Assembly: GCA_964392925.1 (NCBI GenBank)
Contig: CAYMRP010000001.1
Coordinates: 51,945 to 115,944, forward strand
Direction of reading: 5' to 3'
DNA: 64,000 nt
Source of the DNA: an uncultured Gammaproteobacteria bacterium
Lineage (GTDB): Bacteria; Patescibacteriota; Microgenomatia; Daviesbacterales; UBA10151
This document shows, piece by piece, positions 1 through 64,000 of this stretch. The position numbers and the translations under genes were made by a program. The notes beneath the pieces were generated by a model. It saw only the letters and a list, made by a program, of their open reading frames with translations, did not search any database and was not told the origin of the DNA. How positions within the stretch are numbered: the first letter of the stretch is position 1; every line of letters starts with the position of its first letter.

Positions 1-1
1 T

Positions 2-496
2 TTGGTTGCCGACAATGCCATAAATTTTTGGGGAATGTACTCTGGTTTTAACCAGCTCGATGCCGGGCAAACAGACTTTCTTCTCAGCTATGAGCATTGG
101 GGTTTCTTAATCTTCGGCCTTATCTTTTTACCCATTCTTATAAAATTCTTAAAGACTAAGTTCTCCTCGGAACTTCTGTTCTATTTCTTATTCCTATCTT
201 CGATAACCTACTTTTTTATCTTTACCCGTATGCATGAAAGATATCTTTTCTTCGGAGTCGTATTTGCTCAAATTCTAATGATGACGAATAAAAAATATTG
301 GTACAATTTATTCTTCTTCTCAGTGCTTTATTTTCTTAACCTATACAGGGGGCTTTATCAACCTGGTCTTCCATACCTTCCGGATCTATTAAAAAACATC
401 ACATTCTTGAACATATTTGTTATTTGTTACTTGTTACTCATTCTTTATAACCTCTATTACTTTATGTTTAAATTAAAAGGCAATGAAAAAAACTAG
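2..496 (+). CDS. C-terminal fragment (5' end lies outside the window) of a polytopic membrane protein, probably GT-C-like and related to the 12303-13457 and 62046-63185 paralogs
   Basis: The reading frame is open from the window edge. The protein is strongly hydrophobic with TM-like segments. Its C-terminal region (TRMHERYLFFGVVFAQ) has the same R-Y-hydrophobic pattern as the C-termini of the 12303 ORF (LPRYVLILFP) and the 62046 ORF (LPRYLIVIFP). The stop overlaps the next start by 14 nt. Confidence 0.45.
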   Translation: MVADNAINFWGMYSGFNQLDAGQTDFLLSYEHWGFLIFGLIFLPILIKFLKTKFSSELLFYFLFLSSITYFFIFTRMHERYLFFGVVFAQILMMTNKKYWYNLFFFSVLYFLNLYRGLYQPGLPYLPDLLKNITFLNIFVICYLLLILYNLYYFMFKLKGNEKN

Positions 497-2177
497 TTTA
501 ATTATCTTTCTTCTCATTCTTGCACTCGCCATATTCCTACGAGTCTATAAATTAGACGCTATTCCTACAGCACTTTTTGGTGATGAGATTGATGTTGGTT
601 ATCAGGCTTATTCTCTTTGGGAAACAGGCCGGGACCTGACTGGAAGGTTCATGCCTTTTTATCTTAGATCACTTTCTGAATTTAGAACTCCGCTTTATAT
701 TTATTCCGCAGTTCCTTTCGTCGGCATCTTTGGCCTGAACGAATGGGGGGTTAGGCTTCCGGCCGCTTTTTGGGGTCTAGTCTCAATAGCTGGAATATTC
801 CTGCTGGCCCGAAAACTCTTCAACACTCAAACAGCCCTTATTGCAATGTTTCTTACCTCAATTTCACCTTGGCATCTTCAATACTCCAGAGCTTCCTTTG
901 AAGTCACAATGCTGTTAAGTTTTATCATTTTTGGCGTATATTTTTTCTTACTTGGCCTGCAAAAAAACCGTTATCTTTTTCTCTCAGCAATCCTCTTAAT
1001 CTCAAGCATTTATATTTACTCCACAGCAGTAGCCTTCATCCCTCTCTTAGGTCTCTTACTTCTGATTATCCATTTTAAAGAAATCATCAAAATTAAAATC
1101 AAAAATATTCTTCTACTTATTCTAACCGTAGTCATAATTCTTATACCGGTTATTATGTCGATGTATACCGGCGAGGCAAAAGAACGATTTAGTTTAATTA
1201 GTATTTTTCAGGATTCAGTTTTAATAGATAAAATAAATCTCTCAAGAAAAGGCCAGGAGTTTTATAGTCCGGAGGGCGATGTCCAAAAAGCAAATCCTGA
1301 ATTTGAGAAAATTTTTTATAATAAACCTTTAATTTTTGCTCAGGTATTTATTACTAATTATTTTAAATCTCTTTCCCCAAGTTTCCTATTCTCAGAAGGT
1401 GATATTAATTTCCGCCACTCTATTCACGAAATGGGGGAGGAGTATTACTTTGAGGCAATCCTCTTTCTACTAGGTTTATTTGCCCTTATAAAACTTGATC
1501 CCAAAAAATCTGCTTTAGTTTTTGGCTGGCTGCTGCTGGCTCCAATTCCATCAAGTCTTACCGATGGGGGAGGATTCCACGCCACTCGGTTATTTATCAT
1601 GCTTCCTCCAATAGTGATGCTTTCAGGAGTCGGCGGCAGCTGGATTATAAATAACTTCAAATCAATTCATGTTAAATTAGTTGCCGCCTTTGTTATCGTT
1701 CTTTTTATCTTCAATTTTACGTTCTACCTTCACCGCTATTATGTTCATTATGGTCCCGAGTCTTGGCGCTGGTGGCACGTCGGCTTTAAAGAAGCCATGC
1801 TCTATATAAAATCAGAAGAAAATAATTATCAACAAGTCGGCTTCAACAATAGCTACGAGCCTTCTTTGATTAGATTCCTATTTTGGAATAAGGTAGACCC
1901 AGCACAATTCCATAAAAACTACCCTCAAACAATGGAAAAGTCAGAAATATTTAATACTTTTGAAGGATTTAAATACACTGATAAATACTTCTTCGGCACA
2001 ACCAACAAACCGATTTTTGAAAATCTGCCTCAGAATACTATTTATATGGTCTCTGCCAGAGATGAAGTTCCAGGTGATTGGGATTGGTCTAAAACTCCTC
2101 CAGCCGGCATAAAAGTTCTAAAAACTGTCTATAATCCTTTAGGCCAGCCCATTTTCTATGTTATTACCAAAGATTAA
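483..2177 (+). CDS. GT-C fold membrane glycosyltransferase, PMT/ArnT-like (GT39-type); paralog 1 of a six-gene tandem array
   Basis: 564 aa. An N-terminal TM helix is followed by a first-loop acidic motif (FGDEIDVGYQAYSLWETGRD) and then a VRLPAAFWG motif. There are at least 10 predicted TM segments and a hydrophilic C-terminal domain of about 150 aa. Confidence 0.75.
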   Translation: MKKTSLIIFLLILALAIFLRVYKLDAIPTALFGDEIDVGYQAYSLWETGRDLTGRFMPFYLRSLSEFRTPLYIYSAVPFVGIFGLNEWGVRLPAAFWGLVSIAGIFLLARKLFNTQTALIAMFLTSISPWHLQYSRASFEVTMLLSFIIFGVYFFLLGLQKNRYLFLSAILLISSIYIYSTAVAFIPLLGLLLLIIHFKEIIKIKIKNILLLILTVVIILIPVIMSMYTGEAKERFSLISIFQDSVLIDKINLSRKGQEFYSPEGDVQKANPEFEKIFYNKPLIFAQVFITNYFKSLSPSFLFSEGDINFRHSIHEMGEEYYFEAILFLLGLFALIKLDPKKSALVFGWLLLAPIPSSLTDGGGFHATRLFIMLPPIVMLSGVGGSWIINNFKSIHVKLVAAFVIVLFIFNFTFYLHRYYVHYGPESWRWWHVGFKEAMLYIKSEENNYQQVGFNNSYEPSLIRFLFWNKVDPAQFHKNYPQTMEKSEIFNTFEGFKYTDKYFFGTTNKPIFENLPQNTIYMVSARDEVPGDWDWSKTPPAGIKVLKTVYNPLGQPIFYVITKD

Positions 2178-3906
2178 ATTCACTCCTCTTCTAAAACCTC
2201 TTTTAGCTATTATTCTGGCATTAAGCCTGTTGGTCAGGGTTTGGCAAATTGATTCAACACCTCCTTCTCTCTATTGGGATGAAATGGATGTCGGTTACCA
2301 AGCTTATTCAATTTTAAAAACTGGCAAGGATTATTATGGTAATTATCCATTCTTAGTCGTTCATTCATTCGCTGATTTTAGAGCCCCTGTCCTAATCTAT
2401 ATAACTGTTCCTTTTGTCGCTATTTTCGGCTTAACGCCTTTGGCTGTCAGACTTCCCGAAGCTGTTCTCGGGACTCTTTCCGTTCTGCTAATTTATATTC
2501 TCACCCGCCAACTTTTTAAAAGCCAAAAAGCAGCACTTTCAGCAGCTCTCCTAACAGCCTTTGCTCCTTGGAGCATTCAGTATAGTCGGATCGCTTATGA
2601 AGCCATGCTTATGCTGGTTGTTTTCTTGGCCGGATTGATCTTTTTCTATAAAGGTCTTTCAAAACCAAAATATTTAATCATTTCAGCGGCACTTTTTTCT
2701 TTAGATCTCTTTGTCTACAACACTATGAAATTGTTCATTCCATTCATAGCAGCTTCTCTAATCGCGATTTATTATAAGCAGCTAACTCTTAACCGGTCAT
2801 CAATAATTGCCTCAATGATCTTAATCATCTCTTTGACTGCTGGCTTATACGGGACAATCTTTATGAACGGAGGTCAGCGTTTTAATGAGATTTCAATTTT
2901 TACTGATCCCCAAAATTCTAAGCAAGTCGATTATCTAAGGCATAATTCTCAACTTTCTTATAATGACAAACCATTAATCGGTGAAACACCTAGGTTTTTT
3001 GATAGGCTTTTTTATAATAAACCTGCACTTTTCATTGATAGGATTACTCAAAATTATCTCACTGCTTTCTCCTCTGAGTTTTTATTCGTTAAAGGCGATG
3101 CTAATCTCCGTCACTCTACGACCATAGTTGGCGAGCTCTATCGCATTGAAGCTTTAGCGATAATATTAGGTCTCGGTTTTCTACTAATTAATCTTAAAAA
3201 AAATCCCCGTGAATCTTTATTAATAATAATTTGGGTAATCATAGCCCCGCTTGCGGCCATCATCACCAGAGAAGGCTCAAACCATGCCACCAGACTCTTC
3301 ATGTTATTCCCTGCACTTACTATTGTGGGGGCATTAGGCGTTGAGTATCTTTCTCAGATACTGCCCCCAAAACTTAGATATTATGTTCTAACGCTACTTT
3401 TCGCTGTCTGGTTATTTTGCGTAGGCTCATTTTTAAATTTCTATTTTGGTGCTTATAACCTTGAAAGTGCAGAATCTTTCCAGTTTGGTTTTGACGAGGC
3501 TGTCCAAAAAGCTACAGAGAACAAAAACAGATACGATTATGTAATAATTGATGATAGGACAGATTCCGCTTTAATGAACTACTTATTCCTTACAAAACAC
3601 GATCCAGCTTTATTTCATACTCAAATCTCAACCCTAAAGTCCGATATTGCCGGATTCCCAGGCGATCAAATTGATAATGTCATTCTTATGAAGCCTTTAA
3701 TGAAGAATTGGGACAATGCTTTTAGTATCAATCAATTTGACCAAAGATACTTACTTATCGTTTCAGCAGAACAAATGAGTGAGCAAACTCCTGAAAAGCT
3801 GTATAAAAAACTCTCTCCAAATCAAACATTAATAGATACTATTTATTATAAATCCGGCCTGCCAGCATTTTATGTTATCTCCAGTCAAAAACCATCTCAA
3901 ATATGA
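2158..3906 (+). CDS. GT-C fold membrane glycosyltransferase, PMT/ArnT-like; paralog 2
   Basis: 582 aa with the same architecture as paralog 1 (YWDEMDVGYQAYSILKTGKD; VRLPEAVLG). It overlaps the upstream gene by 20 nt. The true start may be an internal Met. Confidence 0.75.
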   Translation: MLLPKIKFTPLLKPLLAIILALSLLVRVWQIDSTPPSLYWDEMDVGYQAYSILKTGKDYYGNYPFLVVHSFADFRAPVLIYITVPFVAIFGLTPLAVRLPEAVLGTLSVLLIYILTRQLFKSQKAALSAALLTAFAPWSIQYSRIAYEAMLMLVVFLAGLIFFYKGLSKPKYLIISAALFSLDLFVYNTMKLFIPFIAASLIAIYYKQLTLNRSSIIASMILIISLTAGLYGTIFMNGGQRFNEISIFTDPQNSKQVDYLRHNSQLSYNDKPLIGETPRFFDRLFYNKPALFIDRITQNYLTAFSSEFLFVKGDANLRHSTTIVGELYRIEALAIILGLGFLLINLKKNPRESLLIIIWVIIAPLAAIITREGSNHATRLFMLFPALTIVGALGVEYLSQILPPKLRYYVLTLLFAVWLFCVGSFLNFYFGAYNLESAESFQFGFDEAVQKATENKNRYDYVIIDDRTDSALMNYLFLTKHDPALFHTQISTLKSDIAGFPGDQIDNVILMKPLMKNWDNAFSINQFDQRYLLIVSAEQMSEQTPEKLYKKLSPNQTLIDTIYYKSGLPAFYVISSQKPSQI

Positions 3907-5558
3907 AATTCTTTAAAAACACCAGCCTGGTTCTCATTTTAATTATTGTTCTAGCCTCTTTTCTTAGACTGCCTTTATTAAATCTATATCCTGTGGGCGT
4001 AACCGGCGATGAAGCGGGTCAAGCTTATTCTGCCTATTCTATTTTAAAGACCGGAGCTGATGAATGGGGGGACTTCCTACCTATAAATCCCCGGGGCTTT
4101 GGTGACTATAAACCGCCGCTATTTATGTATCTGCTGGTCCCTTCTATCGCAGTCTTTGGTTTGACTGAATACGCCATCCGCCTTCCTTCCGCAATCGCCG
4201 GAATTCTGACAGTTTTAGTTATGTTTTACTTAGTAAAAAGATTATTTAACAATCGCACTTTGGGTTTGATTGCCAGTTTTCTTTTAGCAATTTCTCCGTG
4301 GCATGTTTATTACTCCAGACTAGGTTGGGAATCAAATATCGGTTTGTTATTTTTTATAATTGGAATTTGGTTATTTATAAAAGGTCTGGAGAAAACGAAA
4401 TTACTAAGTTTAAGTGTTTTAACCTTTGGCCTTGCCGGAATGTCCTATCATTCATTTAAACTCCTAGTTCCTCTAATCTTCATCGCTTTAATTATTATTT
4501 TTTGGAAACAGTTTAAATCCATAAATAAAAAATCTTTAATTGCCCCTCTCGCCGTCACCACAATTTTTGTTTTAGTTCTCGGTTATGGATTGGTATTTGC
4601 CGGAGCCTCAAGAAGAGCCGCAGATCAATCAATTCTAAAAGAAGAAAATCTTAGCGTCCTTCGTCAGAATCAGGTAGAAGACGGCCTCCCTCAACCCTTT
4701 AACAGAGTCGTTTTTAATAAATATCAATTCTTTATTTCTAAAGTCTCAGATAATTATTTGGGATATTATTCTCTCTCATTCCTTTTTGGTCCCCACCGAA
4801 GCGACGGCTCCATTTTAAATTTCCCCTCCATGGGACTTCTGTATATTTGGCAGCTGCCGCTTATTTTACTTGGCTTGTTTTATTTACTCAAAAACAAATC
4901 AAAAGGCAGCGCCGTAGTATTCGCTTGGACTTTACTTGCCCCAATTCCAGCCTCACTAACCCAGGATTACATGCATGCCGGACGGGCTCAAGCATTATTC
5001 CCAGCCCTAACAATAATTTCAGCCATTGGTCTATATTCCATATTCGAATTAATAAAAAATCCAAAATACCAAAACGCTTTCAAAATAATTACTGCCCTGG
5101 TAATAGTCCTCTCAGTTCTTTGGAGAGTAGATAACTACCTCTTTCATACATTTAATAAGAATTTAGGCGGGCTTCAGCCAGGTTATAAAGAAGTGATCAA
5201 TTTTACTGAAAACAACAAAAATTCTTACGATAAAATAATTTTCACCAAACACGGCTCTGAGCCTCATGCTTTTGTCAGTTTTTATGCCTCGACCGATCCA
5301 AAAGAGGTGCAATATGAATCACAAGACTGGAAAAGATTTGAAACTGAAGGTCTAAGATTCCTAGATATGATAGATTATAAATTAGGGAAGTATCACTTCA
5401 AAAATGTTGATTTCAACAGAGATAGAAACGAAATAAATGCTTTACTGGTCGCCCCACCAAAAGATATTCCTTCGGATATAATCCCTAAATTTGAAGCTAA
5501 AGATTCAAATGGAAAAGTTATGTTTGTAGTGATTGATACCAATGAAATTCCTAAGTAA
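3903..5558 (+). CDS. GT-C fold membrane glycosyltransferase, PMT/ArnT-like; paralog 3
   Basis: 551 aa (TGDEAGQAYSAYSILKTGADEWG; IRLPSAIAG). The start overlaps the upstream stop as ATGA. Confidence 0.75.
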   Translation: MKFFKNTSLVLILIIVLASFLRLPLLNLYPVGVTGDEAGQAYSAYSILKTGADEWGDFLPINPRGFGDYKPPLFMYLLVPSIAVFGLTEYAIRLPSAIAGILTVLVMFYLVKRLFNNRTLGLIASFLLAISPWHVYYSRLGWESNIGLLFFIIGIWLFIKGLEKTKLLSLSVLTFGLAGMSYHSFKLLVPLIFIALIIIFWKQFKSINKKSLIAPLAVTTIFVLVLGYGLVFAGASRRAADQSILKEENLSVLRQNQVEDGLPQPFNRVVFNKYQFFISKVSDNYLGYYSLSFLFGPHRSDGSILNFPSMGLLYIWQLPLILLGLFYLLKNKSKGSAVVFAWTLLAPIPASLTQDYMHAGRAQALFPALTIISAIGLYSIFELIKNPKYQNAFKIITALVIVLSVLWRVDNYLFHTFNKNLGGLQPGYKEVINFTENNKNSYDKIIFTKHGSEPHAFVSFYASTDPKEVQYESQDWKRFETEGLRFLDMIDYKLGKYHFKNVDFNRDRNEINALLVAPPKDIPSDIIPKFEAKDSNGKVMFVVIDTNEIPK

Positions 5559-7158
5559 TCATCTAATAATATTCATTTTTGTATTGGCCCTTTTTCTGAG
5601 ATTTGCAAATTTCTTTCAGGACACTCCGCCATCTATAAATTGGGATGAAGCATCCCTCGGCTACAATGCTTTTTCAATATTAGAAACTGGTAAAGATGAA
5701 TGGGGTAGAGTATTACCTTTAACATTTGAAGCTTTTGGTGACTATAAACTGCCAGGATATATTTACACTCTCGTGCCTTTTATTTCAATCTTTGGCCTAA
5801 ATGAAAATTCTGTAAGGTTTCCTTCAATAATTTTTGGATCGTTATCTGTGATATTTTTATATTTAGTAGTTCTGGAACTATCAAAAAAAAGAAACTGGGC
5901 TATTCTCTCCGCCATACTTTTAGCAATTTCTCCCTGGCACTTTTTTCTTTCCCGGATTGCTCTTGAAGCGAACTTAGCCTTAAGTTTTTTCTTGATAGGT
6001 TTATATTTTCTAGTCAAAGGACTTCAGAAAAATCTATATTTAATTCCATCATCACTAATGTTCGGTCTTTCAATTTTTACCTATAATTCCGCTCGAATCT
6101 TTGTCCCACTCTTCCTTTTCGGATTTTTAGTTCTTTATTGGAGGCAAATAAAATTAACAAAAACCTCAATCCTCTCAGCACTTATTCTGACGATATTTTT
6201 GTCAGTCGGTTTTTACCTTGCAGTCTTCCAGGATTCTAGCGCCCGTTATTATTGGGTTAGAATTCTAGATGAAGGTGCGATTAGTTTTCTTGATCAGGCT
6301 CGTAATACCTCGGCGTACCCAGATTTAATAACCAAATTAATTTATAATCGCCCCACCTATTTTGTATACAATTTTGTTTTAAATTATTTTAAACATTTAT
6401 CAGCGCAGTTCTTACTATTCTCGGGCGGCTCAAACTATCAATTCTCATTGCCAAATTGGGGACTTACGTACTTTATAGAAATACCATTCTTAATCTTTGG
6501 ACTCTTTAAACTTGTCAAACAAAAAATTGGTTGGGTTTTCATTCTATGGTTTTTAGCGGCCCCAATCCCTTCAGCTTTAACCAGAGAAGCGCCTCATGCA
6601 TTGCGTTCAATATTTATGCTGGGCAGTCTTCAAATAATAACCGCCTTTGGCATGATTCAGTTCTTCAAACTTCTGGAACATAAAAAATTATTCTCTAAAA
6701 TTTCTTATTCCATTATCGGTTTGTTCATTCTAATTAATGCCGGTCTCTATTTTAATAATTACTTTATGGAATACCCCAAACAATACTCTCAGGCTTGGCA
6801 ATATGGCTATAAACAAGCCATAGATGAAGTTAGGGCAGAATACGATATGTATCCCAAGATCTATTTCACAAAGTATTATGGTGAACCGCACATTTTTTAT
6901 CTTTTTTTCTCCAAGTATGATCCCTCTTTGTATCAAGCGAATGAAACCCTACTAAGAGACAGCCACACTAATTGGCGTTGGGTCGATAGATTAGATAAAA
7001 TATACTTTATAAATGATTGGGAAATGGTTGAGAAAATGAAATCAGAAAGTAATGCTCTGGTTATAGCTTCTCCAGGAAATGTCCCGGAGAACAGTCGGAA
7101 ATTAAAAACCATTTATTTTCTGGATGGGAGTATAGCATTTGAAATCGTCGAAATTTAA
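5533..7158 (+). CDS. GT-C fold membrane glycosyltransferase, PMT/ArnT-like; paralog 4
   Basis: 541 aa (NWDEASLGYNAFSILETGKDEWG; VRFPSIIFG). An alternative start at Met4 (position 5542) is possible. Confidence 0.75.
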   Translation: MIPMKFLSNHLIIFIFVLALFLRFANFFQDTPPSINWDEASLGYNAFSILETGKDEWGRVLPLTFEAFGDYKLPGYIYTLVPFISIFGLNENSVRFPSIIFGSLSVIFLYLVVLELSKKRNWAILSAILLAISPWHFFLSRIALEANLALSFFLIGLYFLVKGLQKNLYLIPSSLMFGLSIFTYNSARIFVPLFLFGFLVLYWRQIKLTKTSILSALILTIFLSVGFYLAVFQDSSARYYWVRILDEGAISFLDQARNTSAYPDLITKLIYNRPTYFVYNFVLNYFKHLSAQFLLFSGGSNYQFSLPNWGLTYFIEIPFLIFGLFKLVKQKIGWVFILWFLAAPIPSALTREAPHALRSIFMLGSLQIITAFGMIQFFKLLEHKKLFSKISYSIIGLFILINAGLYFNNYFMEYPKQYSQAWQYGYKQAIDEVRAEYDMYPKIYFTKYYGEPHIFYLFFSKYDPSLYQANETLLRDSHTNWRWVDRLDKIYFINDWEMVEKMKSESNALVIASPGNVPENSRKLKTIYFLDGSIAFEIVEI

Positions 7159-8797
7159 AATAATAGTCTTATCTTTAATTATCCTTTTAGGGCTCTTTCT
7201 TAGAGTTTATAAACTAGATACTATTCCGCCTGGACTCACTTGGGATGAAGCAGCCCTAGGCTATAATGCTTACTCAATTACTCAGACTCTTCGAGACGAG
7301 TACGGAAACTTTCTCCCCCTAACTTTGAAGTCTTTTGGTGACTACAAACCAGCTCTTTATGCCTATTTAACAATCCCATTTATCATGATTCTTGGCCTAA
7401 ATGAAATAGCAGTCAGGTTGCCGTCAGTTCTAGCTGGTATAGGTTTAATAATCATTATATTCTTATTAGTTAGGCGAATATTTGGAAATGACTGGCTCGC
7501 TATATCAGCCGCTTTCTTTACAGCAATTTCTCCTCTTTCAATTCAATTTTCAAGAGCGGGTTGGGAGTCAAACGTTGCCGTTTTTCTTAACGTAACCGGT
7601 CTTTATTTATTTCTTAAAGCCCTCCAAAAACCAAAATATTTTATTTTCTCAGCAATTCTGTTTTCGCTTTCCCTGGTTTGTTATCAGGCCTCTAAGATCT
7701 TTGTCCCCATTATTTTATTTGGATTATTCATTCTTTACAGAAAACAAATTTCTTTCACCAAACCATTTATCAGTGGCTTACTTATTATCATCTTTAGTTT
7801 AATTTCTGTTTTTACCTCAACTTTTATTCTTGGCCAATCCAATCGCTTAGCCGCCCAAAATTATTTTGCTTATGCCCGGCCCGAAGAACGAATTCAAACT
7901 ATAAGTAATGAAGATAGTAAAAGTATTAATAGTCCAGAGTTTCAAATTCTCCACGGCGAATGGTGGAGTTTTCTCACCGGAACTTTTGAAAGATATTTAA
8001 CTTATTTTTCACCTGATGTCCTTTTTATTAAAGGCGATTACTCTCCGCGCCATAATGTTCCGGATCTTGGAATATTCAGTTTATACGGTTTAATACTTAT
8101 TCCTTTTGGCTTCTATTTACTCTGGCGGAAAAAAGAATCAGACAGGAAAATAATATTCTTTTGGTTGTTTACAGCTTCAATTCCAGCTGTACTCTCGAGA
8201 GACTTAATAAGCATGGTCAGAGCATTAAATCTAATTTTCCCAATCATCATCCTTGAGGCATTTGGTCTCTATTTCCTTGTAAATAAACTCTCTCAAGTTC
8301 TCCGGATTTATAGATTAATCCCTCTATCAGCGTTTCTAATAGTTATATTCTTAAATCTCGCTTTGTTTTTAGATTTCTATTTCGTCCATATGCCGAAAGA
8401 GAGCTCCTCAGATTGGATGTCCGGCTATAAGCAAACAATAAAAGATTTGCCTGAAATATCTAAATATAATCAAGTAGTTTTCTCTGACAAATACGGCCAG
8501 CCCTACATCTATTATCTTTTTTATACAAAGTATCCTCCTGAAAAGTTTCAAACTCAGGCTGTTTTAGAACAAAAAACAGTTGATGTAGGTACGGTCCGTA
8601 AAATTGATAATATAGAATTCAGACCAATTAACTGGCCCGTCGATAGAGGTTTAGAGAACACTCTTTTGATTGGTACCGGTTTCGAGATCCCTGAAGAGGA
8701 TGTTGTAACAGAAAAAAAATCTAAGAAATTATCAGAAACAAATTTTTTTGATGGAGAAGTAGCCTTTAAAGTTATTGAAAACAGTTATGATCAGTAA
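7139..8797 (+). CDS. GT-C fold membrane glycosyltransferase, PMT/ArnT-like; paralog 5
   Basis: 552 aa (TWDEAALGYNAYSITQTLRDEYG; VRLPSVLAG). Confidence 0.75.
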   Translation: MKSSKFKIIVLSLIILLGLFLRVYKLDTIPPGLTWDEAALGYNAYSITQTLRDEYGNFLPLTLKSFGDYKPALYAYLTIPFIMILGLNEIAVRLPSVLAGIGLIIIIFLLVRRIFGNDWLAISAAFFTAISPLSIQFSRAGWESNVAVFLNVTGLYLFLKALQKPKYFIFSAILFSLSLVCYQASKIFVPIILFGLFILYRKQISFTKPFISGLLIIIFSLISVFTSTFILGQSNRLAAQNYFAYARPEERIQTISNEDSKSINSPEFQILHGEWWSFLTGTFERYLTYFSPDVLFIKGDYSPRHNVPDLGIFSLYGLILIPFGFYLLWRKKESDRKIIFFWLFTASIPAVLSRDLISMVRALNLIFPIIILEAFGLYFLVNKLSQVLRIYRLIPLSAFLIVIFLNLALFLDFYFVHMPKESSSDWMSGYKQTIKDLPEISKYNQVVFSDKYGQPYIYYLFYTKYPPEKFQTQAVLEQKTVDVGTVRKIDNIEFRPINWPVDRGLENTLLIGTGFEIPEEDVVTEKKSKKLSETNFFDGEVAFKVIENSYDQ

Positions 8798-10415
8798 AAC
8801 TAAAATATTTCTAATACTAATTGTTACTTTGGGATTCTTCCTAAGAGTTATTGCAGTAGATAAATTTCCTGCTGGCTTTAATGCTGATGAAGCAGCCATC
8901 GGTTATAACGCTTATTCAATTATCAAAACTGGCAGGGATGAATATGGGGAAATTCTTCCGCTAAGTTTTAAATCATTCGGGGATTACAAGCCAGGTCTCT
9001 ATTTTTATTTCGTTTTGCCTTTCGTTGCTGCTTTGGGTTTAAATGAATTTGCCGTTAGAATTCCCTCAGTCTTACTCGGCACCGGAATGATTATCCTTGT
9101 TTATTTAATTGCAAAACAAATATTCAAAAGTCCAGCATCGGGTGTTGCCGCCGCCCTTCTTCTGGCCATTAATCCTTGGGCAATTCATTTCTCAAGAGGT
9201 GGTTGGGAAGCAAACGCTGCTACCTTCTTTATCACTCTAGGAGTCTATTTATTCATCAAAGGCTTAGAAAAATTTAAATACATTTTCTTCAGTTTATTGT
9301 CGTTTCTAGTTTCAATATATTTATATCAATCTCCAAGATTAGTAGTTCCTCTTTTAATTCTTGGATTCATAATTATTTTCTGGAAAGAGCTTTTCGCTCT
9401 CATAAAAAAGCACTACAAAAGAACTCTTATTTCGTTAGTAATTCTTTTTTTCCTCAGTCTGCCTGTGGCATTTCAATTTCTATCCGGCGGCGGTAGTGAA
9501 AGGTTTCAGGGACTTTCTTTTTTATCTGATGGTGGACCATCACTGAGAGTAAATGAATTGCGAGGGGAACACGCTGATCCAAATAGCTTAATTGCAAAAT
9601 CAGAACATAATAAAATAACTGCTTACGGCTTAAGCTTTTTAGGCCACTACTTAGACCATTTTTCCTCTGATTTTCTTTTTGTCAATGGTGATCCCTTAAT
9701 TCGCAATAAAACTCCAGAAACTGGCCAATTCTTCGTCATACAATCTCTCTTTTTGATAATCGGTCTTTTCCTTTTAATAAAACTTGAAACAAAACTTAAG
9801 TTCTTATTAATAATCTGGATTCTGGTTTCTCCGCTCGCCTCATCGTTAACCTATCAAACCCCAAATGCTATCAGAGCACTCAGCATGGTAGTTCCGCTGA
9901 CTTTGATTATGGGGTACGGATTTGTGGGTCTATTTAAAGTACTAAACAAAAAACCTTTTCAAATTCTGGCGGGTGTAATAGTTGTGCTATTCCTGAGTTT
10001 TGAATTTACGCACTACGTCGAGAGTTATTATATCCACGCTCCTAAAAGATATCCGCTTTCCTGGGAATATGGCTTCTCTGAAATGGTCGAAAAACTCAAT
10101 GTATATGAAAATAATTTTAATAAAGTTGTCATCACTGATAGATATGATCAGCCTTACATCCTGCTGCTATTCTACAAACGTTATGACCCCCAAAAATATC
10201 AGCCCCAGGCAGTTTTAAGTTCCCGGGATAAATTCAATTATGGAACAATCAGAAATTTTGATAAATACGAATTTAAAAAAGTCACTTCTGAAGAAATTAA
10301 GCAGAACAAAGATACCTTATATATTGTCACACCAGAGGAGGCAGGTGATAACATTGTGATTGATCGGATAAACTTTCCCAACGGAGAACCGGCATTTCTA
10401 TTTGTAAGATCATAA
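8775..10415 (+). CDS. GT-C fold membrane glycosyltransferase, PMT/ArnT-like; paralog 6
   Basis: 546 aa (NADEAAIGYNAYSIIKTGRDEYG; VRIPSVLLG). Confidence 0.75.
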   Translation: MKTVMISKTKIFLILIVTLGFFLRVIAVDKFPAGFNADEAAIGYNAYSIIKTGRDEYGEILPLSFKSFGDYKPGLYFYFVLPFVAALGLNEFAVRIPSVLLGTGMIILVYLIAKQIFKSPASGVAAALLLAINPWAIHFSRGGWEANAATFFITLGVYLFIKGLEKFKYIFFSLLSFLVSIYLYQSPRLVVPLLILGFIIIFWKELFALIKKHYKRTLISLVILFFLSLPVAFQFLSGGGSERFQGLSFLSDGGPSLRVNELRGEHADPNSLIAKSEHNKITAYGLSFLGHYLDHFSSDFLFVNGDPLIRNKTPETGQFFVIQSLFLIIGLFLLIKLETKLKFLLIIWILVSPLASSLTYQTPNAIRALSMVVPLTLIMGYGFVGLFKVLNKKPFQILAGVIVVLFLSFEFTHYVESYYIHAPKRYPLSWEYGFSEMVEKLNVYENNFNKVVITDRYDQPYILLLFYKRYDPQKYQPQAVLSSRDKFNYGTIRNFDKYEFKKVTSEEIKQNKDTLYIVTPEEAGDNIVIDRINFPNGEPAFLFVRS

Positions 10416-10418
10416 ACT

Positions 10419-11285
10419 ATGACAAAAATAAAATTATCAGCCGCCATAGCCACATATAATGAAGAAGAAAATATAGCCGAGTGTTTGGACTCCATTAAAG
10501 ATATTGTCGACGAAATTGTTATCGTTGACGGCTCTTCCACAGATAAAACCGTAGAAATAGCCCGTAAATATAATGCCGTCATTGTCATTACTGACAATCC
10601 TCCAATTTTTCATATTAACAAGCAAAAAGCCTTTGATAAGGCATCAGGTGAATGGGTCCTTTATTTGGATGCAGATGAGAGGGTTAGCAAGCCATTGGGT
10701 CAGGAGATTTTAAGAGTAATTTCTATGGACAATTCTCAAATTGAAGATTACCAGCAGAGCATTAATAAAAGAAAACTATTCTTAAGACATCAGCATCTCC
10801 TGGAAGAGAGAGATGGAAAAATAGGCACTGTTGACGGAGATTATGTCGCTTTTTTCTTCCCCCGTTTAAACTACTTTTTAGGTAAATTCCTCAAATATGG
10901 CGGAGTTTACCCAGACGGGGTTATCAGGCTTTTTAAAAATAACAAAGCTTATCTGCCCGCCAAAGATGTTCACGAGCAAATGGTAGTTGACGGCAAAGTT
11001 GGTTGGCTGGCAAATGATCTAGTTCATTACGATTCCAAAACTTTCAGCAGATATTTGCAAAGAAACAGCCGCTACATCGATTTACTGGCTGCTGATCTGA
11101 GAGAACAACATTTGAAGAAAACATTATTTAATTTTGTTGATTATACTTTTATTAAGCCAACTCATTGGTTTCTGATGACTTCAATACGCAACAAAGGAAT
11201 TCTTGATGGCCCTCAAGGTTTAATCTTTTCATTCTTTTCTGCTCTCAGATTCCCAAGAGCATATTGGAGGTATATAACTAAGTGA
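10419..11285 (+). CDS. Family 2 glycosyltransferase (GT-A), possibly a polyprenyl-phosphate sugar synthase
   Basis: 288 aa. The N-terminal GT2 signature reads AAIATYNEEENIAECLDSI ... VIVDGSSTDKT ... LDADE. The protein is soluble with no TM N-terminus. Confidence 0.7.
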   Translation: MTKIKLSAAIATYNEEENIAECLDSIKDIVDEIVIVDGSSTDKTVEIARKYNAVIVITDNPPIFHINKQKAFDKASGEWVLYLDADERVSKPLGQEILRVISMDNSQIEDYQQSINKRKLFLRHQHLLEERDGKIGTVDGDYVAFFFPRLNYFLGKFLKYGGVYPDGVIRLFKNNKAYLPAKDVHEQMVVDGKVGWLANDLVHYDSKTFSRYLQRNSRYIDLLAADLREQHLKKTLFNFVDYTFIKPTHWFLMTSIRNKGILDGPQGLIFSFFSALRFPRAYWRYITK

Positions 11286-12316
11286 AAGTCGGTATCGATA
11301 TTTCCTCACTTCATTCGCTAAGTAAGGGCCGTGGTATAGGCTTCTATACTCAAGCGCTGATAGATTCTCTAAAAAAGTATACTGATGTTGAAATAAAAGT
11401 AATTGAATCCATCAATCAGCAGCAGAATGTAGATCTCATTCATTATCCCTTTTTTGATTTTTTCAGACCAACTCTAAAAATTAATAATTATATCCCCACA
11501 GTAGTCACCATTCATGATGTAATCCCTTTATTATTCCCTAAGAATTATCCCCCGGGGATTAGAGGCCGGGTAAATCTATTCCTCCAAAAACAATCGCTAA
11601 ATAAAACTAAAGCAATTATCACCGATTCTAAATCATCAACCAACGATATTACTAAAATTTTAAAAGTCCCGCAAAATAAAGTTCACACCGTTTACTTAGC
11701 GAGTTCTGAGCATTTTACAAAACTTACTGAAAAAGAAATAAACGAAAGAACCAAAAAGTTCAATCTTCCTGAAATATTTGCGCTGTACAGCGGCGGTGTA
11801 AATTGGAATAAGAATCTTATTAATCAAACCGAAGCTGCCCTAAAAAGCGATATCGATCTGGTTTTAGTCGGTGGAGGTTTTGATAACAAAAACAATTTAG
11901 ATCATCCAGAGATGAAAGAATTCAAACAATTTCTTAATAAGTATCAAAACAATCCTAAAATCCATATCTTAGGTTTTGTCTCAGATGAAGAACTAGTCGG
12001 GTTAATGAATAGAGCAAAAGCACTCCTATTTGCCTCTCGTTATGAAGGATTTGGTCTCCCAATCTTGGAGTCACAAGCCTGTGGCACTCCTATAATAACT
12101 GGAAATATATCATCAATGCCGGAAGTTGCGGGTGACGGGGCAATTCTCGTTGATCCCAACTCTGTTGATCAAATTAGCTTAAGTCTAAGTAACATTATTC
12201 ATGACGAAGATAATCGTAAACTAGTAATAAAAAAAGGATTTGAGAATTTAAATAATTTTTCCTGGAAAAAAACAGCAGTCGAAACACTAAAAGTTTACCA
12301 AAATGCGCTGGGATAA
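11282..12316 (+). CDS. Family 4 (GT-B, GT1 superfamily) glycosyltransferase
   Basis: 344 aa. The C-terminal GT4 motif reads EGFGLPILESQACGTPIITGNISSMPEVAGDGAILVDP. Confidence 0.75.
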   Translation: MKVGIDISSLHSLSKGRGIGFYTQALIDSLKKYTDVEIKVIESINQQQNVDLIHYPFFDFFRPTLKINNYIPTVVTIHDVIPLLFPKNYPPGIRGRVNLFLQKQSLNKTKAIITDSKSSTNDITKILKVPQNKVHTVYLASSEHFTKLTEKEINERTKKFNLPEIFALYSGGVNWNKNLINQTEAALKSDIDLVLVGGGFDNKNNLDHPEMKEFKQFLNKYQNNPKIHILGFVSDEELVGLMNRAKALLFASRYEGFGLPILESQACGTPIITGNISSMPEVAGDGAILVDPNSVDQISLSLSNIIHDEDNRKLVIKKGFENLNNFSWKKTAVETLKVYQNALG

Positions 12317-13457
12317 ATTTCTAAAATTCGATTCAAATTACTCGGCTATTATCTGCCTTTTTATAATTTGGAAAATCGTACTTTTACTTGTTCTCCTCGC
12401 CTCATTTGAATTCATTCCTCTCTACAGCAAACACCTTCTCGGTGGAGGCTTTGATAATTATCTAGTCAATTTTTACTCTCTGCCATGGGCAAATTTTGAT
12501 GGAGAACATTTTACTTCAATTGCCCAATTCGGTTACAGACAATACCAGCAAGCATTTTTCCCTCTATATCCAAATCTTATTTCCATTGGTATGAATATAT
12601 TTGGCGAGAATATTAGAATTGCCGCAATTAGCGGATTGATAATATCATCAGTCGCTTTTATATCAGCTCTCGGACTTTTCTATAAATTATTAAAACTAGA
12701 TTACAACAGAAATTTTTCTTTGGGTGTTATTCTTATTCTACTTTTATATCCCGCCTCCTTTTACTTTAATGCTGTATATACTGAATCAATCTTTTTATTT
12801 TTAGTAGTAGCCTCATTCTATTTTTTTAGAACTAAAAGCTATTTTTGGGCTGGAATTTTTGGCTTTTTAGCCTCAACAACCAGAGTGTTCGGCGTATTAT
12901 TATTCTTAAGTTTTATCATTGATGCCCTAGCAAGTAAAACTCCTTTAAGAAAAATTTATTGGATTCTGTTAATCCCTGCAGGTCTTATAAGTTACATGGC
13001 CTATCTTTATTATAGCGTTGGTGATCCGCTGGCATTCTATAGTCTTCAGCTAATAGTTGGGGAGCAGCATCAGCGGGGTATTGTTCTCTTTCCTCAAGTA
13101 GTCTTCCGTTATCTAAAAATCATAGTAGATGTAGATTCTATTTCTCCACTTTTGACGACAATTCTTTTCGAATTAGCAACCGGAATTGTTTTTATGCTTC
13201 TGCCCATAATTGGTTTATTCAAAAAAGTCAGACTCTCTTATTTATTCTTTGCTTTTGCCGGTTTTGTTTTGCCAACTATCCAAGGAAGTTTTTCTTCCCT
13301 TCCCCGCTATGTTCTGATATTATTCCCTAGCTTTATAGTCCTGGCACTTATGGTTAAAAATTTACCAACCTCAATAAAAATTCTACTGGCTCTTATTAGC
13401 TTCTGTCTGTTGATACTTGAAACTGCCTTTTTCTTAAGAGGGTATTGGGTAGCCTGA
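12303..13457 (+). CDS. Polytopic membrane protein, putative GT-C glycosyltransferase (PIG-V/GT87-like); paralog of 62046-63185
   Basis: 384 aa with about 10 TM segments. It shares the motifs WANFDGEHF and FSSLPRYVLILFP with the 62046 ORF (WANFDGVHY; FSGLPRYLIVIFP). Confidence 0.55.
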   Translation: MRWDKFLKFDSNYSAIICLFIIWKIVLLLVLLASFEFIPLYSKHLLGGGFDNYLVNFYSLPWANFDGEHFTSIAQFGYRQYQQAFFPLYPNLISIGMNIFGENIRIAAISGLIISSVAFISALGLFYKLLKLDYNRNFSLGVILILLLYPASFYFNAVYTESIFLFLVVASFYFFRTKSYFWAGIFGFLASTTRVFGVLLFLSFIIDALASKTPLRKIYWILLIPAGLISYMAYLYYSVGDPLAFYSLQLIVGEQHQRGIVLFPQVVFRYLKIIVDVDSISPLLTTILFELATGIVFMLLPIIGLFKKVRLSYLFFAFAGFVLPTIQGSFSSLPRYVLILFPSFIVLALMVKNLPTSIKILLALISFCLLILETAFFLRGYWVA

Positions 13458-14128
13458 TGAAAACCGCTGTTGTTTTACCAATATTCAACGAACAAAAGAA
13501 TCTTAGCAGTTTTCTAAACACTCTCGCAAAAATCACACTTCCTGTTTTTCTAGTTAACGATGGATCAACTGACAAAACCCTCGAAATAATTAATAAAAAG
13601 CACCTAACAAAAAAAGTCACTCTAATGTCGCACAAAATTAATCTTGGCAAGGGCTCAGCAATGAGAACTGGCGCAGAGGCTGCTTTTCAGGCTGGATATG
13701 AAGCCGTCATATTTATGGATGCCGACGGTCAACATAGCACCGAAGATCTAGAAAAATTTACCAAACAATTAAATACCGGAAACTATGAGGTAGTGTTGGG
13801 ATCACGTAATCTACATCACGGCGTGCCCCTAATTAGGTTTCTAGGCAATAAATTTGCTTCAGTTTTGATATCCTTATTGTTTGGGATTTATGTATCAGAT
13901 ATACTTTCTGGATTCAGGGCAGTGACAAAAACTGGATATAAAAAAATGAATCTTGAGTCAGCCGGATACGGGATTGAAACAGAAATAATCGTAAAAATTG
14001 CCAAACTTAATTTAAAAAGTACCGAGGTTCCAATCCAAACGATCTACCATGATAAAAATAAAGGCGTAACAATTTTGGATTCTATAGGAATTCTTGCAGA
14101 TGTTTTTAAGTGGAAATTGAACTTATGA
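13445..14128 (+). CDS. GT2 polyprenyl-phosphate sugar synthase (Dpm1/GtrB-like)
   Basis: 227 aa (VLPIFNEQKNL ... LVNDGSTDKT ... DADGQH). It is immediately followed by a small DUF2304-like membrane protein, which is a known two-gene module. Confidence 0.7.
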   Translation: MGSLMKTAVVLPIFNEQKNLSSFLNTLAKITLPVFLVNDGSTDKTLEIINKKHLTKKVTLMSHKINLGKGSAMRTGAEAAFQAGYEAVIFMDADGQHSTEDLEKFTKQLNTGNYEVVLGSRNLHHGVPLIRFLGNKFASVLISLLFGIYVSDILSGFRAVTKTGYKKMNLESAGYGIETEIIVKIAKLNLKSTEVPIQTIYHDKNKGVTILDSIGILADVFKWKLNL

Positions 14129-14472
14129 TAATTGGTCTACAACTCATCGCCATAATATTTTCATTAATTATGATCTACTTCGCTTACCTTCACTTCATGA
14201 GAGGTGAACTAAATAAAGGCGAAATTGCTTCATGGTGGGTAATATGGACCGCTACAATAATCGTTACAATCTTCCCTGATTTACTAAGCGGCTTTGCTAG
14301 AACTATTTCAATAAATCGCGTTTTCGATTTAATGGTCGTCGGTGGATTTATCGTAGTTATTTTTATGTCATACAAAGCCTATGTCGGAACAAAAAAAATT
14401 CAGCGGAAAATTGACGAATTCATCCGCAAAGAATCCTTAAAGGACCTCCAAAATGGCAAAAAAAGTAAGTAA
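14110..14472 (+). CDS. Small membrane protein, DUF2304-like partner of the polyprenyl-phosphate GT2
   Basis: 120 aa with 3-4 TM helices. It overlaps the 3' end of the GT2 gene. Confidence 0.5.
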   Translation: MEIELMIIGLQLIAIIFSLIMIYFAYLHFMRGELNKGEIASWWVIWTATIIVTIFPDLLSGFARTISINRVFDLMVVGGFIVVIFMSYKAYVGTKKIQRKIDEFIRKESLKDLQNGKKSK

Positions 14473-15253
14473 TAATTCTCTGCCAAAAATCTCCATCGTC
14501 ATGCCTGTCTTTAACGGTGAAAGCTATATAAAACAAGCGATCGACTCTATCCTAACGCAGGATTACCCTAATTTTGAGCTATTTATAAAAGATGGCGGCT
14601 CCAAAGATTCGACAATCAAAATTCTTAAGGAGTATGCCAAAAAGTATCCATTAAAAATTAGATGGATCTCAAAAAAAGATCAAGGTCAGGCGGATGCGAT
14701 CAATTACGGCTTAAATCAGATAAATGGGGAAGTGATAGCCTACTTAAATGCAGATGATGTATACAAGCCAGGCACTTTTAAAATAGTGGGAGAGTATTTT
14801 ATGAATAATCCTCGTAAACTTTGGCTTATTGGTAAATGCGATATCATAAATAATCAAAACAAAGAAATTAGAAAACTAATAACTTTCTATAAAAACTTTT
14901 GGCTCAGTATCTATTCATATAATGTCCTTCTGGTTTTGAATTTTATATCTCAAATGGCAGTTTTTTGGCGAAAAGAAGCATTTGAAAAAGTTGGCAATTT
15001 TGATGCTTCGCAATACTATGTTATGGATTATGATTATTGGCTTCGCTTAGGAAAAGTTGGAAATCCCGGAATAATTGATAAATACCTGGCTAGTTTCAGG
15101 GTGATAAATTCCTCAAAAAGTTCAACCGGTTTTATAAAACAGTTTGCTGACGAGTACAAAGTTGCCGGAAAATATACTAAAAATAAATTACTTTTGAATT
15201 TACATCTTATTCATACTAGAATAATAACTTCAGTCTATAGAATTCTTAGTTAA
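14453..15253 (+). CDS. Family 2 glycosyltransferase
   Basis: 266 aa ([24 protein letters not shown] ... KDGGSKDST ... NADD). Confidence 0.75.
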
Positions 15254-15254
15254 G

Positions 15255-16205
15255 ATGATCAGTAAAAATAAACCAAATTCTTTCTGGCACAATAAAAAAG
15301 TCCTTCTAACTGGCGGTTCTGGCTTCCTTGGAAGTGTGATAACTAAAAAACTTCGTGAAATGGGCGTAGAACCAATTATTCCTAGATCCAAATCTGAAGA
15401 CTTAAGAATTCAATCTGTAGCGAAAAAAGTTGTTAAAGGTATCGATATCGTAATTCATGCAGCTGGCAATGTTGGCGGTATAGGCTATAATCGTGAACAT
15501 CCTGGAACTCTTTTTTACGACAATTTAATGATGGGAGTTCAATTAATGGAGGAAGCCAGACTTGCAGGAGTAGATAAATTTGTCGCGATAGGCACAATCT
15601 GTGCTTATCCTAAATTTACCCCAATACCTTTTAAAGAAACCGACATTTGGAATGGATACCCAGAAGAAACAAATGCCCCTTATGGACTTGCCAAGAAAAT
15701 GTTATTAGTCCAGTCAGAATCATACCGTCAGGAGTTCGGATTCAATTCAATATTTATTTTGCCTGTTAATCTTTACGGCCCAGGTGATAATTTTGATCCC
15801 GAATCAAGTCACGTTATCCCGGCCCTTATAAAAAAATTCACCGAAGCGGTAAATAATAATGATAAGTCAGTTACTGTTTGGGGTTCTGGAAATGCCACCA
15901 GAGAGTTTCTCTATGTCGATGACTGTGCCGACGGAATCCTAAAAGCAGCCGAACTCTATGACAAATCCGATCCCGTAAATCTTGGGTCTTCTTTTGAAAT
16001 CTCAATTAAAGATTTAGCGAGTTTAATTGCAAAACTCACTAATTTTAACGGAGAAATTATTTGGGATAAATCAAAACCCGATGGCCAGCCCCGAAGAAAA
16101 TTAGATACCGCAAAAGCCGAAGAAGAATTTGGATTTAAATCCAAAGTAAATTTTGAAGAAGGTCTCAGAAAGACTATAGAATGGTATAAGAATACAAAAC
16201 CATAA
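15255..16205 (+). CDS. fcl: GDP-L-fucose synthase (GDP-4-keto-6-deoxy-D-mannose 3,5-epimerase-4-reductase)
   Basis: 316 aa SDR with [12 protein letters not shown], the catalytic YGLAKK and the Fcl-typical ICAYPKF / [14 protein letters not shown] regions. Confidence 0.75.
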
Positions 16206-16220
16206 ATCCTCACAATATAA

Positions 16221-18050
16221 ATGGCATTATCCATAATCCCTAAACTATTACTGCTTATATACGGTTATATTTTTTTATCCACAGAATTTTTCTCCCTTTT
16301 CAATCTGATTTCAAGACAATGGCTATTACCTCTTGATTCTCTTTTTATAATTTTTCTATTCTATTTTTACAGAAATGACATTCAGAATCTATTCAATTCG
16401 ATAAATTTCAAATCTCTGCCCATTCAAATTCTAATATTACTTTTCTCTGTCACTTTTGTTCAGGGATTGTTTAGTGCACCGAGCACTACAGACAGTATGG
16501 TCTATCACATTCCCCGGGTCATGTACTGGATGCAGGAGCAAACTCTCTTTCAAAATGTAATTAGAGGCTCACATGACTTTATGGCACCCTTCGGTGAATA
16601 TATCACGTTGCATCTCTATTTCATTTCGGGCAGCGATAGATTTCTTTTTCTTTCCCAATGGCTAGCATATTTATCTTCTGTAGTTCTTTGCGTTTTAATA
16701 TCCAAAGAATTCTTTGATAAAAAAATCAGGTCTGACTACCTAGCCCTATTCGCCGCCGCGCTTCCAATAGCAGTTCTTCAGTCCTCAAGTACGCAGACTG
16801 ATTTGGTAACTACTGTTATAGTTCTTCTCAGTACCTACTATGCGCTGCGTTTTAGAAAGATGCCTAGTCTCAGAAACTCACTCGCCGTTGGATTATCAAT
16901 TGGTCTTGGAATTTTAACTAAAGCGACATTTGTAATCTTTAGCATAATTCCAATCGCCATTTTAGTTTTAATGATTTGGGAAAACAAAAAAAACTGGAAA
17001 AAAATAATCATCCTTCTGGCAGTTGCAGTACTATTATCCCTAACTCTTCAACTAAGATTTTTTTCTCAAAACCTATCTCTTTTCGGCAGTATATCTGGCC
17101 AACCAATTATTGAAGAGGGGAGTGGTTACACGAATGAACTTTTATCTGGACCAATAATTATCTCAAACTTAATTAGGAATTCTTTTATAAATCTTCCACT
17201 GCCTCTTATTAATATTCCCGTTCAAAGTTTTATATACATATTTCATGATCTAATTAATCTCGACCCAAATGATCCCAAAACTACCTATTCAGGCACGATT
17301 TTTAAAGTTTCCCCCATTATCTATCCTCAAGAGGATATAGTAGCCAGTCCGATACATTTCATTTTGATTCTAGTAGGAGGAGTATATATTTTGTTTAACA
17401 GAAGAAGTTTTAAAGATTCTAAACTGCCTATATTTATCTACACAATTTCAATCGCCTCATTTTTTATCTTCTCATCACTCTTAAAATGGCAGCCCTTCCA
17501 TTCAAGACTGTTAATTCCTTTCCTCTTAATTGGATCTATTAGCTCATACGTAATATTAGCCAAACAGAAATATCTCGAATTGCCTTTAAAAATAGTTGTA
17601 TCTATAAGTGTTATCTTGGCTTTTCTTTTAGCGATTCTAAATGTCTCAAGAAGTTACTTGCCGTATAAAGTATTCATTCAGTACATTAACCATTTCACTC
17701 TGCCTTTGGCTTCTGTCCCGGAGCCATTTTTCCAAAAATCTCGCATTAGTCAATATTTTAATTCCCGGTATTATTGGGAAAAACCATATCGTCAGGTCAT
17801 AGATCAACTAGAAATCAATAATTCCTCACAGGAAATCTCATTTCATCTTATGGATGAATTTGAGTATCCTTTTTGGGTTCTGCTAAAAGATGCGGGCTTA
17901 AATTTCCATATCACACCTCATGCTGACGCATCGGACAACACTATACTAATAACAACATCCAAAGAATCTTTTAAAAAAGATGGCTTTGTTACCAGCTGTT
18001 ATAAAACAGAACTAGAATACGGGTTTGCCTGCATTTCTCAAAAAAGATAA
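16221..18050 (+). CDS. Large polytopic membrane protein (609 aa), possible GT-C glycosyltransferase or polymerase-like protein
   Basis: At least 12 predicted TM segments over the N-terminal ~480 aa, followed by a soluble C-terminal region. No soluble-enzyme motif was seen. Confidence 0.4.
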   Translation: MALSIIPKLLLLIYGYIFLSTEFFSLFNLISRQWLLPLDSLFIIFLFYFYRNDIQNLFNSINFKSLPIQILILLFSVTFVQGLFSAPSTTDSMVYHIPRVMYWMQEQTLFQNVIRGSHDFMAPFGEYITLHLYFISGSDRFLFLSQWLAYLSSVVLCVLISKEFFDKKIRSDYLALFAAALPIAVLQSSSTQTDLVTTVIVLLSTYYALRFRKMPSLRNSLAVGLSIGLGILTKATFVIFSIIPIAILVLMIWENKKNWKKIIILLAVAVLLSLTLQLRFFSQNLSLFGSISGQPIIEEGSGYTNELLSGPIIISNLIRNSFINLPLPLINIPVQSFIYIFHDLINLDPNDPKTTYSGTIFKVSPIIYPQEDIVASPIHFILILVGGVYILFNRRSFKDSKLPIFIYTISIASFFIFSSLLKWQPFHSRLLIPFLLIGSISSYVILAKQKYLELPLKIVVSISVILAFLLAILNVSRSYLPYKVFIQYINHFTLPLASVPEPFFQKSRISQYFNSRYYWEKPYRQVIDQLEINNSSQEISFHLMDEFEYPFWVLLKDAGLNFHITPHADASDNTILITTSKESFKKDGFVTSCYKTELEYGFACISQKR

Positions 18051-18051
18051 C

Positions 18052-18840
18052 TCACTTTATCAGGTATTTTTCCCAAAAACTTCTCTCGTACTTTGCCCAA
18101 GCATGGCAACCAAACGGTATTTGTTTATGATTTAATTCAAAACATTTTCCAGGATATTTTTCGATAGAAAATTTTAAAGCTTCATTAAAAGGTGCAATTT
18201 TAAATTTAGGAGAATACTTAATTGCCTCAAAGGACCAAAACCCATCCTCATTAAAAGGATAATCTTTCGCTGGTGCATTCAGCCATTGACCATGTGTCTT
18301 CCTTTCAAAAAGGGCCTTCAAGAACCAAAATTTACGTATCATTGGGTTGACTGACTGTCTCTTAGCCGATTCCTTCGTAATTTGAATCACTTTAATAAAT
18401 GATGAAACTTTCCTCAATGAAAGTCCGCCATTCCCTCCAGTAAATTTCTCACCCATTTTATGAGTTAACCTACCAATAATTGATTCAAACAAAGGAGCCC
18501 CGATATAATCAAATCCTCGTCCGCACCAGTCGTTTAACTTATCAGAAAATACTAGAGCATCAAGCTGGTATATTAGTACATATTCATATTTACTAAAGCG
18601 CTGATAAAATTCCTCGCTATTCATAAGTTCAGAATACTTACTTAAAGATTGGAAAAAATATGATGGAAAATGTTCAATCTTTAGTCGTGATAAATCCAAA
18701 GTTATGTTAGGAATTGAATCAGGAAGAACTAGATATTTATCATAATTATTTAGATATTTATTCAAATGCTTTACAGAAGTTTTTTCATCCGGTGTTAACT
18801 TCTTTCTGTAGTGGGGGATTATTATTGCAACTTTCTTCAT
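18052..18840 (-). CDS. Hypothetical soluble protein (262 aa), possibly a glycosyltransferase-like or DUF-type enzyme
   Basis: A long ORF that abuts the 3' end of the previous gene on the opposite strand. I recognised no family motif. It has a YQLDALVFSD region. Confidence 0.5.
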   Translation of the reverse strand: MKKVAIIIPHYRKKLTPDEKTSVKHLNKYLNNYDKYLVLPDSIPNITLDLSRLKIEHFPSYFFQSLSKYSELMNSEEFYQRFSKYEYVLIYQLDALVFSDKLNDWCGRGFDYIGAPLFESIIGRLTHKMGEKFTGGNGGLSLRKVSSFIKVIQITKESAKRQSVNPMIRKFWFLKALFERKTHGQWLNAPAKDYPFNEDGFWSFEAIKYSPKFKIAPFNEALKFSIEKYPGKCFELNHKQIPFGCHAWAKYERSFWEKYLIK

Positions 18841-18954
18841 CAGATTTACTTTATACTAAATTCATTTACTAAATTTAGCAATTCCCAAATCTAGAGATGG
18901 TAAATTTCCTAGTTGTAAAAAAAAAGAATTTAATCAAAAATATGCATATCTATA
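18841..18954. promoter_or_regulatory. Divergent intergenic region with an AT-rich near-palindrome (TTACTAAATTTAGCAA); candidate bidirectional promoter/operator
   Basis: This is the only sizeable non-coding gap in the island (114 bp), lying between divergently transcribed genes. The imperfect inverted repeat and the duplicated ACTAAATT were read directly from the sequence. Confidence 0.2.
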
Positions 18955-19674
18955 ATGAGTAAATACATCAAACATCTAACAGACCTATCTAGTAATAAAA
19001 CTTTTGGCAGAAAAAAAGATTATATAGATTATAATCTTGGCAAATATTTTAGAAAAACACCTCTAAGTCATTTAAAGGTTTTAGAAATAGGTCCTGGCTT
19101 CGGCGAATTTGAAAGTTATTTAAATGACAAAAATATCTACAATATCGACATTATTGATAATGATAAAAGTGTATTGGGTCATGTTTCAAAAAACTTCAAA
19201 ATTAAAAACAGTTATCTATCCAGTAATTTTTTGAACATTAAGACGAAATTAGGTCCCTACGACTTTATATTTCTCATGCAGGTCCTAGAACATCTACCAG
19301 TCGATAAACTCGGTCAGGTTGTTAATTTCTTATACAATAATCTAGCTCCAAACGGAGTGCTTATCTTCGTTGTTCCAAACGGTAATAATCCTTTAGGATT
19401 AATTGAAAGATATGCCGACCTCCAACACACTACCTGTTTTACAGAGCAGTCCCTCAAGGATTTAGTCAATCTCTCAAAAATAAAAAACTACAAAATAGAA
19501 ATAACTGGTTATCAAATCCCTCCCTATGATTTAATAAATCTAGTTAGAATAGTCGCCCAAAAAATTCTCCATTTTTTCCTGCTGCTGATCTTGATTATTA
19601 ACGGAGGTGTTTTCTTTAAGACAATGACACCCAATATTATGCTTACGATTAGAAAAAATAACGCCTCAAGATGA
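18955..19674 (+). CDS. Class I SAM-dependent methyltransferase
   Basis: 239 aa. Motif I reads LKVLEIGPGFGEF. It also has a LMQVLEHL region. Confidence 0.65.
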   Translation: MSKYIKHLTDLSSNKTFGRKKDYIDYNLGKYFRKTPLSHLKVLEIGPGFGEFESYLNDKNIYNIDIIDNDKSVLGHVSKNFKIKNSYLSSNFLNIKTKLGPYDFIFLMQVLEHLPVDKLGQVVNFLYNNLAPNGVLIFVVPNGNNPLGLIERYADLQHTTCFTEQSLKDLVNLSKIKNYKIEITGYQIPPYDLINLVRIVAQKILHFFLLLILIINGGVFFKTMTPNIMLTIRKNNASR

Positions 19675-20703
19675 TTAGGTAAGGATATGATCACTTTTAA
19701 ATTCTGTGTACAGCTTTTCTGTTTGTAAAATAATCTTTTTCAGTTCAGCTTTTGTCCTGGTTCTATCCGAACCCCAATACTTTGTGATTAAATTCTTTTG
19801 TTTCTGTGTTATTTTATAATTAAGTTTAGAAAATTCTTCAAGTACCTCTACATAACCTTCAGATTTAAAACCTTCATTTATTCTTTTATTCCAATTCCGG
19901 CTTGTCTTCATTTTTAATTCCTCACTAATTACGATATGAGGCTTGTTCATGTATATACAAAATCCTACATGAGAACTGACAATATTTGAGGCTGTAAGAT
20001 CCGAAATACTAATCAAACTTTTCAGTCTTGGTAAAAATAATGGATCAAGCATATGTCCTGCAGTTACGCACTCGAATCCAAAATCCTGGTAGGTTTTATG
20101 TCTTCCCAGCAGAATATCTTTCCAATAGAGACAAATTCTCACTGTTCGGTCACCTGCAATCTTTTTAATTTTCCTGCATAATTTTTTAATATCGTACTCA
20201 AATCCAATAACTGGAGTCGAATGAGCCGGGAAAAAAAGTAAAGATTCTCCTAAGCGCTTTTTCTCTTTTTCGATTTCCCCATCAGTTAAATAACTCTTCG
20301 CATAATGAATAAATGGTCCAATGCTAAACATATTCGGCCGGTATTCTCTTAGAATTTTTAATCTGTAATCTGAGTAAGTGATAATAGTAGGCAAATCAGC
20401 CTCGACATCAAGATTATCGACTTGATCATTGAGATAAAGTCCGTGTTCGAGTATAAATTTAAATTGATAATTCTTCTCAAGTCCTAAATATGTCTTCAAA
20501 TTACTTGCATGCCCATACCAATCATTTGGTTGATGGATTTCATTCGTAAAAGGAGCAAACATGCTGATCTTTTGTGAAAGCGGAACAATAGATGTCAAAG
20601 GCATTCTCGCTCGTTCGCTAAGACTATTATTATGTATAAAAACCGATAAAGGATTTTTATTTGCAGCGTAAAGTAATTTTTTTACCGGTTTTCTAAAGTT
20701 CAT
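19675..20703 (-). CDS. Hypothetical protein (342 aa)
   Basis: A long ORF with no recognisable motif. Its 3' end abuts the MTase gene on the opposite strand. Confidence 0.5.
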   Translation of the reverse strand: MNFRKPVKKLLYAANKNPLSVFIHNNSLSERARMPLTSIVPLSQKISMFAPFTNEIHQPNDWYGHASNLKTYLGLEKNYQFKFILEHGLYLNDQVDNLDVEADLPTIITYSDYRLKILREYRPNMFSIGPFIHYAKSYLTDGEIEKEKKRLGESLLFFPAHSTPVIGFEYDIKKLCRKIKKIAGDRTVRICLYWKDILLGRHKTYQDFGFECVTAGHMLDPLFLPRLKSLISISDLTASNIVSSHVGFCIYMNKPHIVISEELKMKTSRNWNKRINEGFKSEGYVEVLEEFSKLNYKITQKQKNLITKYWGSDRTRTKAELKKIILQTEKLYTEFKSDHILT

Positions 20704-20705
20704 TT

Positions 20706-21812
20706 TTATATCCTGCTATCTAAAACAGATTTTCGAATTGCATCAAACTCCTTATAATACTTTGAACTAGGAGTATCAATTGGACCTATTAGTCCTTGCT
20801 TGTCTTTTGATAACAAGTACTTAGCGTGAAGCAGAATTAAAGTGTCATATATTATTGTTGGGGCGTTTCTTAAACCGCGGTAAATTTTATTTGTTAGATA
20901 TTCCTGGTTAGAATTCTTTAAGTACGTAACCATTGCCTGATCAATGCACACTTGAGCATCCTTCTTAGATATATCCTCGTGTCTTTGCAAATTATTCACG
21001 ACACTGTCTCTAAATTTTTGGTATTCACTCTCATACTTTCCAGTATTGATCCCATCTTGAAAAGTTGCATAGTTACTAGCCACTCGGGAAAAATATTGCC
21101 GGCCGCCGTAAAAAGTATTCAGATACTTTATCTTTCCAAAAGTAGAAATTAGTATATCTGGTAAAAGTTCTCCAAACATTAAAAGTAAATAAGGATCAAA
21201 TTTTACTTTCTGAAATTCTGCATAACTTTTTTTAACATCACTCGTTCTTCTTACGGCCCATGTTGTTAAATTAAAATTTTCTAAATGATCTTTTACTCTT
21301 CTCGAAGCCTTTGTCTCAGAAATAGTATGATTGCTGTAACGGAAGTTCCACCAAAATTCCCTATAATCAAATAATCCTTTAAAAAGATGAAAGCCTATGT
21401 AGCCGCCGTGGGCTGCACTGTAATCAGGATTCTTCTCAAGAAATCTCACACAATCAAGTATTCCGGTTGGGGTGATAAAGTCATCATCCGGACAGAATAC
21501 TGAATACTTATTATTTAAATATTTAACCATCTGAGAAAATTTAATGTGCTGGGTTAGTTTTGAAGAGAAATTAGTAATGTGTGTGATATTCAGATTGGGG
21601 TAATTATTGATTATCTGTTTATTCTTTTTCTTATTAGTCACGGTGCTTGAATCGGTTACTACAATGTGGCATTTTACTTTTCGATAATTATAAAAACTTA
21701 ATATTCTATTTAGAAAATCTATTCGGTTATGGGTGGGTATTACGATGTCAACGATAGAAGTTAAATCTGTAGCATTATTATTCATATTTATACCGCTCCT
21801 TAAAATACTCAA
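20706..21812 (-). CDS. Family 2 glycosyltransferase
   Basis: 368 aa (VDIVIPTHNRIDFLNRIL ... VVTDSS ... CPDDDF). The start is probably at the internal Met10, which reduces the overlap with the upstream gene. Confidence 0.7.
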   Translation of the reverse strand: MSILRSGINMNNNATDLTSIVDIVIPTHNRIDFLNRILSFYNYRKVKCHIVVTDSSTVTNKKKNKQIINNYPNLNITHITNFSSKLTQHIKFSQMVKYLNNKYSVFCPDDDFITPTGILDCVRFLEKNPDYSAAHGGYIGFHLFKGLFDYREFWWNFRYSNHTISETKASRRVKDHLENFNLTTWAVRRTSDVKKSYAEFQKVKFDPYLLLMFGELLPDILISTFGKIKYLNTFYGGRQYFSRVASNYATFQDGINTGKYESEYQKFRDSVVNNLQRHEDISKKDAQVCIDQAMVTYLKNSNQEYLTNKIYRGLRNAPTIIYDTLILLHAKYLLSKDKQGLIGPIDTPSSKYYKEFDAIRKSVLDSRI

Positions 21813-22752
21813 AATAATTCCTGACTGTTTCCTTCAGTTCAAATTCTGGCTCCCAACCTAACTTTCGCAATTTCTCAGCCGAGAAGCGGAAATAATTTGA
21901 CTTTTCTTCATTTTGAGAAATAATTTTATATTCCTCAGGTTTAAGTTCAGCAGTCTCAAGAAAGACTTTAATCAAACTGGCCACAGTCTCTGGTGAACCT
22001 GAACTTAAATGATAGATCTCTTTATTCTTTCCCCTTTCAACTAGTGCTAATAAAGCCCTAGCTGCATCCCGAACATCTACAATATCTACCTCACCCATTT
22101 TATTCCCAATCTGTATTGTTCTCTTAGTTTCATCATGAACTGCCGATATTACTTCTTTAGCAATAAAGTATTCTACGACACCAGGAATTTTACCCGGTCC
22201 AGTTATTTGTGTAGGCCGGACAATTATATACTCAAGATTATTCTCTGCCGCTAATATTTTCTCCTGTTCAATTCTGCTGGATCTGTAAGGCTGTTCTAGA
22301 GTATCTACCAATGGAAGTTTATCAACTCCCATTTCGGTTACAAAATCCTTTGAAGATAATCTGTCATATACAATACAACCGCTAACCAAAATAAACCGCG
22401 GCAGATTACTTAATGTTTTTACAGCAGATAACGTATTTTTGATAATTGCTGTATTCTCATCGAAGACTTTCTTATTAGTTACATTGCTATCCTGACTTCC
22501 TAAAACTCTTCCTGCTAAATGTATCGCAATATCAGGCTTGAAATCTAAAATAGCCTTTTTAATCTCGTGGGGTTCAATTAAATCTAAGAAGTAGGATTTA
22601 ATAATTCCGTTCTCGCAAAGTTTTTTTATTTCAGATGGTGTAGATGTGTGAAGGGTGCCCCCAACTTCGTAGCCTTCTTCAATGGCTTTGCTTGCCAAGA
22701 ATCTTCCTAGCATTCCACCCATGCCAGTAATAAAAAGTCTCCCTTTACTCAT
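21778..22752 (-). CDS. NAD(P)-dependent epimerase/dehydratase family protein (SDR)
   Basis: 324 aa (LFITGMGGMLGRFL). It sits in the operon with the GDP-heptose genes. Confidence 0.65.
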   Translation of the reverse strand: MSKGRLFITGMGGMLGRFLASKAIEEGYEVGGTLHTSTPSEIKKLCENGIIKSYFLDLIEPHEIKKAILDFKPDIAIHLAGRVLGSQDSNVTNKKVFDENTAIIKNTLSAVKTLSNLPRFILVSGCIVYDRLSSKDFVTEMGVDKLPLVDTLEQPYRSSRIEQEKILAAENNLEYIIVRPTQITGPGKIPGVVEYFIAKEVISAVHDETKRTIQIGNKMGEVDIVDVRDAARALLALVERGKNKEIYHLSSGSPETVASLIKVFLETAELKPEEYKIISQNEEKSNYFRFSAEKLRKLGWEPEFELKETVRNYFEYFKERYKYE

Positions 22753-23969
22753 CAGAGTATTTCTTCAGGATTATTAGGTAAGGGGATAATATATTTTCCC
22801 TGATAGTTATATTGCTTCTTTAAAAATTCAATTATTTCATCTTTAAAATTCCAGGCTAAGATTATTACGGTGTCCGTTTTTCTTCGCATTACTTTTTCAG
22901 CACTTTCAATCAGTATATGAGTTCCTGCTGTATACTTCTCCTGCTTTAACGGATTCTGATCTATAATCACAGAGATTTCTTTAGGACCAATTTGACAATA
23001 GTTAAGAAGCGTTGAACTTCTTGCGGAGGCCCCATACCCAACAACTCGGCCTTTGCTTTTTGATATTAAATCAATTAATAGTTTTTTATGTTCAACAACT
23101 TTTATAGAAAATTCCTGCCAGCTTTTAAGTTCATTAATTTTAATCTTCTCCTCATTATCTCTATACTTTTGGACTATCGGCAATTCTTTAATCTCACCTT
23201 TTCTTGCATAAATTACCAGTGATCCACCACTAATCGGACTAGTCTTGATGTCTTCTATAAACATCCCATTATTATTCAGAAGAGTCTCAAAACTTTTCAC
23301 CGTGAAGTAACATAAATGCTCATGATAGACCGAATCATAATGGAGCTCTTCGTATATTTTTTTAGCATAATGAACTTCCAAAGCCAGCAACCCTTCATCT
23401 TCTAAAACAACCGACATACCTTTTACAAAATCATGCAGGTTGGCAACATGCGGCATAACATTCCGGGCTATAAAAACTTTTGCCGGCCCATACTTCTTTT
23501 TAATTTTACGTGCTTCTTTAGTTCCAAAGAATTCGGCTCTGGTTGGAATTCCTTCTGAATCAGCCTGTTCAGCAATATTTTTTGCCGGGTCAACACCCAA
23601 CACTTTATATCCTTTTTTTAGAAACGGAATTAAGAAGGTCCCATCGTTACTTGCAGCTTCAAGAACATATCCTTTTTTTAAATCCTTAACTTTTGTAATT
23701 ATATTTTTAGCAAAAACTTCTGCATGATTTTTAGCTGTTGAGGATGTCGCAGTCACCCACACATAACTTTTAAATAGTTCTTCGGGGTCTGCGGTGTGAT
23801 TAAGTTGAACCAATGAGCATTTTACGCAAAAACTAAGCGATAGTGGATAAAATTTTTCTTTCTGAGTAGGGGAATCAAGTAGCGAATTAGCTAATGGTTG
23901 TTTTCCTAAGTCTAAAAATTCTACTAATTTTTTACTTTTACATACCCGGCACTGATCAATTCTTTTCAT
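22752..23969 (-). CDS. NDP-sugar C-methyltransferase (TylCIII/NovU-type: N-terminal Zn-ribbon, SAM MTase domain, C-terminal C-methyltransferase domain)
   Basis: 405 aa. The zinc ribbon reads CRVCKSKKL ... CVKCSLVQL, the MTase core reads VLEAASNDGTF and the C-terminal domain is about 150 aa. Domain order and length are typical of this family. Confidence 0.6.
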   Translation of the reverse strand: MKRIDQCRVCKSKKLVEFLDLGKQPLANSLLDSPTQKEKFYPLSLSFCVKCSLVQLNHTADPEELFKSYVWVTATSSTAKNHAEVFAKNIITKVKDLKKGYVLEAASNDGTFLIPFLKKGYKVLGVDPAKNIAEQADSEGIPTRAEFFGTKEARKIKKKYGPAKVFIARNVMPHVANLHDFVKGMSVVLEDEGLLALEVHYAKKIYEELHYDSVYHEHLCYFTVKSFETLLNNNGMFIEDIKTSPISGGSLVIYARKGEIKELPIVQKYRDNEEKIKINELKSWQEFSIKVVEHKKLLIDLISKSKGRVVGYGASARSSTLLNYCQIGPKEISVIIDQNPLKQEKYTAGTHILIESAEKVMRRKTDTVIILAWNFKDEIIEFLKKQYNYQGKYIIPLPNNPEEIL

Positions 23970-24034
23970 TTTAAAAACGAAATCTTTCTATCAAATATAG
24001 AAAAAGTATTTCCTCTTTTTCTTTCAGAAATATA

Positions 24035-25252
24035 TCACTTAGTTAATGAATATACAATCTTCAAGAGATTATTATTTGGATTAACTAAAATGGTTCTAAC
24101 CCCGGCCGCCATCCCTGCCTTTTCGTCTCTTTCGTCATCACCAATAAACACTGACTTTGTTAAATCAAATTGGTTTTCATCAGCTGCCCGATATAAAAGC
24201 CCTGGTTTTGGTTTGCGGCAAACGCACCCCTCATCCCAACCATGGGGACACCAGTAGATTCCTGATATATTCGCTCCAGCATTTTTTAGTTCGCGAAGCA
24301 TTCGCTTATGAATATCCTCTAAATCCTTAGTACTCATCATCCCTCGGGCAATTCCTGCCTGATTAGTAATGATAAAAATCTTATATTTGGCTAAAGTTAA
24401 CAATCTGATTGCTTCGATTGATCCAGTTAGAAATTCAAATTCACTCCATTTCTTTATGTAATCTGCCTTACTAGCTTTTTTATTAATCACCCCGTCCCTA
24501 TCAAGAAAAATAACTTTCTTACTCCTTAAAAATTTCGCAGTTTTCTTAACTCTCTCCATATCTCCGATACTGTAATACTTGTGATTTGTCAAAAATCCCG
24601 CCAGATTTTTCTTCCTAATCAGAGATGGAAAAACAATATCTTCAAATTTACAATTCTCCTTTGGTAAAAGACTTAAAACTTTCTTTTTAACAATCATAAA
24701 ACCGATATCAACGCCGTTCAATTCTTTCTCAGTTCTGGATTTATCATAATTTTTAATAAAACCATTTTGATCAACGAGAGTATTATTCTTAGTCGAATTA
24801 TCTCTATTAGTATAAACAGTTACTAAAGTATCAACCTCTGTTTTTGAAAATAATTGCTGAAGCTTGGCTAAGTTTAGAGGCCAGTAATTATCGCAGTACA
24901 ACAAAAGAAATTGATCTTCGAGTAATTCATGAGCATTCAATATTCTTATTCCACTCTTAATTTCCTCACCGGAATAATCTTTAAATGGGGTGTAGGAATA
25001 CTTTATCTTTATCCCAAAATCCCGGCCATCTTTAAAATGTTTACTAATTTTATCTCCCAAATATCCAGTCAATATAACCACCTCTTTGATACCGTTTAAT
25101 TTTAAAAGATTAAGTAAGTGTTCCAAAAAAGGCTTACCATTTACCAAAATCATTGGCTTGGGATTTTTATTCGTGAACGGTCTTAAGCGGGTACCTGCAC
25201 CGCCAGCAAAAATGACAGCTTGAGTTATTTTTGAAGAATTCAACTTTTCCAA
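24035..25252 (-). CDS. Bifunctional D-glycero-alpha-D-manno-heptose-1-phosphate guanylyltransferase (HddC-like) fused to D-glycero-D-manno-heptose-1,7-bisphosphate phosphatase (GmhB-like)
   Basis: 405 aa. The N-terminal nucleotidyltransferase reads AVIFAGGAGTRLRPFT. The C-terminal HAD-IIIA phosphatase has FLDRDGVIN, the Zn-site CPHGWDEGCVCRKPKPG and GDDERD. Confidence 0.75.
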   Translation of the reverse strand: MEKLNSSKITQAVIFAGGAGTRLRPFTNKNPKPMILVNGKPFLEHLLNLLKLNGIKEVVILTGYLGDKISKHFKDGRDFGIKIKYSYTPFKDYSGEEIKSGIRILNAHELLEDQFLLLYCDNYWPLNLAKLQQLFSKTEVDTLVTVYTNRDNSTKNNTLVDQNGFIKNYDKSRTEKELNGVDIGFMIVKKKVLSLLPKENCKFEDIVFPSLIRKKNLAGFLTNHKYYSIGDMERVKKTAKFLRSKKVIFLDRDGVINKKASKADYIKKWSEFEFLTGSIEAIRLLTLAKYKIFIITNQAGIARGMMSTKDLEDIHKRMLRELKNAGANISGIYWCPHGWDEGCVCRKPKPGLLYRAADENQFDLTKSVFIGDDERDEKAGMAAGVRTILVNPNNNLLKIVYSLTK

Positions 25253-26277
25253 AACAATTTATTGTCCAATCTTTTGTTATCAAGCAGATACTTTAGTCTT
25301 GGCAGCCGGTTACATTTTTGACCCCGGAAATCTTCCTCACTAAGTTCTATTTTCTTGAAAAAGTTCACTAATTCCTTACCGCCTCGATCTAAGTCCCACT
25401 CAGGTTTAAAATAGTCTTTTAGCACTGTAAGTATTTTATTAAAAGATACTTTATAAGTCCTGGCATCCTTACCATGTTCTCCTGTAAAAACTAATTTACT
25501 TCCGGGAACTGCTCTTTGCGCGGCTTCAGCTAAATCTTTTACTGTAAAATTACCATTTGGAATTCCCACATTAAATGATTCGCCCGCGACCAATTCTTTA
25601 GGGGATTCAAGACCCGCAACATAAGCGCTGCAAACATCCCTAACATGCACCACCGGTCTCCATGGAGTTCCGTCACTTTTAATTTCAATTTGTTTAGCCG
25701 TAAATGCACAGGCGACCAAATTATTAAAAACAATATCACATCTTAATTTTGGGCTAACTCCAAAAACGGTCGATGGCCTAAAGCAGACTACAATAAACTC
25801 ATCATTAGCTAATTTTTTAAGTTCCTGTTCAGCTTTCCATTTTGTCTTAGCATATGCTGTGATAGCTTTCTTTTTACTATTGTCCTCATCAAGTTCTTCT
25901 TCAGAATCTGAAACCCCGTACATACTTTGTGATGAAGAGTATATAAATCTTTTAACGCCCGACTTTTTTGCCAGTTTTGCTAATATGATTGTAGCTTTGT
26001 AGTTAATATCTTCCGTTAGAGAAGGATCAAATTCTCCTAGCGGATCATTAGAAAGTGCTGCCAGATGAATTACACTGTCAATTCCCTCTAAATCCGAAAT
26101 ATCAACGTTCCTGATATCTTTGCTAATTTGTTTAACTAATAATTTACCATCATTATCTGGAGAGATTCCTTCGTAGTAACCAGTATCAAGTCCAACAACC
26201 TCATATTTCTTAGAGGCCAAAACTTCAGTCAACACACTTCCTATATATCCTTGATTACCGGTAACGAGAATTCTCAT
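25240..26277 (-). CDS. NAD-dependent epimerase/dehydratase (SDR)
   Basis: The track ORF runs to 26340. I place the start at Met22 (MRILVTGNQGYIGS) because that puts the Rossmann motif at the N-terminus. Confidence 0.65.
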   Translation of the reverse strand: MRILVTGNQGYIGSVLTEVLASKKYEVVGLDTGYYEGISPDNDGKLLVKQISKDIRNVDISDLEGIDSVIHLAALSNDPLGEFDPSLTEDINYKATIILAKLAKKSGVKRFIYSSSQSMYGVSDSEEELDEDNSKKKAITAYAKTKWKAEQELKKLANDEFIVVCFRPSTVFGVSPKLRCDIVFNNLVACAFTAKQIEIKSDGTPWRPVVHVRDVCSAYVAGLESPKELVAGESFNVGIPNGNFTVKDLAEAAQRAVPGSKLVFTGEHGKDARTYKVSFNKILTVLKDYFKPEWDLDRGGKELVNFFKKIELSEEDFRGQKCNRLPRLKYLLDNKRLDNKLFWKS

Positions 26278-26281
26278 ATTT

Positions 26282-26911
26282 CTAAGCCTGTTTCTTCTGT
26301 CGTTTTTTAGCTGAATTACTTTGTTTTTCAATATAATCAAAAGAATTTTTAAAATAAAGAGTCATCATATGCAGTATAACAGAGTGAATTCCTTCGACCA
26401 ATTCATAAGCCCCTTTTTCAGATTTAACTAAAACTTTTGCATCCGCTAGTTTATTTAACATTCCACCATCAAATCCTGTAACTCCAATAACTGATGCTTT
26501 AAACTCAAGCGCTAACTCAACCGCTTTTATAACATTAGGAGAATTACCTGATGAAGAAATTGCGATAATTGTATCTCCTTCGCGGATATAATTTCTTAAC
26601 GGGCCTGCAAAAATCATATCAAACCCCACATCATTAGCCCATGCCGTAATCTCTGATTCCGTTGTAGGCAGTCTGATTGCCTGAAATCGTCTGATGTTCT
26701 TATCTAAGTGACCGCTAAATACAGTTTTATTAAAATCAGCCACCCAATGAGTTGCCATAGCCAGTGATCCTCCGTTCCCAAAAACATAAATTCTGCCATC
26801 CCTCTCATAAGTTGCCTGAAGAATATTTATCGCCTTTGCGATTTCTTTAACCGGCAAATTCTCAATAAGTTTTGTGCTCTTTTTAATATATCCGTTAATA
26901 AATTTATCCAT
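26282..26911 (-). CDS. gmhA: Sedoheptulose-7-phosphate isomerase (SIS domain)
   Basis: 209 aa (YVFGNGGSLAMATHWVADF; ISSSGNSPNV). Confidence 0.75.
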   Translation of the reverse strand: MDKFINGYIKKSTKLIENLPVKEIAKAINILQATYERDGRIYVFGNGGSLAMATHWVADFNKTVFSGHLDKNIRRFQAIRLPTTESEITAWANDVGFDMIFAGPLRNYIREGDTIIAISSSGNSPNVIKAVELALEFKASVIGVTGFDGGMLNKLADAKVLVKSEKGAYELVEGIHSVILHMMTLYFKNSFDYIEKQSNSAKKRQKKQA

Positions 26912-26920
26912 ACGAAGGCC

Positions 26921-27928
26921 TCAATTAAAACAAGTGTTAGAAACAATTTCAACACCGCTGTGGACAAACTTCACAGGTACTTCTTTGAAATCCCTGAGTT
27001 TTAACTCTTCGGCCTTTTTATTTAAAGATTCTCGTACTTGCTCTTTCTTATTTCGGGGGACAAGAAACATTACACATCCGCCGCCGCCAGCTCCTAATAT
27101 TTTTCCACCCCAAGCTCCGTTTTTAATTCCTGTAGCATAAAGTTTATCAATTACCTCATTTGAAATTTTTGATGCCAGTTTCTTTTTAATTAACCAACTT
27201 TCATGTAGTAATTCTCCCATCGCCCGGAAATTTCCTTTAACTAATTTTCTTTGGAATGAATCCACTAACTTTACTAAAGAGTTCAATGATTTTATATTGC
27301 CGGCACTGTTAGCTTTCTGTTCAGTCAGTACGCTTTTTGCAGTTCTGGTTATTCCGGTGAAAAATACCAGCATACTGTTTTCCATATCCAGCCGGGTTTT
27401 ATAATCTAAAAGAATTGGCTCTGTCTCAACACTGCCATCAGGATTGAATGTGAAAGTGTTAAATCCTCCGAGAGCCGCCGCATATTGGTCTTGTTTGCCG
27501 ATCGGTTCTTTTAAAGTTTCAATTTCTATTTCACAGGCAATTTGAGCAATCTCTTTCTTATCAAGCCGTTTACCTGCATAAGTTGATAGACCCTTTATCA
27601 ATGACACAGTAAATGCTGACGATCCTCCAAGTCCAGTTCCAACCGGCATATGTGAGAATATTCCTATTTCTAAATTTTCTTCAACTCCAAACTTAAGCAT
27701 CACCTCTCGAATCCGGTCATTCTTCAAATCTTTAACTTTAGATACTGTCTCAATACTGGAATATCTGGCAGTGATACCTTTTAGTAAGGGAGCCGGGTTA
27801 ATTGCGGCCAAAACATATTTATCTATCGTCGCCGAAATTACTTTTCCAGGTGAATTTTTATAATAATCAGGTAAATCAGTTCCTCCTCCGACAAAACTAA
27901 TTCTCAGCGGTGCTTTAACAATTATCAT
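26921..27928 (-). CDS. hddA: D-glycero-alpha-D-manno-heptose-7-phosphate kinase (GHMP kinase)
   Basis: 335 aa. It has the GHMP ATP motif PVGTGLGGSSA and the N-terminal APLRISFVGGGTDLPDY. Confidence 0.7.
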   Translation of the reverse strand: MIIVKAPLRISFVGGGTDLPDYYKNSPGKVISATIDKYVLAAINPAPLLKGITARYSSIETVSKVKDLKNDRIREVMLKFGVEENLEIGIFSHMPVGTGLGGSSAFTVSLIKGLSTYAGKRLDKKEIAQIACEIEIETLKEPIGKQDQYAAALGGFNTFTFNPDGSVETEPILLDYKTRLDMENSMLVFFTGITRTAKSVLTEQKANSAGNIKSLNSLVKLVDSFQRKLVKGNFRAMGELLHESWLIKKKLASKISNEVIDKLYATGIKNGAWGGKILGAGGGGCVMFLVPRNKKEQVRESLNKKAEELKLRDFKEVPVKFVHSGVEIVSNTCFN

Positions 27929-28938
27929 TACAAATTCTTATAGCCTTTTTTCATAACATAATCAACTGTTCTCTCAAGTCCCTTTTTAATTTTAACTATG
28001 GGTGCCCAACCTAGTAATTCTTTCGCCTTACTAATATCTGCATGAGTAAATTTATTAACCTCATTTGTTAGTAGCTGAGTATTAAATTTATACTTACCCT
28101 CAAATTGCCTTGGAAACTTTTCCCAGTGCATTTTTGGATCTCTAAATATTGGTTTAATTTTCTGCAATTTCAAAATCTCCGCAAGCAAATCGTAAATACC
28201 CTGAACTGAAATAATTTCCCCAGAACCTACATTAAAAGTTTGATTCTTAGATTTAGGATTGGTCATCACAATCTCACATAAACGAACAACATCATCAACA
28301 TAAACAAAATCTCTTGATTGTTTCCCATTTGAATGTAAAATAGGTTTCTCTTTTTTTAACAAACAGCCAATTAAATAACTAATTAAATAAGATGGTGGAC
28401 GGTAATCCATGTGCGGGCCATAAACATTAAAAAACCTAAAAATTGTTATATCCATTCCGTACATTTCTCTAAATGAATCACAAATTCCTTCAGCATCTTT
28501 TTTACTTCTGGCATAAATTAAAGTGGGATTAGCAGGCAAAGATTCCCTAAAAGGAGTATCAGTTTCTTTTTCATAAAGCGCAGCCGTAGATGAGAAAACA
28601 ATTTTCTTTACACCAGCTCTTCTAGCCATCTCCAAAACATTAGCTGTTCCGGCGGTATTAACGCTATACGCCTCTCCTGGATTATCATTACAGCCTGGCA
28701 AAGAAACGTACCCGGCGATATGAAAAACTACATCCACACCTTTCATCACATTCTCAAGTTTCAAATCTCGGATATCCATACAAACAAAATTCTTCAACAG
28801 TCTTTTGCTATCCATAAAATTATAAATATATCCGGAACTTAAATTATCAAGAATAATAACCTCATGATCTTTCTTGTCCAAATATAAAGCTAGTTGTGAC
28901 CCGATAAACCCAGCCCCGCCAGTAATCAAAATACGCAT
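27928..28938 (-). CDS. NAD-dependent epimerase/dehydratase (GalE/WbpP-like SDR)
   Basis: 336 aa (MRILITGGAGFIGSQLALYL). It is the first gene of the minus-strand heptose operon. Confidence 0.65.
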   Translation of the reverse strand: MRILITGGAGFIGSQLALYLDKKDHEVIILDNLSSGYIYNFMDSKRLLKNFVCMDIRDLKLENVMKGVDVVFHIAGYVSLPGCNDNPGEAYSVNTAGTANVLEMARRAGVKKIVFSSTAALYEKETDTPFRESLPANPTLIYARSKKDAEGICDSFREMYGMDITIFRFFNVYGPHMDYRPPSYLISYLIGCLLKKEKPILHSNGKQSRDFVYVDDVVRLCEIVMTNPKSKNQTFNVGSGEIISVQGIYDLLAEILKLQKIKPIFRDPKMHWEKFPRQFEGKYKFNTQLLTNEVNKFTHADISKAKELLGWAPIVKIKKGLERTVDYVMKKGYKNL

Positions 28939-29016
28939 AAGCGACTACAATACTATAGCTGAGCCTATCGCACGTCAACCCTTAATATAGGCGTTATTTT
29001 AATCTATACTTAGTAG

Positions 29017-30114
29017 GTGATTAAGAATTATTTATTCCAAGCAGACCTTGTTAGAGCGCTCGCAATCCTGGCTGTCATCGGCATCCATCTCGTTATCCCC
29101 ATAACCCCCAGACCCGATTATTTTGGAGGTACAATCTGGTGGTTAGCATTTCTTTTAAACTGTCTTTTTAGAATAAGTGTTCCTCTATTTGTAATTCTAA
29201 GCGGCTATTTGGTATTAGGAAAACCCTCATCTATTCATGAAAATTTCAAACGTATTACCCAGCGGATTCTAATCCCATTAATCGCTTATTATATTATCTT
29301 CAATATTATTTATGCTTTAATGGCCTGGTTGAGATTTGAGCCCTATGATTACGCCGGAATTTTTCACAATCTCAGTAAAAACACTCACACCAGCTTATAC
29401 TTTCTTGTTGTCCTATTCTTTATTCAATTTTTAAATCCTCTATGGAATTTATTAACCGAACCAAAAAATGAAAAGGTACTAAAGTATACTTGTTACTTCT
29501 TCCTAGGTTTAGGTGCAGCTTCCTATATTTTTTATTATCTGAGTTTAAGAGAAGGGGAGGTCTTTAGCACATTTACCTATTGGATCATGTGGATAGGCTA
29601 TTATTTATACGGTTATCTGGTTAAATTAAAATCAACTATTCTTTCCAAAGCTGAAACTATCGTTTACTCATTAATATTCATCGCCAGTTTTATTTTTACT
29701 GCTTTTTTTGGCTATTTAACACTCTGGTTGTTTCATAATAACGTTAGTGATCTTTTCTATATTGGCGGACAAACTTATGCAGACTCCTATCTCAGCATCA
29801 GTGTGATGTTGATGTCATTAAGCGCTTTTAATTTACTAATGAGAGGTAGCTGGGTTCAAAAATTAGAAACCATCAGCTGGATAAAAAAACCAATCTCTTT
29901 TATTGCCGTATTGAGTTTTGCTCTCTATCTGAATCATCTTTTAGTTATTGATACGTTAAGTAAATTCTTCGGAATAAATCCCGACAGCCCTTCAATGCCA
30001 AGTCTGGCAATTTATCTAATCATCAGTACTATCCTAACCTTCCTAATAACAATACCTCTGGTATTGCTGATTCAAAAAACGCCTTATCTTAGAAAAATAG
30101 TTGGCCTTAAATGA
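29017..30114 (+). CDS. Acyltransferase family 3 membrane protein (probable glycan O-acetyltransferase)
   Basis: 365 aa with about 10 TM segments. The N-terminus (ADLVRALAILAVIGIHL) is typical of Acyl_transf_3. The start is probably GTG. Confidence 0.6.
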   Translation: MIKNYLFQADLVRALAILAVIGIHLVIPITPRPDYFGGTIWWLAFLLNCLFRISVPLFVILSGYLVLGKPSSIHENFKRITQRILIPLIAYYIIFNIIYALMAWLRFEPYDYAGIFHNLSKNTHTSLYFLVVLFFIQFLNPLWNLLTEPKNEKVLKYTCYFFLGLGAASYIFYYLSLREGEVFSTFTYWIMWIGYYLYGYLVKLKSTILSKAETIVYSLIFIASFIFTAFFGYLTLWLFHNNVSDLFYIGGQTYADSYLSISVMLMSLSAFNLLMRGSWVQKLETISWIKKPISFIAVLSFALYLNHLLVIDTLSKFFGINPDSPSMPSLAIYLIISTILTFLITIPLVLLIQKTPYLRKIVGLK

Positions 30115-31661
30115 AAAATTTTTTAGCAATAATTTTTATTATCGCTGTTGCTCTACGCTTTATTTACTTCCCAGATAACGTCTATTTTGGATACGACCAA
30201 GCTAGAGACGCTTATACTTCGCAAGAAATTATCGCTGGTGATATTATAATCAAAGGTCCTTCTGCTTCGTTTGACTCCAATATCTTTCATGGGGCTCTCA
30301 GCTATTATATTCTCGCCCCTTTGTATTATTTCTCTGGTGGTGATCCAACTCTTTTCTCTGTTGTTCTTAGGTTTTACAATGCTCTTGGAGTCATCCTGGT
30401 TTTCCTTATTGCAGCTTTGCTTTTTAATAGAAAAACTGCTCTTATAGCAGCAACTTTGTATGCAGTCTCCTACGAGCAGACTCAGTATGCCCTGTTCCTA
30501 AGCCACCCTTCATTCGCCGTTCTAACTGTTCTCCTGTTTTACTACGGCTGTGTCAAATACTTTTTTCAAAACAATCTAAAAGGTTTAGTTCTCTCAGCAA
30601 TTGGACTTGGATTATCAATTCAATTCCATTTCTCGCTAATTATTCTTGCCTTTGTTTTCTTAGTTATGTTTATTCTATTTAAAATTCCCTGGAATTTAAT
30701 TTCTACCGCTAATACTAAATTCTTTTCATTAGTAAAGAGTAGATTGCCAGATTATTTAAAGTACGCACTGATTTCAATAATCTGTTTTATACTCACTACT
30801 GCCACTTTCATAATCTCCGAGTATAAATACGGCGATTTTTTGAAAATCCTAACCTCCTCAAATCAGAATTCTTTAATAAACGCTAACAATACTATCGAGA
30901 GCGCCATCTTTCATATAACTACAATTACCCATGATAATCTAAACGCATTTCCGGGTAATTTTGCAGTCATTCTAACTTTAGCGCTGTTATCGACAGCCGC
31001 CCTAATCTACAGGAATAATCACAAGAAACAATTAGTATTTTTACTGATTTGGATTATTGGAGGAATTGTTCCTTATCTATTAAGCTATTCCAAAATTTAT
31101 TACTACGGAATTGGCGGCTCAATCGGTTTATTAGTCCTAACCGCTTTTATCATCGACAGGCTGTTTATAAAGCATCGAATCTTGGCAACCGGCCTTTTGG
31201 TTTTAATCATTAGCTCAAATCTCTATTTAATTATCACCCTCAATCAAACTAAATTTAATCAAAATATGATCGTTCAGGAGGGTTTAGTATTGCCAGTAGA
31301 AAAAGAAGTTTTAGATTTTATCTATCAAAGATCAGAGAATCAGCCATTCTCAGTTAATGCTGTAATGATTCCTTATAATGTTAATACAACTTGGGATTAT
31401 TTATTTAACTGGTATGGCTATAAAAAATATGGTCGTCTTCCTGTCTGGGGTGGGGATGCAGCCCCTGGCTATAAAGGCAAGTTGGAAGTAGTAACATCAA
31501 GAACCAATTTGCCAAAACGAAGATTTTTAATAATTGAACCCTCAAGAAATATTCCTTCATACATGATTTCAGGTCTTATCACAGAAGAGAATTATTTTTC
31601 TAAAGTTATCGAAGAAAAAAGCTTTGGTAATATTACTGTCCAAGTGAGAGATGCTATCTAA
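30111..31661 (+). CDS. Polytopic membrane protein, ArnT-like GT-C glycosyltransferase
   Basis: 516 aa. After TM1 the first-loop acidic motif reads YFGYDQARDAYTSQEI. There are at least 11 TM segments and a C-terminal soluble domain. Confidence 0.55.
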   Translation: MKNFLAIIFIIAVALRFIYFPDNVYFGYDQARDAYTSQEIIAGDIIIKGPSASFDSNIFHGALSYYILAPLYYFSGGDPTLFSVVLRFYNALGVILVFLIAALLFNRKTALIAATLYAVSYEQTQYALFLSHPSFAVLTVLLFYYGCVKYFFQNNLKGLVLSAIGLGLSIQFHFSLIILAFVFLVMFILFKIPWNLISTANTKFFSLVKSRLPDYLKYALISIICFILTTATFIISEYKYGDFLKILTSSNQNSLINANNTIESAIFHITTITHDNLNAFPGNFAVILTLALLSTAALIYRNNHKKQLVFLLIWIIGGIVPYLLSYSKIYYYGIGGSIGLLVLTAFIIDRLFIKHRILATGLLVLIISSNLYLIITLNQTKFNQNMIVQEGLVLPVEKEVLDFIYQRSENQPFSVNAVMIPYNVNTTWDYLFNWYGYKKYGRLPVWGGDAAPGYKGKLEVVTSRTNLPKRRFLIIEPSRNIPSYMISGLITEENYFSKVIEEKSFGNITVQVRDAI

Positions 31662-33201
31662 AAAACCCATTGCTCAGAAGCAGTAGTGAAGGGTTAGGCG
31701 GGTTATTAATTTCTTCCTCAGACAATCTGTATTTTTCAATTCTGTAATGCTTAAACTGTAAGATTTTTTCAGCTTGAGAGCTTATTTTTACATCCACATT
31801 TTTCCAGTTCTCGGGAGTAAGATCAGCTCTCCCAGTATTAAAATCAGCAATAATCAGGTAAGTGATTGGCTTCTTAATAAAAGCGAATGATTCAAGATGT
31901 TTATACTTGGCAGCCTCATACTCCATAGCATATCTCTGACTATAACCAAACAAATTCGGCGTATAAATAAAGTATCCAAAATCTTCATCAGAATCCTCAT
32001 AAACTATCTGCGCCATTTCTAAGTTATAATTCCAGCTGGTAAAATCCTGCTTTTCCTGAGTGTACGGATAATCTGTCACAATTCTTAATCCGAGCAAAAG
32101 ATTGTAACCGACAAGTATAAAAATGATTACGGCAGCTACTCTTTTTGAAATATTCATTAGTAGCGCACTAAATATAATTACCATCAAAGGTAAAAAAGGC
32201 CAGTAATAATTTACAATCTCTCCTTTAAATAAAAATGTTATTAATCCAAATCCAAAATAAAAATACCCAAACAACCAAAAGGGATCAGAGTATGAAAAAT
32301 GATTTCTTCTTAGTTGATAAAAAAGTAAAACAAAAAAGGACAGTGAAAATAGAACTTGCAAAGGTAAACTATTCTCAGCCAGCATTCTAAAATTATCCAT
32401 AAACAATTGATCAATTCTCGAGAATATAAAATTCCTAAAATTCATTTGAGTATTTTCAGTCACTAAATATAAAAGTACAGTCTTAACCTGCAAGAAATTA
32501 TTCTTCAATTCGAAAATAATAAAAGTTGAAAGTGGGAATACAATCAAAAGTAAATTCATTAGATGATATAACTTGTTTTTTCTGAAATTATAAATAGTTA
32601 GGTATATCGAAGTTAAAATAAAAATTGGCACTCCAAAAGCCATTTGAAACTGAATTATCAAGCCAACAATCAGTACTGATAATTGAAGATATATTGGCTT
32701 TAAACTCTTAATATATTTTTGAAAAAGATAGAAAAAAACCGGTACCAATATTACCGCCCCATAAGGGTTATAAAAATACTTTTCATCATCCGTAAAGTTT
32801 GTGATTGAGTTAGCAGACAAGATAAGAATGCTCAGAATTGCAGTCTTCCAATCAAATATCCTTGATGCAGTAAAAAAGACTAGATAAAGAAACACTCCTG
32901 AAAGTATCATCCAAAACCAGCCGAGTGCTACAGGATTTCCATTACCTATTAAAAGAGCTGGTAAGTTGAGATAGTACCAAAGTGGTCCGTGAAATAAGCC
33001 GGGGATAGTGCCTGAATGCGGACCAATCAAGGTTATATGATTATTATGAATAATCTCATACCAAAGTATTAAATCCCTCGAGATGTCAAAATTAATAAAA
33101 AAATTGTTATTAAGAACCCACCACCAACTCAGAACGAAACAAAATCCAATCAGAAAGATAACTGAAAATTTAATAATCTTACTAAAGCCTAAAGAGCTCA
33201 T
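31654..33201 (-). CDS. Polytopic membrane protein, ArnT-like GT-C glycosyltransferase
   Basis: 515 aa (INFDISRDLILWYEI after TM1). Its 3' end overlaps the convergent neighbour by 8 nt. Confidence 0.55.
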   Translation of the reverse strand: MSSLGFSKIIKFSVIFLIGFCFVLSWWWVLNNNFFINFDISRDLILWYEIIHNNHITLIGPHSGTIPGLFHGPLWYYLNLPALLIGNGNPVALGWFWMILSGVFLYLVFFTASRIFDWKTAILSILILSANSITNFTDDEKYFYNPYGAVILVPVFFYLFQKYIKSLKPIYLQLSVLIVGLIIQFQMAFGVPIFILTSIYLTIYNFRKNKLYHLMNLLLIVFPLSTFIIFELKNNFLQVKTVLLYLVTENTQMNFRNFIFSRIDQLFMDNFRMLAENSLPLQVLFSLSFFVLLFYQLRRNHFSYSDPFWLFGYFYFGFGLITFLFKGEIVNYYWPFLPLMVIIFSALLMNISKRVAAVIIFILVGYNLLLGLRIVTDYPYTQEKQDFTSWNYNLEMAQIVYEDSDEDFGYFIYTPNLFGYSQRYAMEYEAAKYKHLESFAFIKKPITYLIIADFNTGRADLTPENWKNVDVKISSQAEKILQFKHYRIEKYRLSEEEINNPPNPSLLLLSNGFFR

Positions 33202-33229
33202 ATATGTGACAGAAATGTTTTAATTAAAT

Positions 33230-34177
33230 CTATCCCTCAAGAATCTTCTTATAAAATTTGAGGTTGCTTACCTGTTCTTTTATTGTACATAGATTCTTTT
33301 TATTTCCCAAAAAAGCCGTAATTTCTTTATAAATTCCTGGTTTATAATCCAAATCCAACTTGTCATCTATGCTGTAATCCTTAACCTTAAAACTTCCTAC
33401 ATCCTGAATCTGCAATTTCTCCAATGGTTTAAAAATTAATTTATGTTTGGCGGTATGTATCTCAACAGCCCATCTTCCTGCCGATTTCCAATTCGCATGA
33501 TATGAAAAAGGGATTCCTTTTTCTAGCAATCCAGAACCAGTAAAGATTGCTCCAGCTGGATGCCATGACAATGTTCCTGAAACTTCACAATTCATTTTTA
33601 CAGGAATACCAGCTATGTAGAATGCCATATCAATAACATGAGTAGAGTTATGTAGAAACCAGTTTTCCTTAACCCCTGGAGCTCTGACTAAAGGCACAAT
33701 TTTGTGAACAGCTTCTGTAAAATCAAAATAAAGCGATAGCACTCCGCCGTCTTTTTTAATGATCTTGGAGGCTTCCTCAACTGAAGCATAAAACCTTCTG
33801 TTGTATCCCAAGTAAACATTAGTCCCTTTTTCCTCAGCTGTCTTTGCTACTTTCTTGATTTCCTGAAAATCTGCTCCTCCTGGTTTTTCAGCTAGGATCT
33901 CTTTAGTCCCGGCCTTTATCAACTTAATTGTAGTCAATCCAATCTGATCTTCGCTTACTGCCACGATTGCACTTTTTGGAACATTTAAATTCTCAGCTAA
34001 ATATTTTTCAATCCCTCCTCTGAATACTTTTACTCCAATTTCCTTTTCAAAATTATTAGCTGATTCTTCTCCTCGTCCAACAACAATAAATTCCTGTTTT
34101 AAAGCTCTCAATACCTTTGCAAATTCAACGCCCATGTAACCTGATCCGATTAGTAATATTGGTTGATTATTTTTCAT
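33230..34177 (-). CDS. Gfo/Idh/MocA family oxidoreductase
   Basis: 315 aa. The N-terminal Rossmann motif reads ILLIGSGYMGVEFAKVL. Confidence 0.65.
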   Translation of the reverse strand: MKNNQPILLIGSGYMGVEFAKVLRALKQEFIVVGRGEESANNFEKEIGVKVFRGGIEKYLAENLNVPKSAIVAVSEDQIGLTTIKLIKAGTKEILAEKPGGADFQEIKKVAKTAEEKGTNVYLGYNRRFYASVEEASKIIKKDGGVLSLYFDFTEAVHKIVPLVRAPGVKENWFLHNSTHVIDMAFYIAGIPVKMNCEVSGTLSWHPAGAIFTGSGLLEKGIPFSYHANWKSAGRWAVEIHTAKHKLIFKPLEKLQIQDVGSFKVKDYSIDDKLDLDYKPGIYKEITAFLGNKKNLCTIKEQVSNLKFYKKILEG

Positions 34178-34179
34178 TT

Positions 34180-35157
34180 TTAAGTAAAAGGATACAAATT
34201 CTGTTTTTTATCAGAATTCCTATTTATAAATCTTAACAGCTCCTCAAGTAGTTCTAAATGCACTTTTACAGATTGTTGGTAAGTCGGGAGACCACAACTT
34301 CCTGTTTTAAGAATATCTTCAACAACAATATTTGTCATATCACTTTGAAAGAGTAATGATTCTGGTGAGGGTTTAATCTCCCATTTTGGGGAATTAGAAA
34401 TAAATGTTTCTCTGGTCGTCTCATTAGCAGTTGCTTGAAAACTATCTGAACTAATTTGAGCTATGATCGGAGCTTCGCCTTCAGGGAAATCTGAGAAAAC
34501 TCCGGTACTGCCATTACTAAAATTAACTATCATAGTCCCAGTCAATTCTAGAAAGCCTGCTCTTTTGCTTTGCAAAAGATTCTTATCAAGTCCGGTTGTA
34601 TCAACTTTAAATTCATAATCATCTAGAAGAAAGGCCATATGATCAATAAAATGTATGGCTTGAGTGGCGATACCAAACCGGCTGCCAGTTAACAGATAAA
34701 CAATTCTCTTCCCTTTAAATTTGTCCTTTAACTTTTGATAAAAAGGGGTAACTCTCATACTGCAATTAACCCAGGCTTTAATGTTTTTCTTCTCCAGCAA
34801 TCTATTAACAAAATCGTAATCATTCTTTTTCTGAAAAAGTAATTTCTCAAAAATAATGTTTCTCACCTCAGATTGGGTTAGTAATTCCTCAGTAACTTTA
34901 CGGCGGATATTTGAACTAGTAGCGATTATAGCCACATCAACCTGAGTCGATATCATCCTGGAATCTGTCAAAAAAATAATCTGATGTTTACTATGATTTG
35001 GTATTTGCTTGAATCTTTCTTCAGCAACTTTTAACGATTCGATAGAAGGATCAAAAACCTCAATAGATAGAGGACTATTTATCTTAGCCAGCCCCTGCAG
35101 ATGCCGGCTGCCGATATTACCTGCACCAATAAGAACAATATTCTTAGGCGGTTTCAT
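34180..35157 (-). CDS. Gfo/Idh/MocA family oxidoreductase
   Basis: 325 aa (IVLIGAGNIGSRHLQGL). Confidence 0.65.
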   Translation of the reverse strand: MKPPKNIVLIGAGNIGSRHLQGLAKINSPLSIEVFDPSIESLKVAEERFKQIPNHSKHQIIFLTDSRMISTQVDVAIIATSSNIRRKVTEELLTQSEVRNIIFEKLLFQKKNDYDFVNRLLEKKNIKAWVNCSMRVTPFYQKLKDKFKGKRIVYLLTGSRFGIATQAIHFIDHMAFLLDDYEFKVDTTGLDKNLLQSKRAGFLELTGTMIVNFSNGSTGVFSDFPEGEAPIIAQISSDSFQATANETTRETFISNSPKWEIKPSPESLLFQSDMTNIVVEDILKTGSCGLPTYQQSVKVHLELLEELLRFINRNSDKKQNLYPFT

Positions 35158-36433
35158 TTTTCTCCCAAACAGGGTGTCTTAATTCCCATTGATTATTCTC
35201 CAATTTCCAAAGATGGGGAGAGCGTCCTCTATTAATTAACTTCCAAAATTCTTCTTCAGTTAATTCCATATACTCCAAAATCTGTTTAAAGTACTTAGCA
35301 GGAAACTCTGTATCAAATTTTTTGACTAGAGCCACCCCTTCTTCCCGGGTAATCTTTCTGTTTCTAATTTCTTGTGATGAATCATAAGAAGCCCTTCCTA
35401 AGCCAAACTTTATCAGTGTTGTGTAATAATGAAACGGATCTATTCTGTCATCAATCGAAGAGTACTTTGAGTAAGATCCTTCTGTGCGTTCAGTATTTGG
35501 TTTAAAACCTGTGTGTTCTGCAGCATAATAGTAACATTCCTGTGGGTCCCATTTTAAATAGTACCCAAGATAATGAACTGTCGTCCCGACCTTTTTAATC
35601 AGCGACTTGTCGGCAGGTAAATAGGGAAGTAGATCATTCTCCTGCAATTTATATTCCTTAATAAGATCACGCGCTTTTACCCCTCCTAAAAATACTTTAT
35701 TTAAATCAATATCGTCCTCATAAAATTTTGGATCCATAGTCGGTTTAAAATTTTCCTTAATATTATGCCCGTACTCTGCCTGGTTTTCTCCGTAAAAAAT
35801 TAATGGCACCTTATGTAAAACTGATTGCTTTGAAGCAATATGTCTTTGTCCAACAATAAAAGGTTGAAATGGGTGAAGCAGATTCACAAACGCCAGTTTT
35901 GTTAAAAGTCTGTGCAATTTACCGTTAGGCGAAAATAATACATTATCAAAACCACTATGAATCCAAGATTTAAAATTTTCAAAACCAATATCAGTATAAA
36001 TATGTGGAGCCCATGTCACAGTTAGCGGATTCATTTTATACTTGTATTTAAGTATGTGTGAAGTAAAAGCACTGTCTTTACCTCCTGAACCAGGAACTAT
36101 GCAATCATAGTTGCCTTTTTTACTTCTATAAAAGTTACACAGCTTAATCAATTCTTTTTCTCTTTTTTCCCAGTCAATCTCCTGATCTTTAATATCTGCA
36201 TATCTGCATGCTGAGCAAACACCTTCTTTGTCCATTGCGATTGTCTCTTTTTTATTCGCCTGCTTATTCTTAAATTCGACTGTCGAGTTTGGTCTTTGAT
36301 TTGAAATAATGCATCTTGTACAAAATTTAACTTGAGACGGAAGTCCATAAAGAGCCTTTAAGTTTTTAGTTTTAGTAGGGGAGAATTGAGTTAGTTCTGA
36401 TTTTTTAAGACCGGCTGTTATAAAGTTATCCAT
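35144..36433 (-). CDS. N-acetyl sugar amidotransferase (WbpG/WbuX/PseA family, PP-loop ATPase)
   Basis: 429 aa. The PP-loop reads CIVPGSGGKDS and the N-terminal cysteine-rich region reads CTRC ... CSAC. Confidence 0.7.
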   Translation of the reverse strand: MDNFITAGLKKSELTQFSPTKTKNLKALYGLPSQVKFCTRCIISNQRPNSTVEFKNKQANKKETIAMDKEGVCSACRYADIKDQEIDWEKREKELIKLCNFYRSKKGNYDCIVPGSGGKDSAFTSHILKYKYKMNPLTVTWAPHIYTDIGFENFKSWIHSGFDNVLFSPNGKLHRLLTKLAFVNLLHPFQPFIVGQRHIASKQSVLHKVPLIFYGENQAEYGHNIKENFKPTMDPKFYEDDIDLNKVFLGGVKARDLIKEYKLQENDLLPYLPADKSLIKKVGTTVHYLGYYLKWDPQECYYYAAEHTGFKPNTERTEGSYSKYSSIDDRIDPFHYYTTLIKFGLGRASYDSSQEIRNRKITREEGVALVKKFDTEFPAKYFKQILEYMELTEEEFWKLINRGRSPHLWKLENNQWELRHPVWEKNETA

Positions 36434-36439
36434 TAGTAG

Positions 36440-37138
36440 TTAATCTCGCACAATTTTTTTATCAGAACATCTCTCTACAAATTTTCCAAAATTTCTATAA
36501 ATCTCGGGGCCATCTTTACCACTCTTTTCAGGGTGAAACTGAACAGCAAAAACATTATTCTTTGAGACAGCACTTACAAACTCAAACCCCTCGTAATTTG
36601 TAGTCGTAGCGATAATATCACGATCCTCAGGAATGCAAAAGTAGGAATGTACAAAATACATATAATCGCTATTTTTAAATCCTTTAAACAATGATGTTTC
36701 CTTTTTGATTTCAATTTTATCCCAGCCAATATGAGGTATTCTCATTCTCTCAGTCGTATCAGGTGTATTGTTAAACTTCTTAACAGATCCCTTAAAAACT
36801 CCCAAACCTTGATGTTCTCCAAATTCCGTACTCGTCTCAAACAACAACTGCATTCCTAAACAGACACCCATAAACGGTTTATTCTTCTGAATGTGATTTT
36901 TTATAGCCTGTGTTAAACCCAGCGAATCCAGATTCTTCATGGCATCCGCAAAGGCCCCAACCCCAGGCAGTATTATGCCATCGGCCTCATCTAGATCCTT
37001 AGGATCAGAAGTTATCTTTACATCGATTCCTACATATTCGCAAGCATGTGCCACTGAAAAAAGATTACTCAATTTAAAATCAATAATCACAATGTTCAAT
37101 TTTCTAAATGTATTACTGTCTTTATTTAAGATCGGCAT
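36440..37138 (-). CDS. HisH-like glutamine amidotransferase (WbuY-type, paired with the amidotransferase above)
   Basis: 232 aa class-I GATase (GVCLGMQLL, catalytic Cys; HVQFHPEKS). Confidence 0.75.
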   Translation of the reverse strand: MPILNKDSNTFRKLNIVIIDFKLSNLFSVAHACEYVGIDVKITSDPKDLDEADGIILPGVGAFADAMKNLDSLGLTQAIKNHIQKNKPFMGVCLGMQLLFETSTEFGEHQGLGVFKGSVKKFNNTPDTTERMRIPHIGWDKIEIKKETSLFKGFKNSDYMYFVHSYFCIPEDRDIIATTTNYEGFEFVSAVSKNNVFAVQFHPEKSGKDGPEIYRNFGKFVERCSDKKIVRD

Positions 37139-37968
37139 GAAACCCCATTTCTTTTTAAATACTTTTTCACTTCCTCAACAGAACTTATTTTTATATTTTT
37201 ATTCGACAACCCGCTTTTTATAAAATTATTACTTCCTTGTTCAAGATCAACATCTCGGCTCATTCTCTCAAGAGCACCATAGTGAAGCATTGAGGCAATA
37301 GCAATTCCACCGACTCCATTAATCAAACAAGCATCCTTTATGTCATCCAATTTTCCTGCACCTCCGTGTACCACGATCGGAACATTCACAGCCCTTGCAA
37401 CGGCTTTGATTAAATCGGTATCAAAACCCTTTCCTGTACCCTCCTTATCAACCGACGTAAGAATTATTTCTCCGGCTCCCAGACTCTCCACCTGTTTTGC
37501 CCATGCTATAACCTCAAGTCCTGTCTTTTCTCTGCCATTATCAGTAAATGCATAATAATTACCATCGCTTTGTTTGATTGCCTCAATCGAAACGACAAGA
37601 TTAGCTGACCCAAAAAGATTGGCCGCTTCAGAAATTAGTTGCGGATTCTTGACAGCAGCAGTATTAATAGAAACTTTATCTGCTCCGGCCCGAAACATAG
37701 CTTGCATATCTTGAATACTTCTAATGCCTCCTCCAACTGCCAGTGGTATGAAGATCTCCTTAGCAGTTCTGGTAATTATTTCCTGCAAACTATTTCTTCC
37801 GTAAAGAGAAGCCACCACATCCATATACAAAAGTTCATCAGCTCCATTATCAAAATAGTATTTTGCATATTGCTCGGGTCGACCTAGAATTCTCAGACCT
37901 TCAAGATGCATACCTTTCACTAAATTCGGCCCTTTAATATCAAGTCTTGGGATAATTCTTATATTCAT
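37126..37968 (-). CDS. HisF-like cyclase subunit (WbuZ-type)
   Basis: 280 aa TIM barrel (RIIPRLDIKGPNLVKG; VGGGIRS; HGGAG). Confidence 0.75.
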   Translation of the reverse strand: MNIRIIPRLDIKGPNLVKGMHLEGLRILGRPEQYAKYYFDNGADELLYMDVVASLYGRNSLQEIITRTAKEIFIPLAVGGGIRSIQDMQAMFRAGADKVSINTAAVKNPQLISEAANLFGSANLVVSIEAIKQSDGNYYAFTDNGREKTGLEVIAWAKQVESLGAGEIILTSVDKEGTGKGFDTDLIKAVARAVNVPIVVHGGAGKLDDIKDACLINGVGGIAIASMLHYGALERMSRDVDLEQGSNNFIKSGLSNKNIKISSVEEVKKYLKRNGVSCRS

Positions 37969-38813
37969 AATGATTCTTTCCGAAGAAAATTCTCAAAAGT
38001 TTTCTTAAGTCCTGATTCCAAAGAATACTCGGGCAAAAATCCGGCAGCTTTTATAATTTTCCCATTATCACCAACAATGGACTTTTTTTCCAACATTTCT
38101 ACTCCTTCAATCCTCTTTAATTTTATTTGTCCTGTCTTTTCTACTTCTGATATTAATTCGTTTATAGAGTATCCGCGCCCGCTGCAAATATTGAATATCT
38201 CGACTTGAAATTCTTGATTATTAATAATCAAGAATTTGAGATACTTCGCCACATCTTCAACAAATATATAATCCCGGATCTGATCTCCACTATTATTTAC
38301 CGAGAACGGTAATTTATTGTAAGTAGCGCTAACTATTTTTTGCACAATGCCTAAATTCTTCACATCACCATAAACATTCCCAATTCTCGCAATAGTTAAT
38401 AGCTTATTTTGTTTCCTAACAAATTGAATTAACAATGTCTCTTCCTTAGCTTTTTGCTTTTCGTAATCTGTAATAGGATTAACTTCTGATTCTTCAGAAT
38501 GCTTTCTTAAACTGTCCTTATATAGGAGTAGGGTAGAGCCAAAAATTATTCTCTTTATATCCTGACTATAATCCTGAATATATTTGATTAATTCTAGATT
38601 TGGCTGAGTCAAAATTATAACTAAATCGCACTGATCTAATAAATTCTCCTTCGAACTAAATTTTATATATTTGACATTTTTAAACCTAAACTTCGGTGAG
38701 CTTTTGTTATAGATAACCCTAACTTTTAATTCTGGAGTTTCCTGCAACAGTTTAACTAGATACCCCCCAATAAATCCATTCCCTCCAAACACCGCTACAT
38801 TTCTTAACGCCAT
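37965..38813 (-). CDS. NAD(P)-dependent sugar reductase/epimerase (short SDR, RmlD-like size)
   Basis: 282 aa (VAVFGGNGFIGGYLV). Confidence 0.55.
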   Translation of the reverse strand: MALRNVAVFGGNGFIGGYLVKLLQETPELKVRVIYNKSSPKFRFKNVKYIKFSSKENLLDQCDLVIILTQPNLELIKYIQDYSQDIKRIIFGSTLLLYKDSLRKHSEESEVNPITDYEKQKAKEETLLIQFVRKQNKLLTIARIGNVYGDVKNLGIVQKIVSATYNKLPFSVNNSGDQIRDYIFVEDVAKYLKFLIINNQEFQVEIFNICSGRGYSINELISEVEKTGQIKLKRIEGVEMLEKKSIVGDNGKIIKAAGFLPEYSLESGLKKTFENFLRKESL

Positions 38814-38816
38814 AAT

Positions 38817-39968
38817 CTAGTATGTTATCACTTTTTGGATCGGCGGCAGCTCGATAGTTTCTAAAATCCTAACCACCTTCTCCGCAGTATTCCCAGCATC
38901 ATACGGATTCTTACCATTATGTACCTTATTTATAAATTTCTTATCAAACAAACATCTTTCAATCGCATTCATAATTTCTTTTTTATCATAATCAACATCA
39001 ATTGTATTAACTCCTTTTTCTCTAAATTGTTCACGCGTTCCGATATTAACTGTTGGTAATTTTAACGAAGGAGCTTCGTGAATCCCGGCTGAAGAATTGC
39101 CCACCAAGACTGACGCAATATTCATTAGTCTCAGAAAATCTTCATAATCAATATGAGGAAAAGAATTAATTCCTGATTTTTCTATATACTTAACAATTCT
39201 GCCTCCTCCAGCATCATTATTTGAATAAACAGCCAAAGCCTCTGTGTCATGTTTCTGATTCATTTCTTTCACAGCATCAATAGTTTCTTTAATTTGCGAC
39301 TCCACTTTATCAACCTCAGTCGTAACCGGGTGCTGCAAAATAATAATTAACGGTTTTTTATAATCAAAGTTATACTTTTTGGCTAAAGATTCTTTTGATG
39401 AATACGAAATATTATGAATGGTATCCAAACTTGGACTTCCAACATTAAATACATATTTAGGATTCTCACCGAGTTTAATAATTCTATTTTTACTTCTCTC
39501 TGTCGCCGCAAAATGAATATGGGCAAACTTTGTCATACCATGTCTAATAACTTCATCAACGGTTCCTGACACTTCACCTCCCTGGATATGAGACACAACA
39601 GTATTAATATGCATTCCTGTAATTGCGGCCGCAAAGTTAGCACCAATATCAAATCCAGAAAAAATAACATCGGGTTTTAATTTCGGGAAAATATCCGCAA
39701 ATGCAACTAAAGCTTTACCCATCCCCCTAACCATAGACGCACCATCATCGTGATCTTTCTCGCTAAATATAGGCACTAACTTATCAATTCTAAATCCATC
39801 CTGAAGGATATTCTTTTTTGTTTCACCATACTTTTTTAATAAATGCATCCCTGTCACAACTAATTGGAGCTCTAACCTCGGAGATTTTTGAACCGCTTTC
39901 ATAATTGGTTTTAAACGGCTGTAATCAGCCCGTCTTTCTGTGATAAATAATATTTTTCTTTTTTTCAT
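38817..39968 (-). CDS. UDP-N-acetylglucosamine 2-epimerase, hydrolysing type (NeuC/LegG family)
   Basis: 383 aa. The N-terminus ILFITERRADYSRLKPI matches the NeuC-type TGTRADxxKLxP region. HIQGGE is also present. Confidence 0.65.
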   Translation of the reverse strand: MKKRKILFITERRADYSRLKPIMKAVQKSPRLELQLVVTGMHLLKKYGETKKNILQDGFRIDKLVPIFSEKDHDDGASMVRGMGKALVAFADIFPKLKPDVIFSGFDIGANFAAAITGMHINTVVSHIQGGEVSGTVDEVIRHGMTKFAHIHFAATERSKNRIIKLGENPKYVFNVGSPSLDTIHNISYSSKESLAKKYNFDYKKPLIIILQHPVTTEVDKVESQIKETIDAVKEMNQKHDTEALAVYSNNDAGGGRIVKYIEKSGINSFPHIDYEDFLRLMNIASVLVGNSSAGIHEAPSLKLPTVNIGTREQFREKGVNTIDVDYDKKEIMNAIERCLFDKKFINKVHNGKNPYDAGNTAEKVVRILETIELPPIQKVITY

Positions 39969-39980
39969 GTTGTGAAAATA

Positions 39981-40829
39981 CTAAAGAGGTTTTTCTAAAA
40001 CAAATCCAACAGCTCTGTTTCCAAATCCTCCAATATTATAATTCACAAACACCTCCGGTAAATTTGCATCATTCTTAACTTTGCGGTTTTCCGGATTGTC
40101 TGTTTTTATAATAATTTCTTGAATAATTTTAAATCCAGATTTCTTAATAAATTTCTCCCATTCAAATAGTCTATATTCATGTTCGCCATTTTCCCTTCTG
40201 GTTAGTTTAATTCCTGCCGGTCTAAAATTATTCTTTAAAAATTCTTCGCTATAAACTATATTTAACATTCTCTCGATCTCTTTATCCGGCGTATCATTAT
40301 TATGAAACTTATCAACAAAGATAAATCTACCTCCCGGTTTTAAAACTCTTAACGCTTCTTTTAAAGTTACAACAGGATTCAGTGAGTGATGCATCGAGAA
40401 CCAGCAAGTTGCAAAATCAAGAGATGAATCTTTGATATTTAAATTATCAAAGTCGCCAATAACTGATACAACTTTATTTCTTTGGGGTTCATCTAGAATC
40501 TTATTAATTACAATTGGTTGACAAAGAGTCACTACACTTTCCACCAACTCTACACTATAAATTTTCTTGACCTGTTCCTTTTTAGCGATAGTAGCGCTTA
40601 TGCATCCAACACCAGATCCTAAGTCGATACCTTTACCATAAAATGATTCCCAGCCTTCCGGGATATGCAAAAAAGTTTTTTTGACATCATCAGGCGAAAT
40701 ATAAACATAGTCCGAAATTAGCGCGTTATAACCTTTTTTGGATAATTTTTGCGCCAGCAACTCATTCCCTTTATATTCCTGATTATCTATATTAAAGCCA
40801 ATTTTCCATCTTTGAATTTTAGACTTCAT
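39981..40829 (-). CDS. Class I SAM-dependent methyltransferase
   Basis: 282 aa (GIDLGSGVGCIS ... LKPGGRFIFVD). Confidence 0.6.
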   Translation of the reverse strand: MKSKIQRWKIGFNIDNQEYKGNELLAQKLSKKGYNALISDYVYISPDDVKKTFLHIPEGWESFYGKGIDLGSGVGCISATIAKKEQVKKIYSVELVESVVTLCQPIVINKILDEPQRNKVVSVIGDFDNLNIKDSSLDFATCWFSMHHSLNPVVTLKEALRVLKPGGRFIFVDKFHNNDTPDKEIERMLNIVYSEEFLKNNFRPAGIKLTRRENGEHEYRLFEWEKFIKKSGFKIIQEIIIKTDNPENRKVKNDANLPEVFVNYNIGGFGNRAVGFVLEKPL

Positions 40830-41878
40830 TTTTTTATCTTCAAATCACTCCATTTTATTTGAACATCATTAGGAATATCTTTTAGAGCCACTTTCCCCAG
40901 AACTTTTTTGAAATCAACAGCTTTTATCTGACCAGTTCCAGGCCTTTTAACCCAAATATTATCTTTAGTGAATTTCTCTCCTTTTTTTATTTCCTTTATC
41001 GAAACAACACAGGAATAAGCAAAATCTATAGTCGGCTGTTCTTCTTTTAGAATCTCCTTTTTACCGCCTAATGATTTATGAATAGCTGCAGACCCAATTA
41101 TTAAATCTTTTAATTCAGCGGGATCAATTGAAATAGCAATATCCGGCCCTGCCCATTTTTTACTAGAAGTAAAATGTTTCTCTATTAAAGAAGCCCCAAG
41201 TGCCACAGCTCCAAAAGAAGTATAGTTGCCGATCGAATGATCCGATAAACCAATTGGAATTCCCGGAAAAGCTTTCATAAGTTCTGCAATCCCTCCCAAT
41301 CTTACTTTTTCATAAGGGGTAGGGTAGAGCGAGGTACAATGAAAAAGCGCCAGCGGAGTATTGTGTTTTTGAATTGTTTTAACCGCAATTTTAATTGAGG
41401 GAATATCATTCATTCCAGTTGAAAGAATAATCGGTTTCCCAAAAGAAGCAATATGATCTATCAACGGATAATTATTGCACTCACCAGATCCTATTTTAAA
41501 CGCCGGCACCTTCATTCTATTTAACCTGTCAGCTGCGGCTCTGGAAAATGGTGATGATAAATATATCATTCCTAAATCTTCTACATACTTTTTTAATTTA
41601 ATTTCCGCTTCCTCCGAGAGAGCGCATCTCTGCATGATTTCATAAATTGATTCTTTAGTATGACCGGGAACTACTTTCTTAGCCTCTGCAATCATCTCAT
41701 CATCTATAACATGAGATTGAAATTTTACACACTCAGCCCCAGCCCTTTTAGCGTCATCAACCATCTTAATAGCCTTTTTAAAACTACCTTCATGATTAAT
41801 ACCGATTTCTGCAATCACAAATGGGGTAAAATCAGGTCCAATTTTTCTTTTAGAAATAGTTATAAATGGTTTTGCCAT
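40826..41878 (-). CDS. N-acylneuraminate-9-phosphate/nonulosonic acid synthase (NeuB/LegI/PseI family with C-terminal SAF domain)
   Basis: 350 aa (PFVIAEIGINHEGSFKKAIKMVDDAKRAGAECVKFQSH; C-terminal SAF-like region). Confidence 0.75.
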   Translation of the reverse strand: MAKPFITISKRKIGPDFTPFVIAEIGINHEGSFKKAIKMVDDAKRAGAECVKFQSHVIDDEMIAEAKKVVPGHTKESIYEIMQRCALSEEAEIKLKKYVEDLGMIYLSSPFSRAAADRLNRMKVPAFKIGSGECNNYPLIDHIASFGKPIILSTGMNDIPSIKIAVKTIQKHNTPLALFHCTSLYPTPYEKVRLGGIAELMKAFPGIPIGLSDHSIGNYTSFGAVALGASLIEKHFTSSKKWAGPDIAISIDPAELKDLIIGSAAIHKSLGGKKEILKEEQPTIDFAYSCVVSIKEIKKGEKFTKDNIWVKRPGTGQIKAVDFKKVLGKVALKDIPNDVQIKWSDLKIKK

Positions 41879-41942
41879 ACAATATTGATAGTTCTAACAT
41901 GTTTAGATTTTCAGTTCAATATGAAAGTGTATAATCTCCCTA

Positions 41943-42890
41943 ATGAAAATTGTATTTTTCGGACTGGGATCAATAGGCCAACGACATGCCCGGCTTCTAA
42001 AAGAAAATTATCAGCATCAGCTTTTCGCTTTCCGTTCCGGAATTAACAAATCCCCAAACAATTTAGGAATAACTGAATTAAATAATTGGCAGCAAATAAA
42101 AAAAATTAACCCCGAAGTGGTTTTTATCACTAACCCGACATCTCTTCATATAAAAACTGCTTTAAGGTGCGCTCATCTTGGAGCCAAGCTTTTCATCGAT
42201 AAACCAATCGGTAGTAGTCTAACAGGACTTGATGAGTTACTAAGTGTTATAGAAAGTAAAAAACTAGTCTCATATGTTGGTTACAATCTCCGTTTTCATC
42301 CGGTAATCATCAATCTGAAAAAATATTTTAAAACCAATAAATTTTTGCATATGCGAATTACTGCGGCTTCATATCTCCCTAATTGGAGACAGGGAACTGA
42401 TCACAAAAAAAGTTATCGTTCAAACAAACAAATGGGTGGGGGGATTATTCTCGATCTGTCACACGAAATTGACTATGCTGATTTCTTGTTGGAAGGCATT
42501 ACAACGATTAGAGGTCAATTTTCAAAAAGAAGTAATTTAACAATTAATGCCGAAGACTATGCTGATATTTTGATAAATTCAAAATTGGGTCCAGCAAACT
42601 TACACATCAATTTTTTAAGTCACCAAAATCAAAGAACAATCGAAATCGATTTTGAAAAAATGACTATCTCAGCCGATCTGATTAATTCAACAATCAAAAA
42701 ATTTAAAAAGGAGAAATTGATTAGTGAGCAAAGTTTTAATGTTGAAAGAGATTCAATTTTTAAGAAACAGCTTGAATATTTCTTTAAAAATATTGATAAT
42801 CCCAAAATGACTAACAATCTCACCGACGCAGCCAGACTTTATAAAAAAATAATCTCATTTAAGAATAGTGAAATTAACAAAAATGGATAA
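41943..42890 (+). CDS. Gfo/Idh/MocA family oxidoreductase
   Basis: 315 aa (IVFFGLGSIGQRHARLL). Confidence 0.6.
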   Translation: MKIVFFGLGSIGQRHARLLKENYQHQLFAFRSGINKSPNNLGITELNNWQQIKKINPEVVFITNPTSLHIKTALRCAHLGAKLFIDKPIGSSLTGLDELLSVIESKKLVSYVGYNLRFHPVIINLKKYFKTNKFLHMRITAASYLPNWRQGTDHKKSYRSNKQMGGGIILDLSHEIDYADFLLEGITTIRGQFSKRSNLTINAEDYADILINSKLGPANLHINFLSHQNQRTIEIDFEKMTISADLINSTIKKFKKEKLISEQSFNVERDSIFKKQLEYFFKNIDNPKMTNNLTDAARLYKKIISFKNSEINKNG

Positions 42891-44391
42891 TATTTTAATA
42901 ACAATTTGCGCCCGGGGTGGCTCAAAAGGTGTAAAAGGTAAAAACATCCGCAATCTAAACGGTAAGCCGCTTATCTACTACACAATTAAACAAGCTTTGG
43001 AATGGGGAAAAGCATCGAAAATCGTAGTCACTACCGATTCAAAAATTATTGCTGAAATAGCAAAATCTTTTGGAGCCGAAGTTCCTTTTCTCCGCCCTAA
43101 GAATCTATCAACCGACACCGCCCCGACACTTCCGGTTCTAACCCATGCCTTACTTGAATCAGAAAGAATATATAAACAAAAATTTGATTTACTTATAGAC
43201 CTGCCCGTAACAGCTCCTGTTAGATCAATTAAAGATATTGAAAATTCCTATAAACTTTTTAAGAAGAAAAATCCCAAAAACCTCGTCACTGTTACACCGT
43301 CTCACAGAAATCCTTACTTTAACATGTTGGAAATAAACAAAAAGGCTAGAGTTGAATATTCCAAACAAGGATCTTTTACCCGCCGCCAGGATGCGCCGCA
43401 AGTTTACGATATGAATAATTCAATCTATATTTATCAAAGTGATTATCTCCGGACTGATGGGATTAAGGATAAAATTTCTGACGACACAATTGCTTATGTG
43501 ATGGATCCAATATCTGCAATTGATATCGATACCGAAACAGACTTTAGAATTCTGGAAGCCTTAGTAAAAGATTCTGTAGTTAAAATTGATAATCAGAATC
43601 CTAAAAATGACTCGACTAAATTCTCTCTTTACGGCAAAGTCGCATTTGTAAATGGTGGAGCCGGATTAATCGGTGAGCAAATCGTTAAACAGTTTACTGA
43701 AGCTGGAGCTAAAGTAATTTTGCTGGATATAAATAAAAAGAAATCCGTTCAAATCGCAGAACAATTAAATGAAAAAGGCGGCGATGTAAATTTTGAAATC
43801 TTTGATATTACTAAACTTGATTCAATAGACAAAACAATCGATGCTTTATATAAAAAATATGGCCGGATAGATATTTGGGTTAATACTTCTTTTCCTAGGA
43901 CAAGTGATTGGGGCAAGAAAATTGAAGATTTTCCACTCGAGTCTTTCCAAAAGAATGTTTCAATGCATCTAAATAGTTATAGCTGGATCAGCCGTAAAGT
44001 TTGTTTAGTTATGAAAAAACAAAAAGGCGGCAGCTTAATTAATTTTGGTTCAATCTACGGAGCTGTTGGCGCAAACTTTAATATTTATGAAAACACAAAA
44101 ATGACGAGCGCCTTTGCTTATTCTGCAATAAAAGGCGGCATAATTAACCTCAGCCGTTATTTGGCCTCATACTTTGGACAATATAATGTTAGAGTCAACA
44201 CAATCTGTCCAGGCGGAATTTTTGATAACCAGGATGAAACATTTGTTAGTAACTATTCTAAACAAACACCATTAAAAAGAATGGGCCAGCCGGAAGAAAT
44301 CGCTCCCGTCGTTTTGTTTCTGGCATCAGAAGCCGGATCGTATGTTACCGGCGCAACCATAATGGTCGATGGGGGATGGACAGCTATATGA
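42868..44391 (+). CDS. Fusion protein: N-terminal CMP-nonulosonic acid synthetase (acylneuraminate cytidylyltransferase family, ~235 aa) joined to a C-terminal short-chain dehydrogenase/reductase (~255 aa)
   Basis: 507 aa. The N-terminal half has NILITICARGGSKGVKGKNIRNLNGKPLIYYTI. The C-terminal half has AFVNGGAGLIGEQI (Rossmann) and YSAIKGG (YxxxK). Confidence 0.7.
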   Translation: MKLTKMDNILITICARGGSKGVKGKNIRNLNGKPLIYYTIKQALEWGKASKIVVTTDSKIIAEIAKSFGAEVPFLRPKNLSTDTAPTLPVLTHALLESERIYKQKFDLLIDLPVTAPVRSIKDIENSYKLFKKKNPKNLVTVTPSHRNPYFNMLEINKKARVEYSKQGSFTRRQDAPQVYDMNNSIYIYQSDYLRTDGIKDKISDDTIAYVMDPISAIDIDTETDFRILEALVKDSVVKIDNQNPKNDSTKFSLYGKVAFVNGGAGLIGEQIVKQFTEAGAKVILLDINKKKSVQIAEQLNEKGGDVNFEIFDITKLDSIDKTIDALYKKYGRIDIWVNTSFPRTSDWGKKIEDFPLESFQKNVSMHLNSYSWISRKVCLVMKKQKGGSLINFGSIYGAVGANFNIYENTKMTSAFAYSAIKGGIINLSRYLASYFGQYNVRVNTICPGGIFDNQDETFVSNYSKQTPLKRMGQPEEIAPVVLFLASEAGSYVTGATIMVDGGWTAI

Positions 44392-45386
44392 GAGATTATA
44401 AAAAAGCATTTCAAAACAAAAGAATATTAGTAACCGGAGGAACCGGCTCAATTGGTACTGAAATCGTCCGTCAACTTTTAAAATACAGTCCAAAACAAAT
44501 TAGAGTTTTCTCCAGAGATGAGCACAAACAACATCTCATGCAAAACGAGCTTGGCAACCCTAAAAACAACAAGATTCTTCGTTTTCTAATAGGAGACATT
44601 CGGGATAAAGAGCGTTTGAATCGGGCCTTCAATGACATAGATATCGTTTTTCACGCCGCCGCTTTAAAACATGTCCCTTTTTGTGAAGCAAATCCTTTTG
44701 AAGCTATGAAAACCAACGTTTTGGGAACCCAAAATGTTATTGAACTAGCAATTGATCACCGAATCGAAAAAATGGTTTCTATCTCAACTGACAAAGCCGT
44801 CAATCCCAGTACTTTTATGGGAATTACCAAATTAATGTCAGAAAGAATGGTCATAGCCGCACCTAACTATTCAGGCCATCCGGAAATAAAATTTGCTGTA
44901 GTCCGTTTCGGTAACGTTATAAATTCCCGTGGTTCTGTAATTCCTTTATGGATCGATCAAATTAAAAAAGGCGGCCCTGTTCTTGTCACCGATAAAACCA
45001 TGGAACGGTTCTTTATGACCATCCCCGATGCTGTAAATCTGGTGTTTTCTGCTGCATCTCAAATGTTAGGCAGCGAGATCTTCGTCCTAAAAATGCAAAA
45101 GTATAAAATCTATGATATCGCCCAGGAATTAATTAAAAAATACGCAGCTGGTGGAAAAGTGAAAATAAAAATAGTAGGAGCCCGAGACCGTGAGAAAAGT
45201 GATGAGTATCTCTTCACTGAAGACGAAGCCAAACTAATGCTGGAATCCGGTCCCTTCCACATCATCCTTCCCAATAAGGACCTCTATCAAAAAAGACAAA
45301 ATAAATATAATTCCAAAATAAAATCCCCCAATCAAACCAGCATCTTCAGCGCCCTAGAGCAGCTTGACCTGACAAACCCACTCTAG
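44376..45386 (+). CDS. UDP-N-acetylglucosamine 4,6-dehydratase (PseB/FnlA/CapD family)
   Basis: 336 aa (RILVTGGTGSIGTEIVRQLL; VFSRDEHKQ; FHAAALKHVP). Confidence 0.7.
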   Translation: MDSYMRDYKKAFQNKRILVTGGTGSIGTEIVRQLLKYSPKQIRVFSRDEHKQHLMQNELGNPKNNKILRFLIGDIRDKERLNRAFNDIDIVFHAAALKHVPFCEANPFEAMKTNVLGTQNVIELAIDHRIEKMVSISTDKAVNPSTFMGITKLMSERMVIAAPNYSGHPEIKFAVVRFGNVINSRGSVIPLWIDQIKKGGPVLVTDKTMERFFMTIPDAVNLVFSAASQMLGSEIFVLKMQKYKIYDIAQELIKKYAAGGKVKIKIVGARDREKSDEYLFTEDEAKLMLESGPFHIILPNKDLYQKRQNKYNSKIKSPNQTSIFSALEQLDLTNPL

Positions 45387-45419
45387 ACAAACAAAAAAAT
45401 CCTGTTAGAATCCCATTTA

Positions 45420-46672
45420 ATGAGTTACAACGACCGAAGAGAAGCTTTTGTAAGTAAGAGAGTAGCAAGTGACCCTACTTTTGAAAAAGTAACACAACTT
45501 TCAATCCCGCAGAATATTTCATTTGATAAATTAGGAGCTTGGGAGGGAATGCTTGCCAGAGAACCTTTTACGACACCTACAATATTGGCATCTAGCCGTG
45601 ACACTGGAGAAACAAAAGTAGTTAGCAAAGCTATGGATGAATTCCATAGACGGGGATGGAAGACTGAGTTTATGGCAGTTGGAGACGGCTTGCCTTTATT
45701 AGAAGAAAGTGGGTACTCGAATAAACGGGGCGGAGAACCAAGGGTGCAGTAGTCACAGGATTTTCAGAACAAGATAATCTTGCAGCAGCAATGCATCTTA
45801 CAAGCCATAAAATTGGGGTAGAACATTATAGGATTGAAGACTTTGATGGAGCTCTAGGGGGTAATATGCAGGACTACTATGGTGCAGACTTTGGTCTGTT
45901 TGTACCCACAAAAGTCTTTGTGGCAAATGAATGGGCTGCGCAGCAGAACAGAAAATACTTTCATGAAAGCACAGTTGTAGTTTCTGGTCCGACTGGCATA
46001 CCAGCCCTTGACCTCGAACAGCAGTCAGCTACAAGAAACAATCTAAGAAGAAAGCTCAATATTCCTTTAGACGCTACAACTGGAGCTTGGTTTGGGCAGG
46101 TAGGCGAAGCTACTGTAAAAGCGCTTGAAATATATGTTAATGCATTAAATGAATCAGGCGCTACTCAGGATTTATTAGTAAGGTTTCACCCCAAATTCAT
46201 AAGAGCAGGTGATGTCCCCGCAGCCCTCCCCATTCTCGATAGATTTAATGGTAGGGTTCATCACGTTTCAGGGATAGATGTACCCGGAGTTAGAAATGAA
46301 AAAGTAGGCAATGTAAATGATGTTATCGACGCTATGAGTTTTGGAGGAAATGAACGCTCAACTACAGCAAATGAGTCCGCAGCACGTAGAAGACTCATGT
46401 TTAGTCTGGATATTGATGGTTTTGATACTCTGTATGGTCAGGATAAAAGTTTTGCTGTTGGGGCAATAGACAGAGGAGCCAGTCCTGTGATTAGAAGGCC
46501 GTATCAAGCAGCTGGCGTTATTAGAGAAGCCCTTTATGACAGAGCAGCCAGAGAAAAGTACTTTGGCCAAATGCAAGAATTTGAATCTGACGGGCTTGGG
46601 GCTTTTAATATTGTAAATGTCGTAGAAAAAGATATCTTCTTAGAAAGACATAAAATGCAGCCATTAAAGTAA
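45420..46672 (+). pseudogene. Compositionally atypical gene for a ~415-aa protein of unknown function, split by a 1-nt frameshift at a G4 run near position 45727 into ORFs 45420-45752 and 45791-46672
   Basis: The frame of the second ORF stays open upstream to 45725 (TGRRTKGAVVTGFSEQDNLAAAMHL), so it overlaps the end of the first ORF. Inserting one nucleotide at CGGGG joins the two frames. Local GC (~45%) and Ala/Gly/Arg-rich, Lys/Ile-poor composition differ from the flanking genes. The two parts may still be expressed, and a sequencing error is possible. Confidence 0.4.
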
Positions 46673-46701
46673 TTTAGATATTCTGTTATATTTGTTATTG
46701 A

Positions 46702-47076
46702 ATGTCAGATTCATTAATTAACCCAAACCCTTCTGCAATTTTCTACGAAAACCAAAACCTCTATGCTTGCCTCGCAGATTATCCGTTAAGCAAAGGCCAC
46801 TCTCTTGTCGTTTGGAAAAAACCAATCCCTGATCTCCATCTCCTAAACCCCAAAGAATATGAATCCCTCATGGAAATAGTTGATAAAGTTCGAAACGCCC
46901 TAATGAAAACTCTGAAAGTCGAAAAAGTTTACTTGATGTACATGGACGAAATAAAACATGTCCATTGGCACCTAATCCCGCGTTACAACAAACTTGGATT
47001 TAACATTCTTAAACATTCACCAAAAAAACTAGAGAATTATGATTTAGCAAAAAAGCTCAAACTTTCAATTACCTGA
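46702..47076 (+). CDS. HIT (histidine triad) family nucleotide hydrolase/transferase
   Basis: 124 aa with the HIT motif HVHWHLIPR. Confidence 0.65.
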   Translation: MSDSLINPNPSAIFYENQNLYACLADYPLSKGHSLVVWKKPIPDLHLLNPKEYESLMEIVDKVRNALMKTLKVEKVYLMYMDEIKHVHWHLIPRYNKLGFNILKHSPKKLENYDLAKKLKLSIT

Positions 47077-47108
47077 TAACTAAATTATACTTTCTTCCAG
47101 GCTAAATT

Positions 47109-48593
47109 ATGGTCAAAGAAAAAAACCTTGGAGAAAAAATTCTTAAAGGCAGTGTTATAGTCCTGATTCTCACTTTCTTAGGTTCGATTTTTGCTTACCT
47201 TATTAGGATAATCTTCTCCCGTTCTCTCTCCATCGAGAGTTACGGTTTATTCTACGCGGTCTTAGGACTTTTTAACGTCTTAACTACGTATATTGATTTA
47301 GGATATGGGTATTCAGTAGTTTATTTACTACCTAAATACATCAGGGCAAAAAAGTATAAAGAAGCCTGGAATGTTTTTATTCACGGCCAAACAGTTTCAT
47401 TAACAATTACAATTCTAGTTTCAATATTACTAATAATCTTCGCTCCATTTCTATCAAATAATTATTTTAAAGTCCCAGGCTCTGAAGCTCTCATCTATAT
47501 TTTTTGTTTATACCTAATTTCATACGTTATCTTAAATGGTCTAATCCAAATATTTGCCAGTCTCCAGCAGGCTTCTTATTTCGCTTCAATCACCGTTGTG
47601 AAGTGGTTCCTAACGCTTATTATTTCGTTAATATTCATTGGAGCCGGAATCCAAAATGTCTTGGTATTTGCCGCTGCGTTGGCAATAGCCCATCTTCTAA
47701 CTGCTGTCAGTTACACCTATTTGCTAATCATTAAGCATCCATTGTTAATCAAAAATAAGATCACTATTGAAAAAAATACCTACAAAAAAATGACAGCCTT
47801 CGCTTTACCAGCAATACTTGAGACAGTTGTCTATTCGGCTGTAATTGCCACTGATACTTTCTTATTAACCCTTTTTAGGGGAGTCAGGGATGTTGGTATC
47901 TACAATATAATTTATCCGCTTGCCTCGATTCCTGTGGTTTTATTCAACCCAATTAACGGCTTAATATTACCCCTGGTATCTCACCTCATGGAAGGGGATA
48001 AAACCCGGTTAACTTATTTAATGGAAAAAATTCTTGAGGTCATTCCTTTTATCAGCTTCTACTTCGTGCTCTTTATCGTTATCTTCCCTTCGGCAATAGT
48101 CAAATTAATTTTTGGTGATCAATGGAACGGGATGGTTGGATTACCGCTCAGTATATTATCAATGGGCGCGATTCCTATATTAATGTCTGCTATTTTGGGA
48201 GCAATATTACTCGGAACAGGCAGAGTTAAAGAAAAGCTGAAAGCTGCCTCAGTAATCGCCCTTCTCGGAGTTTCGATGAACACATTCTTAATCTGGACAT
48301 ACGGCGTTTTAGGAGCTGTTATAACTTCCACATTTGTCGCCACAACTCTCTCAATACTGTTTGTTATCCTTATCAAACAAACAATCAACTTTAAGATTCC
48401 TTTTTTGTTTTACACAAAACTTCTGATCTTTGGGGTAGTATTATTCGCAGCTGCCAGATTGCTTTCTCTCAATCCGCTTTCATGGACTTTAATAATATTC
48501 TACGGGTTATGCTACTCAGGTCTATATTTTGGCTTAGGCTGGTTATTAAAAGTTTATGATAAAGACTTAATAAAAATGTTGATTAAAAGATAA
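47109..48593 (+). CDS. wzx: Oligosaccharide/polysaccharide flippase, Wzx-like (MOP superfamily)
   Basis: 494 aa with about 12-14 TM segments. The N-terminal region (GSVIVLILTFLGSIFAYLIRIIFSRSLSIESYGLFYAVLGLF) is typical of polysaccharide biosynthesis flippases. Confidence 0.6.
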   Translation: MVKEKNLGEKILKGSVIVLILTFLGSIFAYLIRIIFSRSLSIESYGLFYAVLGLFNVLTTYIDLGYGYSVVYLLPKYIRAKKYKEAWNVFIHGQTVSLTITILVSILLIIFAPFLSNNYFKVPGSEALIYIFCLYLISYVILNGLIQIFASLQQASYFASITVVKWFLTLIISLIFIGAGIQNVLVFAAALAIAHLLTAVSYTYLLIIKHPLLIKNKITIEKNTYKKMTAFALPAILETVVYSAVIATDTFLLTLFRGVRDVGIYNIIYPLASIPVVLFNPINGLILPLVSHLMEGDKTRLTYLMEKILEVIPFISFYFVLFIVIFPSAIVKLIFGDQWNGMVGLPLSILSMGAIPILMSAILGAILLGTGRVKEKLKAASVIALLGVSMNTFLIWTYGVLGAVITSTFVATTLSILFVILIKQTINFKIPFLFYTKLLIFGVVLFAAARLLSLNPLSWTLIIFYGLCYSGLYFGLGWLLKVYDKDLIKMLIKR

Positions 48594-49202
48594 CTAATCC
48601 TTAGCCGGAGTAATTCTAATGATATCATCCTTAACTTCTAAGTTGTACTTAAGTCCTTTGATCATTTTCCTAATCTGGTTAACTTTTGGATAATCTTCCC
48701 GGCCATTAAAAAGTCTGGCATCATCAATTAAAATTACATGTCCTGACAATTTATGCGACAGAATGGCTTTTAATTCATCAATAACCGGTGTATTAACCTT
48801 AGTTTTAGCAGTTTTCCCACCAGAAAAATGTCCATCCAACCAAAATAAAGCTGGCGCTTTTAATTCTTTCAGTAATTTCTTAATTTCTTTTCCGCTGTCT
48901 CCTAAAACTATACTAATATGTTTATCACTCTTAAATTTATTTACGGCATTCTTATAATAGAATTCGCTAAGCTCAATACTGGTTAGCTTGTCAAAAGTTT
49001 TCTTTAGCGCCTCTATCATGTCTCCTTTGTATGTTCCAGTCTCGACTAAACTTTTTAAACTAAAATCCTTAGCATATTTTTTTAATACAAACTGCTTATA
49101 AATATGTGGTGGCGGAATTTTGCTGCCCGAAATTTTCCAATATATTAAAACTGCCGGTGATCTTTTTGCTTTGTTGACGAAATTACTGATTAAATTATTC
49201 AT
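48594..49202 (-). CDS. Putative SAM-dependent O-methyltransferase (TylF/MycF-like)
   Basis: 202 aa. ETGTYKGDM is a glycine-rich motif I-like segment and LFWLDGHF is a LDGD-like region. Confidence 0.4.
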   Translation of the reverse strand: MNNLISNFVNKAKRSPAVLIYWKISGSKIPPPHIYKQFVLKKYAKDFSLKSLVETGTYKGDMIEALKKTFDKLTSIELSEFYYKNAVNKFKSDKHISIVLGDSGKEIKKLLKELKAPALFWLDGHFSGGKTAKTKVNTPVIDELKAILSHKLSGHVILIDDARLFNGREDYPKVNQIRKMIKGLKYNLEVKDDIIRITPAKD

Positions 49203-49245
49203 TGTTGTTAAATATATGGTGTATAAGTAAAATACCTGATTACTG

Positions 49246-50040
49246 ATGAAAATTCAAAGGTTCATTTTAATTAATCTAAATTCTCTCTTCCCATTTCTCT
49301 ATCCAATCCTAAAATTGCTAAAAGGCGGCATTTACTTTAAAGGCATTGCCGCATTTATAAATGACTATCAAGAATACTCAAAATTGAATAAAAAATCCCC
49401 CAGTCCTTTTCAACTAGATATTCTCAATAATCATCCCATATATTTCGACCGCTATGATGAAGCAGGTCATATTCTCCAGCACTATTTTCATCAGGATATT
49501 TGGGCCGCCAAAAAAGTTTTTAAATCTGGCGTTAAAAATCACTATGATGTTGGTAGCCGTTTAGACGGTTTTATCTCTCATTGCTTAACATTTTGCAAAA
49601 TTACTATGCTGGACATAAGAGGCCTAGATAAAACTATACCTAATCTGGATTTCATCCAAACTGACTGTACTAATATGAAAAATATTAAAACAGGCAGTAT
49701 TAAATCTATCTCATCTCTTCACGCAATAGAGCATTTTGGGTTAGGCCGATATGGAGATCCAATTGATCCATGGGGCTATAAAAAAGCAATTGATGAATTG
49801 AAAAGAGTCACCAAAAAAGGCGGAGATATTTATTTTTCTGTTCCAATCGGAAAACAAAGACTTGAGTTTAATAACCAGCGGGTCTTCAGTCCGAAGTATG
49901 TGTTAGAACTTTTTTCAGGAATGAAATTGAAAGAGTTTAGCTTAGTTAACGATAGAAACGATTTCGTCGAAAATGTAAAACCGGAAAAGCATCTTAATGT
50001 TAAATATTCCTGTGGCCTGTTTCACTTTCAAAAAATCTGA
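49246..50040 (+). CDS. Methyltransferase-like protein (DUF268-like, class I SAM MTase clan)
   Basis: 264 aa. It has HYDVGSRLDGF and a SLHAIEHFGLGRYGDPIDPWGY ... KKGGDIYFSVP region. Confidence 0.4.
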   Translation: MKIQRFILINLNSLFPFLYPILKLLKGGIYFKGIAAFINDYQEYSKLNKKSPSPFQLDILNNHPIYFDRYDEAGHILQHYFHQDIWAAKKVFKSGVKNHYDVGSRLDGFISHCLTFCKITMLDIRGLDKTIPNLDFIQTDCTNMKNIKTGSIKSISSLHAIEHFGLGRYGDPIDPWGYKKAIDELKRVTKKGGDIYFSVPIGKQRLEFNNQRVFSPKYVLELFSGMKLKEFSLVNDRNDFVENVKPEKHLNVKYSCGLFHFQKI

Positions 50041-50927
50041 TTTTGTTTAACAAATTTCTTATCTCTATCAAAGAAATAAAGTGTTTTCTTTCCGTAATAA
50101 GAAGCGAATGACCCATATGTGCTGTTTGATCCAATAATTAAATCGCACATTGATAGCGCAAATAAATCTTGGATAACCTGTCCCGGGCCGTGAACAACAT
50201 CCAAATCTTTAAATAAACTAAATTCTATCAACCCATCAGAGAATATAACAAATCTTGTTTTACTTGTTTCAAAACGTCTAACTTTAATAAAGTATTTTAA
50301 GATTTCATAAACCTCTTTTGGGGAAAAGTACAGCGAACCACCTAAGAAAATTTTATAATCTCCCTGGCGGATATGAACTCCAATCAACTTTTTACCACCC
50401 TTACGATTGTCTGAAATAAATTTTTCTACAATCTTTATTATCTCTTTCTTCGGAGTAAGAAATTGTGTGATCTCCGTATGATACTTATCAATCCCGACCG
50501 GATTTCTGAAATTCCATCCCTCCGTGTAGACTCGGTTAATTGTGGAATTTTCAATATTCTTCAAAGCATTCTGCTGTTCTCTATTTCGCACTTTTGAAGG
50601 CGGCAGCAGAAAAACTTCAGAAGGGTCTTCCTTAAGTAGAGCGCCCTTCCAGAAAAAAGGAATAGCAGTCGTTAAAAACTTATACAATAAATAAGTAATC
50701 GCATGTGACTTGTAAAAATTTAAATCTTTTATAAATCCGAAAAATGCTGAATAAAATCTAGGATTTGGCAAATTGAAATATTTGTCATACTCATAAAATG
50801 AATAATTAATCAGATGATAATTTTTCTCCAAACAAAAAGCGTACATACTGCTATACAAAATCAACTGATTTCCTAGTCTACCGCCATTGTGTCTTAAGAT
50901 TACGACTTCTTTTTTCGGATTGCTCAT
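50028..50927 (-). CDS. Alpha-1,2-fucosyltransferase (GT11 family)
   Basis: 299 aa with the GT11 motifs RHNGGRLGNQLILYSSMYAF and GVHIRQGDY. Confidence 0.7.
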   Translation of the reverse strand: MSNPKKEVVILRHNGGRLGNQLILYSSMYAFCLEKNYHLINYSFYEYDKYFNLPNPRFYSAFFGFIKDLNFYKSHAITYLLYKFLTTAIPFFWKGALLKEDPSEVFLLPPSKVRNREQQNALKNIENSTINRVYTEGWNFRNPVGIDKYHTEITQFLTPKKEIIKIVEKFISDNRKGGKKLIGVHIRQGDYKIFLGGSLYFSPKEVYEILKYFIKVRRFETSKTRFVIFSDGLIEFSLFKDLDVVHGPGQVIQDLFALSMCDLIIGSNSTYGSFASYYGKKTLYFFDRDKKFVKQNQIF

Positions 50928-50986
50928 TACTGTAATTATATCCTGATAACCCTAACAACAAAAAGCTGTATAATCAAAAAATCTTA

Positions 50987-53134
50987 ATGAAAAAAATAAT
51001 TATTACTTTCTTTATTTTTCTATTCTCTTTTCTTTCAGTTTTTTCATCAGGTGTTATTGATTCAATTGATGGTTTTCTTTATCTCGGTGTGGCCAGAAAT
51101 ATTTATTACGAAGGTGAGCCAGTCGCGCCGGAATATAAATACAATACCAGACAAAATATTCATTTAAACGTTTATAAAGGTAAAGATGGTAAAACTTACA
51201 GTCTGACTGGTTTAGGCTATTCATTGGCAATGATGCCAGCTGTTTTATTAACCGATATTATATATAAGTTTTATGATGTTTCTCCTCCGATTAACTTTCC
51301 CTTAGAAAACGATTGGTTAATTCTTTTAACCGCCAGTTTCACTAATGTTTTCTTTGGTGCAATGTTGGGTACTATTTTATTGATCTACTTTGGGTTACTG
51401 GGTCTAAATAAGAGATCATCAATTCTCTTAAGTCTTATTTCAATTTTTACCACCAATCTTTTTCCTTACACCAAACATTCAATGGCTCACATGATGTTTA
51501 TCGCCTTCTTGATGCTATCTTTTTTAATGTTCAAACTTCATTCTCAAAGTAAGAAAAGAGTTCAATTAATAATCGCCGGTGCTTCATTTGGTGTTGTTTG
51601 TCTGACGTATAACGCCACTTTCGGATTGGCAGCCATACCTTTAATTGTTTATTATTTCTTACTCAATCAGCCAAGAAAAAAACTGACTTATCTTAAAACA
51701 GTTATTTCAGATATCGGTCTTTTTATAATCGGTGTATTACCTCTGCTGGCAATTTATATTTGGTTTGAAAACGTTAGGGCGCTTGATTATTACAATGGAG
51801 CTGTCGATATAGCTAGTGTCGGCTTTACTTATATAACCTACACACTTCCGGTGTCTGTATTTATCGAAGGCATTTATGGGCAGTTGTTTAGTCCTGGAAG
51901 AAGTATTTTTCTCTACAGTCCATTGCTCATGTTACCCATACTTTTTTGGCATAAAATAAAAAAGAATTTTTATCCAGAAGCAATAATTTTTGTTTTATAT
52001 TCGATAATTTTAATTTGCTTTTATGCTAAAGCCTACAGTGTCGGAAGCAGTGAACAGGGAGTCGCAGCTTTGTGGCATGGAGAATCGAGTTGGGGACCAA
52101 GGTACCTAACCCCAATAATTCCTTTGGGAATGCTGGTGGTGGCTGGAATTTACAAGAAAATTTCCCGTAAAGCGCACATCTTTGTTTTTTATCCGCTTGT
52201 CGGAGCCGGTATCTTTGTTCAGATGCTTGGTGTATTAATGCCATATCAAACTAAATTTGCCGGACTACAGCCTAATTTCTTTCTAAACGGCACTGAATAT
52301 ACCTCCTATGCATATTCAAACCTCCTTCCCCGCTATATGCCAATTCTTGCCCAATCCAGAAACTTATTTAAATTAGTTAAAAATTTTCCTCAAACATTTC
52401 TAACAGGACCAAATGATCTCCGCTTTATGGATGGCGTAGATTTTCCTTTTTTTGTCGGTAACGAGAGGTGGCGGACAATAGAAAGTAATGGCTATATAAC
52501 TTTTAACAATTCTGAGGAAGTAAAAAAAATATCTTTAGGTCTGGCCAATCATCCTTTGGAGGAAGGTTCCGATTCTGCTCAGATTATGGTTTTTTTAAAT
52601 GGAGAAAAATTATTACCTAGTGAAATTATAATTCCTATTTCTGAGAGAAAACTACTTGAGTTAAATATCCCCAACTCTCTTAAAGATAGTAACAACCAAT
52701 TAATTATTGCAAATAAATTTGTTTCCAAAGATGGATTAGTTAGCAGCGATTCAATTTTCCTGGATGATCCCTCAAAGTATCAGAATAAAACAGTTACCCC
52801 GGCTAAAAATACTGCCCAAATACTTGGGTTATATTCATTTCAAATAAACGACATTCCCCAAAATCTCGAGTCAATTACAGTTCCTTATGTCTCGGATCTT
52901 GGCCCTAAAATTCTCGGATTTAAATATAATAATTGGGGAGGGGAGAATAAAGATCCCTGGAAAACATGGGATATTCATACTCAAACTTTTGAAAGATTGC
53001 CTGATTTTTGGTGGCTAAGAAATCTATATTATTGGGATATTCCAAAGGCTTGGATTCTCACGGCGTTTTTCCTGAACGTCGTAGTATTAATCTGGTCAGG
53101 AATTAAACTCAGAATATATCTCCGCAAAACTTAA
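50987..53134 (+). CDS. Large membrane protein (715 aa): ArnT-like GT-C membrane domain plus a ~300-aa C-terminal extracytoplasmic domain
   Basis: A first-loop acidic motif (GVIDSIDGFLYLGVARNIYYEGEP) follows TM1. There are about 12 TM segments in the first 420 aa, then a hydrophilic region and a final C-terminal TM segment. Confidence 0.5.
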   Translation: MKKIIITFFIFLFSFLSVFSSGVIDSIDGFLYLGVARNIYYEGEPVAPEYKYNTRQNIHLNVYKGKDGKTYSLTGLGYSLAMMPAVLLTDIIYKFYDVSPPINFPLENDWLILLTASFTNVFFGAMLGTILLIYFGLLGLNKRSSILLSLISIFTTNLFPYTKHSMAHMMFIAFLMLSFLMFKLHSQSKKRVQLIIAGASFGVVCLTYNATFGLAAIPLIVYYFLLNQPRKKLTYLKTVISDIGLFIIGVLPLLAIYIWFENVRALDYYNGAVDIASVGFTYITYTLPVSVFIEGIYGQLFSPGRSIFLYSPLLMLPILFWHKIKKNFYPEAIIFVLYSIILICFYAKAYSVGSSEQGVAALWHGESSWGPRYLTPIIPLGMLVVAGIYKKISRKAHIFVFYPLVGAGIFVQMLGVLMPYQTKFAGLQPNFFLNGTEYTSYAYSNLLPRYMPILAQSRNLFKLVKNFPQTFLTGPNDLRFMDGVDFPFFVGNERWRTIESNGYITFNNSEEVKKISLGLANHPLEEGSDSAQIMVFLNGEKLLPSEIIIPISERKLLELNIPNSLKDSNNQLIIANKFVSKDGLVSSDSIFLDDPSKYQNKTVTPAKNTAQILGLYSFQINDIPQNLESITVPYVSDLGPKILGFKYNNWGGENKDPWKTWDIHTQTFERLPDFWWLRNLYYWDIPKAWILTAFFLNVVVLIWSGIKLRIYLRKT

Positions 53135-53140
53135 TTTAGC

Positions 53141-53875
53141 TCACTTAGTTAATTTGTGATATTCCTCAAATACCTTAGAAGTCTCTCCATCGATAACTAT
53201 TTTCGATTCATTTATTAGAATTGCTCTATCACAAAAACTCTTTATCGAGTGCTCATCATGACTTACAAATACGATCGTTTTCTCCCCCGATGCTTTTATC
53301 TCTTTTAATCTCTTCATGCATTTCTCCTGAAATGCAACATCCCCAACAGCTAAAACTTCATCAATCAAAAGTATCGGCGCATTAGTATTTATTGCAATCG
53401 AAAACCCCAGCCTCATATACATCCCGCTTGAATATTTTTTAACCGGGGTGTGAATAAATTCCTTAAGTTCACTAAATTCTATAATCTCCTCAACTTTCGC
53501 TTCAATCTCTTTTTTATGCATCCCAAGAATTGCAGCATTCAAAAAAATATTTTCATATCCGGATAATTCATAATGAAACCCTGCTCCTAATTCTATTAAA
53601 GGGGCTACTTTTCCTTCAATATTAACTTTCCCCGAAGTGGGAAAAGTAACTCCGGCTATTAGTTTCAAAAGTGTAGATTTACCAGATCCATTTTTACCAA
53701 CAACTCCAACAGTTTCCCCTTGTGCAATTTCAAAACTCATATTTGATAATGCTGTAAACTTTTTTGCCCAAGGCTTACCAGTCAATAAATTAGGTAAAAG
53801 TTCTTTAAAAGTTCTGTCATCCTGCAGATAAAAACTCTTAGTTACATTTTTAAATGATATAGTCGTGTTTCCCAT
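53141..53875 (-). CDS. wzt: ABC transporter ATP-binding protein, polysaccharide export type (Wzt/TagH/KpsT-like, no C-terminal carbohydrate-binding domain)
   Basis: Walker A (GKNGSGKST), ABC signature (YSSGMYMRLGFSIA), Walker B (ILLIDE) and H-loop (VSHD) are all present. I trimmed the start to Met49 (MGNTTISF) at 53875 so that it abuts the wzm stop at 53877. The track ORF extends to 54019. Confidence 0.75.
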   Translation of the reverse strand: MGNTTISFKNVTKSFYLQDDRTFKELLPNLLTGKPWAKKFTALSNMSFEIAQGETVGVVGKNGSGKSTLLKLIAGVTFPTSGKVNIEGKVAPLIELGAGFHYELSGYENIFLNAAILGMHKKEIEAKVEEIIEFSELKEFIHTPVKKYSSGMYMRLGFSIAINTNAPILLIDEVLAVGDVAFQEKCMKRLKEIKASGEKTIVFVSHDEHSIKSFCDRAILINESKIVIDGETSKVFEEYHKLTK

Positions 53876-53876
53876 A

Positions 53877-54656
53877 TTAAACCAAATCTGCAAAAACTCT
53901 CTCCGATCTCTTAAAAGTAATAAACCCAACAACAAAAATAACCAGTGAAAACACAAATGACCAGGCAATAGTCCCCAAATCAAAGCTTTGCCCAAAAAGT
54001 GCCGATCTATAACCTTCAATTATGCCGACCATCGGATTTAACTTATAAATTCCAATCCACTCCGGCGGCACCATTGACAGCGGATAAACCACTGGCGAAA
54101 CATACATCCAAAGCATCAACACTAAATTAGCTAAATATTGAATATCCCGGTAGAACAAATTTGCGGTAGAAAAAATAAATCCGATTCCGGTTATCAACAT
54201 AATTTGAATCCCCAGCAGTGGAATAATCCAAAAAGCACTTGGAGAAATAGAAACCTGATAAAAAATCATAAATACTCCTAAAACAATTGATGCAAAAAAT
54301 AAATCGATTAACTTAGCTGTCACAATCGAGTAAATAAAAACTTCTCTTGGGAAAGCGACCTTTTTCAAAAGTTCCCGATTATCAACCAAAGCTAAAGTTG
54401 AATTAGCAACCACTGTTTGAAGATATATCCAAGGCAATAGTCCTATGAATAAAAATACCGGATAGGGGATACTTGTCGGAAACCTGAAAACAACTGAGAA
54501 AACAAAAGAATAAACTAGTAACTGAAGTAAAGGATTCAAAATAACCCAGGCATATCCAATAATCGACTGCTTATACCTGGCTTTAATTTCTCTCTGGATG
54601 AGTTGATACAACAAATACTTATAAGAAGTAAACGGTAAAAGAAAAGACTTCAGCAT
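53877..54656 (-). CDS. wzm: ABC-2 type polysaccharide exporter permease (Wzm/TagG-like)
   Basis: 259 aa with 6 TM segments. The N-terminal LIQREIKARYKQSIIGYAWVILNPLLQ signature is typical of ABC-2 permeases. Confidence 0.7.
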   Translation of the reverse strand: MLKSFLLPFTSYKYLLYQLIQREIKARYKQSIIGYAWVILNPLLQLLVYSFVFSVVFRFPTSIPYPVFLFIGLLPWIYLQTVVANSTLALVDNRELLKKVAFPREVFIYSIVTAKLIDLFFASIVLGVFMIFYQVSISPSAFWIIPLLGIQIMLITGIGFIFSTANLFYRDIQYLANLVLMLWMYVSPVVYPLSMVPPEWIGIYKLNPMVGIIEGYRSALFGQSFDLGTIAWSFVFSLVIFVVGFITFKRSERVFADLV

Positions 54657-54733
54657 TAACTATTATTATATTGCATACCTGTCCGTTTCACACTAATTTC
54701 ATTTATCCGCAACTTATGGTACTTTATTCGTGA

Positions 54734-55648
54734 ATGCAAAATACTAAGCCAGAAATTGAATTCACCGGTGAACGCATGGTGCCTGAATTAAATCAGGGAA
54801 TGACGCTCTATTACGAGCACCTGCTTCGCTACATGATGGCTTCCCGCTTTGTTAAGAACAAAAAAGTTCTAGATGTAGGCTGCGGAGTCGGCTATGGATC
54901 ATGGATGCTAAAAAAATCTGGAGCCTCCGAGGTCTATGGAATAGATATTTCAAAAGATGCTGTTAGTTACGCTGATAAAAAATTCGCCGAGTCAAAATTA
55001 CAATTTGAGATTGGTGATGGCGAAAATCTTAAAAACTATCAAAGAAATGTTGATGTCATAACCGCTTTTGAGTTCATCGAACATATCCATAACCAAAACG
55101 CATTTCTCAAAGGCGTAAAAGAAAATCTTAAACAAAATGGTCTATTCTTTGTCTCAAGTCCCAATAAAAATACTTATCAAAACCATAATCATTTCCATGT
55201 CAATGAATTAACCCCTGCAAACTTCGAACAGCTTTTGAAAAAATACTTCAAACACGTGCTTATCTTAGATCAGCGATTTTTGTTCACTAATTATATTATT
55301 CCTACTCATTCAAAAAGTGATATTAATCTGGATAAATTACACGACAATTTTGTTAAAGAAAAAATCGAATCAATATTGCCTTTAAATAAAATAGAAGATT
55401 CGCGTTACATGATCGCTATTTGTTCGGATAAAAAGCTCGACTTAAATCAAGAATATTTTTCAATCTCCTCTTATGATGTAGATAAATTTTCTTTAAAACA
55501 CGGCATTGAAGGGCTCTATGAAGACTGGCATTCCCAGTCCCAAGCCTCAGCAAAAGATAAAGAATTATTAAATCAAATCCGCGATTCCTGGTTTTTTAAA
55601 TTATGGGAGTTTTACTGTCTTATTAAAAAAACCTTAAAAGGAAAATGA
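54734..55648 (+). CDS. Class I SAM-dependent methyltransferase (possible glycan chain-terminating/modifying MTase)
   Basis: 304 aa (VLDVGCGVGYGSWML ... ITAFEFIEHI). Confidence 0.6.
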   Translation: MQNTKPEIEFTGERMVPELNQGMTLYYEHLLRYMMASRFVKNKKVLDVGCGVGYGSWMLKKSGASEVYGIDISKDAVSYADKKFAESKLQFEIGDGENLKNYQRNVDVITAFEFIEHIHNQNAFLKGVKENLKQNGLFFVSSPNKNTYQNHNHFHVNELTPANFEQLLKKYFKHVLILDQRFLFTNYIIPTHSKSDINLDKLHDNFVKEKIESILPLNKIEDSRYMIAICSDKKLDLNQEYFSISSYDVDKFSLKHGIEGLYEDWHSQSQASAKDKELLNQIRDSWFFKLWEFYCLIKKTLKGK

Positions 55649-57045
55649 AAAAATCTCAGTTTCCTTTTGTCTCAATAATAATTCTTAATTACTTCGGGGA
55701 GAAAGTCATAAAGAATGTTATTAATTCACTTGTTAATCTAAATTATCCGTCCGGGTCTTTTGAAATAATTGTTGTCGATAATAACTCTCAGGATAAAAGT
55801 TTAGAGATTCTAGAGCAGTTAAAAACAAAACTTCCAAATTTAACAGTTATGCCTCTCAGTAAAAATCTTGGTTTCTCCAGAGGCAATAACGTTGGTATTA
55901 AAGTGGCCAAAGGCGAATATGTAGCACTATTAAATAACGATTGTGTAGTTTCCAAAAACTGGCTCTCGAATCTGGTTAGTACCGCTCAAAAAAATTCAAA
56001 AGTCTTTGCCGTCGCTTCAAAAATTCTTCTCTATCAAAAATATTATGAATTGAACGTCCCCATCTCTTCTGACATAGAGCCTTTTTATTCTTATGTCTCT
56101 AAATCCGCGCTTTATAATTTTGGCGGGAAAAGACTCTATTTCAATTCCTATCTTGAAAATGGTTCTTTACAGGCTCAAATTCCTTATGATCCGGTTTCCG
56201 ATACTCTGCTTGAAATCCAAATGCTGATACATTATAAAAAAAGCCCAACTCGGAAAATTAAAGATATTTTTTCTGGCCTCTCAAAAAGCATCACAGTCAA
56301 GGACTATAAAATCCAAAAGAAAGATATTCTTTTTACTCTTGAGATAGATCTTAAAAGCAAAATCTCGATTGGAAAATCAATCAGTAAAATTCAAAATGCC
56401 GGAATAATTCCCTTTCAAGATGGGTATGCCAGAGACATAGGGGCTATAGTCCGCGATAGAACCCAATACTATGAATATGACGAGGGTCAGTTTGATAAAG
56501 AAACAGAAGTTTATGCTTTTTGCGGAGCTGCTGTTTTGTTAAGCAAGGAGGGTCTGGATAAAATTGGACTGCTTGATGAGACCTTTTTTATGTACTATGA
56601 AGACGTTGAGATTTCTGAGCGCGCCCGTTTAAATGGCTACCAAATCATCTATAGTCCAAAAGCAGAGGTCCGGCATATTCATGCCCTTTCCAGTAAAGAA
56701 GGTAGTAAATTTTTTATCTACCAGGTTGAAAAGGGAAGATTACTGCACGTTTTCTATAATTTCCCTTCAAGAGTTTTTATCCGTCAATACGTCACCACTA
56801 TATTTATAGTTATTTATGGTCTTATGAATATCCTAATGAGTCTCAAATATTTGAAAGCGATCTATAAAGATAAAAGCCAAGATAAGCCAAATTTTGGTCG
56901 TACTTTTCAATTGTTAAGGGTAAGCATGTATTTTCTGATAAATTTGCCTTATTTAATTTTAAAAAGATATAAAAAGAAATCTAATAAAAATATTATAGAG
57001 AATAATTACCAGCAAATAACTAGCGGAAAGTGGTATTTTAATTAA
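55645..57045 (+). CDS. Family 2 glycosyltransferase (466 aa, with C-terminal membrane-associated extension)
   Basis: FVSIIILNYFGEKVIKNVINSL ... VVDNNSQDKS ... LNNDC. The C-terminal region has hydrophobic segments. Confidence 0.7.
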   Translation: MKKSQFPFVSIIILNYFGEKVIKNVINSLVNLNYPSGSFEIIVVDNNSQDKSLEILEQLKTKLPNLTVMPLSKNLGFSRGNNVGIKVAKGEYVALLNNDCVVSKNWLSNLVSTAQKNSKVFAVASKILLYQKYYELNVPISSDIEPFYSYVSKSALYNFGGKRLYFNSYLENGSLQAQIPYDPVSDTLLEIQMLIHYKKSPTRKIKDIFSGLSKSITVKDYKIQKKDILFTLEIDLKSKISIGKSISKIQNAGIIPFQDGYARDIGAIVRDRTQYYEYDEGQFDKETEVYAFCGAAVLLSKEGLDKIGLLDETFFMYYEDVEISERARLNGYQIIYSPKAEVRHIHALSSKEGSKFFIYQVEKGRLLHVFYNFPSRVFIRQYVTTIFIVIYGLMNILMSLKYLKAIYKDKSQDKPNFGRTFQLLRVSMYFLINLPYLILKRYKKKSNKNIIENNYQQITSGKWYFN

Positions 57046-58622
57046 TGAAAAAAGCAGTAGTTTATGATAGGTGGCTTCAAACACTCGGTGGCGGAGAAGT
57101 GGTTGCTTGCAATATAGCCAGAATCCTTAAGCAGTCAGGTTATGATGTGCTGTTAGTTAGTGGTAAAAAAGTCACAAAGGAAACAATCTACGAAAAGCTC
57201 CACATTGATGTATCTGGCATAGAATTTGTTGAAATTTGGAATGATGAATATGCATTAAAAAAACTCACCCAGGGCAAGGATTTGTTTATTAACATTTCTT
57301 TTATGGATTATTCCCGGGGGTTTGCCAAAAAGAATTTATACTATGTAAACTTTCCCACTAAACCCTATGTTACTTTTAAAGGCTTAGTTTTTTCGTTAAC
57401 TGCACCTTTTGTGGCCGGCTTCATTAAGCCAATAGAATCAATGAGTACAACAGATGCTCCTGTAATAATCAGAGGCCGCCCTGCCTATCTACTAGAAAAT
57501 ACTAATAGATATGCGATTTATAATCTTCAGTTAGGTAAAACTCAAACTATCGAATTCAGTCTTCTTATCGAGAATTTTAGTAAAACCCAACTTAAAAATA
57601 TATCACTGACACTCGATAATGCCGAACTCTTAAATACTTGGACAGCAGTTTTCCACGAAAGTAATATTCTCACTTATATACTTAGATTTACTCCAAAATC
57701 CAACACCGTCTACTTAAATATTATGATCGGGGATTTTGGTAAAAAAACTTTTGAATTAGAGCAGGGACGAATCTATTTGCTTTATCCAAAAATTGAATTG
57801 AAAAAAATTTCGACATTCTTATTTAGTGATTTTCTAAATAAATTTCAAATCAGAATGAGAGCTGGAATATTTGTAAATATTCTCGGTCGCCTAAGGAGCT
57901 ATCAATCCATTCTTACCTATTCATCATTCGCTCAAAAGTGGATAAAAAGATATTGGGGTAGAAATTCTGTAATCATCGCCCCTCCGGTCTCGTTTATCTT
58001 CGATGATTACGATCTATCAAAGTATAAAAAGAAAAATTGGATTTGTTCAGTCGGTAGATTCTTCACTTTGGGACATGGGAAAAAACAGGAAATAATGATC
58101 GAGGCTTTTAAGAAAATTTATGATCAGGGTTATAAAGATTGGGAGCTTCATCTTGCAGGAGGCTTAGGTAATGAGCCTTCCAGTATTGAATTTTTCCAAT
58201 ATTTAAAAGATCAATCCGAAGGATATCCAGTTTATTTCCATGTAAATGTCTCCAGAAAAGAAATCGAAGAAATTTACCTGAATTCCAAAATATACTGGCA
58301 CGCTACTGGGTTTGATGAAAATGAAAATTATCAGCCTGTAAGGTTTGAGCATTTTGGAATATCTCCAATAGAAGCCGTTAGTGCCGGTTGTATACCAATC
58401 CTTTATCGCGGCGGCGGCTTACCGGAAATAATTAATCAACTGGAATTAAATCCTGATGATTATTTATTTGGAAATACCAAGTCGCTCATTGCTTTAACAA
58501 TATCTCAAATTGAGAAAAAGACTGAGCCTTTAGACTGGAAAAAAATCTTTAAAATATTAAATAACTCTTACTCGAAAGCCGTCTTTAAGACGAAATTCTT
58601 AAAACTAATTAATTCCCTTTAA
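57045..58622 (+). CDS. Family 4 glycosyltransferase (GT-B; 525 aa)
   Basis: The C-terminal GT4 motif reads EHFGISPIEAVSAGCIPILYRGGGLPEI. The start overlaps the upstream stop as ATGA. Confidence 0.65.
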   Translation: MKKAVVYDRWLQTLGGGEVVACNIARILKQSGYDVLLVSGKKVTKETIYEKLHIDVSGIEFVEIWNDEYALKKLTQGKDLFINISFMDYSRGFAKKNLYYVNFPTKPYVTFKGLVFSLTAPFVAGFIKPIESMSTTDAPVIIRGRPAYLLENTNRYAIYNLQLGKTQTIEFSLLIENFSKTQLKNISLTLDNAELLNTWTAVFHESNILTYILRFTPKSNTVYLNIMIGDFGKKTFELEQGRIYLLYPKIELKKISTFLFSDFLNKFQIRMRAGIFVNILGRLRSYQSILTYSSFAQKWIKRYWGRNSVIIAPPVSFIFDDYDLSKYKKKNWICSVGRFFTLGHGKKQEIMIEAFKKIYDQGYKDWELHLAGGLGNEPSSIEFFQYLKDQSEGYPVYFHVNVSRKEIEEIYLNSKIYWHATGFDENENYQPVRFEHFGISPIEAVSAGCIPILYRGGGLPEIINQLELNPDDYLFGNTKSLIALTISQIEKKTEPLDWKKIFKILNNSYSKAVFKTKFLKLINSL

Positions 58623-60324
58623 TTACAAAAATTGTAGTTTCAATCTGTTCAATACCCGCAGTTTTAGTAAGGGTTGTTAGGAAAGTTTGGAGCGCTGGCT
58701 GCTTTAATGGCGTAAAGCTCTCTGGATTAAATTTAACAATACCAATACCTTTTTCCCTCATAAGCGTAACGAATTGTTCGCTATTATTCTGTTCAATGTT
58801 TAGATTTACCTTTTGAGAAAGTTCGCTTATTGAGGGCAAATCATAACCGCTATATCCGTTAAACATTGGACAGTTATGAACAGTAGATGATAGTTGTGAT
58901 TTAGTAATATAACTTAGCCCTTCAGCGATATTATTTCCCGCCTCCAAATGAGTAACCGGAATTTCCAAGAGCATCTTTTTCTGATTAAGACAAAGATCCT
59001 GGACAGTGAAAGTTCTATCATCATAATAACTTTCCGCAGTCGATTTTAGGTTAAGTGGAATAAATTCTAAAATCAGAAACATAAAAACCAAAACATAAAT
59101 CACATTCGAATTTCTCCCTTTAGCCAATTTTTGCAGTCCAATTAACGAAAAGAATATTAAACCAAAATACAGTAAATAACTCCATCTTGCCGAAACTCTT
59201 ACTGATTCAAAAAGAGGGACAATCTTCATTATAATTGTATATGGCAAAGGAATTTGAGCATAAGTCCCATTAAAATTAAGCCGCGGCCCTAAAGAAAAAA
59301 TAAATCCCGTCAAAGCAGTTGTCAGGAAAAAAGCTTTATTCCAATCAAGCGTCATAAATAATGAGAGTCCTAATTTCTCCCTTTTAATACTAAATAACCC
59401 AATCGTACTTAGTATAATTATCAGAAATCCGGGAAAAGCAGCATGGCCGCCCCAGCCATTCTTATTAAATGAATTCCACTTTTCAAGCGGACTTAAATTA
59501 TATAAAAGAGAATTAACTGAAAAAGAAAACACATAATCACTAAGGCTGGCAGAATAAGTAATATACTCTCCGATATCTCTTTGGACATCATAGTAATTCT
59601 TCATATCAAAGTATCCCTTTATAAAAATTCCGGAAGTTACAATAAATGTCACCAGGATAATCAAAACCCCACTTACTTGAATATTTAAATTCTTACGATT
59701 CAAAAATTTAACAAAGAAATAAATACTTATAGCAGTCAGCAAATATACCGACAAATAAACACTCGAAAGAAATTGAACGGTTACAAATAAACCGCATAGT
59801 GCATATGTTTTTAGAGACCTATTCTCCGCAGTCTTAAATAGAAAATACAAACTAAAGAAAAATGGCCAATAACTCAACATTTGAAAGTGACTGATATTTA
59901 AATGAAAGAATGGCGAGAAAATAAATAACACTGCTCCTAAAAATGCCAGAATATTATTCTTAAATATAATCCTCCAAAATAAAAATAGTGAAAAGTAGTT
60001 CAAAATAAAAGTCAGAATAAAAACTATATTAAAAGTTAAAATTAAATTTTTAGTTATTAAGTAAAAGGGTAAAGCCATAATCGACTGAGGCAATAATAAA
60101 TCTGAAAACAAAAGCGAGTAGGGGTTTGGATAAAAAGCTGTCGTATTAAAAAAATTTGCAAAATCCAAACTAACAATTTTTGAAACATTCTGAAAAATAA
60201 TCCACACCATTAAGGCATAATCCCGCCAATCTATAAGATTAGTATCAAGATTAAATATTAGTGACCTAAAAACAAACAAAAGTAATACTAAAAAAACCAG
60301 AAAATATATGAGAGTGCTTTTCAC
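58609..60324 (-). CDS. Polytopic membrane protein (571 aa), probable GT-C glycosyltransferase
   Basis: At least 13 TM segments. An acidic loop motif (NLIDWRDYALMVW) follows TM1. The 3' end overlaps the convergent GT4 gene by 14 nt. Confidence 0.45.
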   Translation of the reverse strand: MKSTLIYFLVFLVLLLFVFRSLIFNLDTNLIDWRDYALMVWIIFQNVSKIVSLDFANFFNTTAFYPNPYSLLFSDLLLPQSIMALPFYLITKNLILTFNIVFILTFILNYFSLFLFWRIIFKNNILAFLGAVLFIFSPFFHLNISHFQMLSYWPFFFSLYFLFKTAENRSLKTYALCGLFVTVQFLSSVYLSVYLLTAISIYFFVKFLNRKNLNIQVSGVLIILVTFIVTSGIFIKGYFDMKNYYDVQRDIGEYITYSASLSDYVFSFSVNSLLYNLSPLEKWNSFNKNGWGGHAAFPGFLIIILSTIGLFSIKREKLGLSLFMTLDWNKAFFLTTALTGFIFSLGPRLNFNGTYAQIPLPYTIIMKIVPLFESVRVSARWSYLLYFGLIFFSLIGLQKLAKGRNSNVIYVLVFMFLILEFIPLNLKSTAESYYDDRTFTVQDLCLNQKKMLLEIPVTHLEAGNNIAEGLSYITKSQLSSTVHNCPMFNGYSGYDLPSISELSQKVNLNIEQNNSEQFVTLMREKGIGIVKFNPESFTPLKQPALQTFLTTLTKTAGIEQIETTIFVIKGN

Positions 60325-60405
60325 TCTTCTAGAATAATTCTCTATTAGTTTTTAAGCAATACTGCTAAATGTAAAAAAGTAAATTTACTGATATTATTAT
60401 CTACA

Positions 60406-62049
60406 GTGAAAATTAAAAATTTCAAACTAAATTATCTGCTTGTTGCAGCCTGCTTTGCTCTATTCATCCTGCTTCTTTTAAAGAATCCTTTTTCAACTCG
60501 TAATCTAATTGGGAATCTTGAGCCTTATCCCGATACCATCCACTACTTATCTCCCGCAATAAATTTTACGAACGGGGAAGGATTTTATATCGAGCGGGGA
60601 GGAAGAATTAAGAATCCAAATGTCCCTTTGCTATATTCTGTTTCTCTTATGCCGGTCTTTCTCTTTACAGACGACCCCAGAGCCTTCTATTTGGTTAATA
60701 TTTTCCTGGCATTACTCAGTCTAGGTTTTCTTTATAAAATTTCATCTAAAATTTTTTCCAATTCCTACATAACTTTCATCGTGATGTTTCTTTATATAAC
60801 TAATTATTTTGTTTATTGGTATCCAAATCTGGCTATGGCGGAGAATTTAATAATACCGATATTTTTGGGATCAGTTTGGCTTTTACTTGAGAAAGTATCA
60901 ATCCGAAATGTTTTAATTGCCGGATTCTTAGTTGTCAGTTTTTATGCCACCAAATATGCAACGATTCCCTTATCATTCTCACTCTTTCTTCTTTATGGCC
61001 TAAAACTTCTGATCGGTGAAAAAAATAACCGGCTAAAATACCTCTCTATATTTTTAATTTGGGTCACCGGACTCTTTTCCGCATTTGCTCTTTTCGAATA
61101 TCTGACAAAAGGCTTCAATATATTGAATTCTTTTGGCTCACTATATTCTCTAATTTTTTCCGGTGTAATTACTGGTGTTAATTCAGGTGAATCAGCTCCT
61201 TCTAATCCTTGGTTTTCGCTCAAATATCTCTCATCAAACTTAAATATTTATCTTGATGCAATTACTGGAAGTCCAATGAGATTTCTGTGGGACAGCACTC
61301 CACTGGTTCCTAAATTTGTAGGCATCTTCGGAATATCAGCACTTATATTTGGTCTATTCACCAAAAAGTTTAGATACCTTTCTTTCTCTCTCTTATTGTT
61401 CCTCTTCAGCCAAATTCTTTTTATGTCGACTTTTTATAGCACTGATGCTAGATATATTTATCACGCAATACCGCTGCTGCTTATTAGTTTTGGCTTATTT
61501 CTCAAGTTTCTCAGCGACTTAATCCGCAGGCTCTCTCCTAATAAAGGTCACCTTATATTTTATTCAATCCTCATCCTTATATTTGCAGGTTATCTTTTAA
61601 CAAGTGCCTATCGAATTAAATATCAAGTAGCCTTAAATCTTAAACACACCGAATCTCCTTGGTACTATATTTCTGTAGATGAAGCAAATAAATATTTTGA
61701 TACTTTGCCAAAAACAGATAAAAAACCTATTTTAATAACCGCTCTGCCTCCTTATTATGTCGATTATTTCTCAAAAGACAGATATACTCTTTTGCCGCTC
61801 TCATTAAGCCAAGAATTCCAAAAAGAAATGCCAGTTACTTGGGGTGATCACAATTTTACCGATCTGTTAGCGCTTTACAGTAGCTATATGAATAATGGTT
61901 ATTCTCTTTATATCTCCAATTACGGGTTAGGCAACGAAGATCATCTTCATAAAGATTTTGATAAAATCAAAGCCGCATTTAATATAGAGAAAGTCCACGA
62001 AGGTTGTTTTAATGCTTGTAACATTTTTAAATTGAATCCACCTCAATGA
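60406..62049 (+). CDS. Polytopic membrane protein (547 aa), probable GT-C glycosyltransferase
   Basis: About 12 TM segments with a C-terminal soluble domain of about 150 aa. Confidence 0.45.
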   Translation: MKIKNFKLNYLLVAACFALFILLLLKNPFSTRNLIGNLEPYPDTIHYLSPAINFTNGEGFYIERGGRIKNPNVPLLYSVSLMPVFLFTDDPRAFYLVNIFLALLSLGFLYKISSKIFSNSYITFIVMFLYITNYFVYWYPNLAMAENLIIPIFLGSVWLLLEKVSIRNVLIAGFLVVSFYATKYATIPLSFSLFLLYGLKLLIGEKNNRLKYLSIFLIWVTGLFSAFALFEYLTKGFNILNSFGSLYSLIFSGVITGVNSGESAPSNPWFSLKYLSSNLNIYLDAITGSPMRFLWDSTPLVPKFVGIFGISALIFGLFTKKFRYLSFSLLLFLFSQILFMSTFYSTDARYIYHAIPLLLISFGLFLKFLSDLIRRLSPNKGHLIFYSILILIFAGYLLTSAYRIKYQVALNLKHTESPWYYISVDEANKYFDTLPKTDKKPILITALPPYYVDYFSKDRYTLLPLSLSQEFQKEMPVTWGDHNFTDLLALYSSYMNNGYSLYISNYGLGNEDHLHKDFDKIKAAFNIEKVHEGCFNACNIFKLNPPQ

Positions 62050-63185
62050 TCAAAGTGCTAAAAATCCTCATCACCTGGAGATTACTGCTTTTTATACCTG
62101 TTATTCTTTCTCAATATCTATTAAATTACGGCACTTCTGTCCCTTTCTTTGAAATAACTTTTTATAAAGATTTACCTAAATATTTAGACTATCCATTCTT
62201 AACCGCTTGGGCAAATTTTGATGGTGTCCACTATTTAAATATCGCTTCTGACGGTTATGAAAGTGCCGGTAGATTCTTCCCCTTTTTTCCGCTGATCCTC
62301 TGGATCTTTAGTATGGGAAATATATATTTCCCTTTAACATTTATTATCTCTTTGATTATTCCTAACATAATTTTTATTCTCGCAGTTTATATATTTCTAA
62401 AACTGCTAAGGTTGGATTATTCAGAAAAAGTCTCTTGGCAGGCATTCTTATATTTAATAATTTTTCCCACCTCATTCTTTTTTATATCCGTCTATAGCGA
62501 AGGAATTTTTCTTCTCCTAACTCTTTTAAGTTTTTATTTGATGAGAAAAAAGCAGTGGTACTTGGCTGCCTTAACTGCCATGCTTTTATCAGGAACTAGA
62601 CTCGTTGGTCTGGTTATAATCCCCGCACTAGTATTTGAATATATTATTATCGTAAAACCCCGCGACTTCAAAGCATTTTTCACACTCGCTCATTTGACTT
62701 TTATATCTTCTCTCGGCCTTGTTGGATACTCTGTCTTTAGTTTTCTTCATTGGGGAGATTTCCTCCATTTTCTTAATGCCCAAGGCGAGCTTAATAATGG
62801 ACGTAGCACCTCTTCCCTTATTTTTCCTCTTCAAACAATTTATCGTTATTTCAAAATACTAACTACTTTACCAATAAGTTTATTTGAGTGGTGGGTAGCA
62901 CTCCTGGAACTCGCCTCATTTATTTATGGAGCCTTCTTCTTACTTCTGGCTTGGAGACGAAAAGCGAGACTCTCTTATTTAATATTTGGTGCACTCGCAT
63001 TTTTAGTGCCTTCTCTTAGTGGAACATTCTCCGGATTGCCCCGCTATCTTATTGTGATTTTCCCTATCTTTATTGCTATGGCCCAAATCAAATCCAATAA
63101 ATTTAAAAACTTATATTATCTGATCTCTGCATCTCTGTTATTCTTGTTAATGATGTATTTCACAATGGCATACTATATCTCATGA
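62046..63185 (+). CDS. Polytopic membrane protein, putative GT-C glycosyltransferase (PIG-V/GT87-like); paralog of 12303-13457
   Basis: 379 aa. It shares WANFDGVHY and FSGLPRYLIVIFP with the 12303 ORF. Confidence 0.55.
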   Translation: MIKVLKILITWRLLLFIPVILSQYLLNYGTSVPFFEITFYKDLPKYLDYPFLTAWANFDGVHYLNIASDGYESAGRFFPFFPLILWIFSMGNIYFPLTFIISLIIPNIIFILAVYIFLKLLRLDYSEKVSWQAFLYLIIFPTSFFFISVYSEGIFLLLTLLSFYLMRKKQWYLAALTAMLLSGTRLVGLVIIPALVFEYIIIVKPRDFKAFFTLAHLTFISSLGLVGYSVFSFLHWGDFLHFLNAQGELNNGRSTSSLIFPLQTIYRYFKILTTLPISLFEWWVALLELASFIYGAFFLLLAWRRKARLSYLIFGALAFLVPSLSGTFSGLPRYLIVIFPIFIAMAQIKSNKFKNLYYLISASLLFLLMMYFTMAYYIS

Positions 63186-64000
63186 TTATTTTAATTATCT
63201 CCATCGGACTAATTCTTAGGTTAATAAATTTAAATCAAAGTTTTTGGCTCGATGAAGCTATCTCTGCGCTCGCCGCCCGTGATTTTTCTTATTATTCTAT
63301 AACTTTTGAATTTCTTAAAATCGATAATCATCCACCTCTTTTCTATTTACTTCTTAAGTTTTGGGGACAACTTTTCGGCTTCACTGATTGGATTCTTAGA
63401 ATATTACCGGTAATTATGGGAACGGTTCTAATCTACGTCATTTATAAAATTTCTTTATTACTTACCACCAATAAAAAAATCGCTTTAACATCCGCACTGC
63501 TGGTTTCTACCTCTCCGCTTCTGGTTTATTACTCGCAAGAAGTTAGAATGTATATTCTAATCTCGCTTCTTTGTGCACTTCAAATTTATTCATTCCTTAA
63601 TTTAGTAAAAAAACAGAAATTTTGGAAATGGTCTCTTTTCTCTTCACTAACCGTACTTATTTTCTTCTCAGATTATATTACTGTTTTCTTCCTACCCATC
63701 TTTTTCTTATATCCTCTTCTAATAAAAGATAAACAATTATTTATTAGAGTATTGTTAGCTTTTATTCCACTCTTAGTGATATTTGGTTCTTGGTCTCCGA
63801 TGTTTAATGAACAACTATTAAAGAATAAGAATATTGTTGATTCTTTCCCCGGTTGGCAATATGTAGTCGGCGGTGCAACATTCAAGAATCTGGCTGTTAT
63901 CTGGATGAAATTTGTTTTCGGCAGAATTTCTTTTGATCCAAAACTTCTCTATTACAGTCTTGTCGCAATTGCTTCAGTCCCAATTTTACTTGGCTTGTTT
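63182..64000 (+). CDS. ArnT/PMT-like GT-C glycosyltransferase; N-terminal 273 codons only, 3' end beyond the window
   Basis: I checked by hand that the frame is open from ATG at 63182 (ATGA overlap with the upstream stop) to the window end. It reads MIILIISIGLILRLINLNQSFWLDEAISALAARDF ... with the first-loop WLDEA acidic motif. Confidence 0.6.
   Translation, partial: MIILIISIGLILRLINLNQSFWLDEAISALAARDFSYYSITFEFLKIDNHPPLFYLLLKFWGQLFGFTDWILRILPVIMGTVLIYVIYKISLLLTTNKKIALTSALLVSTSPLLVYYSQEVRMYILISLLCALQIYSFLNLVKKQKFWKWSLFSSLTVLIFFSDYITVFFLPIFFLYPLLIKDKQLFIRVLLAFIPLLVIFGSWSPMFNEQLLKNKNIVDSFPGWQYVVGGATFKNLAVIWMKFVFGRISFDPKLLYYSLVAIASVPILLGLF

Follow-up and report, generated by a model that had tools for sequence, protein, structure and literature searches.

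A possible pathway to a 7-hydroxy nonulosonic acid encoded in a gene block without detectable aminotransferase

Described systems and their relation to the locus

Related described systems are the legionaminic acid (Leg) and Pse pathways, in which an aminotransferase and an N-acetyltransferase act where the gene block described here would use a single short SDR (sSDR). The order Gfo, cytidylyltransferase, SDR in this block has its counterpart in the PtmF-LegF-PtmA order seen in legionaminic acid clusters (PMC4481668 Table 5), and its amidotransferase and methyltransferase parallel the PtmG/PtmH pair of Leg loci. Campylobacter PtmH is known to N-methylate the acetamidino group. A nonulosonic acid (NulO) of the class predicted below, 5-acetimidoylamino-3,5,9-trideoxy-non-2-ulosonic acid, has been described from the O-antigen of Fusobacterium nucleatum ATCC 25586, whose repeat unit contains a NulO and two 6-deoxy-HexNAc residues. 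The putative neu operon of this strain contains a 4-ketoreductase-type gene (FN1685), but its gene set is unlike that of the block. Another relevant system is the pair Pen and Pal of Bacillus thuringiensis, which together generate a 4-keto-6-deoxy sugar.

Organisation of the gene block

The block lies on the window, i.e. the whole stretch of 64,000 nucleotides that was analysed. All twelve ORFs of the initial annotation were reproduced exactly with respect to coordinates and strand, and their domain assignments were borne out by Pfam and TIGR profile matches. The block consists of two divergent operons, in each of which neighbouring genes overlap by up to 23 nt or are separated by up to 12 nt. 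It is shown here with its neighbouring genes.

29017..30114 (+), Acyl_transf_3 membrane O-acyltransferase neighbouring the block (PF01757, E 1e-24)
33230..34177 (-), Gfo1, oxidoreductase of the Gfo/Idh/MocA family, terminal gene in the minus-strand operon (PF01408, 40.6 bits, cut-off 24)
34180..35157 (-), Gfo2, divergent member of the Gfo/Idh/MocA oxidoreductases, partnered with Gfo1 (PF01408, 28.8 bits, cut-off 24)
35144..36433 (-), N-acetyl-sugar amidotransferase of WbuX/WbpG/PtmG type, converting acetamido into acetamidino groups (TIGR03573, 350.9 bits, cut-off 203.2)
36440..37138 (-), HisH-like glutaminase subunit, WbuY-type, ammonia donor (PF00117, E 1e-27; TIGR01855, 228 bits)
37126..37968 (-), HisF-like subunit, WbuZ-type (TIGR03572, 272 bits, cut-off 299.7; PF00977, E 2.5e-63)
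37965..38813 (-), short extended SDR (sSDR), predicted 4-reductase (PF01370, E 1e-20)
38817..39968 (-), NeuC/LegG-type hydrolysing nucleotide-HexNAc 2-epimerase (TIGR03568, 389 bits, cut-off 236)
39981..40829 (-), class-I SAM methyltransferase (PF08241, E 8.5e-14)
40826..41878 (-), NeuB-family nonulosonate synthase (PF03102, E 6e-76, and SAF)
41879..41942 (.), divergent intergenic region of 64 bp separating the two operons
41943..42890 (+), Gfo3, Gfo/Idh/MocA oxidoreductase resembling PtmF, encoded upstream of the CMP-synthetase (PF01408, 41.7 bits, cut-off 24; PF22725)
42868..44391 (+), fusion of CMP-nonulosonate synthetase and PtmA-like classical SDR, 507 aa (PF02348, CTP_transf_3, residues 13-187; PF13561, residues 268-505)
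44376..45386 (+), soluble PF02719 UDP-GlcNAc 4,6-dehydratase (PF02719, E 3e-104)
45420..46672 (+), split gene, coding for a rare protein of 425 aa with Rossmann-like beta/alpha pattern (matches P0048)
47109..48593 (+), MOP/Wzx-type flippase closing the plus-strand operon (PF01943 and PF13440)

Between the operons a promoter-like TTTTCA-16-TATAAT was found at 41908-41935 (+), 8 nt 5′ of the Gfo3 ATG. As a promoter for the Gfo3 operon this site is only suggestive, because the promoter scan overall did not exceed the shuffled background.

A recurrent core without DegT-type aminotransferase

The core of NeuB, NeuC, sSDR, PF02719 dehydratase and CMP-synthetase recurred, contig extent permitting, in nine further loci, six of which carried most of the block and three the core only. 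Two of them (L002 and L026) lie on truncated contigs and show less flanking sequence than the others. The five core genes were contiguous in permuted order in the window and in L003, L004, L022, L023, L024/25, L026, L027 and L028. They were interleaved in a single operon in L004, L024, L026 and L028, and in L004 these five genes alone formed one compact operon.

Neither a DegT-type aminotransferase nor a PseH/PglD-type acetyltransferase had been noticed in the initial annotation, and none was detectable across the 64-kb window. Pfam searches gave no PF01041 match among the scanned window ORFs of at least 100 aa. Three of six PMT_2 paralogs of near-identical length (483-10415) and the ORFs 10238-10597 and 41660-42046 were covered instead by a six-frame scan with a DegT HMM built from six related-locus sequences, which found no match in window stop-to-stop ORFs of at least 70 aa. 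Likewise, tblastn with a DegT query from a related locus returned nothing at E <= 0.01 against the window. No Hexapep or GNAT domains were found in the window, the sole acyltransferase being the membrane protein at 29017-30114. An aminotransferase directly adjacent to the block would point to a canonical pathway; none occurred on either flank in the window over a distance of 19 kb. For the related loci this held in part: no DegT gene was found within about 10 kb in L004, L022, L023, L024/25, L027 and L028, nor on the visible parts of the shorter contigs L002 and L026, but L003 encodes one outside the block. This gene lies about 1 kb past Gfo1 on the opposite strand, beside a GDP-fucose-synthase-like (Fcl-like) SDR, and its product scored equally on the RfbH, PseC and LegC models, below the cut-off on all of them. 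None of the nine further loci had a DegT gene inside the cluster. Class-III aminotransferases were found inside the NulO clusters of L016 and L027.

The short SDR as likely missing link

The sSDR had been listed in the initial annotation without a role. The gene was confirmed, and we propose that it is the likely missing link of the pathway because of its tight and specific linkage with both the dehydratase and a separate NeuC clade, its fusion to the dehydratase in one protein, and its C4-oxidoreductase fold and triad. Judged from context and fold rather than from likeness to any characterised 4-reductase, it is predicted to be a UDP-2-acetamido-2,6-dideoxy-hex-4-ulose 4-reductase that stands in for transamination and N-acetylation. 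It was accompanied by NeuB and NeuC in all ten contexts examined (window included) and adjoined NeuC or the dehydratase in 10 of 10 loci. In L028 a gene directly following NeuC encodes the protein P0107, in which an sSDR (E 5e-39) is fused to a dehydratase (E 1e-106). The family is rare: a set of 5.8e9 proteins contained 33 homologs, and a set of 1.84e9 proteins yielded 66 representatives at E <= 1e-30. GxxGxxG, Ser93, Tyr117 and Lys121 were invariant in an alignment of 32 homologs, and all Foldseek neighbours of the AlphaFold model (pLDDT 96) were NDP-sugar C4 enzymes, e.g. GalE, RmlB and GDP-4-keto-6-deoxymannose reductase. Invariant S-Y-K triad and fold neighbours together suggest an active-looking NDP-sugar C4 oxidoreductase. 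The acidic pair that follows the catalytic Ser in dehydratases is missing, and the end of beta-2 usually carries no acidic residue and is often followed by Lys/Arg, which hints at the use of NADPH. The sSDR is the only reductase candidate adjoining the dehydratase.

The NeuC proteins of sSDR-type loci formed a separate clade with 60-82% identity among each other and at most 45% to other NeuC/LegG; the L028 NeuC beside the fusion protein showed 63% identity. No clade specific to the cluster type was seen for NeuB. This would be expected if it is NeuC that must recognise a new 4-OH, 6-deoxy substrate. The window NeuC scored only 98 bits on the non-hydrolysing WecB model, and its best PDB match was the hydrolysing 2-epimerase for GDP/UDP-diNAcBac (5xvs, 231 bits). 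For NeuB, assignment to the NulO synthases rather than the KDO-8-P/Kdn synthases had been named as a decisive point; it is a true NulO synthase, scoring 418 bits against NeuB of N. meningitidis (1xuu) versus 152 bits against PseI (8h2c), and with 381.8 bits on TIGR03569 (cut-off 399.65) and 252 bits on the PseI model (cut-off 340).

The dehydratase stayed below both the PseB (321.7 bits, cut-off 407.75) and the FnlA cut-off (240.8 bits, cut-off 730), and its PDB matches were Pen (6bwc, 241 bits), FlaA1/PseB (233), CapE (229), FnlA (224) and PglF (165). Its catalytic motif STDKA...FMGITK has a Met at the position of the PseB/Pen Tyr; this Met is kept in all sSDR-type loci except L027 (Leu). The fusion ORF scored 143.8 bits on PseF, 181 bits on FlagModPtmA and 248.9 bits on PRK09186; in L003, L022 and L023 cytidylyltransferase and SDR are encoded by two separate overlapping genes.

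Proposed pathway and alternative explanations

A CMP-activated, probably 9-deoxy, non-canonical NulO made without transamination and acetylation had been suggested from the window, and the comparison of genes across loci supports this reading through the recurrent DegT-free core, the sSDR and the NeuC clade. We favour, with moderate confidence, a self-contained pathway to CMP-activated 5-acetamidino-3,5,9-trideoxy-non-2-ulosonic acid, a product that would resemble sialic acid, would probably serve as a surface sugar and would bear a hydroxyl group at C7 in place of an acylamino group. Substrates, products, tailoring order and all stereochemistry in the following are predictions. The dehydratase would convert UDP-GlcNAc to UDP-2-acetamido-2,6-dideoxy-hex-4-ulose, the 4-keto group of which would be reduced by the sSDR, probably with NADPH, to give UDP-6-deoxy-HexNAc. 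The clade-specific NeuC would then release UDP and invert C2, NeuB would join the free 2-acetamido-2,6-dideoxyhexose with PEP to 5-acetamido-3,5,9-trideoxy-NulO, and the cytidylyltransferase domain would form the CMP-sugar. The WbuX/HisH/HisF triad would turn the single 5-N-acetyl into an acetamidino group, which the methyltransferase may N-methylate as in Campylobacter PtmH. The three Gfo/Idh/MocA proteins and the PtmA-like SDR might transiently oxidise or epimerise this nine-carbon product, perhaps at its C4. The module would be rounded off by a transferase, perhaps encoded by the split gene 45420-46672, and by the flippase and the O-acyltransferase. No biochemical description of such a route is known so far, and its genes have been found almost exclusively in uncultured ultra-small (CPR/Patescibacteria-type) bacteria.

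NeuC, NeuB and a cytidylyltransferase alone make up a complete Neu5Ac pathway, and the 418 bits to N. meningitidis NeuB, about as close as enzymes of this kind come to an authentic Neu5Ac synthase, count against the favoured reading. The block might thus yield two products, CMP-Neu5Ac (or Neu5Am) and, from dehydratase and sSDR, a separate UDP-6-deoxy-HexNAc of the QuiNAc, FucNAc or 6dAltNAc type, both destined for one glycan and one of them amidinated by the triad. Pairs of dehydratase and 4-reductase for QuiNAc/FucNAc are common (WbpM/WbpV, WreV/WreQ), and the F. nucleatum 25586 unit sets a precedent for co-occurrence of both sugar types in one glycan. We nevertheless regard this as unlikely, given the constant company of NeuB/NeuC around the sSDR and the interleaving of all five genes in one operon in L004, L024, L026 and L028. 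A NeuC clade that tracks sSDR and dehydratase would also be unexpected were the substrate plain UDP-GlcNAc, and the best solved NeuC relative takes a 6-deoxy substrate. A FucNAm-type branch, which had been offered as an alternative for triad and dehydratase, is not supported, since no second Epimerase_2-family (FnlC-type) 2-epimerase was found in the scanned window ORFs, the sSDR did not match CapF, an FnlB-type reductase of solved structure, among PDB sequences, the dehydratase scored far below the FnlA cut-off and the 2-epimerase is a hydrolysing one.

That the aminotransferase and N-acetyltransferase of a legionaminic-type pathway (to Leg5Am7Ac or Leg5AmNMe7Ac) are encoded elsewhere in the genome, with the sSDR as accessory, appears quite improbable. 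The block does contain a PtmF/LegF/PtmA-like trio, a PtmG/PtmH-like pair and a LegG-like NeuC, and the aminotransferase search covers 64 kb of a contig listed at 315 kb, so the gene may sit elsewhere. The Legionella pneumophila neuABC cluster reportedly also lies apart from bacillosamine genes, and the control locus L007 (Sporomusa) encodes dehydratase, WbuX, NeuB, NeuC, NeuA, HisF and HisH and has no DegT gene in its vicinity. However, this would leave a strictly linked and once fused sSDR without a role, the dehydratase belongs neither to the LegB type nor to the PglF-like long form, and the other sSDR-type loci are free of DegT within about 10 kb as far as their contigs reach. The L003 DegT, despite its proximity to the block, is paired with the Fcl-like SDR and fits no one model better than another. 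Very unlikely in our view is a Pen/Pal-like arrangement, in which dehydratase and sSDR would jointly make only the 4-keto-6-deoxy sugar and a Gfo/Idh/MocA protein or the PtmA-like SDR would reduce the 4-keto group later, still giving a 7-hydroxy NulO. Among solved structures Pen is nearest to the dehydratase, and the sSDR weakly matches Pal (6bwl, E 2.6e-10; Foldseek rank 27), but it has closer relatives than Pal, the Tyr in the catalytic motif of Pen is a Met in the window dehydratase, and the five-gene operon of L004 has no internal Gfo or extra SDR for the reduction. Further points against the favoured pathway are the L003 DegT, the class-III aminotransferases of L016 and L027, and the disruption of the candidate transferase gene.

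Tailoring genes and flanking genes

The WbuX protein showed 50-89% identity to its counterparts in L002, L003, L024 and L027. The methyltransferase is a candidate acetamidino N-methylase (PtmH-like role) or O-methylase; orthologs with 76-83% identity are found at the equivalent position of L002 and L003, and L024 and L027 have non-orthologous methyltransferases within the triad or next to it. Gfo1 is a candidate NulO redox or epimerisation enzyme, its best solved relative being the sialic-acid C4 oxidoreductase RgNanOx (6z3b; weak, E 1.3e-5), to which Gfo3 also had a weak match. Gfo2 had no match among PDB sequences and adjoins Gfo1 in six loci; Gfo1 pairs with it in L002, L003, L022, L023 and L024/25 (53-73% identity).

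Residues 1-109 (83% identity) and 118-425 (87%) of P0048 matched two window frames that meet near 45746; pseudogenisation or faulty assembly probably explains the split in the window genome. In L003, L022 and L023 the gene after the dehydratase encodes a divergent homolog. The 425-aa protein is a candidate NulO transferase or nucleotide-sugar hydrolase; its DTG, ED..G and HP motifs are invariant, a weak profile match to the CapG 2-epimerase was obtained (E 0.04), and its AlphaFold model (pLDDT 49) was too poor for use. The flippase showed 43% identity to that in the equivalent position of L003, and L022 also has one. The membrane O-acyltransferase shared 79% identity with the gene adjoining Gfo1 in L002, and Acyl_transf_3 genes come after Gfo1 in L022 and L023 too.

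Gene content of the block

The gene block between 33230 and 45386 probably encodes a new variant of nonulosonic acid (NulO) biosynthesis, in which a dehydration is followed by a reduction and then by late steps of the legionaminic acid (Leg) type. The block is organized in two divergent and tightly packed operons. An ORF check recovered all twelve ORFs of the initial annotation with their coordinates, and Pfam and NCBIfam searches confirmed each of its domain assignments. The features are as follows:

33230-41878 (-): minus-strand operon, from neuB (41878) down to Gfo1 (33230)
33230-34177 (-): Gfo1, one of the three Gfo/Idh/MocA proteins of the block
34180-35157 (-): Gfo2, Gfo/Idh/MocA protein
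35144-37968 (-): triad of a WbuX-type amidotransferase with HisH- and HisF-like partners
37965-38813 (-): short extended SDR of 282 aa (sSDR), predicted 4-ketoreductase
41943-48593 (+): plus-strand operon, from Gfo3 through the fusion gene and the dehydratase gene (ending at 45386) to a flippase gene (48593)
41943-42890 (+): Gfo3, Gfo/Idh/MocA protein
42868-44391 (+): single 507-aa ORF, CTP_transf_3 domain fused to a PtmA-like classical SDR

The core enzymes of NulO synthesis were all identified. The PEP-condensing synthase is of the NeuB family (PF03102, E 6e-76) with a SAF domain (PF08666); it matched Neisseria meningitidis NeuB with 418 bits and scored 381.8 bits on the NeuB_NnaB model, just under the cut-off of 399.65, versus 252 bits on PseI (cut-off 340.25). 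The CMP-nonulosonate synthetase domain (PF02348, E 6.5e-20) occupies residues 13-187 of the fusion protein and remained under the cut-off of the PseF model (143.8 bits, cut-off 205.7). The 2-epimerase is of the hydrolysing NeuC/LegG type, with 389 bits on TIGR03568 (cut-off 235.9) versus 98 bits on the non-hydrolysing WecB model. The block has all three enzyme types of the Neu5Ac pathway, NeuC, NeuB and NeuA, its NeuC being from a separate clade that is tied to dehydratase and sSDR. The CMP-synthetase and the PtmA-like SDR are encoded by two overlapping genes in three related loci (L003:4522-6068, L022:3738-5224 and L023:3531-5035), and the single ORF of the window is either a recent fusion or the result of an indel.

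Lack of amination genes and comparison with canonical pathways

The initial annotation had noticed neither an aminotransferase nor an acetyltransferase gene in the window, and this observation held, since no DegT, Hexapep or GNAT domain was found. The Pfam scan covered nearly every window ORF of at least 100 aa, and a six-frame HMM scan took in two short ORFs and three of the six PMT_2 paralogs that stand in tandem. Among the scanned ORFs there was no PF01041 match that would indicate a LegC/PglE-type DegT aminotransferase, and no Hexapep or GNAT family indicative of a LegH/PglD-type N-acetyltransferase. A DegT sequence from a related locus used as tblastn query against the window gave nothing at E <= 0.01, and a DegT HMM made from six related-locus sequences had zero matches among six-frame stop-to-stop window ORFs of at least 70 aa.

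Each of the canonical Leg, pseudaminic acid (Pse) and FucNAm pathways lacks at least one defining enzyme in the block. The Pse pathway was rejected because the synthase resembles NeuB far more than PseI and because PseC, PseH and PseG are absent, with no DegT, GNAT or MurG/PseG-type Pfam match in the scanned window ORFs. The initial annotation had also raised the alternative that triad and dehydratase belong to a FucNAm-type branch. This was rejected for each of FnlA, FnlB and FnlC: the dehydratase reached 240.8 bits on the FnlA model (cut-off 730), the sSDR did not match CapF, a solved reductase of the FnlB type, and the sole 2-epimerase is of the hydrolysing type. The FucNAm route of the Escherichia coli O145 type has FnlA/B/C companions, which the block lacks.

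Dehydratase and short SDR

The dehydratase, a soluble member of PF02719, scored below the equivalog cut-offs of PseB (TIGR03589, 321.7 bits, cut-off 407.75) and FnlA. Its distance to Pen, PseB, CapE and FnlA is about equal (224-241 bits), and PglF is more remote (165 bits). The fold and the catalytic Asp-Lys pair of the STDKA motif are shared with Pen/Pal of Bacillus thuringiensis, PseB/FlaA1, CapE/FnlA and PglF. The catalytic-motif Tyr of PseB/FlaA1 and Pen is replaced by Met in the dehydratases of all sSDR-type loci, with Leu in L027; CapE has Met at the same position of the alignment. PglF also carries Met in this motif. Unlike in known systems with PF02719 UDP-GlcNAc 4,6-dehydratases, the partner of the block enzyme is a reductase-like SDR and not an aminotransferase.

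This partner, the sSDR, belongs to a very small family: a search of 5.8 billion proteins gave 33 homologs at E <= 1e-10, and one of 1.84 billion gave 66 cluster representatives at E <= 1e-30. The GxxGxxG motif (G10/G13/G16) and the Ser93-Tyr117-Lys121 triad are kept in all 32 aligned members. The AlphaFold model is confident (pLDDT 96), and its Foldseek neighbours all act at C4 of nucleotide sugars, namely GalE-type 4-epimerases, MoeE5, GDP-4-keto-6-deoxymannose reductase, RmlB and Pal, with TM-scores of 0.83-0.87 against GalE, MoeE5 and GDP-4-keto-6-deoxymannose reductase. The acidic pair that follows the catalytic Ser/Thr in dehydratases is missing. By motif, triad, fold and the lack of the dehydratase acid/base pair, the sSDR has the features of extended-SDR nucleotide-sugar 4-ketoreductases, features that are common to reductases and epimerases. 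Since the product of the dehydratase is a 4-keto sugar that has to be either aminated or reduced, and since the sSDR adjoins or is fused to the dehydratase, a role as 4-ketoreductase appears to be the most economical reading. The acidic residue for NAD binding at the end of beta-2 is usually absent in the sSDR and often Lys or Arg is found there, a weak hint that NADPH may be used. None of the three homologs with an organism name is from Fusobacterium, most homologs carrying no name. Five relatives of 567-587 aa (P0105, P0110, P0114, P0116 and P0117) consist of two tandem short-SDR modules.

Related loci and the NeuC clade

A NeuB scan with one genome per species, together with look-ups of contigs encoding sSDR homologs, revealed nine further loci with the same core as the window. 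The whole block is found in the same gene order in L002 (NeuB 89% identical), L003 (Candidatus Daviesbacteria, 78%), L022 and L023. The other loci are arranged as follows:

L024/25: triad - methyltransferase - WbuX - NeuB - NeuC - sSDR - dehydratase - CMP-synthetase - Gfo2 - Gfo1
L026: CMP-synthetase - Gfo - Gfo - NeuB - NeuC - sSDR - dehydratase
L004 (Candidatus Nomurabacteria): only NeuB - NeuC - sSDR - dehydratase - CMP-synthetase, in one compact operon
L027: sSDR-dehydratase pair, with NeuB and NeuC divergent
L028: CMP-synthetase - NeuB - NeuC, then a single 634-aa sSDR::dehydratase fusion protein (P0107)

The closest named relatives are from Candidatus Daviesbacteria, Nomurabacteria, Saccharibacteria and 'Patescibacteria group', in addition to one MAG labelled Gammaproteobacteria, the 11-kb contig of which may be mis-binned. 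None of the nine loci contains a DegT gene inside the cluster, and none was found within about 10 kb where the contig extends so far, with the exception of L003. There, a DegT gene lies about 1 kb past Gfo1 and next to a GDP-fucose-synthase-like SDR; its scores on RfbH, PseC and LegC are equal and each far under the cut-off. This gene is unlikely to be the missing aminotransferase given its location on the opposite strand, its Fcl-like SDR partner and the lack of an equivalog assignment.

The NeuC proteins of sSDR-type loci form a separate clade, 60-82% identical internally and at most 45% identical to NeuC/LegG of other NulO clusters in the same scan. NeuB shows no such separation, the L026 protein being nearer to ordinary Leg-type clusters than to the NeuB of the window, and NeuB identity was therefore discarded as a pathway classifier. 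A distinct NeuC clade next to an unseparated NeuB is the pattern expected if NeuC must recognize a new 4-OH, 6-deoxy substrate while the synthase is permissive. The nearest solved relative of the block NeuC is the hydrolysing GDP/UDP-diNAcBac 2-epimerase, an enzyme with a 6-deoxy substrate.

Several loci encode additional functions. A formyltransferase and a polysaccharide deacetylase directly adjoin the compact five-gene operon of L004 (L004:8135-9915, minus strand), which suggests an N-formyl rather than an acetamidino variant of the same sugar. L028 (1-21905) also encodes a second Epimerase_2 protein, a second CMP-synthetase, a deacetylase and an ACP/MaoC/SDR/ACPS acyl module, and may therefore specify two NulO branches or an N-acylated variant. 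A class-III (glutamate-1-semialdehyde-aminomutase-like) aminotransferase occurs inside NulO clusters, namely at L016:4410-7417, where an APH-type kinase and a HAD phosphatase accompany it, at L027:6397-8348, where a GNAT does, and also in L014 and L018. This tailoring module is absent from the window.

Tailoring enzymes

The three contiguous genes of the triad correspond to an acetamidino-forming system. The WbuX protein scored 350.9 bits on TIGR03573 (cut-off 203), the HisH-like protein 228 bits on TIGR01855, above its cut-off, and the HisF-like partner 272 bits on the WbuZ model, slightly below 299.7. As in the block, a PP-loop amidotransferase with neighbouring HisH- and HisF-like genes is found in WbuX/WbuY/WbuZ of the E. 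coli O145 L-FucNAm system and with WbpG of Pseudomonas aeruginosa O5. The only plausible N-acetyl substrate for the triad in the cluster would be the nonulosonate or a precursor. The methyltransferase of the block is of class I.

The order Gfo3 - cytidylyltransferase - SDR (41943-44391) matches PtmF-LegF-PtmA of legionaminic acid clusters (PMC4481668, Table 5), with the SDR scoring 181 bits on the FlagModPtmA model, under its cut-off of 350. For Gfo1 and Gfo3, RgNanOx (6z3b/6z3c) was among the best solved relatives, with very weak similarity (28-30 bits). RgNanOx transiently oxidises the C4-OH of 2,7-anhydro-Neu5Ac. RgNanOx and YjhC act in catabolism at C4 of sialic acid derivatives, whereas the context of the block is biosynthetic. 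With low confidence, this resemblance in sequence might indicate an epimerisation or oxidation of the nine-carbon sugar by the Gfo/Idh/MocA proteins.

Proposed pathway and alternatives

In the proposed pathway, UDP-GlcNAc would be dehydrated to a 4-keto-6-deoxy sugar, which the sSDR would reduce to UDP-6-deoxy-HexNAc. NeuC would then hydrolyse and 2-epimerise this intermediate, NeuB would add PEP to yield 5-acetamido-3,5,9-trideoxy-non-2-ulosonate, and the cytidylyltransferase would activate the product to the CMP-sugar. The sole N-acetyl group would be converted to acetamidino by the WbuX/HisH/HisF triad, and the methyltransferase may N-methylate the acetamidino group, by analogy with Campylobacter PtmG/PtmH. 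The main proposal of the initial annotation, a 9-deoxy non-canonical NulO, thereby gains support from the comparative evidence across the related loci.

A close counterpart is the Leg locus of Campylobacter jejuni/coli (LegB/C/H/G/I/F and PtmA-H), which makes Leg5Am7Ac and Leg5AmNMe7Ac. It shares with the block a hydrolysing NeuC-type 2-epimerase, a NeuB-type synthase and a CMP-synthetase whose neighbours are PtmF, of the Gfo/Idh/MocA type, and PtmA, a classical SDR, and the block has counterparts of the PtmG amidotransferase and the PtmH methyltransferase that act on the N-acetyl group. However, the LegC aminotransferase, the LegH acetyltransferase and the PtmE nucleotidyltransferase are absent from the block, and its dehydratase is of the PF02719 type rather than the LegB type. 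Conversely, only the block has the dedicated sSDR, the HisH- and HisF-like partners and two additional Gfo/Idh/MocA genes. The predicted product would carry OH at C7, in contrast to NHAc in the Campylobacter Leg sugars.

That the block instead represents a canonical Leg5Am7Ac pathway, with the amination genes encoded elsewhere in the genome, seems improbable to us. The control locus L007 (Sporomusa) likewise has no nearby DegT gene, and in Legionella the amination genes of the legionaminic pathway stand apart from the cluster, but such an arrangement would leave the sSDR without a role. A division of labour similar to Pen/Pal, in which another enzyme performs the reduction, would have the same outcome and is rated as very improbable. 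Somewhat less remote, yet still unlikely, are two independent products, ordinary Neu5Ac or Neu5Am and a separate 6-deoxy-HexNAc. The score against meningococcal NeuB and the fact that the Fusobacterium repeat unit is of mixed composition would fit two products, whereas the strict co-occurrence of the genes, their interleaving within one operon and the separate NeuC clade tied to dehydratase and sSDR argue against them.

The proposed pathway of dehydration followed by reduction has a chemical precedent, while its enzymology is undescribed and its hosts are uncultured organisms, probably of the CPR. The sugar of Fusobacterium nucleatum ATCC 25586 belongs to the product class predicted for the block, with a single C5 nitrogen as acetamidino, 7-hydroxy and 9-deoxy. 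From its gene content, the block is predicted to make 5-acetamidino-3,5,9-trideoxy-non-2-ulosonic acid like that of this strain. According to the published gene table, the putative neu operon FN1682-FN1686 encodes NeuB, a gene annotated as dTDP-4-dehydrorhamnose reductase, a GNAT and a NeuB/CTP-transferase protein. Like the block, it contains a 4-ketoreductase-type gene (FN1685, annotated as RmlD-like) in a NulO operon and lists no aminotransferase, but it has a GNAT and no NeuC, whereas the block has NeuC and no GNAT. Judged by this table, the differing gene contents indicate that both gene sets are analogous and not orthologous. In the literature searched we found no paper describing the biosynthesis of the F. 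nucleatum sugar, and none on NulOs in CPR/Patescibacteria or on a reductase route to 9-deoxy NulOs.

Taking these observations together, we tentatively suggest that the block could be the first recognized gene set for a third NulO logic, neither Neu-type (no deoxygenation) nor Leg/Pse-type (dehydration and transamination), but with dehydration followed by reduction by a dedicated sSDR and with a co-evolved NeuC clade. The product might then be a CMP-5-(N-methyl)acetamidino-3,5,9-trideoxy-nonulosonate, possibly with a novel configuration imposed by the Gfo/Idh/MocA pair, apparently largely confined to uncultured CPR/Patescibacteria-type organisms and made by a route non-orthologous to that of Fusobacterium.

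Nonulosonic acids are major determinants of bacterial surface recognition by phages, lectins and immune receptors, and the NulO type is at present predicted from genomes by a three-way Neu/Leg/Pse scheme. If Leg-type late enzymes are indeed combined with reduction in place of amination, 7-hydroxy-9-deoxy NulOs would become a fourth predictable class, with the sSDR and its NeuC clade as metagenome marker for such clusters. The cluster would also provide an expressible enzyme set for these sugars, and hence for testing the origin of sugars of the F. nucleatum 25586 type, and would show that uncultured bacteria with small genomes invest in elaborate sialic-acid-like surface chemistry.

Flanking genes

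The gene 3' of the dehydratase is split into ORFs of 110 aa (45420-45752) and 293 aa (45740-46672) on the plus strand. Relative to its homologs of 425 aa (P0048, 83-87% identical), the sequence lacks about eight codons and shifts frame near 45746, which points to a pseudogene or to an error in the assembly. The 425-aa family has six members in 5.8 billion proteins, and a divergent homolog is found at the same position in L003, L022 and L023. The DTG, ED..G and HP motifs are invariant, and the protein shows a beta/alpha pattern; AlphaFold gave no usable model (pLDDT 49), and a search of its profile against the PDB gave a marginal match to CapG alone. It might act as a NulO transferase or as a sugar-nucleotide hydrolase. 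An Acyl_transf_3 gene and the flippase gene are conserved neighbours of the block. Directly 3' of Gfo1 and on the same strand, lies a gene (31654-33201, minus strand) for a protein of 515 aa in which about seven transmembrane segments are predicted; the protein had no family match and may be a polymerase or GT-C-like transferase. A 128-aa ORF antisense to the neuB 5' end (41660-42046, plus strand) is probably not a gene, its seeming conservation in L002 and L004 being only the shadow of the conserved neuB sequence.

A promoter and terminator scan gave counts not above shuffled controls. The GC content is even at about 35%, and the rest of the window encodes glycan functions throughout, including ArnT/PMT_2-like GT-C paralogs, a GDP-heptose pathway, a C-methyltransferase, GT2 and GT4 glycosyltransferases and an ABC-2 exporter. 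Since a Wzx-type flippase (47109-48593, plus strand) and an ABC-2 (Wzm/Wzt-like) exporter (53141-54656, minus strand) are both present, more than one route of glycan export may depend on the locus. At 483-10415 (plus strand) lie six paralogous genes in tandem, each of about 550 aa, and all three that were tested encode PMT_2/ArnT-like GT-C glycosyltransferases. With two further PMT_2 genes at 16221-18050 and 30111-31661 (both plus strand), lipid-linked-sugar transferases are unusually numerous for a single locus. A GDP-glycero-manno-heptose set at 22752-28938 (minus strand) comprises an NTP-transferase fused to a HAD phosphatase, a GmhA-like SIS protein, a GHMP kinase and two SDRs. A sugar C-methyltransferase gene (PF08421/PF08484) adjoins this set, and the same heptose genes border the NulO block in L022 and L023.

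What the first reader, a model, noticed from the sequence alone, without database searches (positions are those of the whole stretch)
42868..44391. CMP-sugar cytidylyltransferase fused to a short-chain dehydrogenase
The N-terminal ~235 aa carry the acylneuraminate cytidylyltransferase signature (ICARGGSKGVKGKN...). The C-terminal ~255 aa are a complete SDR (GGAGLIGEQI; YSAIK). Known bifunctional NeuA proteins carry a C-terminal esterase instead. In Campylobacter the legionaminic-acid locus has a separate CMP-sugar synthetase (PtmB) and SDR oxidoreductase (PtmA). A covalent fusion suggests an oxidation or reduction step that is coupled to, or acts on, the CMP-activated sugar.
Basis: seen in the sequence. 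Interest (0 to 1): 0.6.

Follow-up and report, generated by a model that had tools for sequence, protein, structure and literature searches.

The report
Sialic-acid-like sugar activator fused to reductase
This is a real single gene that joins the enzyme that CMP-activates a sialic-acid-like sugar to a reductase usually encoded by the next, overlapping gene; it is a fused form of a known three-enzyme module thought to flip one hydroxyl of such sugars, so it is useful but not a new kind of system.

Summary
Window 42868/42883-44391 (+) is one uninterrupted ORF. It has an N-terminal CTP_transf_3 cytidylyltransferase, a flexible linker of about 19 residues, and a complete C-terminal classical SDR. 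It is not an assembly artefact: 64 protein clusters (97% to 31% identity) from independent assemblies, including an isolate genome, share the architecture.

A Gfo/Idh/MocA oxidoreductase gene (41943-42890) overlaps the fusion's start by 8 nt. In the closest genome, and in cultured bacteria and a haloarchaeon, the cytidylyltransferase and the SDR are separate genes that overlap by 4-14 nt. This trio has the same composition as Acinetobacter baumannii ElaA/ElaB/ElaC, the proposed CMP-legionaminic acid C8-epimerase.

The SDR half shares ElaC's unusual 23-residue Ser-to-Tyr spacing and 10 of the 14 ElaC residues named in that paper. An unbootstrapped tree suggests fusion or fission happened several times.

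Most likely function: a bifunctional CMP-nonulosonate synthetase/keto-reductase that, together with the upstream oxidase, epimerises a side-chain hydroxyl. It is a new variant of a known kind. A related fusion (EpaA, cytidylyltransferase::aldo-keto reductase) was described in 2025. Interest is moderate to low. The local cluster lacks the aminotransferase and acetyltransferase of legionaminic/pseudaminic acid pathways, so the sugar itself may be unusual.

The parts
41943..42890 (+). Gfo/Idh/MocA oxidoreductase (315 aa), the ElaA/PtmF-type partner and predicted oxidase of the epimerisation pair
   Evidence: Pfam GFO_IDH_MocA plus GFO_IDH_MocA_C3. Catalytic-type K87 (DKP) and H174 (DLSHEID) are present. 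PDB 3EZY, the molecular-replacement template for ElaA, is the third-best hit. It is 29% identical (E 8e-41) to the Gfo/Idh/MocA gene of the Rhizobium sp. WL3 split trio, and that protein hits no other Gfo/Idh/MocA gene in the window. A homologous gene sits directly upstream of the fusion in L006, L008, L009 and L016.
42883..42890 (+). 8-nt overlap (ATGGATAA) between the stop of the Gfo/Idh/MocA gene and the ATG of the fusion, suggesting translational coupling
   Evidence: Sequence. The same kind of 4-8 nt overlap occurs in L006, L008, L009, L016 and L017.
42883..44391 (+). The fused gene (502 aa from the ATG; the longest ORF starts at GTG 42868, 507 aa)
42883..43578 (+). N-terminal CMP-nonulosonate synthetase domain (aa 1-232; CTP_transf_3, NeuA/PseF/LegF/ElaB type)
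   Evidence: Pfam PF02348. PseF model aa 12-232. Best solved relative is 6IFD, a CMP-Pse synthetase and the template for ElaB. The P-loop A10-R11-G12-G13-S14-K15-G16 and K20/N21, R71, R168/Q169 and D216 are invariant or at least 90% conserved in 58 fused homologues. D214/D216 correspond to the ElaB Mg ligands D211/D213. It is the only cytidylyltransferase domain in the window.
43579..43635 (+). Interdomain linker (aa 233-251, ...VVKIDNQNPKNDSTKFSLYG); it holds the remnant AATGACT of the ancestral stop/start overlap
   Evidence: The AlphaFold2 model has pLDDT below 50 at aa 237-241. The split relative L002 has CTATGACT at the homologous place. Linkers are 6-32 residues long and unrelated between fused clades.
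43636..44388 (+). C-terminal classical SDR domain (aa 252-502) of the ElaC/PtmA/6UH2 clade; predicted NAD(H)-dependent keto-reductase
   Evidence: adh_short_C2 E 5e-46. PRK09186 scores 248.9 bits against a cut-off of 255, and PtmA 181 bits. The best PDB hit is 6UH2, which is the Leptospira interrogans protein and the ElaC template. Conserved residues: G258/G261/G264, D282, N334, S390, Y413, K417. The Ser-to-Tyr spacing is 23 residues, as in ElaC, and 10 of 14 named ElaC residues match at a +245 offset.
44376..45386 (+). PseB/FnlA-like UDP-GlcNAc 4,6-dehydratase (Polysacc_synt_2). Its probable start, ATG 44388, overlaps the fusion's TGA (ATGA)
   Evidence: NCBIfam PseB 321.7 bits and FnlA 240.8 bits, both below their cut-offs. 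Sequence. The gene is conserved directly downstream in L002, L003, L006 and L007.
40826..41878 (-). NeuB-type nonulosonate synthase, transcribed divergently from the Gfo/Idh/MocA-fusion operon
   Evidence: TIGR03569 381.9 bits against a cut-off of 399.65.
38817..39968 (-). NeuC/LegG-type hydrolysing UDP-HexNAc 2-epimerase
   Evidence: TIGR03568 389 bits against a cut-off of 235.9.
35144..37968 (-). WbuX-type N-acetyl-sugar amidotransferase with HisH-like and HisF-like subunits (acetamidino formation)
   Evidence: TIGR03573 350.9 bits. Translations. Pfam families of the syntenic genes in L006.
37965..38813 (-). Extended-SDR epimerase/reductase (282 aa), a candidate 4-keto reductase for the hexose stage
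   Evidence: Weak GalE/RmlB-type hits. Epimerase family in the syntenic L006 gene.
33230..35157 (-). Two further Gfo/Idh/MocA paralogues, not orthologous to the fusion's partner
   Evidence: Pfam. The Rhizobium trio's Gfo/Idh/MocA protein does not hit them.

Best explanation
The gene encodes a bifunctional enzyme of nonulosonic-acid (sialic-acid-like sugar, NulO) biosynthesis. The N-terminal domain is a CMP-NulO synthetase of the ElaB/LegF/PseF type. It joins CTP to the nine-carbon sugar made by the neighbouring NeuB-type synthase. A flexible linker of about 19 residues connects it to a C-terminal NAD(H)-type short-chain reductase of the ElaC/PtmA type. Together with the translationally coupled Gfo/Idh/MocA dehydrogenase encoded directly upstream (ElaA/PtmF type), it forms an oxidise-then-reduce epimerase. 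The Gfo/Idh/MocA enzyme oxidises a side-chain secondary hydroxyl of the CMP-sugar to a ketone (C8 by analogy with ElaA). The SDR domain then returns hydride to the opposite face and gives the CMP-activated epimer that the glycosyltransferases use. The fusion arose from two genes whose stop and start codons overlapped. It probably keeps the activating and reducing activities in one complex in fixed 1:1 amounts. Shown here: the domain identities, the intact catalytic residues in both halves, the linkage with the Gfo/Idh/MocA gene, the split-versus-fused relationship and the NulO context. Inferred: the substrate, the carbon attacked, the direction of each redox step, and that the chemistry acts on the CMP-sugar.
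For: Architecture and intact active sites. Confident two-domain model with only the linker disordered. The SDR half belongs to the same clade as 6UH2, the template used to solve ElaC. It has the same 23-residue Ser-Tyr insertion, which the ElaC authors propose binds CMP, and 10 of 14 named ElaC residues at a constant offset (S145, Y147, V150, I156, Y157, Y168, K172, Q205, F209, Y213). D282 after beta-2 indicates NAD(H), in line with ElaC crystallised with NAD+. A Gfo/Idh/MocA gene overlaps the start of the fusion here and in four of the five distinct fusion-bearing contexts sampled, down to 36% identity and including the isolate Agrobacterium albertimagni. The unfused trio with overlapping genes occurs in Rhizobium sp. 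WL3 (Gfo-CTP-SDR) and in the haloarchaeon Halorussus (CTP-SDR-Gfo); Legionella adelaidensis has the overlapping CTP-SDR pair at the record start, where no upstream Gfo/Idh/MocA gene is listed; the closest genome (Ca. Daviesbacteria, 75% identity) also has split, overlapping genes. In A. baumannii, lgaABCDEFG loci give legionaminic acid and lgaABCDEF+elaABC loci give the 8-epimer, and deleting elaA, elaB or elaC markedly reduced capsule production. EpaA (cytidylyltransferase::aldo-keto reductase) plus the SDR EpaB were shown by complementation and NMR to convert Pse to 8-epi-Pse, which is a precedent for fusing the activating enzyme to one member of the redox pair. The fusion carries the only cytidylyltransferase domain in the window.
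Against: No biochemical assay exists for this protein or for any fused homologue. Even for ElaA and ElaC the CMP-level mechanism rests on genetics, crystal structures and docking, not on enzyme assays. I could not obtain ElaA/B/C sequences, so the ElaC comparison rests on residue numbers quoted in the paper plus the shared template, not on an alignment. Four named ElaC residues do not match (Y91, Y97, M164, P165). The window's cluster lacks the LegC/PseC aminotransferase and the PglD-type acetyltransferase, so the substrate cannot be Leg5,7Ac2. Campylobacter and Plesiomonas carry homologous PtmA/PtmF genes yet are reported to make legionaminic acid, and the literature places PtmA in the early GDP-GlcNAc segment of the pathway. 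One distant fused clade (32% identity, marine) has no adjacent Gfo/Idh/MocA gene.
Confidence: 0.6

Rival explanations
1. Same three activities, opposite order. The Gfo/Idh/MocA enzyme and the SDR domain epimerise the free nonulosonic acid, and the fused cytidylyltransferase domain then activates the epimer. On this view the fusion couples the last redox step to a cytidylyltransferase that is specific for the epimer.
For: The redox pair always comes with its own cytidylyltransferase. In A. baumannii ElaB replaces LgaG instead of being added to it. The prophage-borne EpaA brings a second cytidylyltransferase domain into strains that already make CMP-Pse. Both facts are easier to explain if the activating enzyme must recognise the epimer. 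A fusion is equally compatible with handing the product from the SDR to the transferase.
Against: The ElaC and ElaA structures were modelled with CMP-linked substrates, and the long Ser-Tyr loop is proposed as a CMP pocket. That loop is conserved here. The WlbA-type Gfo/Idh/MocA enzyme used as the reference for ElaA acts on a nucleotide sugar. None of this is decisive.
Confidence: 0.2
2. The SDR domain is the 4-keto reductase of the hexose stage. It would reduce the UDP-4-keto-6-deoxy-HexNAc made by the PseB/FnlA-like dehydratase, and it is fused to the cytidylyltransferase only because the two genes were neighbours.
For: The cluster has a 4,6-dehydratase whose gene overlaps the fusion's 3' end, and it has no aminotransferase to consume the 4-keto sugar.
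Against: The same fused protein, and its split SDR relatives, occur in clusters that do have a LegC/DegT aminotransferase and an acetyltransferase (L008, L009, L016, L017), where no 4-keto reductase is needed. The window already has an extended-SDR candidate for that step (37965-38813). The SDR shares the pocket residues named for ElaC.
Confidence: 0.08
3. PtmA/PtmF-type role in precursor supply. The SDR and the Gfo/Idh/MocA protein would help make the amino-sugar nucleotide precursor (the GDP-GlcNAc segment assigned to PtmA/PtmF in Campylobacter), and would have nothing to do with the CMP-sugar.
For: The literature places PtmA in the first (GDP-GlcNAc) segment of the Campylobacter pathway, and a 2026 preprint groups PtmA and PtmF with the precursor-stage enzymes PtmE and PgmL. 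From my own recollection of Schoenhofen et al. 2009, which I could not read here, PtmA and PtmF were assigned to the step from fructose-6-P to GlcN-6-P. The SDR half scores 181 bits on the PtmA model.
Against: The window's NulO cluster has no PtmE-type CBS-nucleotidyltransferase; the only weak PtmE hit lies in the separate heptose pathway. Its dehydratase is of the UDP-GlcNAc-using PseB/FnlA type. Repeated fusion to the last enzyme of the pathway, and stop/start overlap with it, point to a late step. The A. baumannii genotype-to-sugar correlation links the pair to C8 configuration, not to precursor supply.
Confidence: 0.05
4. The fusion is an artefact: a frameshift or assembly error that joins two separate, overlapping genes.
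For: The closest genome (L002, 75% identity) has two genes that overlap by 4 nt, so a single indel could create an apparent fusion.
Against: There are 64 fused clusters from independent Logan, ENA, JGI and NCBI assemblies. They include a 97%-identical protein with nearly the same linker and 11 clusters at 74-81% identity. One fused protein is found on 22 contigs. Linkers have diverged in sequence while staying in frame. About 12 representatives at the 50%-identity level match end to end.
Confidence: 0.02

Closest known systems
ElaB (CMP-legionaminic acid synthetase) plus ElaC (SDR reductase), with ElaA (Gfo/Idh/MocA oxidase), of the Acinetobacter baumannii KL49 capsule locus (PMC13656337; PMC9676051)
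   Same: The same three enzyme families occur in the same order: Gfo/Idh/MocA, then cytidylyltransferase, then SDR. The nearest solved structures are shared: 6IFD and 6UH2 are the top PDB hits for the two halves of the fusion and 3EZY is the third-best hit for the upstream protein. The SDR has the same 23-residue Ser-Tyr insertion, and 10 of 14 named ElaC residues match. The Mg-binding DxD of ElaB is present. The Asp after beta-2 indicates NAD, as for ElaC.
   Different: ElaB and ElaC are separate proteins, whereas here they form one chain. The window's cluster lacks the aminotransferase and acetyltransferase needed for Leg5,7Ac2. Residues of the proposed 7-N-acetyl pocket differ (Y97 to D, M164 to S, P165 to A). 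P410 is otherwise family-wide and is lost only in the window's own clade. The host is probably a CPR bacterium (Ca. Daviesbacteria-like), not a proteobacterium.
PtmB/LegF (Cj1331), PtmA (Cj1332) and PtmF (Cj1330) of the Campylobacter flagellin-glycosylation locus, and their Plesiomonas/Vibrio counterparts (PMC4481668)
   Same: A cytidylyltransferase, an SDR of about 255 aa and an oxidoreductase of about 326 aa are encoded side by side in a NulO cluster. The PtmA model aligns over the whole SDR half (181 bits).
   Different: The genes are separate. The score is far below the PtmA equivalog cut-off of 350. The literature assigns PtmA to the early GDP-GlcNAc segment, not to the CMP-sugar stage (PtmF is grouped with it).
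[quoted passage not shown]
   Same: A cytidylyltransferase domain is fused at its C-terminus to one member of a redox pair that epimerises a NulO. The other member is encoded next door.
   Different: In EpaA the fused redox domain is an aldo-keto reductase and the SDR is the free partner. Here the SDR is fused and the free partner is a Gfo/Idh/MocA enzyme. The Leptospira locus that encodes 6UH2 has the Epa-like domain set as separate genes.
Bifunctional NeuA (CMP-Neu5Ac synthetase with a C-terminal O-acetylesterase) of E. coli K1 and group B Streptococcus (from my own knowledge)
   Same: An N-terminal CTP_transf_3 domain carries a C-terminal domain that modifies the sugar.
   Different: The C-terminal domain there is an SGNH-type esterase, not an oxidoreductase. 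No esterase family was detected here.
PDB 6UH2, a short-chain dehydrogenase of Leptospira interrogans (structural-genomics entry, no assigned function)
   Same: It is the best solved relative of the SDR half (E 4.5e-38; 35% identity to the near-identical P0240). It has the same long Ser-Tyr loop and is encoded in a NulO cluster two genes downstream of a CTP_transf_3 gene.
   Different: It is a stand-alone protein. Its redox neighbour is an aldo-keto reductase rather than a Gfo/Idh/MocA enzyme.

Membership tests
CMP-nonulosonate synthetase (CTP_transf_3; NeuA/PseF/LegF/ElaB) | Match to PF02348 above the gathering score | tested here: met
   72.3 bits against a cut-off of 22.6, aa 13-187. Best solved relatives are 6IFD and 1EYR.
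CMP-nonulosonate synthetase (CTP_transf_3; NeuA/PseF/LegF/ElaB) | N-terminal P-loop (xARxxSKG...KN) and the Mg-binding DxD | tested here: met
   A10-R11-G12-G13-S14-K15-G16 and K20/N21 are at least 90% conserved or invariant. D214-I-D216 matches ElaB D211/D213.
CMP-nonulosonate synthetase (CTP_transf_3; NeuA/PseF/LegF/ElaB) | Equivalog-level assignment to one sugar (for example PseF, TIGR03584) | tested here: not met
   The PseF model scores 143.8 bits against a cut-off of 205.7. Sugar specificity is not assigned.
CMP-nonulosonate synthetase (CTP_transf_3; NeuA/PseF/LegF/ElaB) | Formation of CMP-NulO from CTP and NulO | not testable with these tools
   This needs an enzyme assay.
ElaC/PtmA-type SDR (PRK09186 clade) | Classical SDR with a glycine-rich cofactor motif and the catalytic N-S-Y-K residues | tested here: met
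   G258/G261/G264, N334, S390, Y413 and K417 are invariant in 58 fused homologues.
ElaC/PtmA-type SDR (PRK09186 clade) | Elongated loop between the catalytic Ser and Tyr (ElaC S145 to Y168, 23 residues; the proposed CMP pocket) | tested here: met
   S390 to Y413 is 23 residues. All 58 fused proteins have 23 or 28. The generic SDR 1VL8 aligns with a 9-residue gap there.
ElaC/PtmA-type SDR (PRK09186 clade) | Substrate-pocket residues named for ElaC | tested here: inconclusive
   10 of 14 match at a constant +245 offset. Y91, Y97, M164 and P165 do not. The comparison uses residue numbers from the paper, not an alignment to the ElaC sequence.
ElaC/PtmA-type SDR (PRK09186 clade) | Score above the curated NCBIfam equivalog cut-offs | tested here: not met
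   NF006619 (PRK09186) scores 248.9 against 255, a narrow miss. NF050062 (PtmA) scores 181.2 against 350.
ElaABC-type CMP-NulO epimerase module | A Gfo/Idh/MocA oxidoreductase encoded with the cytidylyltransferase and the SDR | tested here: met
   Gene 41943-42890 overlaps the fusion by 8 nt. The same holds in L006, L008, L009, L016 and L017. It is orthologue-like to the Rhizobium trio's gene.
ElaABC-type CMP-NulO epimerase module | Substrate is CMP-5,7-di-N-acetyl-legionaminic acid (the cluster encodes LegB/C/H-type steps) | tested here: not met
   The 64 kb window has no LegC/PseC aminotransferase and no PglD-type acetyltransferase (tblastn; Pfam). More distant fused homologues do sit in complete Leg-type clusters.
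ElaABC-type CMP-NulO epimerase module | Inversion of configuration at C8 of the NulO | not testable with these tools
   This needs NMR of the product.
Bifunctional NeuA (synthetase/O-acetylesterase) | C-terminal SGNH/GDSL-type esterase domain | tested here: not met
   The C-terminal half is an SDR, and no esterase family was detected.
EpaA-type cytidylyltransferase-reductase fusion | C-terminal aldo-keto reductase domain (PF00248) | tested here: not met
   PF00248 does not hit. The C-terminal domain is adh_short_C2.

The most novel reading that the evidence does not exclude
The cluster may make a nonulosonic acid not yet described from any organism of this lineage. With a PseB/FnlA-like dehydratase, a NeuC-type hydrolysing 2-epimerase, a NeuB-type synthase and a WbuX/HisH/HisF amidotransferase, but no C4 aminotransferase or acetyltransferase, the product would be a mono-amino sugar: a 5-acetamidino-3,5,9-trideoxy-type NulO with a free 7-OH. 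The fused enzyme and its Gfo/Idh/MocA partner would then epimerise one of its side-chain hydroxyls. On this reading the clade-specific changes in the pocket that holds the 7-N-acetyl group in ElaC (P410 to A, plus S409 and D342) are an adaptation to that substrate. It would also make this a first defined NulO pathway in a candidate-phyla-radiation bacterium.
Probability: 0.25. Interest if true: 0.55.

Novelty: new variant of a known kind. Interest (0 to 1): 0.35.

Why it matters
Two names exist in the literature for what looks like the same gene trio. As PtmA/PtmF it is placed at the start of the legionaminic-acid pathway, in precursor supply. As ElaA/ElaC it is placed at the end, in C8 epimerisation of the CMP-sugar. 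Repeated covalent fusion of the SDR to the last enzyme of the pathway, always in the same order and usually with the Gfo/Idh/MocA gene overlapping it, is independent "Rosetta-stone" evidence for the late role.

The fusion also provides a single polypeptide for testing whether epimerisation happens before or after CMP activation. That question matters because ElaABC are proposed antivirulence targets in hypervirulent A. baumannii.

The practical gain for annotation is a rule. A CTP_transf_3::SDR protein, or an overlapping CTP_transf_3/SDR gene pair, next to a Gfo/Idh/MocA gene predicts an epimeric nonulosonic acid rather than plain Leg, Pse or Neu. The finding does not reveal a new kind of chemistry or system.

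Tried and rejected
1. Assembly artefact: rejected.

2. tblastn of the fusion against the phage collection, to recover EpaA/EpaB as a tested reference. It returned only generic SDRs, mostly on mislabelled bacterial contigs.

3. Foldseek of the AlphaFold2 model against the PDB, hoping to find ElaB/ElaC or any two-domain structure. It returned only single-domain SDRs with TMq at most 0.48. The Ela structures are not in the copies searched.

4. Obtaining ElaA/B/C or Campylobacter PtmA/B/F sequences. This was not possible: the one genome-contig scan returned only five loci, the paper gives no accession codes for the structures, and the last homologue search, seeded with 6UH2, returned Leptospira and Aliarcobacter relatives but no Acinetobacter or Campylobacter entries in the top 120.

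5. Schoenhofen et al. 2009 could not be read, and a search for a paper stating the PtmA/PtmF reaction found nothing useful. That point therefore rests on secondary citations and my recollection.

6. Literature searches for a described CTP_transf_3::SDR fusion, or for NulO pathways in CPR/Patescibacteria, found none in the held library. This is absence in that library, not proof of absence.

7. I considered whether one of the two Gfo/Idh/MocA paralogues at 33-35 kb is the partner. Rejected, because the Rhizobium trio's gene matches only 41946-42770.

8. P0403 looked like a reversed-order fusion but is a tandem of two cytidylyltransferase domains.

Full report
OBSERVATION. The window has one uninterrupted ORF at 42868..44391 on the + strand (507 aa from GTG). 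The more likely start is the ATG at 42883 (502 aa). It matches the called start of a 97%-identical protein from another assembly (P0001) and overlaps the stop of the upstream gene as ATGGATAA. All residue numbers below count from that ATG. Pfam places CTP_transf_3 in the N-terminal half and adh_short/adh_short_C2 in the C-terminal half, both far above their cut-offs. NCBIfam aligns the PseF cytidylyltransferase model over aa 12-232 and SDR models over aa 254-505 of the 507-aa ORF.

NOT AN ARTEFACT. A search of 5.8 billion clustered proteins returned 64 clusters with both domains in one chain of about 500 aa. All have the order cytidylyltransferase then SDR, and they range from 97% to about 31% identity. 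They come from Logan, ENA, JGI and NCBI assemblies. One is on 22 contigs and one is in the isolate genome of Agrobacterium albertimagni AOL15. In a word-index-free search of 1.84 billion representatives at 50% identity, about 12 of the best 150 match the query end to end. The nearest relative has nearly the same linker in the same frame. Read support could not be examined.

STRUCTURE OF THE PROTEIN. An AlphaFold2 model built on 58 fused homologues has mean pLDDT 91.8. Only residues 237-241 fall below 50, and pTM is 0.61, so the model shows two well-folded domains whose mutual orientation is undetermined. Across the 58 fused proteins the transferase P-loop (A10-R11-G12-G13-S14-K15-G16, K20, N21), R71, R168/Q169 and D216 are invariant or at least 90% conserved. 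So are the SDR residues G258/G261/G264, D282, N334, S390, Y413 and K417. Both halves therefore look catalytically competent. D282 after beta-2 points to NAD(H) rather than NADP(H); that reading is an inference from general SDR knowledge. Foldseek against the PDB (entries to April 2026) found only single-domain SDR matches.

A Gfo/Idh/MocA oxidoreductase gene (41943-42890) overlaps the fusion's start by 8 nt. A PseB/FnlA-like 4,6-dehydratase gene very probably starts at ATG 44388, overlapping the fusion's TGA. A NeuB-type synthase is transcribed divergently. It is followed by a methyltransferase, a NeuC-type hydrolysing 2-epimerase, an extended SDR, HisF-like and HisH-like subunits with a WbuX amidotransferase, and two more Gfo/Idh/MocA genes. 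This is a nonulosonic-acid (NulO) cluster.

In fused homologues at 77%, 54%, 36% and 36% identity, a Gfo/Idh/MocA gene again sits directly upstream with a 4-8 nt overlap, inside clusters that contain NeuB and NeuC. One distant marine clade (32% identity) lacks it.

FUSED VERSUS SPLIT. Searching with the SDR half alone shows that the top 120 hits are almost all stand-alone SDRs of about 262 aa at 63-77% identity, several labelled Candidatus Daviesbacteria. In the closest genome (Ca. Daviesbacteria MAG, 75% identity) the two halves are separate genes that overlap by 4 nt (CTATGACT). The window keeps AATGACT at the homologous place, but the frames are joined and about ten new residues replace the SDR's own N-terminus.

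tblastn against annotated plasmids found adjacent genes annotated as an acylneuraminate cytidylyltransferase and an SDR/oxidoreductase in seven cultured bacteria (an eighth full-length match, in Ensifer adhaerens, has no listed annotation) and in a haloarchaeon. Among those inspected, Rhizobium sp. WL3 has Gfo/Idh/MocA, cytidylyltransferase and SDR as three overlapping genes inside a LegB-LegC-NeuC-NeuB cluster with a WbuX set. Halorussus has cytidylyltransferase, SDR and Gfo/Idh/MocA as overlapping genes. Legionella adelaidensis has the overlapping cytidylyltransferase-SDR pair at the start of the record, where no upstream Gfo/Idh/MocA gene is listed.

A neighbour-joining tree of SDR domains has no bootstrap support and is indicative only. 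It places the window's fused clade as one group nested among split Daviesbacteria-type SDRs, and shows at least six other fused groups interleaved with split forms. Linkers are 6-32 residues long and unrelated between groups. The junction has evidently been fused or split several times.

WHAT THE MODULE IS. A 2026 paper (PMC13656337) describes the A. baumannii KL49 genes elaA (Gfo/Idh/MocA), elaB (CTP-transferase) and elaC (SDR). ElaB is said to make CMP-Leg5,7Ac2, ElaA to oxidise its C8 hydroxyl, and ElaC to reduce the 8-keto intermediate to the 8-epimer. The support is deletion phenotypes, crystal structures and docking, not enzyme assays. Across A. baumannii K loci, lgaABCDEFG goes with legionaminic acid and lgaABCDEF+elaABC with 8-epi-legionaminic acid.

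The authors solved ElaC, ElaB and ElaA by molecular replacement with 6UH2, 6IFD and 3EZY. 6UH2 and 6IFD are the top PDB hits for my SDR half and transferase half, and 3EZY is the third-best hit for the upstream protein. ElaC has an elongated V150-P165 loop between its catalytic S145 and Y168. My SDR has the same 23-residue spacing, and 10 of the 14 residues the paper names recur at a constant +245 offset: S145, Y147, V150, I156, Y157, Y168, K172, Q205, F209 and Y213. Y402, Y458 and F454 are invariant or nearly so in the fused family. ElaB's Mg ligands D211/D213 correspond to D214/D216. The upstream protein has the expected Lys (K87) and His (H174). I could not obtain the Ela sequences, so this is a strong lead rather than an alignment-based proof.

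RELATED PRECEDENTS. EpaA from Acinetobacter prophages is a CTP_transf_3::aldo-keto-reductase fusion. [quoted passage not shown] 6UH2 turned out to be a Leptospira interrogans protein. Its locus carries a CTP_transf_3 gene, the SDR and an aldo-keto reductase next to a NeuB gene, which is the Epa domain set in unfused form. Aliarcobacter has the SDR, a cytidylyltransferase and a Gfo/Idh/MocA gene in a Maf-linked cluster. So "a cytidylyltransferase plus two oxidoreductases" is a general module of NulO clusters, and different members of the redox pair have been fused to the transferase in different lineages.

CONFLICT IN THE LITERATURE. In Plesiomonas the genes PtmA (SDR, 254 aa), LegF (cytidylyltransferase) and PtmF ("oxidoreductase", 326 aa) are adjacent, and PtmA is described as a key enzyme of the first, GDP-GlcNAc segment of the Campylobacter-type pathway. 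A 2026 preprint lists PtmA and PtmF with the precursor-stage enzymes PtmE and PgmL. I could not read the primary paper. My recollection is that it assigns PtmF and PtmA to the conversion of fructose-6-P to GlcN-6-P. The repeated fusion to the last enzyme of the pathway, the stop/start overlaps, and the absence of a PtmE-type gene from the window's NulO cluster all favour the late, Ela-type role, at least for this protein.

MECHANISM PROPOSED, confidence 0.6. The N-domain activates the NulO with CTP. The upstream Gfo/Idh/MocA enzyme oxidises a side-chain secondary hydroxyl (C8 by analogy). The SDR domain reduces the ketone from the other face. The product is a CMP-activated epimer. Shown: domain identities, intact catalytic residues, gene linkage, the split/fused relationship and the NulO context. 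Inferred: the substrate, the position attacked, the direction of each step and the CMP-level timing.

The main rival (0.2) keeps the same enzymes but has the redox pair act on the free sugar, after which a transferase specific for the epimer activates it. The fact that the redox pair always brings its own cytidylyltransferase fits that order at least as well, and the fusion itself cannot discriminate. Minor rivals are a hexose-stage 4-keto reductase (0.08), PtmA-type precursor supply (0.05) and an artefact (0.02).

WHAT IS UNUSUAL LOCALLY. The 64 kb window has no LegC/PseC-type aminotransferase and no PglD-type acetyltransferase (tblastn; Pfam). The fusion holds the only cytidylyltransferase domain. 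The sugar therefore cannot be Leg5,7Ac2 or Pse5,7Ac2. The gene set suggests a mono-amino sugar, possibly a 5-acetamidino-3,5,9-trideoxy-type NulO. Trideoxy sugars of this class are mentioned for Fusobacterium in PMC7371886, but this is my inference only. In line with it, P410 (ElaC P165, part of the proposed 7-N-acetyl pocket) is conserved in nearly all other fused proteins but is Ala in every member of the window's clade. The nearest named relatives are Ca. Daviesbacteria, so the host is probably a CPR bacterium. I found no paper in the held library that treats NulO pathways in that group.

VERDICT. The thing itself is a fused variant of a known, widespread module (ElaB::ElaC with an ElaA partner). 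It is already present in databases under automatic two-part names, and a published precedent exists for a cytidylyltransferase-reductase fusion. Novelty: new variant of a known kind. Interest: 0.35. It gives useful Rosetta-stone evidence and a convenient system for settling the order of steps, but it would not surprise a specialist.

Noticed in passing
window 45420-46672 (+): Two ORFs (110 and 293 aa) have GC 0.41-0.42 against about 0.35 around them. They have no Pfam family and no counterpart in the syntenic loci L002, L003 and L006. They form a variable insert between the conserved PseB-like and HIT genes.
   Followed up: partly
window 483-10415 (+), also 16221-18050 and 30111-31661: Six tandem ORFs of about 550 aa lie head to tail. 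The first matches PMT_2 (a GT-C-type membrane glycosyltransferase); the other five were not scanned. Two more PMT_2 proteins lie elsewhere in the window. This looks like an unusually large paralogous array.
   Followed up: partly
window 21778-28938 (-): A second sugar pathway of heptose type: a SIS isomerase, a GHMP kinase, an NTP_transferase fused to a HAD phosphatase, three epimerase/dehydratase-family proteins and a C-methyltransferase with a zinc-binding domain (PF08421/PF08484).
   Followed up: no
window 33230-45386 (whole NulO cluster): The cluster has a dehydratase, a NeuC-type epimerase, a NeuB-type synthase, a WbuX/HisH/HisF amidotransferase set and a methyltransferase. The whole window has no aminotransferase and no N-acetyltransferase. 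This implies a NulO with a single nitrogen at C5, possibly acetamidino and methylated.
   Followed up: partly
L019 (Leptospira interrogans contig), 6921-11563: PDB 6UH2, deposited only as 'short chain dehydrogenase', is encoded in a NulO cluster between a CTP_transf_3 gene and an aldo-keto reductase gene. That is the same domain set as the 8-epimerising EpaA/EpaB pair, so its function may be NulO epimerisation.
   Followed up: partly
proteins P0075, P0079-P0120: The cytidylyltransferase domain is fused to many other pathway partners in metagenomic proteins: NeuB synthase, NeuC-type epimerase, 2-hydroxyacid dehydrogenase, class III aminotransferase, HAD phosphatase and PF09861. There is also one triple fusion, CTP_transf_3 + PF01261 TIM barrel + SDR (795 aa).
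   Followed up: no
L011 (metagenome contig), 2854-5702: In one unfused relative (SDR 50% identical) a class III aminotransferase gene lies between the cytidylyltransferase and SDR genes. This hints that a keto-NulO intermediate might be transaminated there instead of reduced.
   Followed up: no
L001 and L003 (contigs of a MAG labelled 'uncultured Gammaproteobacteria'): These contigs carry genes 74-82% identical to the window's fusion and its downstream neighbours, whose other close named relatives are Ca. Daviesbacteria. The MAG label may reflect mis-binning.
   Followed up: no

Follow-up and report, generated by a model that had tools for sequence, protein, structure and literature searches.

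A 25-nt deletion splits the gene for a predicted GT-B enzyme in a nonulosonic acid cluster of a probable candidate-phyla-radiation bacterium

Results

Genomic context

The window, that is, the whole 64-kb stretch of DNA that was analysed, carries a set of nonulosonic acid (NulO) biosynthesis genes at 36440-44391, recognised by Pfam and NCBIfam matches. This set contains a HisH/HisF-like amidotransferase pair, an SDR, a NeuC-like Epimerase_2 protein (38817-39968, E 3.5e-73), a methyltransferase, NeuB, a GFO/IDH/MocA oxidoreductase and a cytidylyltransferase-SDR fusion. Next on the forward strand is a PseB/FnlA-like UDP-GlcNAc 4,6-dehydratase (44376-45386; Pfam Polysacc_synt_2, 2.8e-104; TIGR03589 PseB at 322 bits, below the cut-off). 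Between it and a gene for a HIT-family protein with the triad HVHWHLIP (46702-47076, forward strand; Pfam HIT, 5.8e-16) lie the two open reading frames that are the subject of this work, which we refer to jointly as X. A Wzx-like polysaccharide flippase (47109-48593, forward strand; Pfam Polysacc_synt, 2e-21) is the next gene. The window as a whole is a large glycan island, which in addition holds an ABC transporter, tandem GT-C (PMT_2) paralogues, genes of the GT2 and GT4 families and a heptose-nucleotide pathway.

The order cytidylyltransferase-SDR fusion, PseB-like dehydratase, X, HIT protein and flippase was found to be the same in four homologous loci (L001, L002, L009 and L010), and in L008 a 33%-identical homologue of X occupies the same slot. 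The dehydratase precedes X in L001, L002, L008, L009, L016, L024 and L028. A pattern independent of X was also used to find the HIT gene in other loci. Wherever the HIT protein shares 77% or more identity with that of the window (L016, L019, L021 and L024), X lies directly upstream. Among the GTDB representative genomes, the same pattern matches MAGs of Microgenomates, Daviesbacteria and Patescibacteria; their HIT proteins show 57-68% identity, and their HIT genes have no adjacent X. A search of the GTDB representative genomes with alignment A2 returned no relative, and our literature search returned no paper linking nonulosonic acid with histidine triad proteins or with Patescibacteria. The related contigs are 0.5-1.1 Mb long, with a GC content of about 35%. 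Going by HIT relatives at 67% identity in Microgenomates and Daviesbacteria MAGs, the window probably belongs to a Microgenomates-like member of the Patescibacteria, and so to the candidate phyla radiation.

Two reading frames, one gene

The first of the two frames, ORF1, extends from 45420 to 45752 and encodes 110 aa. ORF2 encodes 293 aa in the +2 frame of the same forward strand, from an ATG at 45791, corresponding to the conserved M133, to 46672. These coordinates and frames agree with the original prediction, as does the observation that the second frame stays open upstream to 45725 and thus overlaps the end of ORF1; a TAA codon at 45722-45724 precedes it.

A homologue search of 5.8 billion proteins returned only five relatives. 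Four are uninterrupted proteins, 425-433 aa in length and with 52-84% identity to X, and the fifth is exactly ORF2. The 90% cluster of ORF2 includes P0043, an intact protein of 425 aa that is 95% identical to the two pieces of X in the window. Single-ORF orthologues of 425-433 aa spanning both frames are P0043, P0001, P0002, P0003 and P0005. The N-terminal part of X (45420-45746, forward strand; 109 codons, M1 to V109) is in the ancestral frame and aligns residue for residue with intact P0043, P0001, P0002 and P0003 through the motif GGEPRV. At that point the protein alignment passes from frame 0 to the +2 frame, which is homologous from 45746 onwards, beginning with AVVTGFSEQ. Read in the +2 frame from 45746, the DNA encodes a sequence (AVVTGFSEQDNLAAAM...) that can be aligned to the homologues over 308 codons, A118 to K425, which are followed by the stop codon (45746-46672, forward strand). 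What remains of ORF1 beyond the homologous part is an out-of-frame tail at 45747-45752 on the same strand, namely CAG (Q) and the stop codon TAG.

Together, ORF1 and ORF2 are what is left of a single gene of 425 codons. The proposal that a frameshift divides a single gene is thus borne out by intact single-ORF homologues at 52-95% identity, and the case named as its refutation, that the two frames are normally separate genes, does not apply, given that the orthologues are single uninterrupted ORFs.

The 25-nt deletion

DNA alignments with five independent intact loci (L009, L010, L001, L002 and L004) all show a single gap in the window, with 25 nt missing after position 45744. The junction is at 45744-45745 on the forward strand, with a placement that is ambiguous by 1-2 nt, and the loss comprises codons L110 to H117 (P0001 numbering) plus one base. 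The eight residues absent between the two halves of X read LIDMRRGH in the closest homologues and include the conserved I111 and G116.

The original prediction had placed the lesion at a G4 tract, the CGGGG run at 45726-45730 (forward strand). The deletion, as defined by the five intact DNAs, lies 14 nt downstream of this run; homology in frame 0 continues for 16 nt past it, and the DNA alignments have no gap there. It is correct that a one-base insertion in the run would fuse the two ORFs into an open frame of 417 codons, but the resulting protein would read RRTKG where the family has GEPRV. A slipped-strand origin of the deletion was considered and dropped, because the AAGAG direct repeat, whose copies are 21 nt apart in L009, predicts an in-frame loss of 21 nt rather than the 25 nt observed.

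Family and fold of X

Pfam scans (E up to 1) and NCBIfam scans of fused X and of both ORFs gave no match, including to PseG, NeuC and WecB, and a PDB search with the single sequence of X returned noise only. When 1.84 billion cluster representatives were searched exhaustively with HMMER, 36 matched at E up to 1e-3. Weak matches to Pfam Glyphos_transf were found in 25 of the 37 relatives (best E 8.5e-10) and to Epimerase_2 in 16. The family profile, searched against PDB sequences, matched solved UDP-GlcNAc 2-epimerases, TagF, TarL and Cps3D at E values of about 2e-7 to 9e-7, and hhalign assigned a probability of 97% to the relationship between the X family and the NeuC-like protein of the same cluster.

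An AlphaFold2 model of P0001 reached a pLDDT of 91.2 and a pTM of 0.89 with the 37-sequence alignment on which it rests; a run with four sequences gave a pLDDT of 41.8. The model adopts a GT-B fold, with two Rossmann-like domains and an interdomain cleft, and its top Foldseek matches are epimerases, at E of about 1e-10. In the alignment of the 37 sequences, G198, H265 and P266 are invariant and D61, G63, D149, G152, P171, P200, G234 and S322 nearly so (P0001 numbering).

The weak Pfam matches, the profile and hhalign scores, the modelled fold and the conserved residues together identify X as a GT-B family of its own, whose sister families are the epimerases and TagF. Judging from the model, X is a nucleotide-sugar-dependent enzyme of an undescribed family related to the UDP-GlcNAc 2-epimerases and the TagF-type transferases. 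The glycosyltransferase or sugar-modifying role that had been guessed from the position of the gene fits the GT-B fold of this model. The family is unnamed, has neither a Pfam nor an NCBIfam model and counts about 36 representatives in 1.84 billion clusters. It sits in the NulO clusters of probable candidate-phyla-radiation bacteria, where it is paired with a HIT protein.

Discussion

X as a putative NulO transferase

We put at roughly 60% the probability of the explanation as a whole, namely that the two ORFs are one gene, that this gene was broken by the 25-nt deletion and that it encoded a resident GT-B enzyme of glycan synthesis. With regard to the reaction catalysed, we tentatively propose, at somewhat less than even odds, that X is the transferase of the CMP-activated NulO made by the cluster. 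Intact X would move the activated NulO to the growing glycan. The nearly invariant Asp149 of the N-terminal domain may act as the base, and His265-Pro266 and Ser322 of the C-terminal domain may hold the CMP phosphate, as in GT-B sialyltransferases. With codons 110-117 and one base removed by the deletion, translation now stops at 45750-45752, and under this scheme the loss of X would result in an altered surface glycan. The donor and acceptor chemistry in this scheme is inferred.

Several features are consistent with such a role. The HP motif, together with an upstream acidic pair and a glycine, is a hallmark of GT-B sialyltransferases, and in the NmB polysialyltransferase the HP motif binds CMP-Neu5Ac and lies 125 residues downstream of the acidic residue (E153 to H278) (PMC2169525). 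Like the GT-B sialyl- and NulO transferases (CAZy GT38, GT52 and GT80), X has an invariant HP motif; the acidic pair and glycine that lie 117 residues upstream of it have the form E-D-x-x-G. The Pse/Leg transferases of Tannerella are described as combining a GT-B or TagB superfamily domain with the same motifs (PMC5420450). The weak Glyphos_transf matches of 25 of the 37 relatives also count in favour of a transferase. Between loci with biosynthetic neighbours at 74-85% identity, the identity of X falls to about 30%; this divergence, far above that of the neighbours, is the pattern expected of a linkage-specific transferase, and high allelic diversity is a further trait that X shares with the GT-B sialyl- and NulO transferases. 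The Tannerella forsythia Pse/Leg transferases are reportedly encoded inside the NulO locus, as X is. No other recognisable NulO transferase was found within the 64-kb window.

Other observations fit this role less well. The nearest structures to the model are epimerases, and X showed no sequence similarity or closest-structure similarity to known GT-B sialyl- or NulO transferases, including no sequence match to solved sialyltransferases. Its acidic motif, E148-D149-x-x-G152, has two extra residues before the glycine in comparison with the D/E-D/E-G of those enzymes. The distant relatives P0006, P0009 and P0010 lie outside NulO clusters, beside LysM/TPR or phosphatase genes. A simple transferase model does not account for the constant pairing with the HIT protein, and if X were the only NulO transferase, its loss would leave the intact biosynthesis genes useless. 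NulO transferases are poorly known, and a new family of them would help to read the surface glycans of uncultured bacteria.

X as an epimerase or a polyol-phosphate transferase

An alternative that we regard as unlikely, and yet as the most serious of those considered, is that X is a nucleotide-sugar 2-epimerase or hydrolase, an analogue of PseG, NeuC or LegG acting on the product of the dehydratase or on a second sugar, with the HIT protein processing the nucleotide that is released or required. X directly follows the 4,6-dehydratase gene, nucleotides are the substrates of HIT enzymes, and the hhalign probability of 97% points to NeuC-like proteins. X also resembles the UDP-GlcNAc 2-epimerase family (PF02350, which includes the hydrolysing NeuC and LegG) in the loop after the first strand (RDTGE, aligned with GTRPE), the GxPxxD linker, the DGxAxxR motif at the C-terminal end and a His located on strand two of the C-terminal domain. 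In contrast to the members of that family, X falls below the Pfam and NCBIfam reporting thresholds, PseG and NeuC models included, with a sequence identity of about 10%. Among the acid/base residues of the E. coli UDP-GlcNAc 2-epimerase, D95, E117 and E131, only E117 has an equivalent that the alignments show conserved as an acid in X (D149), one of the three acidic catalytic positions. The positions of X aligned to the epimerase GDT and PEE motifs are not conserved as acids among the 37 sequences, in an alignment at about 10% identity. Moreover, the cluster already contains a canonical NeuC-like Epimerase_2, and X varies between loci far more than the pathway enzymes do, the core enzymes remaining 74-85% identical.

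It is rather improbable that X is a phosphotransferase of the TagF/TagB type, which would use a CDP-activated donor to attach a polyol- or sugar-phosphate to the glycan. With TagF, TagB and TarL (PF04464), X shares the GT-B fold and C-terminal motifs that align with those of TagF and TarL: GxPRxD (GxPxxD), R/K-x-H(P) and the S-S/T turn that binds phosphate. The weak Glyphos_transf matches of 25 of the 37 relatives point the same way, but X itself has no Pfam match. Unlike TagF, X has no N-terminal extension and consists of a single domain of about 390-425 aa, and the residues invariant in its family include no His in the N-terminal domain matching H444, the catalytic histidine of TagF, the profile alignment starting after H444. 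No genes for the synthesis of CDP-glycerol or CDP-ribitol were seen beside X.

Nature and consequences of the lesion

Since the source is probably a metagenome-assembled genome and intact alleles of the same species are known (L009, L010 and L019), the 25-nt gap might be an artefact of assembly or consensus calling, X being intact in the organism. We consider this very improbable. A homopolymer sequencing error, one of the explanations put forward in the original prediction, does not account for a loss of 25 nt, which is too long for such an error. In addition, a separately built Logan contig (L011, SRR12762304, 1473 nt), which may stem from the same reads as the NCBI assembly, is 100% identical to the window from 44660 to 46132 and carries the identical junction. 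L009, a 542-kb wastewater contig, is 96.7% identical to the window over the 20.5 kb that they share. Across this distance the 25-nt deletion is the sole indel within a gene, and the only other indel is one intergenic base at 46700, which argues that the assembly of the window is not generally prone to indels.

The allele carried by this strain is most likely null, as judged from the premature stop one codon beyond the junction, at 45750-45752, and from the late position of the next possible start. The +2 frame contains no ATG, GTG or TTG between 45725 and 45791, and with M133 as the next start codon, neither the strand formed by residues 118-121 nor the conserved GFSxxDN motif can be produced. 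In the AlphaFold2 model of P0001, residues 107-113 are helical and the strand at 118-121 belongs to the N-terminal Rossmann domain; the deleted codons 110-117 correspond to the end of the helix and the loop leading into the strand. The event also looks recent. The dN/dS of X relative to L009 is 0.12, within the range of the neighbouring genes (0.01-0.17), and amino-acid changes polarised with outgroups number 8 on the window's side and 5 on that of L009. Relaxed selection on X was considered on these figures, and they gave no clear signal of it.

Even less probable than an artefact is a split gene that still works, either as two polypeptides that assemble or through a -1 shift within 45725-45752 that gives a protein of 417 residues. 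The dN/dS is low in both halves (0.085 and 0.13), the family-invariant residues outside the deleted stretch are all kept, and X is frameshifted in two other lineages too. However, the 28-nt overlap (45725-45752) has no X_XXY_YYZ slippery heptamer and no A/T run, and the orthologues are single ORFs in frame. The eight lost codons hold two conserved residues, I111 and G116, and ORF2, which can start only at M133, lacks strand 118-121 and GFSxxDN. The three frameshifts occur at different codons (about 55, 109 and 286) through different lesions, which argues against a conserved recoding site. The idea of a gene that depends on frameshifting is thereby contradicted, and the frameshift is most probably a real but ordinary strain-specific allele, presumably one of loss of function.

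Composition and origin of X

The X locus has a GC content of 0.421, compared with a window mean of 0.350 (sd 0.020, in 1253-nt windows), and is the GC maximum of the 64-kb window; the dehydratase region at 44000-45400 also reaches about 0.40. Ala, Gly, Arg and Val make up 0.29-0.35 of the residues in the X ORFs (0.21 +/- 0.04 in the genes of the window), and Lys, Ile and Asn 0.12-0.15 (0.23 +/- 0.04). The original prediction was accurate on these points: GC is not uniform in quantitative analysis, and the protein, rich in Ala, Gly, Arg and Val and poor in Lys, Ile and Asn, is an outlier relative to the other 53 ORFs. It was also right that no repeat signature surrounds the locus, where our searches returned neither notable flanking repeats nor any Rfam match or RNA element.

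The excess GC is confined to codon positions 1 and 2 (GC1 0.50-0.57, GC2 0.39-0.46). GC3 is 0.333 in ORF1 and 0.303 in ORF2, compared with 0.310 +/- 0.026 for the genes of the window, and the synonymous codons of X, scored by their likelihood under the usage of the other genes, rank 19th of 53 genes. Every homologue examined has a GC content of 0.38-0.43 with high GC1 and GC2 and low GC3, and an Ala, Gly, Arg and Val fraction of 0.32-0.35. The GC1/GC2-high, GC3-low signature is present in L001, L002, L003, L004, L005, L008 and L009, and the composition signature extends to members that are only about 30% identical and reside in other hosts. The high GC of X is therefore attributed to a protein rich in Ala, Gly, Arg and Val rather than to a foreign origin, and a rise confined to codon positions 1 and 2 is no evidence for horizontal transfer.

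Least plausible of all is the view of X as a compositionally foreign, recently acquired gene on its way to becoming a pseudogene: the GC maximum, the outlying amino-acid composition and a slot shared by allelic types less than 35% identical, which could reflect an old replacement by recombination, speak for it, but GC3 and synonymous codon choice are native, the composition is the same across all family members and hosts, X is found at the same position in relatives at 72% to 97% nucleotide identity, and mobility genes and flanking repeats are absent. X is a long-standing, vertically conserved member of the cluster. The frameshift itself is ordinary, and its analysis corrects a plausible reading of the locus, X being neither foreign nor slipped at a homopolymer.

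Recurrent disruption and allelic types

X has been frameshifted independently in three lineages. Besides the window, these are L016, whose X lacks 1 nt at about codon 55 when compared with the intact, 97.9% identical L024, and the group of L028, L029 and L030, from three JGI samples, which have in common a 1-nt deletion just before IFSTEG that splits X into 301 and 85 aa. Three allelic types of X, less than 35% identical to each other, occupy the same slot, and X is the most diverged segment in both strain pairs (the window and L009; L016 and L024). These disruptions suggest that strains tolerate the loss of X or are even favoured by it, which we offer as a lead rather than a result; the ascertainment of frameshifts is biased, because the window was chosen for its frameshift and P0027 was found by a search with X. 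Inactivation in three lineages, together with a slot that harbours three allelic types, points to strain-to-strain variation of the surface glycan.

A broader and more speculative proposal, which we think unlikely to hold in full, is that X founds a new family of NulO transferases of Patescibacteria, at the level of a new CAZy family, with at least three highly diverged alleles in one slot and repeated switching off by frameshift in natural populations. If true, it would mean population-level variation of the cell-surface glycan in small, host-attached bacteria. An apparent gap of 15 residues in the X of L019 corresponds to a run of N in the scaffold and is not of biological origin.

Variation of X in other lineages

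The slot between the PseB-like dehydratase gene and the HIT gene was found to hold three allelic types of X, the gene that is split into two ORFs in the window. These types, located at window 45420-46672, L008:6594-7775 and L024:4906-6048, share less than 35% amino acid identity and have lengths of 425, 393 and approximately 388 aa, respectively. Across the three loci, the dehydratase and HIT genes on either side of X show 74-85% identity.

In two lineages besides that of the window, X homologues occupying the dehydratase-X-HIT slot are broken by independent frameshifts. The homologue at L016:1916-3078 carries a 1-nt deletion at approximately codon 55, and X is intact in L024, which is 97.9% identical to L016. 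In the second lineage, a 1-nt deletion lies immediately 5' of the IFSTEG motif at L028:6001-7163; it is common to L028, L029 and L030, which originate from three JGI samples. The 4.7-kb contig constituting L016 (CAYNRM010000101.1) is labelled 'uncultured Gammaproteobacteria'. As it is syntenic with the Patescibacteria-like locus of the window, with flanking proteins 77-82% identical, this contig was probably placed in the wrong bin.

Compared with L009, a relative with an intact X, the window is far more diverged in the 3' portion of X and in HIT than in the remaining locus, dS being 0.55 for HIT and 0.04-0.23 elsewhere. The interval between HIT and the flippase gene contains an additional ORF of 206 aa in L009 and L010, and one of 281 aa in L001. 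The region at window 46200-47090 has the appearance of a variable slot or of a recombination boundary.

Nonulosonic acid cluster and other genes of the window

Six ORFs of 541-582 aa are arranged in tandem at window 483-10415. The scan covered the first and the last of these, and both are membrane glycosyltransferases of the PMT_2 type (GT-C); two more PMT_2 copies are located at 16221-18050 and 30111-31661. A nucleotide-heptose-type pathway adjoining a C-methyltransferase lies upstream (24035-28938), comprising a SIS isomerase, a GHMP kinase, a nucleotidyltransferase-HAD phosphatase fusion and SDR epimerases/dehydratases.

Within the nonulosonic acid cluster, a single 507-aa ORF (42868-44391) encodes a PseF/LegF-like cytidylyltransferase fused to a PtmA-like short-chain dehydrogenase, a fusion also kept in L001, L002 and L009. 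Despite the presence of the PseB-like dehydratase in this cluster, the ORFs scanned in window 1-64000, which were all but four of the six tandem ORFs (2158-8797) and a short ORF at 14110-14472, included no aminotransferase of the DegT/PseC/LegC type. A DegT gene is present in the related loci L001 and L008.

An ABC-transporter ATPase ORF (53141-54019), listed as starting at a TTG codon, and the permease gene (53877-54656) overlap by 143 nt. Given that the ATPase orthologue in L009 measures 244 aa, the true start is probably a codon further downstream.
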